A DNA stretch of 64,000 nt, taken from assembly GCA_963809205.1 (NCBI GenBank), contig CAWEIS010000002.1, positions 50,110-114,109 of the forward strand. The letters are read 5' to 3'. The DNA is from an uncultured Actinomycetes bacterium. Lineage in GTDB: Bacteria > Actinomycetota > Thermoleophilia > Gaiellales > JAICJC01. The notes under the pieces were generated by a model, which had not been told where the DNA came from, did no database searches, and saw only the letters and a program-made list of their open reading frames with translations. Shown here piece by piece: positions 1 through 64,000 of the stretch (the stretch's first letter is position 1; every line of letters begins with the position of its first letter). A program made the translations under genes and the position numbers.

Positions 1-252
1 CGACCATCCGCTCTCCTTGACCTCGGGGATCTCCTCAACCTGCTCGTCGGTCATCGCGAGGCCGAAGTCGAAGGCGAAGTCGCTGTTGTAGGTGGAGACG
101 TATGGGAACTCTCCCCATTCCAGCGTCCTACTGGAGAACCTACCCGCCTCGGCGTGAGTCGGCGCCTGGCCGAGCCGACCGCGTCGGGGGCACAGTGCGG
201 TCGCCGAGGCTTCACCCAGATCGGCGACCGCGCAGCCGGATCCGTCAGGCAC
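1..252 (-). CDS. hypothetical protein, N-terminal part only (runs off window start)
   Basis: Open minus-strand frame from a possible GTG at 250-252 to position 1. Strong G/C third-position bias, clearest over 1-123 (..LEWGEFPYVSTYNSDFAFDFGLAMTDEQVEEIPEVKESGWS). No family recognised and the start is uncertain. Confidence 0.25.
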   Translation of the reverse strand, partial: MPDGSGCAVADLGEASATALCPRRGRLGQAPTHAEAGRFSSRTLEWGEFPYVSTYNSDFAFDFGLAMTDEQVEEIPEVKESGWS

Positions 253-342
253 TCCTAGCTGGTTGACCGCTCAACGCATGGATCCACCTTGGCTGTAGGA
301 ACCCCGGCCATCATCAACGCATCCCTGCCGGCGGCTGGATCG

Positions 343-3300
343 CTAGGGGCAATGCGCCAGCACGCGCTCAACGAGGGAGTCGATGTCCACTTCGCGTTGC
401 TTGGGTAGTGGGAGCTCGGGTAGCGGCTCTGGTGGCCGGAGCTCGGCCCCCGTTAGCTCCTGATAGCGCCTTGAGTAAGCCGCGATTGGGCATGCGGCGT
501 GGAGCGTGCGGTAGCGGTCGGCTGCCTCGGCGCGCTTCGGCTCGGCACGGCTGATCTTCCAGGCGGCGTAGGCGACTGCTGCGGGTCCTTCGCGGTCGCT
601 CCATTCCGCGGCGAGCTCGTCGAGCTGGGCAAGCGCCTCGTCGGCGCGCAGATGACCACGCTCGAAGCTAAGCGATACGGCGAGCGTGACCGCCGGCAGG
701 CGGATCTCGCTAGCCGGCGTGTCGACTGCGAAGGCGAGCACCTCTTCGTTTACTCGGTCGGCCTCCTCCAGGGCACCGCGACGCTGCTCGACCAGCGCGA
801 GCGCGTGTAGGTACTCGATCAACGAGCCCGGGTCGCCCTGAGCACGCGCGAGCCGCACGGCGCCCGCCAGGAGGCGAGCAGCTTGGGTGAGTCGCTGGCC
901 TTCACCGAGCAGGCTGCCGAGGTTGCCGGCGACGCTGAGCAGGCCCGCCCGGTCTCCGAGTTCCTCGCAGACCTCGAGCTCGAAGCGGTAGCAGCGCAGC
1001 GCCGCCTCGACCTCACCGCGGCGGCGATGAAGCTCGCCGGCGTTGCCGGCGACGACGCCGAGCGCATAGCGGTAGCCGATCTCGCTCGCCGCCGCGAACC
1101 CTTCGTTTAGGCACGCCATCGCGCGGGCGTGGTCGTTGCGCTCCCAACATAGACCGGCCAAATCGTTGTTGGCGTGGATGATGGCGCGCCGGTCGCCAGC
1201 CCCAGCCGCCGCGACGAGGGCGGCCTCGAACCAGTCGATTGCGGCCGCGTGATCGCCCTCGTACCAGTGGACGAGTCCGAGCGAGTCGGCCGCGCTGCTG
1301 CGCGCCGCCAGGTTTGCCGCCGCATCCGCTACCCGCAGCTGCTCGGACGCCGTCTCGCGCGCGGTGGTCAGATCGCCGCGGCCGAGGTGCGTCACCGTCA
1401 GATACTCGAGCACTGAGCCCAGGCTGTCGCTTCCCAGCTGCTCGAGATCGCTGCGTGCCTGATCGAGAAGCGGCAGTGCGTCGTCGTAGGACTCGCGCAG
1501 CGAGAGCAGGTGGCCCAGATGACAACGCGCTGCGGCTCGCTCGGCGCGCGTTGCCGGCTGGTTGAGCGCCGCGCGGTAGGCTCGCTGTGCCGCCTCCCAG
1601 TCGCCCGTGTGCTGGTGAATCTCGCCGATGTGCCGCTGGATCTCGCCACGCTCAGCCGGTTTGAGGAGCGGGGCGAGGCGGCGGAAGTGGTCGAGCGCGG
1701 CATCGTTGGCGTACGCATCCTTCGCGGCAATCCCGGCCTGGCGCAAGTAGATGCGCTTCTTGGCGACGTTGCGGCTCAGGCCATAGTGGTGGGCCAGCGC
1801 CTCGAGCTGCTGGTCGAGGTCGTCGGTGTGGGCCCGCTCGACGAAGCGAGCGACCTGCTCGTGGATCTGCGCCCGGCGGGCGTGGGTCATGCTCTCGTAG
1901 ACCACGTCGCGCGTGACCGCGTGCTTGAAGAGGTGCTCGACGTGTGGCCGCCCCTCGAGGCGTGGCGTCAGCTCGGCGGCGGCAAGCGCGCCCAGGCAGC
2001 GGGTGACCGCCTCGCGTCCACCGAGCTCGGGCGCGCTACCCGATACCCAGCCGGCGGGGAAACGGCGGCCGATCACGCTGGCCACCTTGAGTGTAGCCTT
2101 CTCGTCCTCGCCGAGCTGGTCGACGCGAGCCAGCACGACGCTGTGCAGGGTGTCGGGCAGCTGGCCGAGCGGTCCGGCCGTCTCAGCCGCCTCCTCGACG
2201 GTCGCGGCGACGCCGCGCAGGAAGCTCACCAGCTCCTCGACGAAGAGCGGGTTGCCGCCCGAGCGCTCGGCCACGGCTGTCACGAGCCGCGGCGGCGGCT
2301 CGGCCTCCGCGAACGCCGTGCTAAGCGCGAGCGCGGCCAGCTCCTCGGTGCTCGCCGCAGCTAGCTCGCCTAGCTCGAGCAGCTTGACCTGCGACGTCGG
2401 CTCGAGCGGTGGCGGCTCCCCCTGAGCGTGCCGCCCAGTCACGACCACGAGCATCGACAGCTCGGAGAGGTTGCGCACCACGTGCTCGAGCAGACCGCGC
2501 GACGGCTCGCCCATCCAGTGGCCGTCTTCCAGCAGGACGAGCAGCGGCCGCCGGCGAGAGGCCGACCGCAGACAGGTCAAGACCATGGAGCACAGAAGCT
2601 CAGCGCGCAGCTCCGGAGGAAGCCGGCGTGTGAGCTCGGTCTCAGGGATGCGCAGGTTGAGCGGCGAGGCGAGCAACGGCGCCCGGGCCGCGAGGCCGGG
2701 CTCGATGTGCTCGAGCGCGTGGTCGAGTTCGCGCACCGCCGCGACACCGCTTCGCTCGCGCAGGCCGAGCAGCCCGCGCAGGGGGGCGCGCCACTCACGG
2801 TAGGCAGCTTGGTCGGCGTAGGGCTGCGCCGCCCCCGCCAGCACCAGCATGCCGCTCGCCCGCGCGCTGGCGGCGATCTCGGCCGCCAGCCGCGACTTGC
2901 CGACGCCGGCCTGGCCGCGCACCTCAAGCGCGCCGCCGCGGCCGCGAAGCGCCGCCGCAACCAACGCCCGCGCTTGCTCCAGTTCGCTGCCGCGGCCGAC
3001 CAGCGGAAACCGCGCAGGCGGCTCCTCGAGTACCGGTGCCGCGTCCGCCCCGAGCTCGAGCACGGCTACCGGACGCGCTTTGCCCTTGACCCCCAGAGGC
3101 CCGATCGGCGGCAACTCGAAGTGGCCTCGGACGCGCCCGCCGGCGTCCTCGGAGACCAGAATCTGGCCGGGCCGGGCCGCTTCCATCAACCGCGCAGCGA
3201 GGTTGACGGCGTCGCCGAGCGCGCCATACTGGAGCCTCCGCCGCGCACCGAGTTGGCCGCAGAAGACGCGGCCGGCATTGACGCCGATGCGCGCGCGCCG

Positions 3301-4353
3301 TGGCCAGACAGCGCGCAGGCCAAGCGCGCAATGCAGCGCGCGGCGCTCGTCGTCGTCATGGGCTAGCGGAGCGCCGAACAGGGCGATCAACACGAAGCCC
3401 TTGTCACTAACATCGATCTGGTACAAGTGGCCGCCGAGGCGCTCGATCACCTTGACGGCTCGGCGCACACTAGCGTCTAGACGGGTGACAGCGGTCGCGC
3501 GGCTCAAGTCGACTTCGCCCAGGCCGGCGAAGAGCACGCTCACGCGGCGATGCTCATCGACGAAGGCTTCGTGGCCGGCGGCCAGCCGATCGGCGATCGA
3601 GCGATGCAGGTAGGCGGCGGCCGCGGCCGGCACCGTCGCCGGCTTCAGCGGCCGCGCCGCCGGTCGCTGCGGGCGGCGCGCGAGGCGCTCCACCCGGCGC
3701 GCCCGTGCGGTGAGCGGCCAGGTCACCGCGCCCGGACAGAGCGCGAGGACGCTACGGTCGGCGGCCACCTCGCCGTGGCAAGCCGCCGCTTGGGCGGCGA
3801 CGCTGAGCCGGATCGGGCGGCCCGCGACGACTTGCTCAAGGCGCCGGTCGGGATCGCCAAGGACGACGCTCCAGACCGTCCCGGCAGCGACGCCGACGCG
3901 TATGGCCAAGCTGAAGTCACCAGCCAGCGTTTGCACGTGGGCGAAGGCGCCCATCGCCGCCTGCATGTCGAGCCCGCACTGCAGCGCGCGTCGCGCAGTG
4001 GCTCCATCGTGCGCCGTGCGCAGCGGGAAGACGATCGTGAGCGCGTCGCCGCCGAACTTCACGACCCGTCCGCCGTAGGACTCGATCACGCCCAGCATCT
4101 CATCGAAGTAGGCGTTTAGGAGTAGAGAGAGCTGTTCGGTGCCGCTGCTACCCACGGCTCCAAGCGCCTCGCTGAGCGGAGTGAAGCCAACAATGTCGGT
4201 AAAGACGACGACCACCCCCAGCTGCTCGGCGCTACCAGGAGTAGGAAGTGGCCGCCCGGAGGCGAGCGCATCGACGACCGCCGGCGGCAAGTACGCCATC
4301 CAGCGGTGACGCCCATGCGCCGCTCTAGCCTCGGTGGTAGTGTCGGCGGGCAC
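343..4353 (-). CDS. multidomain signalling protein: two class III adenylate/guanylate cyclase (CHD) domains + P-loop STAND-type ATPase + TPR-like repeats
   Basis: 1336-aa ORF. First cyclase core is VVVFTDIVGFTPLSE; a second, more divergent one is VSVLFAGLGE. Walker A is GQAGVGKSRL. The C-terminal half is TPR-like helical repeats. The downstream ATG at 4299 (MAYLPP..) is an alternative start. Confidence 0.85.
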   Translation of the reverse strand: MPADTTTEARAAHGRHRWMAYLPPAVVDALASGRPLPTPGSAEQLGVVVVFTDIVGFTPLSEALGAVGSSGTEQLSLLLNAYFDEMLGVIESYGGRVVKFGGDALTIVFPLRTAHDGATARRALQCGLDMQAAMGAFAHVQTLAGDFSLAIRVGVAAGTVWSVVLGDPDRRLEQVVAGRPIRLSVAAQAAACHGEVAADRSVLALCPGAVTWPLTARARRVERLARRPQRPAARPLKPATVPAAAAAYLHRSIADRLAAGHEAFVDEHRRVSVLFAGLGEVDLSRATAVTRLDASVRRAVKVIERLGGHLYQIDVSDKGFVLIALFGAPLAHDDDERRALHCALGLRAVWPRRARIGVNAGRVFCGQLGARRRLQYGALGDAVNLAARLMEAARPGQILVSEDAGGRVRGHFELPPIGPLGVKGKARPVAVLELGADAAPVLEEPPARFPLVGRGSELEQARALVAAALRGRGGALEVRGQAGVGKSRLAAEIAASARASGMLVLAGAAQPYADQAAYREWRAPLRGLLGLRERSGVAAVRELDHALEHIEPGLAARAPLLASPLNLRIPETELTRRLPPELRAELLCSMVLTCLRSASRRRPLLVLLEDGHWMGEPSRGLLEHVVRNLSELSMLVVVTGRHAQGEPPPLEPTSQVKLLELGELAAASTEELAALALSTAFAEAEPPPRLVTAVAERSGGNPLFVEELVSFLRGVAATVEEAAETAGPLGQLPDTLHSVVLARVDQLGEDEKATLKVASVIGRRFPAGWVSGSAPELGGREAVTRCLGALAAAELTPRLEGRPHVEHLFKHAVTRDVVYESMTHARRAQIHEQVARFVERAHTDDLDQQLEALAHHYGLSRNVAKKRIYLRQAGIAAKDAYANDAALDHFRRLAPLLKPAERGEIQRHIGEIHQHTGDWEAAQRAYRAALNQPATRAERAAARCHLGHLLSLRESYDDALPLLDQARSDLEQLGSDSLGSVLEYLTVTHLGRGDLTTARETASEQLRVADAAANLAARSSAADSLGLVHWYEGDHAAAIDWFEAALVAAAGAGDRRAIIHANNDLAGLCWERNDHARAMACLNEGFAAASEIGYRYALGVVAGNAGELHRRRGEVEAALRCYRFELEVCEELGDRAGLLSVAGNLGSLLGEGQRLTQAARLLAGAVRLARAQGDPGSLIEYLHALALVEQRRGALEEADRVNEEVLAFAVDTPASEIRLPAVTLAVSLSFERGHLRADEALAQLDELAAEWSDREGPAAVAYAAWKISRAEPKRAEAADRYRTLHAACPIAAYSRRYQELTGAELRPPEPLPELPLPKQREVDIDSLVERVLAHCP

Positions 4354-4381
4354 CTTTCCGCGGAGAGGAGACGAGAGGCCG

Positions 4382-5212
4382 ATGATACGCGCTATTCGCT
4401 GGGCCGTGGTACTGGCAGCCGTGGCCGCGGCAGCCGCCGTTCAATCACCGCCGACACAAGCACGCTGGCGGATCCTCAACGACGACGCGATCAACGACCA
4501 GAAGCTCTGTCGCGACGGCCTCCAGTTCTCGTTCGCACAGGGCCAAACCGACACGCCGTATCCGACCACGCCGCCGCCAGGAACACCGACCACCTTCGGG
4601 CCGGTAACGCTGGAGGTCGACGCTGCGCCCCATGGCACACCCGACTTCGCGTGGCCAAACGACACGGACATCGAACTCGTGCACTCGAGCTTCACCGCCA
4701 ACTACAAGGCGACCGCGCAGACGATCAACGGCACGACTTCCTACTACAACTACTTCTACAAAAGCACCGTACCTTTCACCACGACGGCGGCGAGGGGCTT
4801 CGCCGTGCGCCTCGTCCCACTGCGGCCCGGCGATACACTCGACGACGCCACCACACCGGTCATCGACCCCGTGCCGAACTGCTTCCTCTGGGGGCCGATT
4901 GACATCGCTCCCGGTGACCCCACCAACACCATCGACCCAGCCTCGCGCGGCGAAGTCAAAGTGGCACTGTTCTCGAGTCGCCGCTTCGACGCAACGGGGG
5001 TGACCGGCGCTCGCTTCGGCGAAGCGGGCACCGAGGCGCGACCCGTCAGCCGCTCACACCTCGATCTGAACCAGGACGGCATCCGCGACGAGCTCTTCAG
5101 CTTCAAAATCGCGGACACGGGCATCACATGCGGCACGCCACTGGCCCGACTAAGCGCGGCCTCGAAACACCTTCGCTTCTACGAACAGGACGTCGTCCAC
5201 ACCACCTGCTGA
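4382..5212 (+). CDS. secreted hypothetical protein
   Basis: An ATG preceded by GGAGAGGAG gives MIRAIRWAVVLAAVAAAAAVQ, a signal-peptide-like N-terminus. Normal amino-acid composition. No family recognised. Confidence 0.55.
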   Translation: MIRAIRWAVVLAAVAAAAAVQSPPTQARWRILNDDAINDQKLCRDGLQFSFAQGQTDTPYPTTPPPGTPTTFGPVTLEVDAAPHGTPDFAWPNDTDIELVHSSFTANYKATAQTINGTTSYYNYFYKSTVPFTTTAARGFAVRLVPLRPGDTLDDATTPVIDPVPNCFLWGPIDIAPGDPTNTIDPASRGEVKVALFSSRRFDATGVTGARFGEAGTEARPVSRSHLDLNQDGIRDELFSFKIADTGITCGTPLARLSAASKHLRFYEQDVVHTTC

Positions 5213-5482
5213 GCTACGACGGGAAGCGAACGAACACTTGGGCGGTAGGCAGGAATGTCCTGCATTGGGTCGGTGGCAACGCCGCGACGATCACCGTGCG
5301 CCTAACCGCCTGGTTTGAGCCAGAGTCCGACATCGCGCGTGCCCATCCGTGCCCGCTCAAACCCTCAAAGCCGTATGGTTGAGCCGAAAACCGGACCACA
5401 GCCGGGAATCCCCTTTAGGACACCGTCGACCCTGTGTGGGGTACACGTCGAGCGTCACCGACATCATCTCGAAGCGGGTTGG

Positions 5483-5594
5483 CCCCGTACCCCGCTTCGG
5501 CTCCTGTAGCGGGGGGTCGGGTGCGGAGCCTGGCACAGCCGACGCGATCCCATACCACGCGCGCACGCATCGAGCCTCCCGAACGAAGCAAACC
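5483..5594 (+). repeat. GC-rich intergenic repeat, locus A (1 copy, type I)
   Basis: ccccgtaccccgcttcggctcctgtagcggggggtcgggtgcggagcctggcacagccgac..ccataccacgcgcgcacgcat..cgaacgaagcaaacc. Aligns by eye with the copies at the other 8 loci. Confidence 0.85.
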
Positions 5595-5700
5595 ATCAAG
5601 CCGGTTCCCGGAACCGTCCGCGAAGTACGCCGCGTAACCCGCCCCGTAGCGGCATTTTCCTTCGGGCCGCCGAGGTCAGCCGGGCCGGCCTCAAGCGGCG

Positions 5701-6246
5701 ATGTCCGGCATGCTTCAGAATCGGGCCGTGCGCGAAGCGAGGGCTGCGGCGGGGAGTGTGGTGTTCCTAGTGGTGGCGCCGGGAGTCGTCGCCGGTGTGA
5801 TTCCCTGGTGGATTACCGGCTGGGCCGTTGAGCAGCCGTGGTCACATTGGGCGCTGCTGCGGGTGGCGGGCGGGGTCGTCTTGGCCGTGGGAATGGGTGT
5901 GCTGGTTCACGCCTTCGTGCGGTTCGTAGTCGAAGGCATGGGCACACCAGCGCCGGTCGCACCGACCGAGCGCCTCGTCGTCGGTGGCCTTTACCGGTAT
6001 GTCCGGAATCCGATGTACCTCGCGGTGGGCGCGATCATCGTCGGTCAGGCGTTGCTGCTGGGCCAAATGGTGTTGCTGCCCTACGTTGCGGCCTTCGGCA
6101 TTGCAGTCGTGGCGTTTGTGCATTGGTATGAAGAGCCGACGCTGCGGCGCCGGTTCGGCGATGAGTACGAGGCGTACCGCCGTGCGGTGCCGGCCTGGTG
6201 GCCACGCCGTCGGCCATGGCAAGGCATCGAGCGCGACGCGTCGTGA
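5701..6246 (+). CDS. isoprenylcysteine carboxyl methyltransferase / phospholipid methyltransferase family membrane protein
   Basis: 181 aa with several TM segments. Contains the family-typical stretch LVVGGLYRYVRNPMYLAVGAIIVGQALLLG followed by EEPTLRRRFGDEYEAYRRAVP. Confidence 0.7.
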   Translation: MSGMLQNRAVREARAAAGSVVFLVVAPGVVAGVIPWWITGWAVEQPWSHWALLRVAGGVVLAVGMGVLVHAFVRFVVEGMGTPAPVAPTERLVVGGLYRYVRNPMYLAVGAIIVGQALLLGQMVLLPYVAAFGIAVVAFVHWYEEPTLRRRFGDEYEAYRRAVPAWWPRRRPWQGIERDAS

Positions 6247-6491
6247 CGTCGCGGGGCAGGGCATGACCGGGCTTCGCGTTCGGAGTCCGTCGATCGGTCA
6301 ATCTGACGGCTGCATGCCAGCCTGTCCTGGCCGTCTATCACCTGGATGGCAAGACCGGGCGGTTTGTCCGGGCGGCACTCGACGTGGTTACCCTGGTGGC
6401 TCGCGAATCTCGAGATCACCGGCTTCGTCGCTGCCCCGCGAGTATCCGACCACGTACACCGACACGCCCCGGATTCTCCACCGGCAGCGCT

Positions 6492-6770
6492 ATGTACGAG
6501 GATCTGCGGCTGGCGGGATTCCATGGCGGTCCGGACGGGATCACCGTCTCCCACACCCCGGGCACGCCGACGACCGACGACGAGCTGCTGGTCGACGGCC
6601 GGCTGCTGCAACTGGAACCGGAGACCGCCGCGACGATCCTGGCCACTACCACCTTCCGCGTCCTGCTCGATCCCGACGGGCGGATCGTTGCCGCGTGGGA
6701 CGAGGAGCGGACGCCGAGTGAGTGCGATGCCTTCACTCGAGACTCAACCGACTGGTACCGCGGTCGATGA
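6492..6770 (+). CDS. small hypothetical protein
   Basis: 92-aa ATG-initiated part of ORF 6384..6770 (MYEDLRLAGFHGGPDGITVSH..). Balanced composition, no recognisable family, and followed by an inverted repeat at 6810-6852. Confidence 0.3.
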   Translation: MYEDLRLAGFHGGPDGITVSHTPGTPTTDDELLVDGRLLQLEPETAATILATTTFRVLLDPDGRIVAAWDEERTPSECDAFTRDSTDWYRGR

Positions 6771-7301
6771 GCGATCCGCGATGTCCGTCCAGCCTGGCCC
6801 TTGACGCGACCTGTGGGCCACTCACAGATCTGGACAGTCAGCGGCCCACAGGACCGTGACCAGGCCAACTGACAGGCGACCCACGGCGCCGGTAGACGCT
6901 GACCGCTAGTACCCGCGGACCGGCGGGGCGAACTGCTCGTCGGTCGGTACAGGCCCGCCCCGCTTCCACAAACACCCGGCAGGCCACCTGGAGGAACGCG
7001 GCCGCCGCGGCGCGCCATCAGCGTACACCCGGTCGATCGGCCCACCGAACATGCTCGGGTTGCCGAAACCGGCGTCGTCAATCAGGGACGAGGAGCACGT
7101 TGGGCGCTCCCTCGGGGAGAGCCGGGTGCATCGCCTGGCTCCAGTCGGGCACCGAACATTCGATGGTCGCGAACCTAGCCTGCTACAGCAGCCGAGGCGG
7201 TGACGCTGGCTGCCTAAAGCACCTGACTCGGCCACACGGCGCCTACTCAGCTGCGTGGCGGGGTCGAACCGCGCTAGCTTCTTGCCATACCGGGAGGGCC
7301 A

Positions 7302-7859
7302 ATGGCTGACGATCAACTGCGGGTACACGAGGCGGGGATGGAGAGGACTGTCGAGGGGGTTCGACCAGTCGGTGAGGGGTGGTTCGTAGTGAACGTGGCG
7401 GAGCTGGCGGCGCGGCGCAACGAGCGGATGGGCATTACGTGCTCGCCGGAGCCCGATGATGCCCGGTTCCCGGAGTTCGGCTTCAACCTGCGCGTGCTCG
7501 AGCCCGGACAGTTCAACGCGCGCTACCACCGCGAGAACGATCAGGAGGCATTCCTCGTGCTCTCCGGCCAGTGCATGCTCATTGTCGAGGGCGAGGAGCG
7601 GTTGCTTCACTCAGGAGACTTCTTCCACAGCCCACCGCTGACCAGCCACGTGTTCGTCGGCATGGGTGCGGGGCCCGCCATGATCCTCATGGTAGGCGGA
7701 CGCACGCGGGAGTGGCGCGAGGGCGAGGGCTTTCCGGTCGATGCGACCGCCGCGCAGTACGACGCGAGCGTCGCCGAACCCACCACCTCGCCAAAGGTCG
7801 CCTACAGGGACATACCTGACGGCGAACCGGCGCGACTGCCATGGCCCCCGCCGGCCTGA
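7302..7859 (+). CDS. cupin domain protein
   Basis: 185 aa with a cupin-like core: FNLRVLEPGQFNARYHRENDQEAFLVLSGQCMLIVEGEERLLHSGDFFHSPPLTSHVFVG. Confidence 0.7.
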   Translation: MADDQLRVHEAGMERTVEGVRPVGEGWFVVNVAELAARRNERMGITCSPEPDDARFPEFGFNLRVLEPGQFNARYHRENDQEAFLVLSGQCMLIVEGEERLLHSGDFFHSPPLTSHVFVGMGAGPAMILMVGGRTREWREGEGFPVDATAAQYDASVAEPTTSPKVAYRDIPDGEPARLPWPPPA

Positions 7860-7862
7860 CGA

Positions 7863-7970
7863 CGACCAACACGGAGCACGCCTCGCGGGTCCTGCCATCC
7901 GCCCCCTCGACCGGATTCAGTGGCAGATTCGAAACTCAAACCGCTCGGACGAGAACGATGCACTTCTTCG
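7863..7970 (+). pseudogene. remnant of a second Rieske iron-sulfur protein gene (3' part, with internal deletion)
   Basis: 7863-7941 aligns with 15643-15721 inside the intact Rieske gene: 79 nt, 6 mismatches by eye. It encodes ..QHGARLAGPAIRPLDRIQWQIRNSN. From 7941 the match jumps to about 15913-15936, the sequence just after the Rieske stop. Confidence 0.7.
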
Positions 7971-8225
7971 CCGACGATTCCTATGAGACTCCGGCGGCGC
8001 GGCCGGGCAGATCGGGCAAGGGGTTGCCGGGCGCTCAGCCGGGGGAGCGGGGAGGACGCGTCGCCAGCCATCGCCTCGCGTACGCCGACGGAAGCGACGC
8101 GAACCAACCATGGAGCCAAGGTCAACGATCAGACCAGTTGGGCGCTCATCTGATCCGCAGTCGTTTCCGGATTTCGGTGCGAGCCGTAACGCGGAGATTC
8201 GCGGACGCATATGGTTGGTTCGATT

Positions 8226-8285
8226 AGCGAGCACGAGCTGAAGGGCGTGGCTGACCGGTGGCGACTCTGTCGGATGGTGGCATGA
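8226..8285 (+). pseudogene. remnant of the C-terminal end of a cyclase (CHD) gene
   Basis: Encodes SEHELKGVADRWRLCRMVA-stop. The nucleotides match the 3' end of the downstream hydrolase-cyclase gene (GEHELKGVPDRWHLYRV, 9550-9600) at about 40 of 48 positions. No upstream coding body is present. Confidence 0.5.
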
Positions 8286-8286
8286 C

Positions 8287-9609
8287 GTGATCGAGATGCC
8301 GAAGACCCAGTGGGCGGTGACGGTTGACGGTGCCTACATCGCCTATCAGGATGTCGGCCAGGGACCGCAGGCTCTGGTGCTGATCCATGGGTGGTGGTCT
8401 CACCTGGAGCTGTCCTGGGAGGACCCGTCGTATGCGCGGTTCATGGATCGGCTGAGCCGCCGGTTGCGAGTGCTCGTGTTTGACAAGCGCGGGACGGGGA
8501 TGTCGGATCGGTTCACGGAGCCGCCGCATCTGGAGGCGCGGATGGACGATGTGCGGGCGGTGATGGATGCGGCGGGTGTGGAGCGGGCGGCGCTGCTTGG
8601 TTGGGGGACGGGCGGCCCGCAGCTGGGCTGCATGTTCGCGGCCACCTACCCGGAGCGCACGGTGGCCCTGTGCATCGACCCCAACGTGCACGAGGCCTGG
8701 GAGGGGGCGGCCACCGAGGAGGAACTCGAACGCGAGATCGAGCAGTTGACCGCCATGTGGGGGCGCGATGACGTCCCGCTGTCGGGTTACGACGATGCTC
8801 CCACCGACCCGGAGTACGTTCGCGCGGAGGCTCGCGCGGCGAGGTTCTCCGCGACTCCCGGCGGCATCGCCGCCCTCACCCGGATGTGGTTCCACACCGA
8901 TGTCCGCGACGTGCTGCCGACGATCCGCGTACCGACACTCGTCTTCCACAAGGAACGCGGGTGGTCGAACCCGGAGAGCGCCGCGCGCGCGGCGGCACTG
9001 ATACCCGGTGCCCGTATCGCGGCCGTCGGTGGCAGCGAGACGGTGATCTTCGTCGAGGATCCCGAGCCACTCGTCTCGGCGATCGAGGCGTTCCTCGGGC
9101 CGATCTGGGATGAAGAGCAGGACCTCGATCGGGTGCTCGCGACGGTGCTGTTCACCGACATCGTGGACTCGACCGCGCAGGGGGCAGCGCTCGGCGACCG
9201 CGCATGGGGCGAGGTTCGCGCCGAGCACGATCAGATCGTGCGGGCAAACCTGGCCCGGTACCGCGGCCGTGAGATCAAGACGATGGGCGACGGGTTCCTC
9301 GCCACCTTCGATGGCCCGGCGCGCGGTGTCCGATGCGCGGAGGCGATCGCCGCACAGGTGCAGCCGCTCGGCGTCGAGATCCGCGCCGGGCTGCACACCG
9401 GCGAGATCGCGTTCGAAGCCGACGACGTCGCCGGACTCGGCGTGGCGATCGGCGCGCGCGTGGGCGCGAAGGCAGGCGCCTCCGAGGTGCTCGTGTCCCA
9501 GACCGTGAAGGACCTGGTCGCCGGTAGCGGCCTCACGTTCGAGGACGCTGGCGAGCACGAGCTGAAGGGCGTGCCCGACCGCTGGCACCTCTACCGGGTC
9601 ACCGGCTAG
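8287..9609 (+). CDS. alpha/beta hydrolase - class III adenylate/guanylate cyclase fusion protein
   Basis: 440 aa. The N-terminal alpha/beta-hydrolase fold includes LVLIHGWWSH and LLGWGTGGP. The C-terminal CHD runs VLFTDIVDSTAQ..IKTMGDGFLATF..GLHTGE. Same architecture as mycobacterial LipJ-type proteins. ATG at 8296 is an alternative start. Confidence 0.85.
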   Translation: MIEMPKTQWAVTVDGAYIAYQDVGQGPQALVLIHGWWSHLELSWEDPSYARFMDRLSRRLRVLVFDKRGTGMSDRFTEPPHLEARMDDVRAVMDAAGVERAALLGWGTGGPQLGCMFAATYPERTVALCIDPNVHEAWEGAATEEELEREIEQLTAMWGRDDVPLSGYDDAPTDPEYVRAEARAARFSATPGGIAALTRMWFHTDVRDVLPTIRVPTLVFHKERGWSNPESAARAAALIPGARIAAVGGSETVIFVEDPEPLVSAIEAFLGPIWDEEQDLDRVLATVLFTDIVDSTAQGAALGDRAWGEVRAEHDQIVRANLARYRGREIKTMGDGFLATFDGPARGVRCAEAIAAQVQPLGVEIRAGLHTGEIAFEADDVAGLGVAIGARVGAKAGASEVLVSQTVKDLVAGSGLTFEDAGEHELKGVPDRWHLYRVTG

Positions 9610-9633
9610 GCAAGACCACTCTCAAGGCACCGC

Positions 9634-19056: not shown

Positions 19057-19350
19057 GCGTCGGCGTGCGCAGTCGACCGAATCCCCTACCACGCGCGCAT
19101 GCATACGGCCGCCCACACGAGGGTGAAGGGCGCCTTACGCGACGCCAGGCCCAGAGCGGGGTGTGGGGGTGCGGGTCGCCGAGGACGTCCGCTCCTCGCG
19201 CGTGCGCGCGCATGCATAGGGCCGCCCACACGAGGCGAACCTAGTCGCCCAGTTGCGGGAAATCCGCGACGACCGGGTCGGGGGGTGCGGATGCGCCGGG
19301 ATGTGCTCGACTCGCGCGCAACGCACAGGGCCGCTCAGACGAGGCGAATC
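19057..19350 (+). repeat. GC-rich intergenic repeat, locus E (1 5'-truncated copy + 2 full copies)
   Basis: Units at about 19057-19130 (3' two-thirds only, type I), 19131-19241 and 19242-19350 (type II). Confidence 0.85.
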
Positions 19351-19358
19351 CTGGCGCC

Positions 19359-20541
19359 TCATGGCGGGTCGTGCGTCTCGTCGATCACCGGTGCGTGGGC
19401 AAGGTAGTGGCCGAGGTGGCGGGCTGCGATCTTTCCTCCTGGCCACCAGAGCGGCTCGGTGCTGGTGGTGGCTGTGCGGCCGTGTCCGCCGCTGAGGTCG
19501 GCAAACAGGTAGCGCGGGGTATCGCCTGTGAGTAGGAGTCCCTGGAGCACTGGGCGAAGCGGGGGTGGGTCATCCAGTGGAGCGCCGGCGCGCTTGGCGA
19601 GGACTTGCGCGACGAGGTCAGCTTGTTGGGCGGCGATGCCGCCTTGTTTGATCGGGAAGGTCGTGATGTCGCCGATCGCGTAGACGTCGTCCAGGCCGCG
19701 GACTCGGCCCTGCTCGTCAGTGGGGAGGAAGCCTTCTTGGTCGTGGGGCAGCCCGGGGATGGGGATCCCGCGGGCCTCCGGGACAGAGACGACCTGGTCG
19801 GCAGGCAGCTTCCCCAGCGGCACCAAGACGAGGCCGCCTTGATAGACGCCGACGGGGTAGGTGCCGGTGCGGAGCGCGATGTGACGATCGGCGAGTAGCT
19901 GCTCGACCGCGGTGCTGACATCGCCGCCAAAGCGGCTCAGCGGTCGCATCTCCGGGGTCACCAGGTCGAGCGAGACGCCGTCGATTCGATGCTCTGCGAC
20001 GTATGTCGCGGTCAACAAGGCCAGCTCGTAAAGCGGGAGTTGCCACGAAGCTGCTCGTGGGATGGCGAAGATGACGCGCTTGACGACGCCGGAGCTGATG
20101 TCCAGCAGCAGCGATTGGATGGCTTTCACGTCTTCCTCGCCTCGGAAGACCAATGCCCCTTTGAGCGCCCCCACACGACGAGCCCCACAAGCGATCACCA
20201 CGGCGTCGTACGTCGAGCTCGTCACCGGCATCGGTGACACCACGATGCTCGACCGCGTCAACGCGCTCCAGCGACGCCGAGACCAGACGAGCGCCAGCCG
20301 CCTCCGCGATATCTGACAACGCGAAGCGGACAACCTCGCCTCGACCAAACGGCACCGCCACCGAGGCCGGCCGATAGCGAAACTCCGACCCCGGACACAA
20401 CAGCGTGAGCACGACTCGCTCCTCCGCCAGATCACGCAGCGCCAAGAGCACCTCCAACGCTCCCACGCCACCACCAACGATCAACACGCGGAATCGTCCG
20501 CGATCATCGGACGCGGCGCGATCTTCGGGTGTGTTAGCCAT
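19359..20541 (-). pseudogene. FAD-dependent pyridine nucleotide-disulfide oxidoreductase (sulfide:quinone oxidoreductase / NDH-2-like), frameshifted
   Basis: The N-terminal Rossmann part RVLIVGGGVGALEVLLAL..VDAVEHRGVTDAGDELD is in the frame of ORF 19717..20688. The rest (YDAVVIACGAR..VYAIGDITTFPIKQGGIAAQQA..) is in the frame of ORF 19359..20477. The two frames meet at a single extra nucleotide near 20211. Confidence 0.7.
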
Positions 20542-20887
20542 GTTGTCCAGCCAAGTGCGGCTCATCGGTTCGCCACGACGCCCTCGCTGCCGACCCCCAC
20601 AACGGGAAAACGACCAGCAGCGCCCTCCGAACCTCCCGACCTGGCGACGCCCCCAATCGCACATCCACCCGCCCTGTACCCGAAGCATCCTCCATTACCT
20701 CACCATGCTACGCCTCCACAGCGGGAACGACGTCCGAGACCATCCTGATCCGTCCACCCGTAGAAACCCACCAACTCCTCCGCTGGGCTCCCCTCCCTCG
20801 GCCGACCTGCCCGCCCCAGACCGCGTTGCCATTGCTGATCGTCTGCACTGCGCGACCCGAGGGCGCGCGCGAACTTCCCTCAGGTTG

Positions 20888-21160
20888 CTAGTCCGCCAGC
20901 CGTTGGTGGACTAGTAGAACGGCCATCGAGCCCTCGCCAACCGCTGACACGACGCGCTTGATCGAGCCAGATCGGACGTCGCCAGCGGCGAACACCCCGG
21001 GACGGATGGTCTCAAGGACCTGAGGCCGCTCCGCGCCGCCCCACTCCGTCAGATCTTCGCCCTGTAGGTAGGGGCCGGTTAGCAGGAAGCCTGCGCTGTC
21101 GGTCGCCAGCTGTCCTTCGAGCCAGTCTGTGTGCGGGACTCCTACTGGATGCCGCTCTGG
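20888..21160 (-). pseudogene. C-terminal fragment of a thioredoxin-reductase-like FAD oxidoreductase
   Basis: Encodes ..GVPHTDWLEGQLATDSAGFLLTG..LETIRPGVFAAGDVRSGSIKRVVSAVGEGSMAVLLVHQRLAD-stop, which is only the last ~85 aa of such enzymes. The 5' side is replaced by repeat copy F. Confidence 0.6.
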
Positions 21161-21242
21161 GTACTGGGATGTGGGGGTGCGGCTCTCGCCAGCCCGATGT
21201 CCTCGCGCGCACGCATGGCGCCGGTCAGACGAGGCGAATGAT
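21161..21242 (+). repeat. GC-rich intergenic repeat, locus F (1 copy, 5' end degenerate)
   Basis: ctgggatgtgggggtgcggctctcgccagcccgatgtcctcgcgcgcacgcatggcgccggtcagacgaggcgaatga. Confidence 0.75.
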
Positions 21243-21448
21243 ACGGGACCGCTGGCGGCGGTGACCACGGCGACGCTCGGGATCCCTACGGGGCGTGCCG
21301 AGCCGAGCGAAGGACGCCGAGCTAGACGGACCCCAAATCAAGTGTTGTAATCTCCACCGGCTGGCCGTCGTGATCCGCGTCGTCGCCTTGGCGGGATCCC
21401 GTTCCCATCCGAGGGCCTAGGCTGCGCGGTCTTCTCGTGCCTCGTCGG

Positions 21449-22222
21449 TCAGCTGAGCGAGTTGATGTAGGCGATCAGCTGCTGGATCTGTTGGTCGTTG
21501 AGGATCCCGCCCCAGTGGGGCATGCTGACGATCGGGGGCTCACCCAGCACGCTGCCGCTGCGGATCACGTCGGCCATTGCCTGGCTGTCGAACTCCTTGT
21601 GGAAGCCGGCGCCGACTAGGGCCGGGATGGTGCCGTCGGGAGACGCTGGATTGGGCACGCCGCCAAGCGCGTTGGGGCCATGGCAGTTCACGCACCCGTA
21701 CCCGTCGTACAGCGCCATGCCGGCGACGACGTCGCCCTGGTTCGTCGGCACCTCCGTGGGAGTGGCGCCGGAGACCTGCGGGAAGCCGGCTTTGATGTAG
21801 GCCACGAGGGCATCGATCTGGTTCTTGGAGATGACGCCCTTCCAGACCGGCATGTACGGCTTGGTCGGGTTGGACGAGACCCCCGCCCCGTGCTCGATGA
21901 TCGACGTCAGCTGCTGCGATGTCAGCGTCGAGGCGACCGACTGAAGGTCGGGGACGTCCGGTGACACCCCGCCGGCACCCTGCGGGCCATGGCACTGCCC
22001 ACACGAAAACTGGACGAACGCGTGGGCTCCGACGGCGACCTGCGGGTCGACCGCCGCGGGCGCCGAAGTGGCCGTCGTGGCCGACGCGGCCGTCGCCGGC
22101 GCGTTCCCGCGACCCGCCCAGTACGCGGTCAGCGCCACCACCACGATCACCAGTCCAATGGCGCCGATCGCGATCAGCACATCACCGGTTCCGCCGCCCC
22201 TGCCCGACCGCTCTTCGTGCAT
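21449..22222 (-). CDS. membrane-anchored dihaem cytochrome c
   Basis: Two CxxCH haem-binding motifs (CGQCHG, CVNCHG). N-terminal TM segment VLIAIGAIGLVIVVVALTAYWA. I chose the ATG at 22222 (MHEERSG..) as start. Confidence 0.8.
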   Translation of the reverse strand: MHEERSGRGGGTGDVLIAIGAIGLVIVVVALTAYWAGRGNAPATAASATTATSAPAAVDPQVAVGAHAFVQFSCGQCHGPQGAGGVSPDVPDLQSVASTLTSQQLTSIIEHGAGVSSNPTKPYMPVWKGVISKNQIDALVAYIKAGFPQVSGATPTEVPTNQGDVVAGMALYDGYGCVNCHGPNALGGVPNPASPDGTIPALVGAGFHKEFDSQAMADVIRSGSVLGEPPIVSMPHWGGILNDQQIQQLIAYINSLS

Positions 22223-22603
22223 AACGACACTATCGTACCTGACGGTTTCGGCGCGGGAAGAAGCCCACACCTCGGAACTCGGCGTTCTCGCCGAACGGGG
22301 TCGTGCAGGCGATCCCGCCGCAGTCCGGGGTTGGCTCGCGGGTGGTAATCCGGTTGCGATCGCCTGAGTGGGCGGTGGTTCGGGCGGCGCCGCGCAACGA
22401 GTGCCAGTGTGGCGGTGGCGTAGTCGTTGCCATGGTCGGTGACGATGTGGACGTGCAGCGTCGGCGCCTCGAGCTTCGTCCGCATACCGGGAGGGTGTTA
22501 TCGCGCGACTCGCGTCGTTCGTGTGTGGACGTCGTCACGATCACGCCGCCCTCCGCAACCGTCACCTGGAACCATCATCCCAGCCCGCCGGTCTCAGGAC
22601 TGG

Positions 22604-22981
22604 ATGAGATACTTGCTCTGCCTCTGGGTGATGGTGGTGGTCACGGTCGGCTGCGGCTCATCCCAGTCTTCGGAGCGCTCAGGCTCCCTGTTGGTCATGG
22701 TCACTGCGGGCCCGACTTGCCCGGTGGCCCGGGTCGATCAGCCGGCCTGCACCCCTCGACCGGTGAAACGAGCGCAGCTTCGACTCGAAGGGCCAGCCAG
22801 CCTGACCCTCGTCACCGATAACGCAGGCATCGCGCGTGGCGATGGGATCATCGTCGGCAGCTACCGCCTGGCGGCCCAGCCGGTCGACGGGGTGATGGGT
22901 ACGCCGCCACCGATGCGGGCTGTGATTCGCCAGGACGAGACGACGACCGTGTCCGTCAGCTACGACACGGGGATCCGCTAG
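22604..22981 (+). CDS. small lipoprotein, hypothetical
   Basis: ATG at 22604 gives MRYLLCLWVMVVVTVGCGSS, a signal peptide with a lipobox Cys. The remainder is beta-rich, possibly a carboxypeptidase-regulatory-like fold. The upstream part of ORF 22427..22981 looks non-coding. Confidence 0.55.
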   Translation: MRYLLCLWVMVVVTVGCGSSQSSERSGSLLVMVTAGPTCPVARVDQPACTPRPVKRAQLRLEGPASLTLVTDNAGIARGDGIIVGSYRLAAQPVDGVMGTPPPMRAVIRQDETTTVSVSYDTGIR

Positions 22982-23070
22982 CCACACTCAAGGCTCCACC
23001 GACGACTCCGTCGCCTCTCCCGGATGGTGCTGGAGCAACCCGCTTGCTAGCCGGTGCTACGGGAGTCGGT

Positions 23071-23297
23071 CCCCGTACACCATCCCGGCTCCTGTAGCGG
23101 GGGTCGGGGTGCGGATGCGCCGGGAACGTGCTCGTCTCGCGCGCACGCGCACGCATGCATAGGACGGCTCACACGAGCGTAACGAGTCCCATCCCCCGTC
23201 TCGGCTCCTGTAGCCGGGGGTGGGGGTGCGGGCCTGGCACCGTCCACCCGATCCCTTCCACGCGCGCGTGCATAGGGCCGCCCACACGAGGCGAAGG
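23071..23297 (+). repeat. GC-rich intergenic repeat, locus G (2 head-to-tail copies, type II then type I)
   Basis: Units at about 23071-23185 and 23186-23297. The first contains a 24-nt perfectly alternating purine-pyrimidine run at 23138-23161. Confidence 0.9.
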
Positions 23298-23351
23298 ATC
23301 GTCGTCCGGCCAGAAGTTGCCACCTGCACCCTCGTCGCTGCTAGCCCGGAT

Positions 23352-26300
23352 CTACCTCAACTGCGCCGCTCGCCAACGCGTAAGCTCGGTGGAAGCGCGC
23401 AGCTCGAGCGCCTTCGCCTCCTGACGTCGCGCCACCTCAAGGGCTAGACCAAACGCCGCCTCGATGTCGGCCGCTCCGGCGCCCGACGCGGCGAGCAGCT
23501 CGCCGCGGAGGCGTAGCAGCTCCGACTCCAGATAACGGGCGCCTGTGCGTCGCGTCATGTCGAGGGCGTTCTCCATCGCCTCGAGGCCCTGCCTTGGCTC
23601 GCCCACGAGGAGGCACGCTCGGGCAAGCAGAGAGAGGAAGTATGTGTTCAGGAGTGTCTGTTGAGTTTCGTCGAGCCTCGTGATCTCCGCCTTCATAGAG
23701 TTGATCGCATCGCGATCTCCATGGCGAGCGAGAGACCAGTGTCGAAGAAGTGCCGCCCAGATCCGCATCACGTGGAACGGCTGCTCGTCCGTCGCGAGGG
23801 CCTCGGTCGCCTCGACCAGCTCGGCTCGCGAGGATTCGTCGCCAAGATCTTGACTCACGATCGCGCCGTAGAGGCTCGCGTAGCATCTGCTGAACGGATG
23901 ATCCAGCTCGTCGGCCAGGGAAAGAGCGGAGTCACGCGCCTCGGCCGCCCGGTCGGGATAGCCGAGAAACCAGAGCGTCCACGCCAGTCGACTGAGGCAC
24001 ACCACTTTCGGGTCTTGGGAGTAGAGGGTGGTGTGCGTTTCATGTCGCTCGGACGAGTACCGTTCGATCGCATTCTCCAGGTGGCAGCGAGACTGTAAGA
24101 GTTCGCCCTCCCAGAACGAGGTTACGCCCAGGACGTATTCACCCTCGACCATGAGGATTGGATCTTTGTCGCGCTCCCCTGCGGCGAGCAACGCGATCCC
24201 GTCCTCCCTCGCGTCGTCGAGCTCAAGTCGCAGGAGGGAGTTCAGTGCCAGCCCCCGAAGGATGGGTGGGCTGACGGCTCGTCCGAGCTTGGCACAGAGA
24301 TCTCGAGCTTTGGAGTAGTCGGGGGAGCCCCAACCACGCGCGGCACCGAGCATGATCGTAAGCTCGAGTTCCTCCTCGTCGCGGCTAGGACCCTCGGGCG
24401 CCTGTCCTAGGAGGTTGAGCGCGTGGGTGAGCGCCTCGGCGGCCTCGTCGTTCGCGAACACCCGGAGGGCGAGCTCGGCTCCGCGCCGATAGTAAGAAAT
24501 GGCCCGCGCCGGGACGCCGGCCTCGAGCCAATGCCCCGCTAGAGCCAGTATGTGCTCCGGCGTTTCCTCTGCGTGGCCCTCGAGTGCCTCGGCCGCCGCT
24601 CGATGCAGGCGCCTGCGCTCGTCCGCGAGGATGGTGGAATAGATCGCCCCCTGGATCAGCACGTGCTTGAATCGATACTGAGGCTGGGGCCAGCGCCGGT
24701 CCGCGACGACGAAGCCGAGCCGCTGGAGCTCGTGAAGCGTTTCTGGCAGGGTGAGCTCCGCGGCTACGAGCTTCGCAAGTAGCGCGAGGTCGAACTGGCG
24801 GCCGATCACTGAGGCGGCCGCCAGCACTGCGCGGCAATCCGATGGCAGACGGTCAGCACGCGCCAGGATCACCTTGCCAACTGTCTCGGGGATGACGATC
24901 GGGACCGCATGGTCGAGGCGCCAACCCCTCCCATCTTCTTCGACCAGCGCCCCGGCATCAACGAGGGAGCGCACGAGCTCCTCGAGGTAGAGGGGATTGC
25001 CGTCTGCGGCCTCCAGCACCCGGCCCTCGAGCTCCTTGGTCAATGTTCCGGCGCCGATCAGCTCGTTCAGGAGGGTGCGTTCGGCGTCGGCCGGGAGTGG
25101 TTCGAGGGCGATCTCACGGATGAGGTGCGGGAATTCGCGCGCCGCGTCCTCCTTGAGCGCCCATGCTGCATGGTCACGATCGTCACGTTGGGTGATCACG
25201 AGCAGCACTGCAGTTCGCTCGATGACCGGCAGGAGGGATCTCGCGAGCTGGGTCGACGTGACGTCGGCCCAGTGCAGGTCCTCGAGAGCGACGACGAGTG
25301 GTCTGTCCTGCGCCATCCGCTCGAGCAGCTCTCCGACGGCGGCGAACGTGCGGTGTTGCAGCTCCTCGGCGGTAAGCGCGGGGTCGTCTTCTGTGGCGAC
25401 GCCGAGCAGCGACGCAAGATAGGGGTAGACCACCACGGGGGACCCGCCGAAAAGTTGGTCGACACCTCGCCGGAGTGAGATCCGGACTCGGAGTTCCGGG
25501 TCATCCTCATTCACGCCGAGCCAGCCGCGGAGGAGATCTCGGAATGGGAAGTACGGCAGCGTCTCGCCGTAGGAGAGGCATTGCCCCTCGAGCCAAAGGA
25601 GGGGCTGCGACCCGCCGCCGGCTTCGGTCTCCTCCTGCGAGTCGGCGAGGAGGCGGCTCTTCCCAACGCCAGCTTCGCCGGTGATCAGCACAACACTTCC
25701 GGTCCCGTTGCGTACATCCCGGAGCGCCTGACGCATGGTCGAGATCTCCTGCTCTCGCCCGACGATGGCCGTCTGGACACCGGCAAAGCCGCGTACCCGC
25801 GACCTCATCGGCAGCGCGGCGCGCAAGGAGACGGCGCGCACCGTCGCGACCTTCCCTTTCACGTCGAGGTCTCGGGGCTCACTCCAAACGAAGAGCGGCT
25901 CGATCAGCCGTTGCGTGTGGGTATCGACGAGCACTGTGCCGGGCTGGGCGGAAGATTGCAGGCGCGCAGCCGTGTTGACCGTGTCGCCGAAGGCTGCGTA
26001 TTCGACGCGCTGCCCCGACCCGATCGGGCCGAGCGCCACCGGCCCGGTGCTGATGCCGACGCGTACGCGTAGATCATCCACGCCCCACCCGCGCGCGACC
26101 TCCGAGCTGTATTCGGCGATCGCCTCCAAGATATTCAACGCGGCGCGTGCCGCGCGCTCGACGTCGTCCTCGTATGACGTTGGGGCGCCGAAGAAGGCCA
26201 GCACTCCGTCGCCGGCGAGATCCTTCACGTAGCCGCCGAGGCGCTCGACTTCAACCGCGATGCGGCCGACCGCCTCCCCAACGACCAGCCGAACCTCGTC

Positions 26301-26408
26301 CTCGTGGAGACTCTCACCGAGCGCGGTCGATCCGGCAAGGTCGGCGAACAGCACTGTGATGATCCTGTACTCCTCGCGCACCTGGTTCAAGCCCCCGCGC
26401 TGTGTCAC
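23352..26408 (-). CDS. class III cyclase (CHD) - P-loop STAND-type ATPase - TPR-like repeat signalling protein
   Basis: 1018 aa. Cyclase core ITVLFADLAGSTALGE..GDGVLAFFG. Walker A GEAGVGKSRL. The C-terminal third is TPR-like repeats. Confidence 0.85.
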   Translation of the reverse strand: MTQRGGLNQVREEYRIITVLFADLAGSTALGESLHEDEVRLVVGEAVGRIAVEVERLGGYVKDLAGDGVLAFFGAPTSYEDDVERAARAALNILEAIAEYSSEVARGWGVDDLRVRVGISTGPVALGPIGSGQRVEYAAFGDTVNTAARLQSSAQPGTVLVDTHTQRLIEPLFVWSEPRDLDVKGKVATVRAVSLRAALPMRSRVRGFAGVQTAIVGREQEISTMRQALRDVRNGTGSVVLITGEAGVGKSRLLADSQEETEAGGGSQPLLWLEGQCLSYGETLPYFPFRDLLRGWLGVNEDDPELRVRISLRRGVDQLFGGSPVVVYPYLASLLGVATEDDPALTAEELQHRTFAAVGELLERMAQDRPLVVALEDLHWADVTSTQLARSLLPVIERTAVLLVITQRDDRDHAAWALKEDAAREFPHLIREIALEPLPADAERTLLNELIGAGTLTKELEGRVLEAADGNPLYLEELVRSLVDAGALVEEDGRGWRLDHAVPIVIPETVGKVILARADRLPSDCRAVLAAASVIGRQFDLALLAKLVAAELTLPETLHELQRLGFVVADRRWPQPQYRFKHVLIQGAIYSTILADERRRLHRAAAEALEGHAEETPEHILALAGHWLEAGVPARAISYYRRGAELALRVFANDEAAEALTHALNLLGQAPEGPSRDEEELELTIMLGAARGWGSPDYSKARDLCAKLGRAVSPPILRGLALNSLLRLELDDAREDGIALLAAGERDKDPILMVEGEYVLGVTSFWEGELLQSRCHLENAIERYSSERHETHTTLYSQDPKVVCLSRLAWTLWFLGYPDRAAEARDSALSLADELDHPFSRCYASLYGAIVSQDLGDESSRAELVEATEALATDEQPFHVMRIWAALLRHWSLARHGDRDAINSMKAEITRLDETQQTLLNTYFLSLLARACLLVGEPRQGLEAMENALDMTRRTGARYLESELLRLRGELLAASGAGAADIEAAFGLALEVARRQEAKALELRASTELTRWRAAQLR

Positions 26409-26532
26409 GGCGCCGTGTGTCCGACTGTAACAGGCGCAACGATCCGGGGTGCCTCGTGTTCAAGACCGTCGCTCGGGCGCAGCGGCTTCCCACGAGCGGC
26501 AGCGATGTACAACCGCCATCCCGCCATGGAGC

Positions 26533-26790
26533 TTAGGATCCCGGTCTGTGTATGACCCCGATCCGGTACTGGTCCGAGAACAGCACGAACGTCAGCGTCG
26601 CTTCGGCCACCCAGCGGACGGATTCACTCCAGATCGTCGGGTCGAGCCACCCAAGACCATCCGTGCTCGCAACGATGCCGCCGGCGACAAACACGATCGC
26701 GGGAGTGATCGCAGCTCCCAAGAGGCGTCGCGAGACCGCCGCGTAGGCGAGGACGAGCACGCGATCGCGACGAGACCCCGAGCCGCCCAA
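26533..26790 (-). pseudogene. N-terminal fragment of a cation:proton antiporter-like membrane protein
   Basis: 85 aa (..RRLLGAAITPAIVFVAGGIVASTDGLGWLD..VAEATLTFVLFSD..) resembling the first two TM helices of Na+/H+ exchanger-family proteins, then a stop. The next gene starts 125 nt further on. Confidence 0.45.
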
Positions 26791-26821
26791 CGTTTCACGC
26801 TCCTCCGGAGCGGCGCCTCCT

Positions 26822-26985
26822 CACCATACCCAGCCTCGGCTCCCGTAACGGGGGGTCGGGGTGCGGCTCTCCGCCAGCCTGACGTCCCCGCGCGCACGCG
26901 CGCACGCATGGGGCCGCTCGGACGAGGCGAAGGGCAGCCGACCTCCCCATCCCCCGCTTCGGCTCCTGGAGCGGGGCCGCGGCCC
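26822..26985 (+). repeat. GC-rich intergenic repeat, locus H (1 full copy + 5' hairpin half of a second)
   Basis: Full unit at about 26822-26933, then ctccccatcccccgcttcggctcctggagcgggg at about 26943-26975 without the 3' half. Confidence 0.85.
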
Positions 26986-27361
26986 CGGCCGACCCAGCGC
27001 CTAGACCGTCAAGCAGGCAAGGCGGCGGTGTTGGCGTGTGATCACCCCGCACACACCAGCACGCGATTCAGCAGCGGTTACGACGTGGGCAACTGCGTGG
27101 TTACGCGAAAACGGCTTGGTTGAGCGGCATATGACCATCCTGGCGCTCCCGCGAGCGGCGTCCGCTTCGCGGCGGCGGTGGTGTCGGCTGCTTAGCGGTG
27201 GTCTGCCGGCGGGGCGGGCGTCTGGCGGGCGATGGGGAGCCCACCGCTGATCACCTGTGACGGTACGCCTGCCGCGGGAACCGTGCAACCGTTCCCAAAT
27301 CGTTCCCACCGCGGGGAATCAGCATCAGGTGATGCTCCGTGATTCCGCGTAACCATGGGAG

Positions 27362-27434
<73 letters not shown>

Positions 27435-27536
27435 GGGCGGGTCATCGTACCGACGGCCGGCAACCCGCGGGCGTCCGATTTCAAACCGCTGGGCACTCGG
27501 CAGCGTATAAGCGGTTGTACGACAGATCACACGGTT

Positions 27537-28220
27537 TTGAGCATCGCACACCACCCACCCGAACACGAGCTCTTCCAGGGACTTCTCGATGGAGACCTGG
27601 TGGCGCTGGACGAGCGCTCGACGGCGCTCACCTTCGCCAAGGGCGAGCTGATCTACTCGCCGTTCGACCGGGGTGAGTCGATCTTCCTGCTGGAGGAGGG
27701 CCGGGTGCGCATCTACCGCAGCGCCCACGACGGCCGCCAGCTGACGCTGGCGATGCTCGACCCGGGCATGTCGTTCGGCCAGGTGGCCGTGCTCGAGCAC
27801 GAGCTGCAGGACGCGTACGCGGAGGCGCTGACCGACTGCTCGGTGCGCCTGCTCACCGCCGACGCGCTGGAGCGGGCGATGGCCGAGCATCCGCGCCTCG
27901 CGCTGAACCTGATGCGCGCGCTGGCCGCCCGCCTGCGCGACGCCGAGGATCAGGTCGAGAGCCTGGCGTTCCGGCCGGTGCCGGCGCGGCTCGCGGGCAA
28001 GCTGCTGGAGCTGATGGACCGCTACGGCCGGGTGACGCCCAGCGGCATCCGGATCGACGAGCGTTTCACGCACCTCCAGCTCGCCGAGATGATCGGCACC
28101 AGCCGGGAGACGCTGACCAAGGTGCTGAACGAGCTTCGCGACGAGCATCTGATCGACGTCCGCGAACGCTTGGTGTGGGTGCTCGACGTCGACGGCCTCG
28201 AGCGCCTCAAAGGCGCCTGA
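27537..28220 (+). CDS. Crp/Fnr family transcriptional regulator
   Basis: 227 aa with a TTG start. cNMP-binding beta-barrel ([26 protein letters not shown]) and C-terminal HTH ([25 protein letters not shown]). Confidence 0.85.
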
Positions 28221-28276
28221 ACCGCCTCGCCTCAACTACAATCCAGGCATCGAACCTGGACGAAACGAGGCTTGCT

Positions 28277-29161
28277 GTGGCTGAGACCGGAACCATGCGC
28301 GTGAAGAGCGGGCTGGCGGAGATGCTCAAGGGCGGCGTCATCATGGACGTCACCGACGCCGCACAGGCGCGGATCGCCGAGGACGCCGGCGCGTGCGCCG
28401 TGATGGCGCTGGAGCGCGTGCCCGCCGACATCCGCCGTGACGGCGGGGTCGCACGGATGGCCGACCCGACCAAGATCCGCGAGATCCAGGAGGCCGTGAC
28501 CATCCCGGTGATGGCCAAGGCCCGGATCGGCCACTTCGTCGAGGCGCAGGTGCTACAGGCACTCGAGGTCGACTACATCGACGAGTCCGAGGTGCTGACG
28601 CCGGCCGACGAGAGCCACCACATCAACAAGTGGAACTTCACCGTCCCGTTCGTGTGCGGCGCCACCAACCTGGGCGAGGCGCTGCGGCGGATCGCCGAGG
28701 GCGCGGCGATGATCCGCTCCAAGGGCGAGGCGGGCACCGGCAATGTCGTCGAGGCGGTGCGCCACATGCGATCGATCCTCGGCGAGATGAGGCGCCTGCA
28801 GGCGATGGACGAGGACGAGCTGTACGCCGCCGCCAAGGAGCATCGCGCGCCGTACGACCTGGTCAAGCTGGTCGCCGAGCAGGGCCGCCTGCCCGTCGTC
28901 ACCTTCACCGCCGGCGGGCTGGCGACGCCGGCGGACGCTGCGATGATGATGCAGCTGGGCGCCGACGGCGTGTTCGTCGGCTCGGGCATCTTCAAGAGCG
29001 GCGACCCGGCCCAGCGCGCTGCCGCCATCGTCAAGGCGACCACCCACTACAACGACCCGCAGGTGCTGGCCGAAGTGTCGACCGGGCTCGGCGAGCCGAT
29101 GGTCGGCATCGAGATCGAGACCCTCGGCGAGGCTGGGCTGCTGCAGACGCGTGGCTGGTAG
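28277..29161 (+). CDS. pdxS: pyridoxal 5'-phosphate synthase, lyase subunit PdxS
   Basis: Highly conserved PdxS sequence: [55 protein letters not shown]... GTG at 28277 gives the usual ~294 aa length. Confidence 0.95.
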
Positions 29162-29750
29162 CGTCGGCGTGCTCGCCCTCCAGGGGGCGTTTCGCGAGCA
29201 CGTTCGGGCGCTCGCCGACGTTGGGCTGGATGCGGTCGAGGTTCGCCGGGCCGACGAGCTCCCAGGACTGGCCGGACTGGTCATCCCGGGCGGCGAGTCG
29301 ACGACGATGACCAAGCTGATGGACGCCTACGGGCTGGAGGCGCCGATCCGCGACCTGCACGCCGGCGGGGCGCCGCTGTTCGGCACGTGCGCGGGGATGA
29401 TCCTGCTCTCCCGCGACGCCGTCGACGGCCTGCCCGACCAGCACTACCTCGGCCTGATCGACCTGGTCGTGCGGCGTAACGCCTTCGGCCGCCAGGTGGC
29501 CAGCTTCGAGGCGCCGATCGAGCTGGCCGGTGATCCGGAGCCGCTGACCGGCGTGTTCATCCGGGCGCCCTGGATTGAGCGAGTGGGGGAGGGCGTCGAG
29601 GTCCTGGCCGAGCACGACGGCCATCCGGTCGCAGCCCGCCAGGGCGACGTCCTGGTGACGGCGTTTCATCCTGAGCTGACGCCCGACCGGCGGCTGCACG
29701 CGCGGTTCGCCGAGATGGTGGCCCAGGCACACCGGGAGGTGGCGGCATGA
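29151..29750 (+). CDS. pdxT: pyridoxal 5'-phosphate synthase, glutaminase subunit PdxT
   Basis: [41 protein letters not shown]. The start overlaps the pdxS stop. Confidence 0.95.
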
Positions 29751-30499
29751 GCGGTCATTCCAAATGGTCGACGATCAAGCGCAAGAAGGGCGCCGAGGAC
29801 GCGAAGCGCGGCAAGCTGTTCACGAAGCTGACGCGCGGCATCATCGTCGCCGCCAAGGAGGGCGGCCCCGATCCCGAGTCGAACGCGCCGCTGGCCACCG
29901 CGATCGCGAAGGCCCGGTCGTACTCGATGCCGAAGGAGAACATCGAGCGCGCCATCGGCCGTGCGACGGGCGGCGGCGACGGCTCCGACGCGTACGAGTC
30001 GATCACCTACGAGGGCTACGGCCCGGAGGGCGTCGCCATCATCGTCGAAGCCCTCAGCGACAACCGCAACCGCACGGCGGCCGACGTCCGCAGCATCTTC
30101 ACCAAGCACAACTCGAGCCTCGGCGAGCCGGGCTCGGTGGCCTGGCAATTCGAGCGCAAGGGCGTCGTCATGCTGCCGGCCGGCGGCATCGCCGAGGACG
30201 ACGTCATGCTGACCGCCGCGGACGCCGGCGCCGAGGACGTGGTCGAGGAGGGCGAGTACTGGCGCGTCACCACGGACGCGGCCGACCTCGCCGTCGTCCG
30301 CGAGGCGCTGGAGTCTGCGGAGCTGCCGATCGAGTCGGCCGAGCTGACCATGGTGCCGAAGTCCACCGTCGAGCTCGATGAGGACGCCGCGCGCAAGCTG
30401 CTGCGCCTGATCGATGCCCTCGAGGACAACGACGACGTCCAGGACGTCTACGCGAACTTCGACATCTCGGACGCAGTGCTGGAGGCGGTCGCCGGCTAG
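29747..30499 (+). CDS. YebC/PmpR family DNA-binding transcriptional regulator
   Basis: [28 protein letters not shown].. is the canonical YebC N-terminus. 250 aa. 4-nt overlap with pdxT. Confidence 0.95.
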   Translation: MSGHSKWSTIKRKKGAEDAKRGKLFTKLTRGIIVAAKEGGPDPESNAPLATAIAKARSYSMPKENIERAIGRATGGGDGSDAYESITYEGYGPEGVAIIVEALSDNRNRTAADVRSIFTKHNSSLGEPGSVAWQFERKGVVMLPAGGIAEDDVMLTAADAGAEDVVEEGEYWRVTTDAADLAVVREALESAELPIESAELTMVPKSTVELDEDAARKLLRLIDALEDNDDVQDVYANFDISDAVLEAVAG

Positions 30500-30506
30500 A
30501 GGTTGA

Positions 30507-31274
30507 TCAGTGCGGCGCGCCGGTGGCGGCCGGCGCGTCGGTCTGCTCGGGCATCTCCGGGCGGTGCTTGAGCACGTAGCGCACGGCCAGGTACAACCCT
30601 GCGACGCCGGCGATCACCAGGGCGATCGTCCCCAGGGCGCCGCTGGAGCTGCCGAACCAGTCGACCAGCCGCTGCACCGATCTCGAGAAGGTGTAGCCGA
30701 GCAGGCCAACGGTGACCGCCCAGATGGCGGCGCCGATCCCGTCCGCGACGATGTAGCGGATCAGCGACATCTCGGTGGAGCCGCTGATGATCGCCACCTT
30801 GGTGCGGATACCGGCGATCAGCCGCGACACGACGACGGCGCGGGTGCCGTACTGCCTCATGAACTGGTGCACGGACGAGTCCTCGTGGACGCCGAAGCGG
30901 TGCAGGATCCGCGGGCCGGCGACTCGGCCGATGAGGAAGGCGCAGGCATCGCCGAGCACGGCGAACGACCACGCGACGGCGATCACCAGCGGCAGGCTGA
31001 AGTGCGAGCTGGCCGCCGCGGCGCCGGCGGACGCCAGCAGCAGCACGATCTCACCGGACGAGGGCAGGCCGAAGCTGTCGCCGAACGCACCGATGGCGAC
31101 GCCCAGGTAGCCGTAGTCGTTGATCAGCGCGGACGCCTTCGGCGTATCCACCGACTTGAAGACCAGCACCAGCACGCCGGCGGCGGCGCCCAGCGCGGCG
31201 GCAAGCGCCGCCAGCCGCACCACGGGCGGCACCCACCAGCGACCTGACTGCGCGGCGTCCATACGCCCGGCCAT
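30507..31274 (-). CDS. DedA family membrane protein
   Basis: Multi-TM protein with the DedA/SNARE-associated core: YLGVAIGAFGDSFGLPSSGEIVLLLAS..FLIGRVAGPRIL.. Confidence 0.8.
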   Translation of the reverse strand: MAGRMDAAQSGRWWVPPVVRLAALAAALGAAAGVLVLVFKSVDTPKASALINDYGYLGVAIGAFGDSFGLPSSGEIVLLLASAGAAAASSHFSLPLVIAVAWSFAVLGDACAFLIGRVAGPRILHRFGVHEDSSVHQFMRQYGTRAVVVSRLIAGIRTKVAIISGSTEMSLIRYIVADGIGAAIWAVTVGLLGYTFSRSVQRLVDWFGSSSGALGTIALVIAGVAGLYLAVRYVLKHRPEMPEQTDAPAATGAPH

Positions 31275-31359
31275 GCTACCGGGGGCGTGTTCGAGCCCGG
31301 TTGCGAGGCAAACGCGTGTTCGCTCGACGTCCGCCTTCGCCGGTAGACTGACGCCTCAG

Positions 31360-31860
31360 ATGAGGGTGCTCGGCATCGATCCAGGCACGGCCGCGACAGG
31401 CTACGGCGTGGTCGACGCCGAGGGCTCGCGGATGCGGGCGGTCGAGCGCGGCGTGATCACCACCCCGTCGCGGCAGCCGCTCGAGCAGCGGCTGGCCGAG
31501 ATCCATGCCCGGGTCGCCGAGCTGATCGGCCGGCTGGCGCCCGACTCGGTGGCGCTCGAGGATCTCTACATCGGCGGCAACCCGCGCACGGTGCTGTCCG
31601 TCGGTCACGCCCGCGGCGCGGTGCTCGTCGCCTGCGGCTCGGCGGGGCTGTCGACCGTCGGCTATCCGCCCGCCGAGGTCAAGTCCAGCGTGTGCGGTTT
31701 CGGCCGCGCCGACAAGCTGCAGGTGCAGCGGATGGTCGGCGCGATGCTGGCGATCGACCTGAGCGGCGATCCCGATCACGCCACGGACGCCCTGGGCGTG
31801 GCCATCTGCCACGCCGTGCGGTCGGCCGGCGCCGGGCGGCTGCAGGCGGCCGCCCGGTGA
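31360..31860 (+). CDS. ruvC: crossover junction endodeoxyribonuclease RuvC
   Basis: [19 protein letters not shown]..; 166 aa. The upstream part of ORF 31120..31860 is antisense to dedA. Confidence 0.95.
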
Positions 31861-32432
31861 TCGCGTCACTCCGCGGCACGGTGCTGGAGCGGCGCGCCGG
31901 CCAGGTCGTGCTGGACGTCGGCGGCGTCGGCTATCTGCTGCAGACGACCTCGTCGGCGGCGCGGATGTCGGTGCCCGGCGAGGAGGTCACGCTGGTCACC
32001 CACCTGAACGTGCGCGAGGACGCGCTGACGCTGTACGGCTTCGCCGAGTCGGCCGAGCGGGCGATGTTCGAGCTGCTGCTGGGCGTCTCCGGCGTGGGGC
32101 CCAAGGCGGCGCTGGCGATCATCTCCGGCTACGCGCCCGACCAGGTGCGGCGGGCGATCGCGACGTCAGACCACGCCCTGTTCACGAGCGTCTCCGGGGT
32201 CGGCAAGCGCACCGCCGAGCGCGTGGTGATCGACCTCAAGGACAAGATCGGCGCGCTGCCTGCGGCCGAGGAGCCGGCCCCGTCGGCGCCGGCAGGCGGC
32301 CACACCGCTGCACGCGATGCGCTGGTCGGGCTGGGCATGTCCGTCGGCGAGGCCGAGGCGGCGCTGCGCGACGTCGACGAGGAGCTTCCGGTCGAGGAGC
32401 GAATCCGGCTGGCACTGGCAGGCGCAGTATGA
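31857..32432 (+). CDS. ruvA: Holliday junction branch migration complex subunit RuvA
   Basis: GTG within a GTGA overlap with the ruvC stop. [43 protein letters not shown].. Confidence 0.95.
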
Positions 32433-33454
32433 GCACGCAGGCAGACCGCATCCCCGATCCGATGCTCGCCCCCGGCGAGGAGGAGCTCGACCGCACGCTG
32501 CGGCCGCAGCGGCTGGCGGAGTTCGTCGGCCAGGACGGGGTCAAGGAGCAGCTGGAGATCTTCATCGCCGCCGCCAAGGCGCGCAACGAGCCCTGCGAGC
32601 ACGTCCTGCTGGCCGGCCCGCCGGGGCTCGGCAAGACGTCGCTGGCCGGGATCATCGCCGCCGAGATGGGCTCGGTGCTGCGCGTGATGTCCGGCCCGGC
32701 GGTCGACCGCAAGGCGGACATGGCGTCGATCCTGACGGCGCTCGAGCCCAGCGACGTGCTGTTCATCGACGAGATCCACCGCCTCAACCGGGCGATCGAG
32801 GAACTGCTCTATCCGGCGATGGAGGACGGCTGCATCGACATCGTGATCGGCCAGGGCCCGGGGGCACACTCGATCCGCCTCGACCTTGCGCCGTTCACGC
32901 TGGTCGGAGCGACCACCCGCACCGGCCTGCTGACCACGCCACTCCGCGACCGGTTCGGGATCACACACCGGCTCGACCACTACCGGCCGGACGAGATCGA
33001 GCTGATCGTCCGCCGCTCGGCTCGGATCCTGGGCGTCGAGATCGACGAGGCGGGGTGTACCGAGATCGCCCAGCGCTCGCGCGGTACGCCGCGGATCGCC
33101 AACCGCATCCTGCGGCGCGTCCGCGACTATGCCCAGGTGCGGCGCGAGGGCGCGATCGACGGCGAGGTGGCGCTGGAGGCGCTCGACCTGTTCGAGGTCG
33201 ACCGCGCCGGCCTGGAGCGGATCGACCGCGAGATCCTCCGCGCCGTCGCCGTCACCTTCGAGGGCGGGCCGGTCGGGCTGTCGACGCTGGCGGTGGCGAT
33301 CGGCGAGGAGACGGACACGCTCGAGGACGTCTACGAGCCCTACCTGCTGCAGCTCGGGCTGCTCAAGCGGACGCCCCGCGGCCGGGTCGTCACGGCGGCC
33401 GCGTACGCGCATCTGGGGCTGCCCGCCCCGGCACGCGACCCGCGCCTGTTCTGA
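32429..33454 (+). CDS. ruvB: Holliday junction branch migration DNA helicase RuvB
   Basis: [35 protein letters not shown]..; 341 aa. 4-nt overlap with ruvA. Confidence 0.97.
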
Positions 33455-33468
33455 CAGACTTCCGCCGG

Positions 33469-33864
33469 ATGGTGCTGACGGCGCTGCGCAACCACCGCCA
33501 GTGGGTGATGCTGATCGCGCTGGCGGCCGTCGTGCTGGCGGTCGCCGCGGTGATCAGCCTGCGGCTGGTCGAGAAGGTGTCGAAGGGGCCGGCGTTCCAG
33601 GCGTCGGCGACCTTCCTGCGCGCCAACCCGATCGCGCGCCAGCAGCTCGGCGTCGTCTCGGGGTTCGGTGTCGGCGTCGCCGGCGACGTCACGGAGGAGG
33701 GAGGCGGCGGGTCGGCGCATCTCAGCTTCCAGGTGCTCGGCTCCTGGCGCAACGGCCGGGCGTCGATCACGGCGGTCAAGCGCCACGACCGGTGGTGGGT
33801 ATCCCAGGCGACGTTGGATGTCGACGGGCAGACGTTCGACCTGCCCGCGCCCGTGATTCCCTGA
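33469..33864 (+). CDS. small membrane-anchored hypothetical protein (possibly Coa1-like)
   Basis: MVLTALRNHRQWVMLIALAAVVLAVAAVISL forms a single TM segment, followed by a soluble domain (..SAHLSFQVLGSWRNGRASITAVKRHDRWWVSQATLDV..). The stop overlaps the queA start. Confidence 0.5.
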   Translation: MVLTALRNHRQWVMLIALAAVVLAVAAVISLRLVEKVSKGPAFQASATFLRANPIARQQLGVVSGFGVGVAGDVTEEGGGGSAHLSFQVLGSWRNGRASITAVKRHDRWWVSQATLDVDGQTFDLPAPVIP

Positions 33865-34868
33865 TGCGCACGGACGAGCTCGACTACGAGCTGCCGCCCG
33901 GCCTGATCGCGCAGCACCCGGCGTCGCCCAGGGACAGCGCCCGGCTGCTGGTCTCCGACCGCGGCGCCCCGATCCGCCATCGCACGTTCTCCGACCTGCC
34001 AAACGAGCTGTGGGACGAGGATCTGGTCGTGATCAACGACACCCGGGTGCTGCCCGCGAGGGTGCGCGCCCGGCGGGCCACCGGCGGTTCGGCCGAAGTG
34101 CTGCTGCTGGAGCCGGCCGGCGACGGCTGCTGGCAGGCGCTCGTGCGCCCGTACCGCAGGCTGCGCGACGGCGAGCGGCTGTCGGCCGGCGCGCTGGAGA
34201 TCGAGATCGTCGAGCACCTGGGGGAGGGCCGGGCGGTCGTCCGGCCGGCGGCCGAGGAGTCGCTCGAGGAGGCGCTGCGCGCGGCGGGCGAGATGCCGCT
34301 GCCGCCCTACATCACCGAGCCGCTGGCCGATCCAGACGAGTACCAGACCGTCTACGCGCGCGACCCGGGCTCATCAGCGGCGCCGACGGCGGGGCTGCAC
34401 TTCACACCGGAGCTGCTGGAGCGGCTGCGCCGATCGCACGAGGTCGTGTCGGTCACGCTGGACGTCGGGCTCGACACGTTCCGGCCGGTGGCCGAGGACG
34501 ACCTCGACAGCCACCGCATCCACACCGAGAGCTATCGGGTCGATCCGGCGGCCGCAAAGTCGATCCGCGGAGCGCTGGACGCCGGCCGCCGCGTGGTCGC
34601 CGTCGGCACGACCACGGTGCGTGTGCTGGAGACGGTGTTCGGCGAGCATGCGGGGCCGCTGGAGGGACGCACCGGGCTGATGATCCAGCCCGGACACCGC
34701 TTCCGCGCCGTCGACGTCATGCTGACCAACTTCCACCTTCCGCGATCGACCCTGCTGGCGCTGGTGATGGCGTTCGCAGGGGTCGAGCGGACGCGCGAGA
34801 TCTACCGCACGGCGATCGCCGAGCGGTACCGCTTCTACAGCTTCGGGGACGCATGCCTGCTGACGTGA
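33864..34868 (+). CDS. queA: tRNA preQ1(34) S-adenosylmethionine ribosyltransferase-isomerase QueA
   Basis: MRTDELDYELPPGLIAQHPASPRDSARLLV..TNFHLPRSTLLALVMAFAG..; 334 aa. Confidence 0.95.
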   Translation: MRTDELDYELPPGLIAQHPASPRDSARLLVSDRGAPIRHRTFSDLPNELWDEDLVVINDTRVLPARVRARRATGGSAEVLLLEPAGDGCWQALVRPYRRLRDGERLSAGALEIEIVEHLGEGRAVVRPAAEESLEEALRAAGEMPLPPYITEPLADPDEYQTVYARDPGSSAAPTAGLHFTPELLERLRRSHEVVSVTLDVGLDTFRPVAEDDLDSHRIHTESYRVDPAAAKSIRGALDAGRRVVAVGTTTVRVLETVFGEHAGPLEGRTGLMIQPGHRFRAVDVMLTNFHLPRSTLLALVMAFAGVERTREIYRTAIAERYRFYSFGDACLLT

Positions 34869-35959
34869 TCGGATCCTTCGACCTCGTGGCCACGGACGGC
34901 GACGCCCGGGCGGGTGTGCTGCACACCGCGCACGGGCCGCTGGCCACGCCGGCGTTCATGCCGGTCGGCACCAAGGCGACCGTTAAGGCGATGCTCCCGG
35001 CCGAGCTGCGCGCGCTGGGCGCCGGGATCCTGCTGGGCAACACCTACCACCTGCACTTCCGGCCCGGCGAGGAGCTGATCGCCGAGCTCGGCGGACTGCA
35101 CAGCTTCATGGCGTGGGACGGGCCGATCCTCACCGACTCGGGCGGCTTCCAGGTGTTCTCGCTGCGGCACACCGCCGACCGCGTTGACGACGACGGCGTC
35201 TGGTTCAGGTCGGTGTACGACGGCAGCAGGCACCGGTTCACGCCGGAGCTGGCGATGGCGGTGCAGCGCAGCCTGGGTTCGGACATCGCGATGGCGTTCG
35301 ACGAGTGCACGCGGGCGGACGTCGAGCCGGCCGAACTGGCGGCGGCCGTCCGCCGCACCTCGCTCTGGGCGCGCCGCTCGCGGGAGGCCGAGATGGCGCC
35401 CGGGCAGCTGGTGTTCGGGATCTCCCAGGGCGCCACCGACATGGTGCTGCGCGAGCGCAGCGTCGCCGACATCCTCGACATCGGGTTCGACGGCTACGCG
35501 ATCGGCGGGCTGTCGGTGGGCGAGGAACGCAGCGAGATGCTGCGTACCGTCTCCGCCACCACGGCCATGATGCCTCCCGACCGGCCCCGCTACTTCATGG
35601 GGATCGGCGACCCGGAGGGCGTGGTCGAGATGATCTCGCGCGGCGTGGACATGTTCGACTGCGTGCTGCCCACGCGGCTCGGCCGCACCGGCGCAGCGCT
35701 GGTTCCCGGCGGGCGGATCAACCTGCGCAACGCCCGCTTCGCGCGGGACCAGGCGCCGCTGGTCGAGGGCTGCACGTGCCCGGCCTGCACGACCTTCTCC
35801 CGGGCGTACATCAGGCACCTGATCACGCAGGAGGAAATCGTCGGGTTGCGGTTGCTGACCCTGCACAACCTGCATACCGTGATCGCACTCACGCAAACCG
35901 CTCGCGAGTCGATCATTGCAGGAAGGTTCGCGGCGTTCCGCGAATCTGAGCCCTGCTGA
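34853..35959 (+). CDS. tgt: tRNA-guanine transglycosylase Tgt
   Basis: ..TPAFMPVGTKATVKA..TDSGGFQVFSL..GLSVGE..CTCPACTTFSRAYIRHL..; 368 aa. Overlaps the queA 3' end. Confidence 0.95.
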   Translation: MPADVIGSFDLVATDGDARAGVLHTAHGPLATPAFMPVGTKATVKAMLPAELRALGAGILLGNTYHLHFRPGEELIAELGGLHSFMAWDGPILTDSGGFQVFSLRHTADRVDDDGVWFRSVYDGSRHRFTPELAMAVQRSLGSDIAMAFDECTRADVEPAELAAAVRRTSLWARRSREAEMAPGQLVFGISQGATDMVLRERSVADILDIGFDGYAIGGLSVGEERSEMLRTVSATTAMMPPDRPRYFMGIGDPEGVVEMISRGVDMFDCVLPTRLGRTGAALVPGGRINLRNARFARDQAPLVEGCTCPACTTFSRAYIRHLITQEEIVGLRLLTLHNLHTVIALTQTARESIIAGRFAAFRESEPC

Positions 35960-35976
35960 CTATCCTTCGATGGTTC

Positions 35977-38634
35977 GTGTCGGACAAACGACGTAATCTG
36001 CTTATCCTGGGGATCGTGGCCGTGCTGCTGGCCGGCTCCGCCGTGCTCATGGTCACGCGCGACTTCCGGCTGGGCCTGGACCTGCGCGGTGGCATCGAGG
36101 TCGTGCTGGAGGCGCGGCCGACCCAGGGCGAGAAGGTGACGTCCGACCTGCTGAGCCAGTCGGCGGACATCCTGCGCAGGCGCATCGACCCGCAGGGAGT
36201 GTTGTCCCCGGAGATCCGCACCAGCTCCTCCGACGGCCAGGTGACCGTTGCCGTCCCGGGCGCCAAGAACGCTCAGGACGTCGAGCGGCTGCTGGTGGCC
36301 AGCGGTCAGCTGCAGAGCTTTGACCTCTTCCAGTTCCTCAACCAGACGTCGGCGGCCGGCCGCAACCAGGCGAAGCCGTACGCCTCGATGTACGACCTGC
36401 TGAAGGCTGCGCAGCCTCAGGTGAAGGACGAAAGCGACGTCGCCGGCTGGGCGCTGTTCGACAAGAGCACGAAGAAGCAGTACGGGCAGATCGAGGCGAC
36501 CAAGGCTCAGGTGCTGCAGGACGTCGCCGGCGAGGCACAGCCCGCGGACCCGGTCTGGCTGCCGGTGCCCAAGGGCACGTCGGTCGTCTCGTGTCCGGCC
36601 GTGAACAGCTGCCCCGGCGTGACCACCACCGAGGGCACGTTCTACTACCTGTTCGACCTCAACACGGACGAGCGTGGCAACCCGGACGTGATCACCGGCG
36701 ACCAGGTGGGCGCCGAGGCCTCGACCGACCCGAACTCCGGCCAGCCGATCGTCTCGCTGACGTACAAGAACGGCGGCGGCGACGAGTTCCACAACATCAC
36801 CCGCAACCTGGCGATCGAGGGGCGCGCGGCGGGGACGCCGATGCCGCAGGCGATCGTCGTCGACGGCCAGCTGGTGGCGACGCCGATCGTCGACTACAAC
36901 CAGTTCCCCGACGGGATCGACGTCTCGATCAACAACTCGAGCGAGATCACCGGCGTCTCGCGGTCGGAAGCCGAGCGGATTGCCCTCGAGGTGCAGGCCG
37001 GCTCGCTGCCGCTCAAGTTCAGCGCCGTCTCGACCACGGTGATCGGCGCCTCGCTGGGGCAGGACGCCCTGCGCGACGGCCTGATCGCGGGCGCCGCCGG
37101 CCTGATCTTCGTGATGATCTTCCTGATCATCGTCTACGGGTTCCTGGGCGTGATCGCCGACATCGCGCTGCTCATCTACGGCGTGCTGCTGGCGGGAATC
37201 GTGCTCGCCCTGGACGTCACCATGACCCTGCCCGGCATCGCCGGCACGATTCTCACCATCGGTGTTGCCGCCGACGCAAACATCGTCATCTTCGAACGTA
37301 TCAAGGAAGAGGTGAGAGTCGGGAAGTCGATACGCACAGCGATCGCGATCGGCTACCAGAAGGGCTTCCGCACGATCGTCGACGCGAACGTCGTCACGCT
37401 GATCACGGCTGCGATCCTGTACGTGTCGACCACGTCGAGCGTCAAGGGCTTCGCGCTGATGCTGGGTATCGGCGTGATCACGTCGATCTTCACCGCCGTC
37501 GTCGCGACCCGGGCAATGCTCTCCCTGCTCGCCGGCCTCAAGTTCATGTCGTCCAAGCGCGTGCTGGGCAACATCGGCACCGGCGACCGCTGGAAGAAGT
37601 ACGACCTGATCGGCAAGACCAAGCTGTGGTTCGCGATCTCGGCGATCGCCATGGGCATCGGCGTGTTCAGCCTGGCGACCCGCGGCCTCAACGAGGGCAT
37701 CGACTTCACCGGCGGGTCGAAGATCGAGTTCACGACGCCGGCGGCGCACTCGACCGACGAGGTGTCCTCGATCGTCAGCGACACGGGCGTCAAGGAGCCG
37801 CAGGTGGTCGGCACCGGCAGGAGCGAGAACGGCGACTACAAGGGCTTCCGGATCCAGTCGAAGTCGCTTCAGCCGAAGGTGCAGTCGGACACCTTGGTCG
37901 CCATCGCGACCAAGCTCGACGTCCCGCGTGACGACATCAGCGTCCGCAACGTGTCGAGCTCGTTCGGCTCGTCCGTGCTCGACTCCGCCTACCTGGCGAT
38001 CGCGTTCTCGCTGCTGATCATCTTCCTGTACATCACGTTCCGGTTCGAGTGGCGGTTCGCGGTGCCGGTGATGGTCGCGCTCGGGCACGACATCATCATC
38101 ACGCTCGGCTTCTACTCGATCCTGCAGCGCGAGGTGACCGCCGACACGGTGGCCGCGGTGCTGACCGTGCTCGGCTATTCGCTGTACGACACGGTGATCG
38201 TGTTCGACCGTGTGCGCGAGAACATCAAGATCCTGCCGCGGCTGACCGCCGGCAAGCTGGTCAACGAGTCGCTGGCCGAGACGATCACGCGATCCCTGAA
38301 CACCTCCCTGGTCACGCTGATCCCGGTCGTGCTGCTCTACGTCTTCGGCACGGGGTCGCTGCAGGACTTCGCGTTCGCGCTGATCGTCGGCATCGCGTCC
38401 GGCGCGTACTCGTCGATCTTCATCGCAGCCCCGCTGCTGGCGATCCTGCTGGAGCGCGAGCCTCGGTTCGAGCACCGCCGCCAGGAGCTGATCCGCTCGG
38501 GCGAGCTGCCGCCGACACCGGTGCGCGGCGCTCCCGCTGCCCCTGTGCCCGCCGCGGACGGCCCGGCGGTCGATGGTCCGGCGCCAAAGCGGCCGCGCCG
38601 CAGGCGCGCGAGACCGCACGGCCGCTCACGCTGA
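35977..38634 (+). CDS. secDF: protein translocase subunit SecDF (fused SecD-SecF)
   Basis: 885 aa. The SecD part is LGLDLRGGIEVVLEA..GASLGQDALRDGLIAG... The SecF part is LIGKTKLWFAISAIAMGIGVFSLATRGLNEGIDFTGGS... No separate yajC lies between tgt and secDF. Confidence 0.95.
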   Translation: MSDKRRNLLILGIVAVLLAGSAVLMVTRDFRLGLDLRGGIEVVLEARPTQGEKVTSDLLSQSADILRRRIDPQGVLSPEIRTSSSDGQVTVAVPGAKNAQDVERLLVASGQLQSFDLFQFLNQTSAAGRNQAKPYASMYDLLKAAQPQVKDESDVAGWALFDKSTKKQYGQIEATKAQVLQDVAGEAQPADPVWLPVPKGTSVVSCPAVNSCPGVTTTEGTFYYLFDLNTDERGNPDVITGDQVGAEASTDPNSGQPIVSLTYKNGGGDEFHNITRNLAIEGRAAGTPMPQAIVVDGQLVATPIVDYNQFPDGIDVSINNSSEITGVSRSEAERIALEVQAGSLPLKFSAVSTTVIGASLGQDALRDGLIAGAAGLIFVMIFLIIVYGFLGVIADIALLIYGVLLAGIVLALDVTMTLPGIAGTILTIGVAADANIVIFERIKEEVRVGKSIRTAIAIGYQKGFRTIVDANVVTLITAAILYVSTTSSVKGFALMLGIGVITSIFTAVVATRAMLSLLAGLKFMSSKRVLGNIGTGDRWKKYDLIGKTKLWFAISAIAMGIGVFSLATRGLNEGIDFTGGSKIEFTTPAAHSTDEVSSIVSDTGVKEPQVVGTGRSENGDYKGFRIQSKSLQPKVQSDTLVAIATKLDVPRDDISVRNVSSSFGSSVLDSAYLAIAFSLLIIFLYITFRFEWRFAVPVMVALGHDIIITLGFYSILQREVTADTVAAVLTVLGYSLYDTVIVFDRVRENIKILPRLTAGKLVNESLAETITRSLNTSLVTLIPVVLLYVFGTGSLQDFAFALIVGIASGAYSSIFIAAPLLAILLEREPRFEHRRQELIRSGELPPTPVRGAPAAPVPAADGPAVDGPAPKRPRRRRARPHGRSR

Positions 38635-38697
38635 CGCCAAAAGGGGCAGCACATCGCCCCCCATTCGGGTGGCTACCTTCCGGGCGACGGTGCCGAT

Positions 38698-39837
38698 GTG
38701 TTGTCCACTATGGACCATCGGTCCGATAGCTCCCAGCGCCGTTTCGACGACCTGATCTCCGTGATCGAGTCGACGCGCGCGCTCGCAGAAGCCGCCGACT
38801 CGTCGGAGGCCATGTCGCTGTTCGCGCGCGAGCTGACCCTGCTGTTCGAGGCCTCGGCGTGCCTGATCTCGGAGTACGACCCCTCGACGGCGACGGTCAC
38901 CGACTGGGCCGCGTACGTGATCCCGCCGGCGCAGCTGAACGTGGTCGCCGAGAACTACCAGCTCGACGAGTACCCGAGCACGCGCCGTGTGCTGGAGGGG
39001 CTGGAGGAGACGTCGACGTGTATCGGCGACGGCGGCGATCCGGCCGAGCACCGCTTCCTCGAGGAGGCCGGCTTCGGCGCCAGCATGATGGTGCCGCTGG
39101 TCATGGACGGCGCCGCGACCGGGCTGATCGAGCTGTTCGACGCGCGTAAGCGCCGGTTCGACCTGGACGACCGCCGGTTCTGCCGGCTGCTCGCCGACCA
39201 GGCGGGGATCGTACTTGGCGCCGTGCGGATGGCCGACCGGCTGGAGGAGCAGCATCTGGCCACGGTCGGCGCCCTCGCTGCGGCGCTGGAGGCGAAGGAC
39301 GCCTACACCGGCAGCCACGCGCAGACGATCGCCGAGTTCGCGGTCGCTGTCGGCGAGGAGCTGGGGCTGTCCGGCCGCGAGCTGCGTGCCGTGCGCATGG
39401 GTGCGCTGCTGCACGACGTCGGCAAGATTGCCATCCCGGACGCCATCCTCAACAAGCCGGGGCCGCTGACGGACGACGAGTTCATGGTCATGAAGAGCCA
39501 CACCACGATCGGCGCCGACATCATCCGCGGCATCCCGGGGATGGAGGAGGTCGTCGCCCTGGTGCGCTCGTCGCACGAGCGCTGGGACGGCCGCGGGTAC
39601 CCCGACGGGCTGTCCGGCACCGACGTGCCGCGTGGCGCGTACGTGATCGCGGTCTGCGACGCGTTCCACGCGATGATCGAGGATCGGGTGTACCGCAAGG
39701 CGATGTCGCTCGAGGGCGCGACCGCCGAGCTCAACCGCTGCTGCGGCTCGCAGTTCATGCCCGCCGCCGTCGAGGCGCTGGTCCGCGTGATCGAGCGCGG
39801 CGGCCAGCGGGTCGTGCGCTTCTCCCAGGCCGCCTGA
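38698..39837 (+). CDS. GAF domain - HD-GYP domain protein (putative cyclic-di-nucleotide phosphodiesterase)
   Basis: N-terminal GAF-like region. The HD-GYP core is DAYTGSHAQTIAEFAV..ALLHDVGKIAIPD..HERWDGRGYPDGL. TTG start; ATG at 38710 is an alternative. Confidence 0.85.
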   Translation: MLSTMDHRSDSSQRRFDDLISVIESTRALAEAADSSEAMSLFARELTLLFEASACLISEYDPSTATVTDWAAYVIPPAQLNVVAENYQLDEYPSTRRVLEGLEETSTCIGDGGDPAEHRFLEEAGFGASMMVPLVMDGAATGLIELFDARKRRFDLDDRRFCRLLADQAGIVLGAVRMADRLEEQHLATVGALAAALEAKDAYTGSHAQTIAEFAVAVGEELGLSGRELRAVRMGALLHDVGKIAIPDAILNKPGPLTDDEFMVMKSHTTIGADIIRGIPGMEEVVALVRSSHERWDGRGYPDGLSGTDVPRGAYVIAVCDAFHAMIEDRVYRKAMSLEGATAELNRCCGSQFMPAAVEALVRVIERGGQRVVRFSQAA

Positions 39838-39897
39838 GCCGGCTCCCCGCCGGTTCGACGGTTGACGGATTCTCGCACCGCACATAGCATCTGTGAT

Positions 39898-41226
39898 ATG
39901 GGTCGAGGTCGGGTCATCGCACTGTTGTCGGTGGTGCTCGGTGCGGTCCTGGTCGGCTGCGGCGGCATTCCCGGGCTGGGATCGGGCGCCGACCCGGCGA
40001 TGTGCGTCGACGCCTGGAACCACGGCACGAAGGACGGCAAGCCGGCGCCGCCGGGCAGCATGATCTCCACGGCCGAGGTCGGACGACCCGGTGCGTCGTA
40101 CGGATTCGTCGCCCGCCGCGTCGCCGTGGCGGCGACCGGCGACGGGATGGGCTGCCAGGTGACGTTCGATCTGGGCACCTCAACGTTCACCTACGGCAGC
40201 GGGAGCACGGGGTGGGATCCGCGCCCTCGGCCCGACATCTCCGGGTGGTTGCCCGCGCAGGATGTGCGTCCGCTCGCCGGCCCATCGGCGCTCGTGCCGG
40301 CACCGCGGTGGAACGCCTGCCAGGAAGGCGACGGCACTCTGACGCTGCACCCTGATGGCTGTCTGGTCCGCCCACCGCTCGCACCGCCCAGCCGCATTGC
40401 GGAGCTGGTCGAGCAACGTGCCTGGATTGCGCTGACCAGCAACACGCGCGGGGCGGATATGGGTGACGGTCGTACCGCCTTCTGGCTTGGCCCGAGGTTC
40501 CAGGGAGCGGCTGCGCAGCCGGGCATCCCGGCGCCCGGCGGGGCATCCGTCCAGGTGACGTATTTCATACCGGACGAGGATCGCCTCGACTACGTGCAGG
40601 TGCTGAGCTACAACCGCCGCCTCAACGCCGTTTCCTGCCTGGGCGACGACTACCAGTGCGCAAACGGCCTCCCGGTCGATGCGACGCTGCTTGGGCGGCG
40701 GGATACGCGGCTGCAGACAGTGTTCGTCACGAGCGCCGGACACACGATCGTCAGCGCCCCGATGCGCCGCCGGATCCTCGACGCGCTCGAGCCGGTCAGC
40801 GCGACCTCGCCGCACCCGGACGTGTGTGCCGGCCGCCCCGACTTCGACTGCGGCGTGACCGGCGTGGGCACGGAGCCCGAGCCGGTCAGTCCGCCGCCCC
40901 CGGCCGCGGGTGGGTACTGGCTGGGCCCGGACTTCCAGGGTCCGCCGCTCCTCGACCAGCAGGCGCTACCTGGCACGGTCGCCTACCTCTACACGCTGAT
41001 GAGTCACCACACGTCTGTCCGGGTCGTCACGGCTCCGCCGGGCCTGCTCGACGCCTGCATCCATAGCCGTTATTGCTCGCAGAGCGTCTACGCGGGCATC
41101 AAGCAGACGCCGGTGATCGCAAAGGTGCGGCGCGGCGGCAAGTGGGTCGTCCTCATCCAGAATGGCGGCGCACCGCTCCCCGGCAAGCTTGTGCATCAGA
41201 TGGTCAGGGCGATCCAGCCGACTTAG
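39898..41226 (+). CDS. hypothetical lipoprotein
   Basis: MGRGRVIALLSVVLGAVLVGCGG has a lipobox. 442 aa. No family recognised. Confidence 0.6.
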   Translation: MGRGRVIALLSVVLGAVLVGCGGIPGLGSGADPAMCVDAWNHGTKDGKPAPPGSMISTAEVGRPGASYGFVARRVAVAATGDGMGCQVTFDLGTSTFTYGSGSTGWDPRPRPDISGWLPAQDVRPLAGPSALVPAPRWNACQEGDGTLTLHPDGCLVRPPLAPPSRIAELVEQRAWIALTSNTRGADMGDGRTAFWLGPRFQGAAAQPGIPAPGGASVQVTYFIPDEDRLDYVQVLSYNRRLNAVSCLGDDYQCANGLPVDATLLGRRDTRLQTVFVTSAGHTIVSAPMRRRILDALEPVSATSPHPDVCAGRPDFDCGVTGVGTEPEPVSPPPPAAGGYWLGPDFQGPPLLDQQALPGTVAYLYTLMSHHTSVRVVTAPPGLLDACIHSRYCSQSVYAGIKQTPVIAKVRRGGKWVVLIQNGGAPLPGKLVHQMVRAIQPT

Positions 41227-42449
41227 GCCGGCGCCGCGTCTTCGCAGGCGACGAGCTCGCCGCCGCGCGAGCGCACCCAGGCCAGCAGTCTGTCGTAGAC
41301 CCGATCCCAGCCGCGCCCGTACGCCGGCGCGAACCGGTTGTTGTGCCACAGCACCGCGGCCGTGCCGCCGCTCTGGGCGACCAGCTCGAGCACGGCGATC
41401 GCGCGCCGCAGTCCGTCCTCCGCCGAGAGCCCCAGGTGGTGCGCGTCCTGCAACGTCGCGTCCATCACCGCCAGCGGCACCTCGAGCAGGCCCAGCGGGC
41501 GGTCGCGGTCCAGGTCGTACGGGTGGTAGGGGTGCGAGAACCCGGCGCGGAGGCCCGGCTGGTCGCCGTAGCCCTGCGTCGAGTCGACGCGGAAGCCGAG
41601 TCCGTCCAGCAGCCGCAGGTCGCGGTGGGTCTCGTGGCGCAGGAAGTGGAAGCGGACGCTGGTCACGGCACGCCCGGCCGCGTCCTCGACCCGCCGGCGC
41701 TCCTCCGCAATTCGCGTGGCGTTGCCGCTCGCCGTGTAGCTCGGGTGCAGCCCGACCTCGTCGCCGCCGGCGACGATCGTGCCGGCGATCCTGCCGAGCA
41801 GGCGCTCGTAGGGCTGGGCCGGACCGTCCGCCGGATGCGCGTGGCCGCCGATCAGGAAGTGGGTCGACCGTCCGCCGTGGCGGCCCTCGACCTCGCGCAT
41901 CTGCTGGAACGTCCACATCGGGTCGCTGCCCCGCACGCGGTGGTACGGCAGACCTGCGAGCCCGGCGGCCTCGGCACGGACGTCCGCGGGCCGGCGCTCG
42001 CGCACCGCCTGCTTGAGGCGCCACGCCGACGCCCGCACCGCGGAGCGGCCGTGCCAGTGCCACGGCTCGTCGATGTCGTGCGAGAGGACGACGCGGAAGC
42101 CGGGCCGGCGCTGGGCGCCGTAGACCTCCTGGAACCGGCGGAGCAACGCGTCGACGGCGGGCGACTCGGGGTCGGCCGCCGAGAAGGCGGCGGCGAACCG
42201 GCCGTGGCGGTCGCGGGAGGATCCCGGCCGTTCCTCCCACCGGGACAGGTGCCAGAAGGCGACGGCCACCAGGTCGTCGCCGAACTGTGGCTCACCGCCG
42301 TCCAGGAACGACCAGGCGGCCTCGTCGCCGGGAAGCGACGACGACGGGTACGCCACGTCGACCGGCGCGGCGCAGGCCGCAAGCAGCGTGTCGATCGCCC
42401 ACCGCGCCTTGCCAGCGATCTGTGGCGGCGCGTCGACGGTGACCGTCAC
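41223..42449 (-). CDS. polysaccharide deacetylase-like (NodB/PuuE-superfamily-like) protein
   Basis: GTG start in a GTGA overlap with the upstream ATP-grasp stop. Motifs FRVVLSHDIDEPWHW and VGLHPSYTAS resemble divergent carbohydrate-esterase / deacetylase proteins. Family call made by eye. Confidence 0.55.
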   Translation of the reverse strand: MTVTVDAPPQIAGKARWAIDTLLAACAAPVDVAYPSSSLPGDEAAWSFLDGGEPQFGDDLVAVAFWHLSRWEERPGSSRDRHGRFAAAFSAADPESPAVDALLRRFQEVYGAQRRPGFRVVLSHDIDEPWHWHGRSAVRASAWRLKQAVRERRPADVRAEAAGLAGLPYHRVRGSDPMWTFQQMREVEGRHGGRSTHFLIGGHAHPADGPAQPYERLLGRIAGTIVAGGDEVGLHPSYTASGNATRIAEERRRVEDAAGRAVTSVRFHFLRHETHRDLRLLDGLGFRVDSTQGYGDQPGLRAGFSHPYHPYDLDRDRPLGLLEVPLAVMDATLQDAHHLGLSAEDGLRRAIAVLELVAQSGGTAAVLWHNNRFAPAYGRGWDRVYDRLLAWVRSRGGELVACEDAAPA

Positions 42450-43669
42450 GCGCGGCCACCCGAGCGCAGCGCGCCGTACACCTGGTGCACCGCGGGCATC
42501 GGGTCGCGCAGCGACAGCACCGGCTCCTGAAATGGTGGGCGCAGGGGCTCGAGGGTCGCCCGCAGCGACAGCCGGTCGCGGCGGCTCTCCCTGAGATGGC
42601 GGACGAGGGCGACCCACCGCCGCCGGCCGGCGCGCTCGCTGGTCGCCGGGTCGACGGGCAGTCCGACCGCGTCCCGGTACGCCATCCCGGCCAGGTCGAC
42701 GCCGCATGACCGGGCCAGCGAATGCCACTGCCAGAGCCGGGCGTTCACCTCCATCAGCCGCAGCGTCCCGTCCCGCGGGTCGCGCTTGTACTCGACCTGC
42801 GAGATCCCGTGGAACCCCAACTCGCGGAGCAGCGTCAGGGCGCCGTCCACCGCTGTGTGATCCCACACCGCCTCACCCACCCGGCAGGTGCCGACGCCGG
42901 CCGGCGCCTGCAGCAGCTTGCGGCCGCAGAACACGCCCAGCGCACGGCCGTCCCCGGCCAGATAGCTGCCGACCGTCCACAGGCAGTCGTCGCCGCCCGG
43001 GATCTTCTCCTGCAGCATCGGGTCGAACGCCGCGCCCTCCCGGTAGGCGCTGAGCAGCTCGCCGGCGTTCTGCGCCTCGATCAGCGGGGCGCCGTGCACC
43101 CGCTTGAACCCGGCGCCCAGCGACGGCTTCATCACGGCCGGGTAGCGGATCCGGCTGGCGGCATCGAGCGCCTCGTCCTCGCTCCGCGGATGAAACGTCG
43201 GGGGCAGCAGCACGCCGGCCCTCTCGGCCGCGTCGTACTGGAACCGCTTGGCCTGAATCGGATCGATCAGCTCCCGCGGGCCGAACGGCAGCAACATGCC
43301 CTCCGGCGCGTGGCGGTTGACGGCCACCAAGTACTCGTCGTGCGTGGGAAACGCGACCGCCGGCCGGCCCAGCGCGCCGGCCACCTCATGGAGCAGCGCC
43401 GCGAAGCCGGCGGGGTCATCGTCGGGCCGCGGGCAGACGACGGGCACCGCGTGCCGGGAACGCAGCCCGAGCGCCTGGCGCCGGTGGTCGAACGCCACCA
43501 CGGGCACGCCGGCACGGGCCAGCGCGCGGATCGCCGACAGGCCGTTGACGTAGGAACATTCCAGCACCAGAGCGGGCGGCACGCCGCGACCGCCCAGTTG
43601 GGCGATGCGCCGGCGGAGGTCGGGGGAGAGGCTCGTCACGAGCACGCCCGATGGTACAGTCGGGCGCAT
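42446..43669 (-). CDS. ATP-grasp domain protein (carboxylate-amine ligase-like)
   Basis: ..VNGLSAIRALARAGVPVVAF..YPAVMKPSLGAGFKR..LQEKIPGGDD..ISQVEYKRDPRDGTLRLMEVNARLWQWH.. is a typical ATP-grasp fold. Start set at ATG 43669 (MRPTVPSG..). A GTG a few codons downstream is an alternative. Confidence 0.75.
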   Translation of the reverse strand: MRPTVPSGVLVTSLSPDLRRRIAQLGGRGVPPALVLECSYVNGLSAIRALARAGVPVVAFDHRRQALGLRSRHAVPVVCPRPDDDPAGFAALLHEVAGALGRPAVAFPTHDEYLVAVNRHAPEGMLLPFGPRELIDPIQAKRFQYDAAERAGVLLPPTFHPRSEDEALDAASRIRYPAVMKPSLGAGFKRVHGAPLIEAQNAGELLSAYREGAAFDPMLQEKIPGGDDCLWTVGSYLAGDGRALGVFCGRKLLQAPAGVGTCRVGEAVWDHTAVDGALTLLRELGFHGISQVEYKRDPRDGTLRLMEVNARLWQWHSLARSCGVDLAGMAYRDAVGLPVDPATSERAGRRRWVALVRHLRESRRDRLSLRATLEPLRPPFQEPVLSLRDPMPAVHQVYGALRSGGRA

Positions 43670-44798
43670 GGCCGACCGCCCGCTGCGGGTGCTCGCGGTC
43701 GCCGACGCGCAGTCGATCCACACGTTGCGGTGGGCGCGACGTCTGGCCGATCGCGGGCATGCGCTCCACATCGTGTCCGACCGTGTCGCCGTCCGCCCGG
43801 CGGACGCCGCCGGGCTGCACATCCACGACGTCCGCACGCTCGACGCGATCACCCGGGTCAAGGGCGTCCGCCGGCTGCGGTTCGGCGCTGCCATCCGCAA
43901 CCTCTGCCGGCGCGAGCAGATCGACGTCGTGCACGGGCACGGCACCGCGCCGTACGCCTACTGGGGCGCCCTGGCCGGCGTGCACCCCTACGTGGTCAGC
44001 CCGTGGGGGCGCGACGTGCTGGTCGACGCCAAGCAGGAGCCGGGGAAGACGAGGGCTCGCAGGGCGTTCGATGCGGCGGACTGGGTGGTCGTCAACTCGG
44101 GGGCGATCGAGGACGCCGCAATCGAGGCCGGGGCAGATCCCGCGCGGATCACGCACATCCTCTGGCACACGCAGCTGGCCGGCTTCGGGCCCGAGCGAGG
44201 CGACCCGGCCGGTCTGCGCCGCGAGCTGGGCTTTCCCGACGATGCGCTGGTGGTGATGTCACTGCGCAACTTCCAGCACCGCACCAACATCGACGTGCTG
44301 GTGCGCGCGTTCGCTCGGCTGGTACGCGAGGAGCCGCGCGCCCGGCTGGTGCTGGCTGCGCGCGCGGGGGAGACCAGGGCCGAGATCGAGGCGCTGGTGG
44401 CCGAGCTCGACCTGGGCGACGTCGTGAGGTTTCACCGGGTCGAGCCGGAGGACCTGCCCGTGCTGGCGGCGTCCGGGGACGTCGTCGTCTCGATCGCCGA
44501 CACCGACTCGTCGCCGTCGTCCCTGCTCGAGGCGATGGCCAGCGGCCGGGCGATGGTCGGCGGCTGGTGCCCGTCGATCGACGAGTGGATCGAGCAGGGC
44601 GAGGGCGCCGAGATGGTGCCGCCCAAGGACGAGGATGCGGTGCTCGCCGCGCTGCGCAGACTGCTTGCCGACGAGCAGCTGCGGCGCAGCTACGGCGAGC
44701 GCAACCGCCGCGTCGTCCGGGAGCGAGTGGGCGAGTCCGCGCCCGCCCTGGAGAGCCTCTACCGGCAGCTGATGGCTAGAGTTCCTGCCCGTGTCTGA
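43668..44798 (+). CDS. glycosyltransferase family 4 (GT-B fold)
   Basis: MADRPLRVLAVADAQSIHTLRWARRLADRGHALHIVS.. at the N-terminus. The C-terminal donor-binding region is ..SIADTDSSPSSLLEAMASGRAMVG... Confidence 0.85.
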   Translation: MADRPLRVLAVADAQSIHTLRWARRLADRGHALHIVSDRVAVRPADAAGLHIHDVRTLDAITRVKGVRRLRFGAAIRNLCRREQIDVVHGHGTAPYAYWGALAGVHPYVVSPWGRDVLVDAKQEPGKTRARRAFDAADWVVVNSGAIEDAAIEAGADPARITHILWHTQLAGFGPERGDPAGLRRELGFPDDALVVMSLRNFQHRTNIDVLVRAFARLVREEPRARLVLAARAGETRAEIEALVAELDLGDVVRFHRVEPEDLPVLAASGDVVVSIADTDSSPSSLLEAMASGRAMVGGWCPSIDEWIEQGEGAEMVPPKDEDAVLAALRRLLADEQLRRSYGERNRRVVRERVGESAPALESLYRQLMARVPARV

Positions 44799-46173
44799 GG
44801 CGAAACGCGTGATGATCATCGGCCTCGACTGCGCGGCGCCGAAGATCCTGTTCGACGACATGCGCAGCGAGCTGCCCGTCATCTCCGGCCTGATGGAGCG
44901 GGGCGTCTGGGGTGAGCTGGAGTCGTGCGACCCGCCGATCACCGTGCCTGCGTGGTCCTGCATGATGAGCTCGAAGGACCCCGGCACGCTCGGCTTTTAC
45001 GGCTTCCGCAACCGCAAGGACCACAGCTACGACGGGATGACGTTCGCCACCAACGAGAAGATGAAGCACGACCGCGTGTGGGACATCCTCTCTCGGGACG
45101 GCAGGCACGTGGTCGTGCTGGGCGTGCCGATGACATTCCCGCCGCGGCAGGTGAACGGCGAGATGGTCTCCTGCTTCCTGGCGCCGTCGATCGAGTCCCG
45201 CTACACGTATCCCGAGGAGTTGCGCGACGAGATCGCGCAGACCGTGGGCGAGTACATGGTCGACGTGCCGAACTTCCGCACCGACGAGAAGGAGCGGATC
45301 ATGCGGGACATCAAGGAGATGACCCGCCGCCGGTTCGAGCTCGCGCGCCATCTGCGCGACACCCGCGACTGGGACTTCCTGATGATGGTCGAGATGGGCA
45401 CCGACCGCCTGCACCACGGGTTCTGGCGCTTCTACGACCACGACCACCCCGACTACCAGCCGGGCACCCGCTGGGAGGAGGAGTTCCGCGCGTACTACCG
45501 CAGCGTGGACGCGGAGATCGGCCGGCTGATCGAGGGGCTGGGAGACGACACGGCCGTGCTGGTTGTGTCCGACCACGGCGCGCAGTCGATGATCGGCGGG
45601 ATCCAGGTGAACGAGTGGCTGCAGCGCGAGGGCTACCTGCGGCTGGCGGAGCAGCCCGACGGCGTGATCCCGATCGGCCGGGCGACCGTCGACTGGCCGA
45701 ACACTCGGGTCTGGGCCGACGGCGGCTACTACTCGCGGATCTTCCTGAACGTCCGCGGCCGCGAGCCGGAGGGCACCGTTGACCCGGCGGACTACGAGGC
45801 GTTACGCGACGAGCTGATCGCCAAGCTGGAGGCGCTGGGGGACGAGCACGGGAACCCGATCGGGACGCGCGTCTTCCGCCCGCAGGACCTCTACCACGAG
45901 GTCAACGGGGTCGCGCCCGACCTGATCTGCTACTTCGGGAACCTGACCTGGCGCTCGATCGGATCGCTGGGGGACGGGCGGATCCAAGTGCGCGAGAACG
46001 ACACCGGGCCGGACGACGCGAACCACGCGAAGATGGGCGTGTACGTGATGGCCGGCCCGGGGATGCCGACCGCGTCGCCCGATCGGGCAACGCTGTTCGA
46101 CATCGCTCCGACGGTGCTGACCGCGATGGGCTATCCGGTGCCGGCAGACATGCAAGGCCGAAGCCTGGTGTGA
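44791..46173 (+). CDS. alkaline phosphatase superfamily protein (type I phosphodiesterase / nucleotide pyrophosphatase-like)
   Basis: VMIIGLDCAAPKILF..CDPPITVPAWSCMMSSKDPGTLG..VVSDHGAQ.. are AP-superfamily metal / nucleophile motifs. 8-nt overlap with the GT4 gene. Confidence 0.75.
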   Translation: MSEAKRVMIIGLDCAAPKILFDDMRSELPVISGLMERGVWGELESCDPPITVPAWSCMMSSKDPGTLGFYGFRNRKDHSYDGMTFATNEKMKHDRVWDILSRDGRHVVVLGVPMTFPPRQVNGEMVSCFLAPSIESRYTYPEELRDEIAQTVGEYMVDVPNFRTDEKERIMRDIKEMTRRRFELARHLRDTRDWDFLMMVEMGTDRLHHGFWRFYDHDHPDYQPGTRWEEEFRAYYRSVDAEIGRLIEGLGDDTAVLVVSDHGAQSMIGGIQVNEWLQREGYLRLAEQPDGVIPIGRATVDWPNTRVWADGGYYSRIFLNVRGREPEGTVDPADYEALRDELIAKLEALGDEHGNPIGTRVFRPQDLYHEVNGVAPDLICYFGNLTWRSIGSLGDGRIQVRENDTGPDDANHAKMGVYVMAGPGMPTASPDRATLFDIAPTVLTAMGYPVPADMQGRSLV

Positions 46174-47201
46174 TGCTGCGCCGCGCCGCCGTCGCCCTGT
46201 GTGCCGCGGCAGCGCTCAGCGGCTGCACCACTGGCGGAGGCGCTGCTGGCGGTGCCAACGGCACCGATCAGCCGGCGCTCCGCCACCTCGGCCCGGGCGG
46301 CGTCGCCTGGCTGGTCAAGTGGCAGCGATGGAGCCTGCATGCCGCCGACGGCTCGTCGCTGGCGCTCGACTCGCCGCCGGCCCGCGCCGCCGCATCGTGT
46401 GCGACGCTGCGCTCGAAGGTCGGCCCGCCGGCGGATCGCCGGCTCAACCAGGTGTGGGTCAGCGCCCAGCAGGAGTGCGCGTCGATCCAGCGCCTCGCAC
46501 AGACCTCCGACCGCGACGGCCGGCTGAGCGCGGCTGAGCTGCGGGTGGTGAACCGCATCCACGACACGGCGGAACGCTCACTCCACCAGGTCGACCATCT
46601 GCTGGTGATCGGCGAGCCGCCACCGGTGTCGAGCGATCCGACCGACGTCACCCGCATCGACCCGCGGTACGGCGTTGCCGCCGATCGCATCCTCAGCTGG
46701 GGCGATACCACCGGCGGCGCTGCGCCGCAGCACGTGTCAGTGCGCTGCTACGGCGAGGCGGACTGGGCTCCGCTGGCCGAGGAGCAGCGGATCTTCTACC
46801 CGAAGTTCTCGGTTGACGACACGATCGCGTTCGTCGTCACGCAGATGCCGCAGACGGTGTTCCTGTCGCCATCGGTGTGTAGCGGGCTCGACTCTTTGGA
46901 GGCGGGTGACCGGCCGACGGACGAGGGCTCGCTGCTCGAGCTGGGGACGGCGGTCAACGCGCTGGCGCACGAATCGGTGCACCTGACGGGCGTGCTCGAC
47001 GAGGCGGTGACGGAGTGCCGCTCCGTACAGCTGATCGTCGAGGCGGCGAAGACGCTGGGTGTCGATCCGTCGTACGGGGCCAGGATGCGCGACGCGTACT
47101 GGAACGACGCGTATCCCACGTTGGCCTCGGCGTACCGCACGAGCGAGTGCCACGACGGGTCGGCTCTCGACCTCGACTCGACGCGCCACGCCTTCCCCTG
47201 A
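46170..47201 (+). CDS. hypothetical lipoprotein with HExxH motif (possible zinc metallopeptidase)
   Basis: MMLRRAAVALCAAAALSGCTTG has a lipobox. NALAHESVHLTG contains HExxH. The start overlaps the stop of the AP-superfamily gene. Confidence 0.55.
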   Translation: MMLRRAAVALCAAAALSGCTTGGGAAGGANGTDQPALRHLGPGGVAWLVKWQRWSLHAADGSSLALDSPPARAAASCATLRSKVGPPADRRLNQVWVSAQQECASIQRLAQTSDRDGRLSAAELRVVNRIHDTAERSLHQVDHLLVIGEPPPVSSDPTDVTRIDPRYGVAADRILSWGDTTGGAAPQHVSVRCYGEADWAPLAEEQRIFYPKFSVDDTIAFVVTQMPQTVFLSPSVCSGLDSLEAGDRPTDEGSLLELGTAVNALAHESVHLTGVLDEAVTECRSVQLIVEAAKTLGVDPSYGARMRDAYWNDAYPTLASAYRTSECHDGSALDLDSTRHAFP

Positions 47202-47218
47202 CCCGGGACGGCGGTACG

Positions 47219-48883
47219 ATGGACGCGATGGCGACATCGACCCGTTTCTCGCAGCGGCGACAGACGATCGGGCGGGTGCGGGAGATCGCACAGGTCGCCG
47301 CGCGCCACGGATTCGGCTACGTCTTCGAGCGGCGGCCGCTGCGGCGGGGCCAGGAGCCCGAGTCGATGCAGGCCGTCGGCCGCCACCTGCGGGAGATGCT
47401 CGACGAGCTCGGGCCGACGTTCGTCAAGTTCGGCCAGCTGCTTTCGACGCGCCCGGATCTCGTGCCGCCCGAGGTGATCGCCGAGCTCCGGCTGCTGCAG
47501 GACACCGTCTCGCCCTTCCCGTACGAGGAGGCGGAGGAGGTGATCCGCCAGGAGCTGAAGGCCGGCGTCGGCGAACTGTTCGCGAGCTTTGACCCGGTGC
47601 CCGTCGCCGCAGGCTCGATCGGCCAGGTGCACCTGGCCGAGCTGCCGAACGGCCGCAAGGTCGCCGTCAAGGTGCAGCGGCCGAATGCCCCGGCCCAGAT
47701 CGAGGCCGACCTGGTGCTGCTGCGCCGCGTTGCGCGTCTGGTCAAGCAACGCGTGGAGAGCCTCGACTTCATCGACGTCGAGGCGCTGGTCGACGAGTTC
47801 GCGCGGTCGATCCGCAGCGAGCTCGACTACCGCACGGAGGCGCGCAACGCGGACGTGATGCGCAGCAACTTCGCGGAGAACGACCGTGTGCGCATCCCCA
47901 AGGTGTACTGGACGTACTCCGGCATGCGGGTGCTCACGCTGGAGTGGATCTCCGGGCCGAAGCTGGGCGAGCTCGACCTGGTGTCGCTGCCTATGGACGA
48001 GCGGCGGCGGCTCGCGATGCTGCTCGCGGACACGTGGCTCGAGATGATCTTCCGCCACGGCGTCTTCCACGGCGACCCGCATCCGGCGAACATCTTCGTA
48101 CTGGCGGACGGCCGGCTGGGACTGGTCGACTTCGGCATCGTCGGCACGCTGTCGCCGGCCGACATGCGGCGGCTGACCCGGCTGCTGGTGGACGCCGTCA
48201 ACGAGAACGTGGACGCACTGCCGCGGCGGCTGCGCGACCTCGGGGTGCGGTTCTCGCACGAGCAGGAGGAGGAGTTCCGGCTCGAGCTGCGCGAGGTGTT
48301 CTACCGCTATCACGGCGCCGCGATCGGCGAGATCGACCCGATCCAGGTGATTCGCGAGGCGTTCACGCTGATCGCCAGGATGCACCTGCGGATCCCGACC
48401 CGGTTCGCCATGCTGGACAAGACCCTGGCGACGCTGGGCGGCGTCGGCGCGGAGCTCTACCCGGACTTCAACGTGTTCGAGGTGGCCGAGCCGTACGCCC
48501 GCGACCTGGTGTCGTCGGAGCTCTCGCCGCGTGCGCTCTTCGACCGCGGCCGCGAGGAAGCGACGCACATCGGCGCGATCTTGATGGATCTGCCGTACAC
48601 GGTGCACGACACGATCGAGCAGTTCCGCGACGGCGAGATCGAGCTGAAGTTCCGGCACCGCGGCCTGGAGGAGATGACCTCCAAGGCGGACGCCGTCTTC
48701 AACCGCCTCGCGCTGGCGATCGTGGCCGCCGGGGCGTTCATCGGCTCGGGCCTGGTGGCGATCGCGGCCGACAGCGGCCCGGAGGTGTTCGGCGTCAAGG
48801 TCGTCGCCTGGATCGGCTTCCTGGGAGCGCTCGGCGTCGCCGGCATCCTGGTGCTCTCGATCCTGCGCAGCGGGCGCTTGTAA
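47219..48883 (+). CDS. ABC1/UbiB-family atypical kinase
   Basis: ..GPTFVKFGQLLSTRPDLVPPEVI..AAGSIGQVHLAELPNGRKVAVKVQRP..HGDPHPANIFV.., plus a C-terminal TM region. ATG at 47219 (MDAMATS..). Confidence 0.85.
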   Translation: MDAMATSTRFSQRRQTIGRVREIAQVAARHGFGYVFERRPLRRGQEPESMQAVGRHLREMLDELGPTFVKFGQLLSTRPDLVPPEVIAELRLLQDTVSPFPYEEAEEVIRQELKAGVGELFASFDPVPVAAGSIGQVHLAELPNGRKVAVKVQRPNAPAQIEADLVLLRRVARLVKQRVESLDFIDVEALVDEFARSIRSELDYRTEARNADVMRSNFAENDRVRIPKVYWTYSGMRVLTLEWISGPKLGELDLVSLPMDERRRLAMLLADTWLEMIFRHGVFHGDPHPANIFVLADGRLGLVDFGIVGTLSPADMRRLTRLLVDAVNENVDALPRRLRDLGVRFSHEQEEEFRLELREVFYRYHGAAIGEIDPIQVIREAFTLIARMHLRIPTRFAMLDKTLATLGGVGAELYPDFNVFEVAEPYARDLVSSELSPRALFDRGREEATHIGAILMDLPYTVHDTIEQFRDGEIELKFRHRGLEEMTSKADAVFNRLALAIVAAGAFIGSGLVAIAADSGPEVFGVKVVAWIGFLGALGVAGILVLSILRSGRL

Positions 48884-48886
48884 AGA

Positions 48887-48908
48887 CGGGGTCAGACCCC
48901 GTATTTAC
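48887..48908 (+). terminator. putative intrinsic terminator after the UbiB-like gene
   Basis: ACGGGGTC-A-GACCCCGT hairpin begins 4 nt after the TAA stop and is followed by ATTTAC. The T-tract is short, so confidence is moderate. Confidence 0.45.
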
Positions 48909-48988
48909 AGCGCACGTCCTCGCGTGCAACAAAGGGGTCTGACCCCGTTGTTGCGCGGAGCGCCGTCCGGGGGCGTTCGTAGCATGGG

Positions 48989-51307
48989 ATGTCCGTGGAT
49001 CCACTCTGGACATTCGCCCGGTGCGCCGAGGATGAAGCGCTCGCCCTGGCCGGGGAGCTGGGCATTCAGCGCACGACCGCCGAGGTGCTGATCCGCCGCG
49101 GGCACACGTCGCCGGAGGGCGCGCGCGCGTTCATGGAGCAGGACGGCCCCGCCCACGACGCGTTCCTGCTGGGCGACATGGAGGCGGCGTGCGACCGGAT
49201 CGAGCAGGCCATCGCTTCCGGCGAGCGGATCTGCGTCCACGGCGACTACGACGTCGACGGGATCTGCGCGACGGCGCTCGCCGTCCAGGTGCTGGAGGAG
49301 CTCGGCGCCCACGTCGAGTGGCACCTGCCGAGCCGCTTCGAGGAGGGCTACGGCGTCGGTGTCCAGGCGCTCGAGCGGGTCGCGGCCAGCGGCGTCCGCC
49401 TGCTGCTGACGGTGGACTGCGGGATCACCGCCGTCACCGAGGTCGAGCGCGCCCGCGAGCTGGGCATGGACGTGATCATCACCGACCACCACCGGCCCGG
49501 GCCGGCGCTGCCGGATGCCCTGCGGGTCGCCACCCGCCCATCGGACTACCCGTTCCCGGAGCTGTGCGGCAGCGGCGTCGTCTTCAAGCTCGCCGAGGCC
49601 CTGCACCGTCGCGCAGGCCGCGATCCGGCCGACCTCGAGCGGCACCTCGACCTGGTCGCCCTGGCCACCGTCGCGGACGTCGTCCCGCTGCTCGACGAGA
49701 ACCGCCGGCTCGTCCGCGCAGGGCTGCGCCGGCTCGCCCGCACGACGCGTCCCGGCCTGCGGGCGCTGATGGTCGCTGCCCGGGTCGACCGTACGCGGAT
49801 CGGCGCCGGCGACCTCGGCTTCCGGCTCGGCCCGCGGATCAACGCCGCCGGCCGGCTGGGCCACCCCGGCGACGCCCTGGAGCTGCTGCTGACGGACGAC
49901 GAGGGCCGGGCCCGGGAACTCGCGGACAAGCTGGAGACGCTGAACCGCCGTCGGCAGCAGGTCGAGAGCGAGATCCTGGACGGCGCGGTCGCCCAGGTCG
50001 AGGCCGCCGACGGCGAGTGGCGCTCCCGCCGCGCGTACGTGCTCGCCTCGTCCGAGTGGCACGAGGGCGTGATCGGCATCGTCGCCTCGCGGCTGGTCGA
50101 GCGATACGGCCGCCCGGTGGTGCTGATCGCCATCGGCGACGACGAGGCGAAGGGCTCCGGCCGCAGCATCCCGGCGTTCGACCTGCACGGCGGCCTGGCC
50201 GCGGCGGGCGGACACCTGCTGCGCTTCGGCGGCCACCGCGCCGCCGCGGGCCTGTCGATCGACCCGGCCGAGATCGACGCCTTCTCCGCCGCCCTGGCAC
50301 GGCATGCCGACGCGACACTGACGGATGACGACCTGCGCCCGTCGGTGCGGATCGACGCCGTGCTCGCGCCCGGCGAGGTCTCGCTCGACCTGGTCGACGA
50401 GCTGGCCCGGCTCGAGCCGTTCGGGCTGGGCAACCCCGGCGTGACGCTGCTCGCCCCCGCGGCGACGCTGCGCGGCGTCGGCGCGATCGGTGAGGGACGG
50501 CACCTGCGGGCGACGGTCGAGCTCGGCGGCTTTCGCTGCGGCGCGGTCGGCTTCGGCATGGGCCCGCGCGCGGATGCGCTGCAGTCGGGCGGGCGGGTGG
50601 ACGTCGCCTACCGCCTGGGCCGGAACGAGTGGAACGGCGCGGTGGCTGCGCAGATGCTGCTTCGCGCGCTGGTCGCGCTGCCCGAGCTGAACGTCGACCC
50701 GCCACAGCCCCGCGGCGACCGCTCGCACGCCGCCGCAACCGTCGACCTCCGCGGCCGCGGCGTGCAGGTGGCCACCGTTGCGCGCCTCGCAGCGGCCGGC
50801 GAGGACGTGCTGGTCGTGGTCGCCGACCGCGACCGCAGGCGGCGGATGCTCCGCGGCCCGCTGTCGCCCCAGCGGTTCGGCGGCGGGACGGTCGCGCTCG
50901 CCGAGTACGGCGAGCTGGACGGGATCGAGGGCTTCGCCGAGGCGGTCGCGCTCGATCCGCCCTCCGACGCCGAGTCGACGCTGGCGCTGGAGACGCTGGG
51001 CGCCCGGTGCCGTGTGCACCTGGTATGGGGCGCCGCCGAGATCGAGTTCGCCCGCGAGGTGGCCGAGCTGCGCGCGCCGCTCCGCCCGGCGCTGATCGCG
51101 GTCTGGCGCGCCCATCGCACCGGTTCGGCGCCGAACCTGCCTCCCGAGACCGTCGCCGCATGCCTGGCCGTGCTCGCCGAGCTGGGGCTCGACCCGGCGG
51201 CGGCACCCGAGGCGAAGGTCGACCTCGAAGGCTCGCCGACCTACCGCGAGGCGCTCGAACGCTTTGCCCTGGTTGAGCGCCATCTGGGCGCCCATGCCGT
51301 CGGCTGA
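48989..51307 (+). CDS. recJ: single-stranded-DNA-specific exonuclease RecJ
   Basis: DHH-family motifs ICVHGDYDVDGICA and IITDHH, plus DHHA1 GGHRAAAGLS. 772 aa. Confidence 0.9.
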   Translation: MSVDPLWTFARCAEDEALALAGELGIQRTTAEVLIRRGHTSPEGARAFMEQDGPAHDAFLLGDMEAACDRIEQAIASGERICVHGDYDVDGICATALAVQVLEELGAHVEWHLPSRFEEGYGVGVQALERVAASGVRLLLTVDCGITAVTEVERARELGMDVIITDHHRPGPALPDALRVATRPSDYPFPELCGSGVVFKLAEALHRRAGRDPADLERHLDLVALATVADVVPLLDENRRLVRAGLRRLARTTRPGLRALMVAARVDRTRIGAGDLGFRLGPRINAAGRLGHPGDALELLLTDDEGRARELADKLETLNRRRQQVESEILDGAVAQVEAADGEWRSRRAYVLASSEWHEGVIGIVASRLVERYGRPVVLIAIGDDEAKGSGRSIPAFDLHGGLAAAGGHLLRFGGHRAAAGLSIDPAEIDAFSAALARHADATLTDDDLRPSVRIDAVLAPGEVSLDLVDELARLEPFGLGNPGVTLLAPAATLRGVGAIGEGRHLRATVELGGFRCGAVGFGMGPRADALQSGGRVDVAYRLGRNEWNGAVAAQMLLRALVALPELNVDPPQPRGDRSHAAATVDLRGRGVQVATVARLAAAGEDVLVVVADRDRRRRMLRGPLSPQRFGGGTVALAEYGELDGIEGFAEAVALDPPSDAESTLALETLGARCRVHLVWGAAEIEFAREVAELRAPLRPALIAVWRAHRTGSAPNLPPETVAACLAVLAELGLDPAAAPEAKVDLEGSPTYREALERFALVERHLGAHAVG

Positions 51308-51353
51308 ACAGTCAACACTCCACAATGGAGCCGGAAGGGCCGATCAGTAGACT

Positions 51354-53576
51354 GTGGCTATGAACGTGGTGCTCCAGAGCGCAGAGGCCGAACGCCATGA
51401 ACCACTCCTGACGGAGCTGCTCGCGCATGTCTCGGCGTACAACCCGAACCCCGACGGCGAGCTGATCGGCCGGGCGTTCGACTACGCCTGCGAGTACCAC
51501 AAGGGCCAGCGCCGCAACAGCGGCGAGGACTTCATCCACCACCCGTGGAGCGTCGCCGTCATCTGCTGCGACATGAAGCTCGATTCGTCGACCATCGCCG
51601 CCGCGCTGCTGCACGACGTCGTCGAGGACACGGAGGCGGACGCGGACGGCCTGCGCGCGGAGTTCGGCGACGAGGTCACGGTGCTGGTCGAGGGCGTGAC
51701 CAAGCTGTCGCGGATGAACTTCGCCAGCCGCGAGCAGGCCCAGGTCGAGAACTACCGGAAGATGATCATGGCGATGGCGCAGGATCTGCGCGTGATCCTG
51801 ATCAAGTTCGCCGACCGCCTGCACAACATGCGCACCATCGCCGGCCTGCCCAAGCAGAAGCAGGTGCAGAAGGCGAAGGAGACGATCGAGATCTACGCGC
51901 CGCTGGCACACCGGCTGGGCGTCCATTCGATCAAGTGGGAGCTCGAGGACCTGGCGTTCCAGACGCTGCTGCCCCGCCGCTACGCCGAGATCGAGTCGAT
52001 GGTCAACCAGCGCCGCGCCGACCGCGAGCGCTACGTCGACGAGGCGGCCGCGATCCTGTCGAAGGAGCTCGAGGTGCAGGGCATCGAGGCCGACCTGTCC
52101 GGCCGCGCGAAGCACTTCTACTCGATCTACGACAAGATGGCCCAGGGCGGCAAGGAGTTCAACGAGATCTACGACCTGACGGCCATGCGTGTGCTGGTCG
52201 ACTCGGTCAAGGATTGCTACGGCGCGATCGGCATCATCCATTCGCTGTGGAAGCCGATGCCGGGTCGGTTCAAGGACTACGTGGCCATGCCCAAGTTCAA
52301 CATGTACCAGTCGCTGCACACGACGGTGATCGGGCCACAGGGAAAGCCGCTGGAGATCCAGGTGCGCACGCGCGACATGCACATGACCGCCGAGTACGGC
52401 ATCGCCGCCCACTGGCTCTACAAGTCCAAGGGCGACCGCGCCGCCAGCGACGCCGCGCCGATGGCATGGGTCAGCCAGCTGATGGACTGGCAGAACGATG
52501 AACGCGATCCCAAGGAGTTCATGGAGTCGCTGCGGGTCGACCTGTTCTCCGACGAGGTGTACGTGTTCACGCCGGCCGGCGACGTCAAGAGCCTGCCCGC
52601 CGGCGCGACGCCGCTCGACTTCGCGTACGCGGTGCACACGGACGTCGGCCACCGCTGTGTCGGCGCCAAGGTCAACGGCCGGATCGTGCCGCTGCACTAC
52701 ACGCTCAACTCGGGCGACTTCGTCGAGGTGCTGACCTCCAAGAAGGAGCGGGGCCCGTCGCGCGACTGGCTGAACCTGGTCAAGACGTCCCGCGCCCGCA
52801 ACAAGATCCGCCAGTTCTTCAGCCAGCAGCAACGCGAGGATCTCGAGCAGAAGGGCCGCGAGTCGCTGCACCAGGCGCTGAAGTCGAACGGGCTGCCGCA
52901 CCAGAAGGTCGCGGCCTCCCCGCTGCTCGCCGGGATCATCCGCGACATGGGCTTCAAGAAGGCCGACGACTTCTACGTCGCCATCGGCGGCGGGAAGGTG
53001 CAGGTCGGCCAGGTCGTGTCGAAGGTGATCGGCCGGCTGAAGACGACCGAGGTGGTGGCGCCGGAGGAGGAGTTCACGATCAGCCGCCGCGCCCGGCGCC
53101 CAGCCGCGTCCACGACGTACGGGATCGTGGTCGACGGGGCCGCTGACACCGAGGTGCTGGTGCGGATGGCCAAGTGCTGCACCCCGGTGCCGGGCGACGA
53201 CGTGGTCGGCTACATCTCGGTCGGGCGCGGCATCACCGTGCACCGCGAGGACTGCCCGAATGTCCGCGCCCTGCGCCGCAACCCGGAGCGATTCACGGAG
53301 GTTCACTGGGACGACGACAGCCCGGCCACGACCTCGTTCCGCGTCACCATCGCCCTGCAGTCGTGGGACCGCCCGCGCCTGCTCGAAGACGTCGCCCGGA
53401 CCTTCGCCGAGTACGGCTGCAACATCGTCGAGTACGGCGGCCACGTCGCCGATCAGATGGCGCGCAACTGGTACACGGTCGAGGTGGGGGATGTGAAGAC
53501 GCTGCGGTCGCTGCTCTCGGCGCTGAAGAACCTGGAAGCGGTCTTCGACGCCTACCGGGTGACGCCCGGCAGCTGA
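51354..53576 (+). CDS. relA: bifunctional (p)ppGpp synthetase/hydrolase RelA/SpoT (Rel)
   Basis: HD hydrolase domain (HHPWSVA..LLHDVVEDT), synthetase domain (..YQSLHTTVIGPQGKPLEIQVRT..), and TGS and ACT regions. 740 aa. Confidence 0.95.
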   Translation: MAMNVVLQSAEAERHEPLLTELLAHVSAYNPNPDGELIGRAFDYACEYHKGQRRNSGEDFIHHPWSVAVICCDMKLDSSTIAAALLHDVVEDTEADADGLRAEFGDEVTVLVEGVTKLSRMNFASREQAQVENYRKMIMAMAQDLRVILIKFADRLHNMRTIAGLPKQKQVQKAKETIEIYAPLAHRLGVHSIKWELEDLAFQTLLPRRYAEIESMVNQRRADRERYVDEAAAILSKELEVQGIEADLSGRAKHFYSIYDKMAQGGKEFNEIYDLTAMRVLVDSVKDCYGAIGIIHSLWKPMPGRFKDYVAMPKFNMYQSLHTTVIGPQGKPLEIQVRTRDMHMTAEYGIAAHWLYKSKGDRAASDAAPMAWVSQLMDWQNDERDPKEFMESLRVDLFSDEVYVFTPAGDVKSLPAGATPLDFAYAVHTDVGHRCVGAKVNGRIVPLHYTLNSGDFVEVLTSKKERGPSRDWLNLVKTSRARNKIRQFFSQQQREDLEQKGRESLHQALKSNGLPHQKVAASPLLAGIIRDMGFKKADDFYVAIGGGKVQVGQVVSKVIGRLKTTEVVAPEEEFTISRRARRPAASTTYGIVVDGAADTEVLVRMAKCCTPVPGDDVVGYISVGRGITVHREDCPNVRALRRNPERFTEVHWDDDSPATTSFRVTIALQSWDRPRLLEDVARTFAEYGCNIVEYGGHVADQMARNWYTVEVGDVKTLRSLLSALKNLEAVFDAYRVTPGS

Positions 53577-53592
53577 ACTAGACTCGGCGCCG

Positions 53593-54093
53593 ATGGATCT
53601 GCTCGAAGGCGAACGCGTGCTCTGGCAGGGCAACCCGAGCTGGAAGTCGCTGCTGCTGTTCTACGTGAAGTGGACGCTGATCTCGCTGATGCCGCTGTTG
53701 CTCTGGTACCTGTGGGGCGCCGTTGCGAGCGACGCCCCCGGGAGCATCCTGATCACTCTGACGGTGGTCGCACTGGTGGCGACGTTCGTCGGCGGGTGGA
53801 TCAAGCGGGCGACCACCCGCTACCGGGTGACCGACCGCCGGATCAACGTCCGCACCGGGCTGGTCTCCCGGCATGACGCGTCGACCCACCTCGACCGCGT
53901 CCAGAACGTCAACATCAACCAGACGGCGTTCCAGCGCCTGCTCGGCGTCGGCAACATCGACTGGGACACGGCGGGCACGGACAGCGGCGACGCCGACTTC
54001 ACGTTCTACGGCGTCGACGACCCGAGCGGTCTGATGCACATCGTGGACACGGCGCTGCACGCCTCGTCGGGCCAGCGCTCCGGCGGCATCTGA
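53593..54093 (+). CDS. PH domain-containing membrane protein (bacterial PH / YdbS-like)
   Basis: Two N-terminal TM segments, then YRVTDRRINVRTGLVSRHDASTHLDRVQNVNINQTAFQRLLGVGNI... Confidence 0.7.
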   Translation: MDLLEGERVLWQGNPSWKSLLLFYVKWTLISLMPLLLWYLWGAVASDAPGSILITLTVVALVATFVGGWIKRATTRYRVTDRRINVRTGLVSRHDASTHLDRVQNVNINQTAFQRLLGVGNIDWDTAGTDSGDADFTFYGVDDPSGLMHIVDTALHASSGQRSGGI

Positions 54094-54103
54094 GCGGGCG
54101 GGC

Positions 54104-54463
54104 GTGAGCGGGGACGAGGCGCATGCCGATGCCATCCGCGCCTTCGCGCTGCGGTTTCCGGACGCGCGCGAGGATCATCCCTTCGGCCCCGGCGCACACG
54201 TCTTCAAGGTGGGCGACGGCAGCACCATGTTCGCGATCCTGGGCGACGGCCCACCGGTCACGGTCACGCTGAAGCTGACCCGGGAGGAGCGGGAGGTGGC
54301 GCTCGAGCTGCCGTTCGCCACCGAGGCGCGGTACGTCGGCCGCTACGGCTGGGTGACGGCCAGCATCGAGGATGAGCCGGCGTTCGAGGCCGTCTGCGAG
54401 TGGATTCGCGAGAGCTACTGGCTGAAGGCGCCGAAGCATCTGCGCGAGTCCGCCTGGTCCTAG
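54104..54463 (+). CDS. MmcQ/YjbR family DNA-binding protein
   Basis: ..ALRFPDAREDHPFGPGAHVFKVGDGSTMFAIL..YVGRYGWVTASI.. is typical of YjbR-like proteins. 119 aa. Confidence 0.75.
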   Translation: MSGDEAHADAIRAFALRFPDAREDHPFGPGAHVFKVGDGSTMFAILGDGPPVTVTLKLTREEREVALELPFATEARYVGRYGWVTASIEDEPAFEAVCEWIRESYWLKAPKHLRESAWS

Positions 54464-54954
54464 GGCTCCCAGGGCTCGCCGCCGGTGTCCCACCCCAGCA
54501 GGCAGTGCGGCGAGAGCAGCTCGGCGACCCGCTCCAGGAACCCGCGGTCGGCGTCGCCGAACGCCGCAGGCTCGTCGGAGTCGATGTCGATCTCGGCAAC
54601 GACGATGTCGTCGTAGCGAACGGGCACGACGATCTCCGACCTGGTCGACAGGAAGCAGGACAGGTAACGCGGGTCGGCGTTGACGTCGTCGACGATCTCC
54701 GTGCGGCCGCTGGCCGCGGCGGCGCCGCACACGCCCTGACCGACCGGGATCCGCACGTGCTCGGTCGCCGCCGGGCCGCGCCAGGGGCCGAGCACCAGGT
54801 CGCCCTCCTCGACGAAGTAGATGCCCACCCACGAGTAGTGCTCAACTCGGTCGTGGAGCACGTCGACCGTCTGGCGGACGATCTCGTCCACCTCGGACTC
54901 GCGGTCGATGATCGCCTCGATCTCGGCCAGCGCGGCCGCGTAGGCGTCGCTCAC
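54460..54954 (-). CDS. GAF domain protein (free methionine-(R)-sulfoxide reductase-like)
   Basis: ..YSWVGIYFVEEGDLVLGPWRGPAATEHVRIPVGQGVCGAAAASGRTEIVDDVNADPRYLSC..EIVVPV.. Confidence 0.75.
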   Translation of the reverse strand: MSDAYAAALAEIEAIIDRESEVDEIVRQTVDVLHDRVEHYSWVGIYFVEEGDLVLGPWRGPAATEHVRIPVGQGVCGAAAASGRTEIVDDVNADPRYLSCFLSTRSEIVVPVRYDDIVVAEIDIDSDEPAAFGDADRGFLERVAELLSPHCLLGWDTGGEPWEP

Positions 54955-55397
54955 GCCGACTCCAGCTCGTGCTCGAACCGCTCGACGGCCGAGCGCACGC
55001 CGGGATCGACCGGTATCGGGCGCCGATTCGCCAGGTCTACCTGCACCATCGTCTGCCGAGCCGACACCAGATGCTGCCCAGTCGCAGTGTTGTCCGCCTC
55101 GAACTCCCAGATCATGCTGCTGGTGCCGATCCGGGCGACGCGGACGAACACGTCCAGCAGGTCGTCGAAGCGGGCCGGCGCGTGGTACTCGACGTGCTGC
55201 GCGCGCATCACCAGCTCCGGATCGTGCGGCTCGTGCTCCAGCAGGCCGAGGTCGCGCAGATACTCGACCCGGGCGCGGTCGAAGTACGGCATGTACCGGC
55301 CGTAGTAGACGATGCCCTGCGCGTCCGTCTCGTCGAACCCGACCCTGGTGCTGTACGAGAAGCGGAAGAGCGGGCGGCGATCGTCAAGGGGCGTCAC
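54951..55397 (-). CDS. acyl-CoA thioesterase (4HBT / YbgC-like hotdog fold)
   Basis: GTG in a GTGA overlap with the upstream phosphomannomutase stop. ..RVGFDETDAQGIVYYGRYMPYFDRARVEYLRDLG... Confidence 0.8.
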   Translation of the reverse strand: MTPLDDRRPLFRFSYSTRVGFDETDAQGIVYYGRYMPYFDRARVEYLRDLGLLEHEPHDPELVMRAQHVEYHAPARFDDLLDVFVRVARIGTSSMIWEFEADNTATGQHLVSARQTMVQVDLANRRPIPVDPGVRSAVERFEHELESA

Positions 55398-56737
55398 GAG
55401 CGGATCACCGAGAGCACGTCGTCGCGCCGTCGCTCCATCGCCTCCTCGGACAGCGCCTCGAGGTTCAGCCGCAGCAGCGGCTCGGTGTTGGACGGGCGCA
55501 CGTTGAAGTGCCAGTCGGCAAACTCGAACGAGATGCCGTCCAGGTGGGAGACGGTCGCGTCGGGGCCGAATCGCTCCTTCAGCTCCTGGAGCTTGAGCGG
55601 GACGTCCTTGACGGTCGAGTTGATCTCCCCCGAGATGAAGTAGCGCTCGCGGAAGGGCGCCAGCAGCTCGGAGAGCTGGCGGCCGCGCTGCGAGATCAGC
55701 TCGAGCAGCACCAGGGCCGGGACGATGCCGGTGTCGCAGTAGTAGAAGTCGCGGAAGTAGTAGTGGCCGGACACCTCGCCGGCGAAGACCGCGTCCTCCT
55801 TGCGCATCCGCGCCTTGATGAACGCATGCCCGACCCGGTTCTCGAGCGGGGTGCCACCCGCCCGCAGCACGGTGTCGCGCACCGCCCACGACGCGCGCAG
55901 GTCGTAGATGATCTTGGCGCCTGGGTTCTTCTCGAGCATCGACTCCGCCAGCAGCGCGGTGATCAGGTCGCCGGGCACGAACTCGCCGGTGTCGTCGACG
56001 AAGAAGCAGCGGTCGGCGTCGCCGTCCCAGGCGATGCCCAGGTCGGCCGACTCGCTGCGCACCTTGCCGACGATGAACTCGCGGTTCTCCTCGAGCAGCG
56101 GGTTCGGCTCGTGGTCGGGGAAGCTGCCGTCCGGGTCCATGAAGCAGGTGACGGCGTCGATCGGCAGCCGGCCGAGCAGCGGCTCGACCATCGGGCCGGC
56201 CATGCCGTTGGCGCCGTCCAGCACAACGCGCATGTTGCCCACCGCGCCGGGATCGATGAACGACAGCGCCTTGTCCGCGAATCCTGCGAGGACGTCGCGC
56301 TCGCTGCGCTCGCCCTGCCGCTTCGGCTCCGGCAGCGGCCCGTCGACGGCCAGCCGCTTGACGTCGCCGAGGCCGGTGTCGCCTCCCACCGGCTGCGCCC
56401 CCCGGCGCACCATCTTCACCCCGTTGTACTGCTTGGGGTTGTGGGACGCGGTGACCTGGACACCGCCCTCGTAGCCGTATTCGCCGACGGCGAAGTAGAG
56501 CATCTCGGTGCCGGTCTGGCCCAGCAGCACGACGTCCGCGCCCTGCTCCTGGGCACCGATGGCCAGGGCCTCGGCCAGGTCGGGCGATGAGAGGCGCATG
56601 TCGCGGCCGATCGCCATCACGCGCGGCTCGAATGCTGCGACGTACGCCCGGCCCACCCGACGCGCGCCGTCGGCGTCGAGCTCATCGGGCACAATCCCCC
56701 TGACGTCGTAGGCCTTGAACACGGACGGGGCGAGCAT
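55394..56737 (-). CDS. phosphomannomutase/phosphoglucomutase
   Basis: MLAPSVFKAYDVRGIV.., catalytic loop VTASHNPKQYNG, metal loop GIAWDGDADR. ATG at 56749 is an alternative start. Confidence 0.9.
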   Translation of the reverse strand: MLAPSVFKAYDVRGIVPDELDADGARRVGRAYVAAFEPRVMAIGRDMRLSSPDLAEALAIGAQEQGADVVLLGQTGTEMLYFAVGEYGYEGGVQVTASHNPKQYNGVKMVRRGAQPVGGDTGLGDVKRLAVDGPLPEPKRQGERSERDVLAGFADKALSFIDPGAVGNMRVVLDGANGMAGPMVEPLLGRLPIDAVTCFMDPDGSFPDHEPNPLLEENREFIVGKVRSESADLGIAWDGDADRCFFVDDTGEFVPGDLITALLAESMLEKNPGAKIIYDLRASWAVRDTVLRAGGTPLENRVGHAFIKARMRKEDAVFAGEVSGHYYFRDFYYCDTGIVPALVLLELISQRGRQLSELLAPFRERYFISGEINSTVKDVPLKLQELKERFGPDATVSHLDGISFEFADWHFNVRPSNTEPLLRLNLEALSEEAMERRRDDVLSVIRS

Positions 56738-57269
56738 CCGCGAGAGCATAGAGCAGGTCGAGTTGCGCCCGGCGCGGGTCGCCGACGCCGCCGACATGGC
56801 CGCGCTGCTCGTCTCGCAGCGCAGCTTCATGGCACCGTTCGACCCGCCTCGCGGCGAGGAGTTCTACACGATCGAGGGCCAGCGCCGGGAGTTCGAGCAG
56901 CTCGAGCTGGCGGCGCTCGCGGGCACCCGCCAGCGCTTCCTGATCCACGACGCCGGCGCCCTGGTCGGCTGGGTGTCCGTAACGAACGTCGTCCGCGGCC
57001 CGTTCCGCAGCGCCAACCTGGGCTACGCCGTGGCGCGCGAGGTGAACGGCCGGGGCATCGCCACGCATGCGGTCGGCGAGGTCTGCCGCTGGGCGTTCGG
57101 CGAGGCCGGCCTGCACCGGCTGGAGGCGGGCACGCTGCTCGACAACCACGCCTCACAGAAGGTGCTCGCAAAGAACGGCTTCGAGCGGATCGGCATCGCC
57201 CGCCGCTACCTGCTGATCAACGGGGACTGGCGCGACCACGTCCTGTTCCAGCGGGTGGCCGACGGGTGA
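56715..57269 (+). CDS. GNAT family N-acetyltransferase (RimJ/RimL-like)
   Basis: ..VELRPARVADAADMAALL..GYAVAREVNGRGIATHAV..LHRLEAGTLLDNHASQKVLAKNGFERIG... The TTG start at 56715 is uncertain and would overlap the divergent phosphomannomutase start. Confidence 0.75.
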   Translation: MNTDGASIRESIEQVELRPARVADAADMAALLVSQRSFMAPFDPPRGEEFYTIEGQRREFEQLELAALAGTRQRFLIHDAGALVGWVSVTNVVRGPFRSANLGYAVAREVNGRGIATHAVGEVCRWAFGEAGLHRLEAGTLLDNHASQKVLAKNGFERIGIARRYLLINGDWRDHVLFQRVADG

Positions 57270-57305
57270 GCGTCACCGTGCGGCCGACGTGTTCGGGCTT
57301 GAGGT

Positions 57306-57593
57306 CTAGCCGGGCAGGCCCTCGCGGGCCGAGTTGAGGGCGATGGCGCGCTCAAGCGCCGCGGCCCGGGCGTCCTCGAGCTTCATCGAGAACTCTTCGT
57401 CCACCGGGTCGAGCAGCGCGATCCGCTGCGGCCGGTCGCCCTCGCGGACAACCTCGACGACGGTGCCCGAGGTGATCGACCGGATGTCGACCTTCCACAG
57501 CTCTAGGCCCCGCCGGCGGTGCCGCGAGACGGCCGCCAGCCCACCCGCAATCAGCGCGACCAGGACAAGCGCGATGAGCACATCGAGCAGCAT
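57306..57593 (-). CDS. small membrane-anchored hypothetical protein
   Basis: MLLDVLIALVLVALIAGGLAAV forms a TM segment, followed by a charged soluble tail. 95 aa. Confidence 0.5.
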   Translation of the reverse strand: MLLDVLIALVLVALIAGGLAAVSRHRRRGLELWKVDIRSITSGTVVEVVREGDRPQRIALLDPVDEEFSMKLEDARAAALERAIALNSAREGLPG

Positions 57594-57602
57594 GCTCCTA
57601 GG

Positions 57603-58109
57603 CTATCGCTCGTCCCAGGCGTCCCGCACGTGCTCGAGCGTGCGCGACAGGTGCTCGGGCATCACCCTGACGTCCGCCAGCACCGGCATGAAGTTCGTAT
57701 CGCCGTTCCAGCGGGGGACGACGTGCATGTGGATGTGCCCCTCGACGCCGGCGCCGGCCACCCGGCCCAGGTTGAGCCCGGCGTTGTACCCGTGCGGCGC
57801 CATCGCCCGGTCGAGGGCGGCGGTCGACCGCGCCATCAGCTCCCACAGCTCGGCGCGCTCGTCCGCGTCGAGATCGCCGGGCGTGGCAACGTGGCGGTAG
57901 GGTGCGACCATCAGGTGGCCGTTCGAGTACGGGTAGAGGTTGAGCAGCACGAAGCAGCGCACGCCGCGGTGGACGATCAGCGCGCTGTCGTCGTCGCCGT
58001 CCTCCGGCTTCGCGCAGAAGATGCAGCGGTCGTCGCCCTTGTCGCTGGAGGCGCCGGCGACGTACTCCAGCCGCCACGGCGCCCACAGCCGCTCCACGCC
58101 TAGATCCAC
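57603..58109 (-). CDS. HIT family protein (Ap4A phosphorylase / nucleotidyl transferase-like)
   Basis: LWAPWRLEYV..CIFC..VLLNLYPYSNGHLMVAPYRH..GHIHMHVVPRWNGDTNFM, which contains the histidine-triad motif. Confidence 0.85.
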   Translation of the reverse strand: MDLGVERLWAPWRLEYVAGASSDKGDDRCIFCAKPEDGDDDSALIVHRGVRCFVLLNLYPYSNGHLMVAPYRHVATPGDLDADERAELWELMARSTAALDRAMAPHGYNAGLNLGRVAGAGVEGHIHMHVVPRWNGDTNFMPVLADVRVMPEHLSRTLEHVRDAWDER

Positions 58110-59098
58110 CTCTTCCAGCGGAAGAAGCCGAGCATGGCGGCCGAGATCAGCAGCATGCCGACGATCACGTCGAAGAAGCCGTGCTGGGCGTGGCTGAACG
58201 GGATGTGCTCGAAGTTCATGCCGTAGATCCCGGTGATCAGCGTCAGCGGCAGGATGATCACGCTGAAGACCGTCAGCACCCGCAGGATGTCGTTCTGGCG
58301 GTGGGCGATCACCGTCTCATTGGTCTGCTCGAGCGCCTCGACGACCTCCTTGTAGTTGTCGAGCTGGTCCCAGATGCGCTCCGAGGAGTCGACGATGTCG
58401 TCGAAGTAGACCTCGAGGTCCTCCGGCAGGTAGCGGGCGCGGACGCGCTCCAGCAGTCGCAGCGTGCTTCGCTCCGGCTTGATGATCTTGCGGTAGGCGA
58501 TGATCTCCTGCTTCGCGTTCGAGATGTCGCGCGCCACGTCCTCGCTGCGCTCCTCCCAGATCGCGTTCTGCAGGCGGTCGAGCTTGAACCCGATCTTGTC
58601 CAGGATCGGGAAGCAGTAGTCGAACGACTCCGAGAGGATCTCGTAGAGCAGGTAGCCCGCGCCCTTCGAGAAGTACTCCTCACGCAGCTCCGAGCTGTTG
58701 GACAGCCGCGAGAACAGCCGGCCGACCGGCTTCAGCGTGATGTTGGGCAGCGTGATGACGTAGTCCGCGCCGACGAAGATGTTCAGCTCGGCGGCGTTGA
58801 GCCTGCCGATCGACTTGTCGAAGTACGGCAGGTGGAGGACCATGAACAGGTAGTCGTCGTACTCGTCGATCTTCGGCCGCTGACGGGTCGACAGCACGTC
58901 CTCGAGGTCGAGCTCGTGGAAGTCGAAGTGCTCGGCAAGCCAGCTGGTCTCGGTGGCCGTCGGCTCCTCGATGTTGAGCCAGCGGACTCCGCCGAACTCG
59001 AGCTCAGCGACCTGCGGCTCGGACCGCTCGACTGGTAGCCGCTGCTGCGCCTGTCGGCGCCGGCGGACTGTCCTCGGGATCCGTGGCAGGTTCGGCAT
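58100..59098 (-). CDS. corA: magnesium/cobalt transporter CorA
   Basis: C-terminal TM pair with the GIYGMNF signature. 332 aa. Confidence 0.9.
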   Translation of the reverse strand: MPNLPRIPRTVRRRRQAQQRLPVERSEPQVAELEFGGVRWLNIEEPTATETSWLAEHFDFHELDLEDVLSTRQRPKIDEYDDYLFMVLHLPYFDKSIGRLNAAELNIFVGADYVITLPNITLKPVGRLFSRLSNSSELREEYFSKGAGYLLYEILSESFDYCFPILDKIGFKLDRLQNAIWEERSEDVARDISNAKQEIIAYRKIIKPERSTLRLLERVRARYLPEDLEVYFDDIVDSSERIWDQLDNYKEVVEALEQTNETVIAHRQNDILRVLTVFSVIILPLTLITGIYGMNFEHIPFSHAQHGFFDVIVGMLLISAAMLGFFRWKRWI

Positions 59099-59141
59099 CC
59101 TGGGTCACCGGTCGAATGTCGGTCGTCATCACGTCTACAGT

Positions 59142-60176
59142 CTACTCGTATGGGGCGTTCGCCGCCCGGACTTCGTGCCCTTCTGGTATCGGCTCGGGGG
59201 CCGCGTTGCCTGAGCGAGCGGGGCGTCCGCGGATCAGGTAGGCGGCCAGCAGCAGCGCGGTCACGGGGCCGACGGCGAGCTTGACCTGGATCGACAGCCC
59301 GGACGGCGTCACGAATCCCTCGATCAGGCCGGCGATGACCAGCAGCGGCACCGTTCCGGCCGCCACAAGTCCGGCCTTGGCGCCCTGGCGGCGCAGCACG
59401 TCGGCGCGCGGCTCGGGACGGGCGCGCACCATGGCGTCGGCCACCGCCAGGCCCGCGCCCCCGGCGATCGCGAACGCGGACAGTTCGAGCAGGCCGTGGG
59501 GCAGGATCAGCGACCAGTACTCGGAGCTGAACCCGTCGTGGTTGACGACGCCGGACAGCACGCCCAGCAGCATCGAGTTGCTGTAGATGATGTAGAGCGT
59601 CAGCAGACCCATCGTCAGCCCGCCGCCGAACGCGTAGAAGCTGACCAGGATGTTGTTGGTGAAGATGCCCGCGGCCTCGGGGCCCATCAGCCCGGCCGGG
59701 ATCGGTTCGTGCTCGAAGTACGCGGCGTCGCGGACGGACGGCGGGAGGAAAGCGGCCGCGCTGACCGGATCGGCAATCGCCCAGGCGAAGGCGGCCAGAG
59801 TGATGGCGATGCCCAGGGAGGCGCAGACCGCGATCGGCCGGCGTAGCTCCCAGACCAGCCGCGGGTAGCCGATCCACAGGAACCCGCCGAAGGCCCGCAG
59901 GCTGCCGCCGCGCGACGGATGGACGGCGGCATGCGCACGCACCACCAGATCGTTGAGGCGGGGGAGCAGCGGGGACAGCGGCTCCCGCGAGCGCAGCACG
60001 GCGACATCGGCCGCGGCCTGCTGGTAGCGCACGCACAGCAGATCGATGCGCGCGGCGGCCATCGTCTTCGGGTGGCGGCGCCGCTCGTCGACCAGCCCCG
60101 CCAGTTCATCCCACAGCGGCGCTCGCGTCGCCGCCCATTGGCGCTCCGACCCGGTCGATATCATCATCGCGACCAC
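59142..60176 (-). CDS. SpoIIM-like (DUF95) integral membrane protein
   Basis: Multi-TM protein with FTNNILVSFYAFGGGLTMGLLTLYIIYSNSMLLGVLSG... Resembles the stage II sporulation protein M family. Confidence 0.65.
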   Translation of the reverse strand: MVAMMISTGSERQWAATRAPLWDELAGLVDERRRHPKTMAAARIDLLCVRYQQAAADVAVLRSREPLSPLLPRLNDLVVRAHAAVHPSRGGSLRAFGGFLWIGYPRLVWELRRPIAVCASLGIAITLAAFAWAIADPVSAAAFLPPSVRDAAYFEHEPIPAGLMGPEAAGIFTNNILVSFYAFGGGLTMGLLTLYIIYSNSMLLGVLSGVVNHDGFSSEYWSLILPHGLLELSAFAIAGGAGLAVADAMVRARPEPRADVLRRQGAKAGLVAAGTVPLLVIAGLIEGFVTPSGLSIQVKLAVGPVTALLLAAYLIRGRPARSGNAAPEPIPEGHEVRAANAPYE

Positions 60177-60208
60177 GCTAGCGGAGGCATAGGCTGTTCA
60201 ACGATCGT

Positions 60209-61162
60209 ATGCAACTGACCACGCCCGGTCGTGTCGTGGTCGACAGGGACATCGCCGGCGTGGGCACCCGCATGCTCGCCCAGGCGATCGACTTGCCCCT
60301 GATCGGGGCCGTGGAGCTGGGTGTTGTCTTCGTCGGCGGCATGCTGTCGGCGGGAAGTGAGTCGCTCGCCCTGGTGTTCATGATCGTCGTCGGCGCGATC
60401 GTGCCCTTCGTCTACTTCATCGTGCCCGAGGGACGCGGTCGCCAGACGCCCGGCAAGAAGGCGCTGCGCGTGCACGTTGTCACCGTCGACGGAGGGCCGA
60501 TCGGCTGGCGCGAGTCGGTGATCCGCAACATCATCCGGCCGATCGACTTCCTGCCCGTGCTGTACGTGCTGGGCGGGTTCGTCGCCGTCGGATCCTCGCG
60601 CAGCCAGCGGCTGGGCGATCACGCCGCCGGCACGGTGTGCGTGCGCATGCCCGAGGAGGGCAACCTGGCGACGCTTGCCTCGTCGGCGCCCACGTTCAGC
60701 GCCGCGGTCGAGTCCCTCAGCGGCGGGGCGCCGGTCGCGCCCTCGTATCCGACGCTGCCGCCCGACCTGGTCCAGGACCTCCGCGTCTACGCCGACCGCG
60801 AGCACGACCTCGAGCCGGATGCGCGAGCCGCCCTGGCCCGCGGGCTGGCCGCGCGGCTGGAGCCGTTCCACCCGCGCCCGGCGGGGATGACGGTGGAGGA
60901 GTTCATCGTCCGGGCGGCCGTGACGTACACCGGCGAGCAGACGCCTGCCTCCGTCGCCGGCTACCCCGAGCTGCCCCCGGGTCTGATCGCGGTGCTCGAG
61001 TTGTTCCGCGCCCGCCGCGGCGATCTCGATCCCGAACGCCGCGACCTGCTGGCCGAGCGGATCGTCGAGCACCTGCGCGCGTACCACCCGCCGCCGCCCG
61101 GCATGGGCGCGGACGAGTTCGTCACCCGCGCGGCGGCGACCTACGCAGCCGGCCGCCGATGA
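60209..61162 (+). CDS. RDD family membrane protein with a duplicated C-terminal soluble module
   Basis: N-terminal RDD domain (RMLAQAIDL..QTPGKKALRVHVVTVDGGPIGWRESVIRNIIRPIDFLP). In the C-terminus the pattern RL/HL..PFHPRPAGMTVEEFIVRAAVTY recurs as YHPPPPGMGADEFVTRAAATY. Confidence 0.75.
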   Translation: MQLTTPGRVVVDRDIAGVGTRMLAQAIDLPLIGAVELGVVFVGGMLSAGSESLALVFMIVVGAIVPFVYFIVPEGRGRQTPGKKALRVHVVTVDGGPIGWRESVIRNIIRPIDFLPVLYVLGGFVAVGSSRSQRLGDHAAGTVCVRMPEEGNLATLASSAPTFSAAVESLSGGAPVAPSYPTLPPDLVQDLRVYADREHDLEPDARAALARGLAARLEPFHPRPAGMTVEEFIVRAAVTYTGEQTPASVAGYPELPPGLIAVLELFRARRGDLDPERRDLLAERIVEHLRAYHPPPPGMGADEFVTRAAATYAAGRR

Positions 61163-61908
61163 CCGGCGATGTCGGCCGCCGCCCGATGGACATCGGCGCC
61201 CTGCTCGACGTGGCATTCGGCCTCTACCGCAGATACTTTGTCGCCATCGTCGGCACCGCGGCGGTGGTCACCGTCCCGCTGGCGCTGCTCGAGTCGCCGC
61301 TCGCGATCTCCGACAGCGACAACGCGTCGCTGGTTTCCACGCCGATCGAGTACGTGATGGGGTTCCTGATCGCGGCACCGATCGCCGTGGCGATCGACAT
61401 GGGTGCCCGCGGTGAGACGCCGACGATCGCCGGTGCCTGGCGCCGGACCGGCCCCCGTCTGGGCGGCCTGATCCTGGCCATGGTGCTGACGCTGCTGGCG
61501 ATCATGCTGGGGCTGCTGGCGGTGCTGGTGGGCGCGATCGTGGTCAGCGTGCTGCTGGCGCTGACGGCGCCGGCGCTGGTCGTCGAGTCGCTCAGCGCGA
61601 CCGACGCGATGCGCCGCAGCCGGCGCCTGGTGTCGGGGTCGTTCTGGCGCGTGCTTGGGATCATCGTGGTCGCCAACATCGTCGTCAGCATCGCCAACAT
61701 CGCGCTGGAGGGGGCCGCTCGCGCGATCGGCCTTGCGGCGAGCAGCGAGGACCTGGCACTGATCGGCGCCGTGCTGGTCACCAGCCTGCTGGTCAAGCCG
61801 TTCGGCGTGCTGGTCACCGTGCTCCTGTACTTCGACCAGCGGCTGCGGCGGGAGGGTACCGACGTCGAGGCGGCGATCGACGCGCTCGGCCCGCCGGTGG
61901 CCAGGTGA
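61159..61908 (+). CDS. hypothetical polytopic membrane protein
   Basis: ATGA overlap with the RDD gene. MTGDVGRRPMDIGALLDVAFGLYRRYFVAIVG.., then several TM segments and ..VLLYFDQRLRREG... Confidence 0.6.
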   Translation: MTGDVGRRPMDIGALLDVAFGLYRRYFVAIVGTAAVVTVPLALLESPLAISDSDNASLVSTPIEYVMGFLIAAPIAVAIDMGARGETPTIAGAWRRTGPRLGGLILAMVLTLLAIMLGLLAVLVGAIVVSVLLALTAPALVVESLSATDAMRRSRRLVSGSFWRVLGIIVVANIVVSIANIALEGAARAIGLAASSEDLALIGAVLVTSLLVKPFGVLVTVLLYFDQRLRREGTDVEAAIDALGPPVAR

Positions 61909-62540
61909 GCGCAGACGCACTGGTCGCACGCGCCGGCGCAGCGGCGCACCGGTCGGCCGGTGACCTCGACGCCGCCCGCAGCGCGGCGGCCGACAGCATC
62001 CAGCAGCCGGGCACGCATCACGAGAGCCTGCTCACCCGCTTGCTGAACTGGATCGGCGACCAACTTGCACGGCTGTTGCCCGACGTCTCGTTCGGCGGCG
62101 GCGGAGGAGTCGCCGGGTTCGTCACCTGGATCGTGCTGGCGGCGCTCGCGGCCGGGTGCATCTACGCGATCGTGCGGGCGGTCCGCGACCGCCCTGCGCG
62201 CCGCCGGCGCGATCCAGGGCCGGCAGCGGAACGGCTCACCGACCTGCCGCTCGACCGGGCACGCACGCAGGCCCTGCGGCTGGCCGACGCCGACCCGGTG
62301 GCGGCGCTGCGTCTGCTCTACCCGGCACTGATCGCCGAGCTCCTGCGCCGCAGGGGCTGGCGGGCGGTCGCCGGGCGCACCAACTGGTCGGTCGTCCGCC
62401 GCGTCGGGTCGCGGACGCCGCAGGGGTCGGCGCTGACCGAATGCACCAGGCTCTTCGAGAGCGCGGTCTACGGCCGCCGGCCGGCGAGCCGCGACGACGT
62501 CGTCCGCGTGGACGAGCTGTCCCCGGCGGTGCTGGCATGA
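61905..62540 (+). CDS. DUF4129 domain-containing protein
   Basis: One TM segment (FVTWIVLAALAAGCIYAIV), then ..LLYPALIAELLRRRGWRAVAGRTNWSVV..FESAVYGRRPASRDDV.., typical of DUF4129. 4-nt overlap with the upstream gene. Confidence 0.65.
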   Translation: MSADALVARAGAAAHRSAGDLDAARSAAADSIQQPGTHHESLLTRLLNWIGDQLARLLPDVSFGGGGGVAGFVTWIVLAALAAGCIYAIVRAVRDRPARRRRDPGPAAERLTDLPLDRARTQALRLADADPVAALRLLYPALIAELLRRRGWRAVAGRTNWSVVRRVGSRTPQGSALTECTRLFESAVYGRRPASRDDVVRVDELSPAVLA

Positions 62541-63565
62541 GCCTCAGCCGCGACGCGATCATCCTGATCTGCCTCGTGATCGTCCTCGCCGTCGGCACGC
62601 TGGCGCTCAGCTCGGGGTCGAAGTCCGCCGGGCCGCCGTACCAGCTTTCCGGGCACGGCCCGGTGCTCGGGCTCTCGGGACTCGGTGCGGGGCTGGTGGC
62701 GGCCGACGTCGACGTCAGGCGCGGCGTGCGGCCGACGCTCGGGACGCAGGGGCTGACGGTGCTCGTCCAGCCGCAGGAGTTCAGCCGCGATGAGGCAGCC
62801 CAGTGGCGCCGGGCGATCGGCGACGGGGCGACGGTGCTGCTGGCGGCGAGCCGTCCGAACGCCCTGACCAGAACGCTCGGACTGCAGTACGGCCCGGGCG
62901 GCGTGACGACTGCGACCGACGCCGGCGCTCGCGCGTTCCCGGATGCGACCTTCCCGAGCACGGTGGAGCCGGCGTTCGCGGCGACGCCGGACGGCAGCGA
63001 GGTGCTGGTGGAGAGCCCGGGCGGCCCGGCCATGGTCGTCATCCCGCTCGGCAAGGGGGCGGTGTGGGCCGCCTCGTCGCCGCGCTGGCTGACCAATGCG
63101 GGGATCGATAACACCGGGCTGCCGATCGCGTTGCCGCTGGCCAACGCGGCGGGCGGCGCGGTGACCGTCGACGAGTTCCACCACGGCGCCGGGCCGCGCG
63201 GCGGGACGTTCGGCTACCTGCCCGCCGGTCTGCAGCTGGCGCTGCTCGAGTCGGCGATCATCGCGGCCGCGGTGCTGCTGACGGTCGCCCGACGGCTCGG
63301 GCCGGCGGTGGCGGACGATGAGGGGCACCAGCCGAGCACGGCGGAGCTGGCCCGGTCGATGGGCGCGATGTACCGCGCCGGGTCGCGGGTGGAGGCGGCG
63401 ACCGCAGCGCTCGGCGGCCAGCTGCGACGGCGCGCCGGCGGGCTCGCCGGGCGCGTCGAGGGCCCTCTGGTGGCGCTCGAGTCGGCGCCGGACGAGCGGC
63501 AGGCGGTGGCGGCGTGGCACACGGCGGACGAGGCGACGAGGAGGGTGACCGGTGCAGGTACGTGA
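62537..63565 (+). CDS. DUF4350-like membrane-anchored protein
   Basis: ATGA overlap. MSLSRDAIILICLVIVLAVGTLAL.. followed by a periplasmic-type domain and a second TM segment (LALLESAIIAAAVLLTVA). Family call by eye and by its conserved position upstream of MoxR. Confidence 0.55.
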   Translation: MSLSRDAIILICLVIVLAVGTLALSSGSKSAGPPYQLSGHGPVLGLSGLGAGLVAADVDVRRGVRPTLGTQGLTVLVQPQEFSRDEAAQWRRAIGDGATVLLAASRPNALTRTLGLQYGPGGVTTATDAGARAFPDATFPSTVEPAFAATPDGSEVLVESPGGPAMVVIPLGKGAVWAASSPRWLTNAGIDNTGLPIALPLANAAGGAVTVDEFHHGAGPRGGTFGYLPAGLQLALLESAIIAAAVLLTVARRLGPAVADDEGHQPSTAELARSMGAMYRAGSRVEAATAALGGQLRRRAGGLAGRVEGPLVALESAPDERQAVAAWHTADEATRRVTGAGT

Positions 63566-64000
63566 GTTCTTCGAGGCCGGCCGTGAAGCGCTGGGCCGGG
63601 TCGTGGTGGGGAACGAGGAGACCGTCGACGGCCTGCTCGCCGCGCTGGTGCTGGAGGGCCACGTCCTGATCGAGGGCCCGCCGGGCACGGCCAAGACCCT
63701 GCTCGCGCGGTCTCTGGCGCGGATCGCCGGCCTCGGCTTCGCCCGCGTGCAGTTCACCCCCGACCTGATGCCGGCCGATCTGACGGGGACGCTGGTCTGG
63801 GTGCCCGGCGAAGGGAAGTTCGAGCTGCGCCGGGGGCCGATCTTCGCCTCGGTGATCGTCGCCGATGAGATCAACCGCACGCCGCCCAAGACGCAGGCCG
63901 CGCTGCTCGAGGCGATGGAGGAGGGCCGGGTGACCATCGAGGGCGAGACGCTCGACCTGCCGCGCCCGTTCGTCGTCTGTGCCACCGAGAACCCGATCGA
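63552..64000 (+). CDS. MoxR-like AAA+ ATPase (partial, runs off window end)
   Basis: VQVREFFEAGREALGRVVVGNEETVDGLLAALVLEGHVLIEGPPGTAKTLLARSLA..VIVADEINRTPPKTQAALLEAMEE.. shows Walker A and B motifs. The GTG start overlaps the upstream gene. Confidence 0.9.
   Translation, partial: MQVREFFEAGREALGRVVVGNEETVDGLLAALVLEGHVLIEGPPGTAKTLLARSLARIAGLGFARVQFTPDLMPADLTGTLVWVPGEGKFELRRGPIFASVIVADEINRTPPKTQAALLEAMEEGRVTIEGETLDLPRPFVVCATENPI

Follow-up and report, generated by a model that had tools for sequence, protein, structure and literature searches.

What are the short repeats that recur between the genes at one end of this DNA, and why do they all point the same way? The window, a 64-kb stretch of DNA from an uncultured Gaiellales bacterium (a soil actinobacterium), had been reported in a preliminary description to hold an unclassified repeat family of about 16 copies at nine loci, always intergenic, in a single orientation and restricted to the left 27 kb. 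Small repeats between genes (REP, MIRU, BIME, MITE) are, to our knowledge, one of the most poorly understood parts of bacterial genomes, and we know of almost nothing on small repeats in the Thermoleophilia and Gaiellales, an abundant, uncultured soil group.

The repeat family is real and co-oriented. With an nhmmer profile run iteratively against both strands (cut-off E<0.01), 16 units could be aligned, 12 full-length and four partial, at eight intergenic loci between 5.5 and 27 kb, and all 16 lie on the plus strand. The copy number given in the preliminary description is thus upheld, and the eight intervals that it listed are right to within a few bases. Its ninth locus is replaced by two tail scraps, placed at 7941-7964 and 15905-15936, that are visible by eye but fall below the nhmmer threshold. 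These probable 3'-tail remnants occupy 7940..7964 (+), after a duplicated Rieske gene fragment, and 15905..15937 (+; GCGCACGCACCCGCTCGGACGAGAAGGACGC), directly past the Rieske stop codon. No unit was found at 27-64 kb, as claimed earlier, or on the minus strand of the window; the best nhmmer match in either case had E>=0.5. A 28-nt degenerate pattern of the 3' module matched nine times, against 0.00 expected from 100 shuffles. The peptide signature (..HARVVWDRVDCARL..) that the preliminary description gave for the repeat is the opposite-strand translation of the unit.

Each unit is nominally ~115 nt long (~113-118 nt), and at least four sub-types (A, B, B' and C) are told apart by their middle or 5' segment. 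The leftmost unit of the window is a solitary, full-length sub-type A copy at 5481..5596 (E=9e-27). A three-unit array begins 20 nt past the stop codon of a hydrolase-cyclase gene and contains an A unit (9629..9745, E=2e-28), a B unit (9746..9860, E=5e-17) with a different middle segment and a 24-nt alternating pyrimidine-purine tract, and the 3' half only of another unit (9859..9915, E=1.5e-3, profile positions 51-111). A solitary A unit at 14983..15092 (E=5e-23) sits in the divergent region between a kinase gene (-) and a Rieske gene (+). The next array has three A units, the first with a diverged 3' end (17418..17532, E=5e-24), the second at 17537..17651 (E=8e-27) and the third with a variant 5' module (17651..17765, E=3e-27). 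Further right, a full C unit at 19128..19242 is preceded by a 5'-truncated A unit (19057..19124, E=2e-12, profile positions 32-109) and followed by another 5'-truncated unit (19281..19349, E=5e-7). A solitary B' unit (21148..21242, E=5e-14) comes before a B-A pair (23068..23180, E=5e-17; 23185..23299, E=4e-27), which as a block is 81% identical to a pair left of the window. The last locus consists of a B' unit (26819..26935, E=8e-19) and a 5' fragment (26946..26976, E=6e-3).

The closest relatives of a unit are usually found at other loci rather than beside it in the array. A second locus, with arrays of eight and three units, is carried by the related contigs L119 and L007, and L007 contains the nearest relatives of units 9746..9860 (85% identical) and 17651..17765 (84% identical), as well as a unit that has the extended 5' module of 21148..21242. 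Unit 19128..19242 matches a unit ~9 kb left of the window at 94.8% identity across exactly 115 nt, and the flanks of these two copies, 28 kb apart, are unrelated on either side. The 3' end of an array coincides with the canonical 3' end of the unit in 18 of 19 arrays, and the 5' start with its canonical 5' end in 15 of 19. The array ends thus keep the register of the unit, which marks it as a discrete element. Units share on average only 63% pairwise identity, yet several blocks are almost invariant, which hints at protein recognition or a function.

The polarity of the family proved stronger than first claimed. Adding the 10 kb on the left of the window brings the total to 21 units, spread among 13 loci in ~37 kb, and all 21 are co-oriented. 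Throughout the lineage, with 17 distinct loci and arrays of one, two, three and eight units, 45 of 46 units share one orientation (45:1) and one is inverted. This polarity does not follow the genes. As the preliminary description had it, all window units lie between called genes. They are 10-270 nt from the gene ends, and the eight loci comprise three convergent, one divergent, two tandem-sense and two tandem-antisense arrangements. The unit lengths are not multiples of three.

Seven of the eight window loci are downstream of at least one gene, GC-rich hairpins can form in the units, and actinobacterial terminators often lack U-tracts. The unit could accordingly be seen as encoding or forming part of a structured RNA, such as a small RNA family, a cis-regulatory element, a 3'-UTR stabilizer or a terminator. 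The structure tests go against this suggestion, which had also been made in the preliminary description. Single units fold no better than shuffled sequences (z-scores -1.5 to +1.4), and the RNAalifold consensus folds of the two strands are weak (-9 and -13 kcal/mol, with one and no compensatory pairs), with a covariation term near zero and no covariation support on either strand. Over the 64 kb, only the tRNA passed Rfam gathering thresholds, and at E<=10 nothing credible fell on the units in 17300-19500. The units contain no promoter or terminator consensus, their orientation is independent of gene direction, and the sub-types swap entire segments, among them one arm of the stem that is best conserved. 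A structured RNA is therefore a highly improbable identity for the unit.

The confinement of the window units to the left 27 kb is explained by the extent of the DNA that bears them. All of them lie in a strain-variable genomic island (1..27360), delimited by GC3, strain comparison and divergence, that meets the core at the 3' end of a tRNA-Met (CAT) gene (27361..27434, minus strand; ARAGORN and Rfam), and no units occur beyond 27 kb because the island ends there. Homology to other strains and species breaks at 27340-27351, divergence switches from ~0.2% to 6-10% (synonymous) at 27368, and the breakpoint falls at 27340-27368 in seven comparisons. The island differs from L116 and L008 by ~0.2% in all site classes, whereas the core differs from sister strains by 6-10% at synonymous sites or third codon positions; GC3 is 0.81-0.87 in the island and 0.90-0.96 in the core. 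A different sequence occupies the island position in other strains. The unit-bearing DNA is thus strain-specific, adjoins a tRNA 3' end and differs from the core in composition and age, being much younger than the core that it adjoins. The island is recently transferred and strain-variable. It extends past the left edge of the window, and the region runs for at least 107 kb on one contig. Neither the 37 kb of core nor the alternative left flank of L001 contains a unit. For the island itself, neither an integrase gene nor a far-end second att repeat was seen within 37 kb. The second locus, however, lies amid housekeeping genes, so that describing the family as confined to islands would be too strong.

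The units are associated with transferred DNA, have near-invariant blocks and share an orientation along what is probably the leading strand (the core has a weakly positive GC skew, +0.02). These features would suit polar DNA signals, whose orientation is selected because they serve the island or the chromosome. Such signals could be sites where an FtsK/TraB-type translocase loads or takes its direction, partition sites, or arrays bound by a regulator. TraB reads repeated 8-mers (clt) in actinomycete conjugative elements, and polarity is a property of KOPS motifs. Such known polar motifs are, however, 8-mers and not 115-nt units; arrays of eight units and partial units fit a site function poorly, and no translocase or partition gene is nearby. 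GC skew is ~0 at the second locus (L119). The substitution rate of the units between strains is not below that of neighboring DNA, in a comparison without statistical power. We regard a signaling role of this kind as very unlikely.

The family has no match in Rfam, GTDB species genomes, JGI metagenomes, IMG/VR, plasmids or phages, and was not found at the loci of 80 relatives. It was rightly called unclassified, and on the strength of these searches it appears to be previously undescribed. Classical MITEs are ruled out by the structure of the unit, which has no terminal inverted repeat (TIR) and no target site duplication (TSD), in line with the earlier argument against random MITE insertion. 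A by-eye 13-nt terminal complementarity was paired in 58% of cells, and 482 of 500 shuffles did at least as well; the flanks of 19 arrays showed no direct repeats and no common target. The units resemble the REP/BIME/REPIN-RAYT systems in being non-autonomous, GC-rich, hairpin-containing, lineage-specific intergenic repeats that form mosaic clusters of sub-types and act as recombination substrates. REPs are palindromes of 21-65 bp, arranged genome-wide as inverted pairs (REPINs) and linked to a single-copy RAYT gene (PMC3116915, PMC3337134). The present units, in contrast, are ~115 nt long, have no whole-length dyad, are arranged head to tail (one in 46 is inverted) and occur chiefly in accessory DNA, and Pfam searches found no transposase, RAYT/TnpA or integrase in ~105 kb of lineage DNA. 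On this evidence the REP/RAYT-like identity suggested in the preliminary description is not supported.

A broader form of that proposal is that the units are non-autonomous elements mobilized in trans by a strand-specific single-stranded DNA transposase (IS200/IS605 TnpA-like, RAYT-like or another HUH enzyme). Such an enzyme would insert them in one orientation on the strand exposed in replication or island transfer, and, if it favored the ends of units already present, would generate head-to-tail arrays. The near-absolute orientation, the discrete ends together with the nearly identical copy 28 kb away, and the scattering of sub-families across loci are consistent with this mechanism. The units also share with IS200/IS605 elements the lack of TIR and TSD, and they have a GC-rich, sub-terminal hairpin near the 5' end. 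Elements derived from IS200/IS605, which move by "peel and paste", show a strong strand bias (PMC5027513), and an orientation bias relative to replication has been documented for this type (PMC5027513, PMC3971601). An IS200/IS605 element, however, combines a 5' target with hairpins at both ends, and the units have neither a conserved target tetra- or pentanucleotide in the 5' flank nor a consistent 3' sub-terminal hairpin. No Y1_Tnp, RAYT, IS91-type or other transposase was detected by Pfam in the window, its left extension, L007 or L119, although an enzyme encoded outside the ~105 kb inspected might act in trans. IS605-associated RNA motifs gave no Rfam hit. The adjacent 37 kb of core, in the same replichore, is unit-free, and replication-coupled insertion should not spare the core. 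As an account of the family, mobilization by such a transposase seems unlikely.

The units do take part in recombination. In L015, a hybrid unit joins the 5' part of a unit left of the window to the 3' part of 5481..5596, and the ~6.4 kb (four genes) between the parent units is missing. The 5' edge of unit 5481..5596 is also the breakpoint of a deletion in L010 and the start of homology to L015; the hybrid and the L010 deletion are each seen on one metagenome contig. L098 and L101 have one unit where L099, L100 and L102 have two, with the junction in register (two versus three independent assemblies). Other breakpoints at or inside units include 5480, the synteny break between L007 and L119, and 26908, where homology to L015 stops inside unit 26819..26935 at the end of the alternating pyrimidine-purine tract. 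The two crossovers, in the L015 hybrid and in the two-to-one contraction, fall in different parts of the unit, and this variation argues for homologous rather than site-specific recombination. These comparisons show that the units recombine homologously, both between loci and within arrays, causing gene-block deletion and copy-number change. Block content differs between strains, and because of the units, short-read MAG contigs of the lineage break at unit positions. The preliminary description had overlooked both the island boundary at tRNA-Met and this role in recombination.

Integron attC sites come to mind here. They are likewise co-oriented, similar in length and placed between gene blocks, and the units part gene blocks of a variable region beside a tRNA, with strains differing in block content and one block lost precisely between two units. 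The units might then be site-specific recombination sites that bound cassettes, or leftover att sites of serial island integration at tRNA-Met. The attC core sites GTTRRRY and RYYYAAC are present in none of 12 units on either strand, and there is no whole-length dyad and no IntI. No integrase was found in the window and its left extension, and no tyrosine recombinase in the left 27 kb or the next 10 kb to the left. Genes run in both directions, up to eight units follow one another without a cassette between them, and the crossover position varies. The att variant meets the further difficulty that the tRNA 3' end is dissimilar to the units and that no tRNA lies near the L119/L007 arrays. Both versions are largely refuted, and we consider them extremely improbable.

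MIRUs (mycobacterial interspersed repetitive units), minisatellite-like repeats found between genes in Actinobacteria, are also among the closest known systems. The units share with MIRUs an actinobacterial host, GC richness, a length of tens to ~100 bp, a strictly intergenic position and an occurrence at many loci, singly or head to tail, with a copy number that varies between strains. A MIRU has no known transposase of its own, follows the direction of operon transcription, contains small ORFs that overlap the flanking genes, and has short direct repeats at filled sites (PMC3184786). The units, in contrast, ignore gene direction, have no gene-overlapping small ORFs and no TSD, are not multiples of three in length, reside on mobile or young DNA and have no sequence similarity to MIRUs.

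The reading that we prefer, with about an even chance of being correct, places the family with repeats of the general MIRU/REP/BIME kind, as a non-coding, DNA-level repeat, both interspersed and tandem, that is specific to this lineage. Its units would be carried as selfish or neutral passengers on horizontally mobile DNA, chiefly the island at the tRNA-Met 3' end. Copies may be deposited by an orientation-preserving process, probably insertion or conversion at or beside units already present; unequal crossing-over and ectopic conversion would come next, as would Campbell-type gain or loss of blocks flanked by units. Inside the island, direct arrangements would be the only ones to arise and persist, making it prone to deletion and not to inversion. 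The practical effect of such passengers would be a modular, unstable island. The near-invariant blocks of the unit weigh against this reading. Moreover, the comparisons showed no process that founds new unit loci, and homologous recombination alone shuffles or removes units, leaving their first spread and the solitary full-length units in unique DNA unaccounted for.

A different, rather doubtful possibility is that the units are polar docking modules of a mobile island, at which one-unit DNA circles enter and unit-flanked blocks leave by recombination; in a variant, a strand-specific enzyme copies units on the strand exposed in island transfer. Docking would necessarily hold all units in one orientation. 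The island would then work like an integron cassette array but without an integrase, perhaps aided by a putative protein that recognizes the near-invariant blocks.

The family combines three features that are unusual together: near-absolute co-orientation independent of gene direction, mosaic head-to-tail arrays with defined unit ends, and residence on DNA that moved recently between diverged strains. It provides an example, drawn from natural variation, of short repeats that reshape an island through gene-block deletion and array contraction. Unless its polarity reflects a strand-specific copying enzyme or a recombination module, the family is a tidy but ordinary lineage-specific repeat; if it does, the units would represent a new route to the modular evolution of genomic islands.

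A family of short non-coding repeats occupies the left part of the window. Repeat finding followed by iterative nhmmer searches of both strands identified 16 copies (units) of about 113-118 nt between positions 5481 and 26976, all on the plus strand and with E-values between 2e-28 and 6e-3. On the minus strand of the window, and everywhere to the right of 27 kb, the best nhmmer match has only E>=0.5. A preliminary description had placed the repeats in eight intervals, given a consensus, and reported no copies between 27 and 64 kb, and the profile searches agree with it on all three points. The two scraps it also listed can be recognised by eye as the 3' tails of units and fall below the profile threshold. 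A 28-nt degenerate pattern of the 3' module has nine matches with up to two mismatches, compared with none expected in shuffled sequence.

The 5' part of the unit is a GC hairpin module, CCCCGCyTCGGCTCCTGkAGCsGGGG. A further segment, GGTsGGGGTGCGGA, lies between this module and the middle segment, which sets the sub-types A, B, B' and C. Every unit contains a perfect alternating pyrimidine-purine tract of 11-24 nt (CACGCGCGCAYGCATA; for example, 9814-9837, 23138-23161 and 26889-26910), and 12 of the 15 such tracts of at least 14 nt in the window fall in units. From its sequence, this tract appears Z-DNA-prone. Its length differs among units and among strains; contig L015 from a related strain carries an additional CACG at 26908. 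Two strain breakpoints lie at the edge of the tract. The 3' end of the unit is sharp (GGGCCGCyCAsACGAGGCGAA(GG)). Near-invariant blocks, GGCTCC...GGTGCGGAGCC and CACGCGCGCAYGCATAGGGCCGC, stand within otherwise diverged units and leave room for a possible protein-recognition function. Comparison of sister strains has no power to reveal purifying selection on the units because the whole repeat-bearing region is only about 0.2% diverged.

The units behave as discrete elements with defined ends, since arrays begin and stop in phase with the unit: the canonical 3' end closes 18 of 19 arrays, and the canonical 5' end opens 15 of them. These in-phase ends also rule out the idea that random insertions broke up a single ancestral satellite. 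One sub-type C unit, exactly 115 nt long, recurs 28 kb away with 94.8% identity and unrelated flanks, and a B-A pair is common to two loci as one block. Mean pairwise identity among units is 63%. The closest relative of a unit is usually found at another locus or contig rather than next to it in the array, indicating that the arrays are mosaics of dispersed sub-families, as are BIMEs.

The search was extended by a further 10 kb to the left through a cyclase gene, which added five units at four or five loci, every one oriented like the rest. With these, the region of about 37 kb has 21 units in all, spread over 13 loci. Pseudo-peptide baits, derived from opposite-strand frames that stay open through the arrays, were searched against a protein collection; they recovered three ORFs only, two of which led to a second locus on contigs L007 and L119. 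These contigs are orthologous (88.6% identity), and each carries co-oriented arrays of eight and three units between an MMPL gene and ferritin/tatA/tatC. A single inverted, truncated unit adjoins a synteny break in L007. The single orientation reported in the preliminary description, whatever the direction of the flanking genes, thus holds for 16/16 units in the window, 21/21 in the extended region and 45/46 overall. If the 13 loci are independent, their uniform orientation has a two-sided probability of 2^-12.

Outside these loci the family was not detected. Rfam has no family match to the units, either at gathering thresholds or, over 17300-19500, at E<=10. One degenerate pattern was run against 185,579 GTDB species genomes, JGI metagenomes and IMG/VR, and a second against JGI metagenomes and IMG/VR; there were no real matches in these collections, and 12 JGI matches were to the 25-nt pattern only. 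Blastn against PLSDB and INPHARED gave no match to the units among plasmids and phages. Zero units were found by nhmmer in the ruvB loci of 80 relatives (1.35 Mb) or in two loci with cyclase orthologues (78% and 71% identity). Absence from every other collection and relative locus searched indicates that the family is restricted to a very narrow lineage.

Several known classes of element were considered. A structured RNA, which the preliminary description had listed as one possibility, is not supported: the folding of single units does not surpass that of dinucleotide shuffles (z -1.5 to +1.4), the RNAalifold consensus is weak and without covariation on both strands, and an explicit terminal-pairing test was negative. 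A promoter or terminator module is rejected, as the units contain no consensus sites. Unit orientation is independent of the genes (three convergent, one divergent, two sense and two antisense contexts). Terminal complementarity no better than in shuffled controls, together with the lack of a target-site duplication (TSD) or target motif, excludes a MITE. An integron attC identity is rejected, because core sites are absent in 12/12 units, with no dyad and no IntI. The REP/RAYT option raised earlier is not supported, since the units are non-palindromic, occur in no inverted pairs and have no RAYT in the approximately 105 kb inspected. There is no canonical G-quadruplex motif within the units.

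The main point overlooked in the preliminary description is the genomic context. The right half of the window is chromosomal core, with ruvCAB, queA-tgt, secDF, recJ and relA. Several ENA metagenome assemblies and one NCBI MAG encode an identical RuvB protein. Among GTDB genomes, those most similar to the window belong to uncultured Gaiellales (Thermoleophilia); at 92-95% DNA identity, a Microflora Danica MAG and a Gaiellales MAG come nearest. Gene calls on contigs L003, L005, L008 and L116 (ENA ERZ250395xx) show numerous split or fused housekeeping genes, including a RuvB of 265 aa, a SNO-YebC fusion and QueA in two pieces, which suggests the indel errors that long-read assemblies typically contain. 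The genes of the left 27 kb run in both directions and specify, among others, Rieske, cytochrome c, cupin, PEMT and FUSC proteins; an integrase or transposase was looked for among the encoded proteins and none was found. GC3 is 0.81-0.87 in this part versus 0.90-0.96 in the core.

The two parts meet at a tRNA-Met gene (27361-27434, minus strand). Homology with conspecific contigs (L001, L003, L004) and with sister species (L018, L019) breaks at 27340-27351, just past the 3' end of the tRNA. Left of the gene, conspecific strains carry at least four different sequences, and sister species have yet others. Contigs L116 and L008, from strains that have the same left region, differ from the window by about 0.2% in every site class left of the tRNA, versus 6-10% at third codon positions to its right, and the switch lies at 27368, within the acceptor/T-arm. 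The homology breaks and the divergence switch point to a recently transferred island attached at the tRNA 3' end. The repeats thus stop at 27 kb because the island ends there. A search of 37 kb revealed neither an integrase of the island nor its far end, and one contig runs on for 107 kb. The region near the tRNA in L004 is a patchwork relative to the window and gives no clean filled/empty comparison. Across L001, L003, L004, L006, L018 and L019, the tRNA-Met region (27340-27434) is a hot spot of integration or recombination. Every variant has, 60-90 nt to the left of the gene, a GTGTCCCCAAAATGTCCCCA-like motif some 25 nt long, and the T-stem in the window is a compensatory variant (GGATGG/CCATCG versus GGGAGG/CCTCCG). 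Serial tRNA att scars do not account for the units: the window has no tRNA-like segment elsewhere, the units have no similarity to the tRNA 3' end, and the second locus has no tRNA nearby.

Strain comparison shows that units recombine. In L015, a hybrid unit follows the sequence of a unit left of the window through TCGGCTCCTGTAGCGGGGGGTCGGG and thereafter that of unit 5481-5596. About 6.4 kb between the two parents is gone, including a 1290-aa cyclase and three more genes. This is the product expected from homologous recombination between two direct repeats. L098 and L101 have one unit versus two in L099, L100 and L102, with the junction in register in the 3' module. The different positions of the two crossovers in the unit favor general rather than site-specific recombination. 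A second L015 breakpoint lies inside a unit where the alternating tract ends (26908), and that of L010 is at a unit edge (5480) with 5-bp microhomology; the L015 and L010 forms are each represented by a single metagenome contig. Several contigs of related strains end exactly at units. Some rearrangements occur without units, such as a 6.5-kb indel (8037-14572). This segment, comprising a hydrolase-cyclase, a 281-aa ORF, SBP_bac_5 and most of a Ser/Thr kinase, is missing from L014, L015 and L120 and present in others; its deletion truncates the kinase, and the junction is away from any unit.

In the orthologous eight-unit array of the second locus, the central units are the most diverged and the remaining tract is 96-100% identical, which fits a faster turnover through intra-array exchange. 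Approximately 2.5 kb of non-coding array tract is 90-100% identical between L119 (2898-5500) and L007 (1-2600), whereas the flanking ferritin, tatA and tatC are 75-83% identical; the arrays and their spacers match at 90-97%. This contrast resembled unit mobility, but the right end of the tract falls within the ferritin-like gene, and the tract may be an ordinary, recent recombination import.

Segmental duplication and deletion seem to have left gene fragments on the island. Downstream of the cupin gene lies a duplicate of 79 nt from the Rieske gene (92% identity) together with a unit-tail scrap (7863-7964 versus 15643-15937), and ahead of the hydrolase-cyclase gene is a 47-nt copy of the C-terminus of a cyclase (8227-8273 versus 9551-9597). 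Three adenylate-cyclase paralogues (343-4353, 8287-9609 and 23352-26408; two with AAA_16, one also with TPR) lie directly beside a core Crp-family cNMP-binding regulator (27537-28220). The Ser/Thr kinase is fused or adjacent to SBP_bac_5 (10956-14922, minus strand), and the two form a single 1320-aa gene in sister strains (L100, L121). Over 90 proteins from Gaiellaceae, each about 1200 aa long (P0027-P0121), join an oligopeptide-type solute-binding domain with a class III adenylate cyclase and an AAA_16 ATPase; this unusual signalling architecture seems characteristic of the group.

The polarity of the units cannot be explained by the alternating tract, which is strand-symmetric. GC skew, taken as a proxy for replication direction, is weakly positive in the core (+0.02) and about 0 at the second locus, where it is uninformative. 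Campbell-type gain and loss of unit-flanked blocks would preserve direct orientation, as would unequal crossing-over and ectopic conversion; inverted copies would cause inversions instead. Homologous recombination does not explain how solitary full-length units first arrived at new sites. Strand-specific transposition of the IS200/IS605 or RAYT type (PMC5027513, PMC3116915) is a serious rival that would also account for the polarity, although it comes without an enzyme or target motif and fits poorly with the unit-free core next to the island. The strand-specific mechanism put forward in the preliminary description is plausible but unproven. The best-supported reading is that the units are a lineage-specific DNA repeat carried on mobile DNA, whose copies recombine with each other. 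Their closest analogue is MIRU (PMC3184786), from which they depart in their orientation and with respect to ORF overlap. The sequence of the family is new, and its behavior is that of an unusual variant among known bacterial intergenic repeats.
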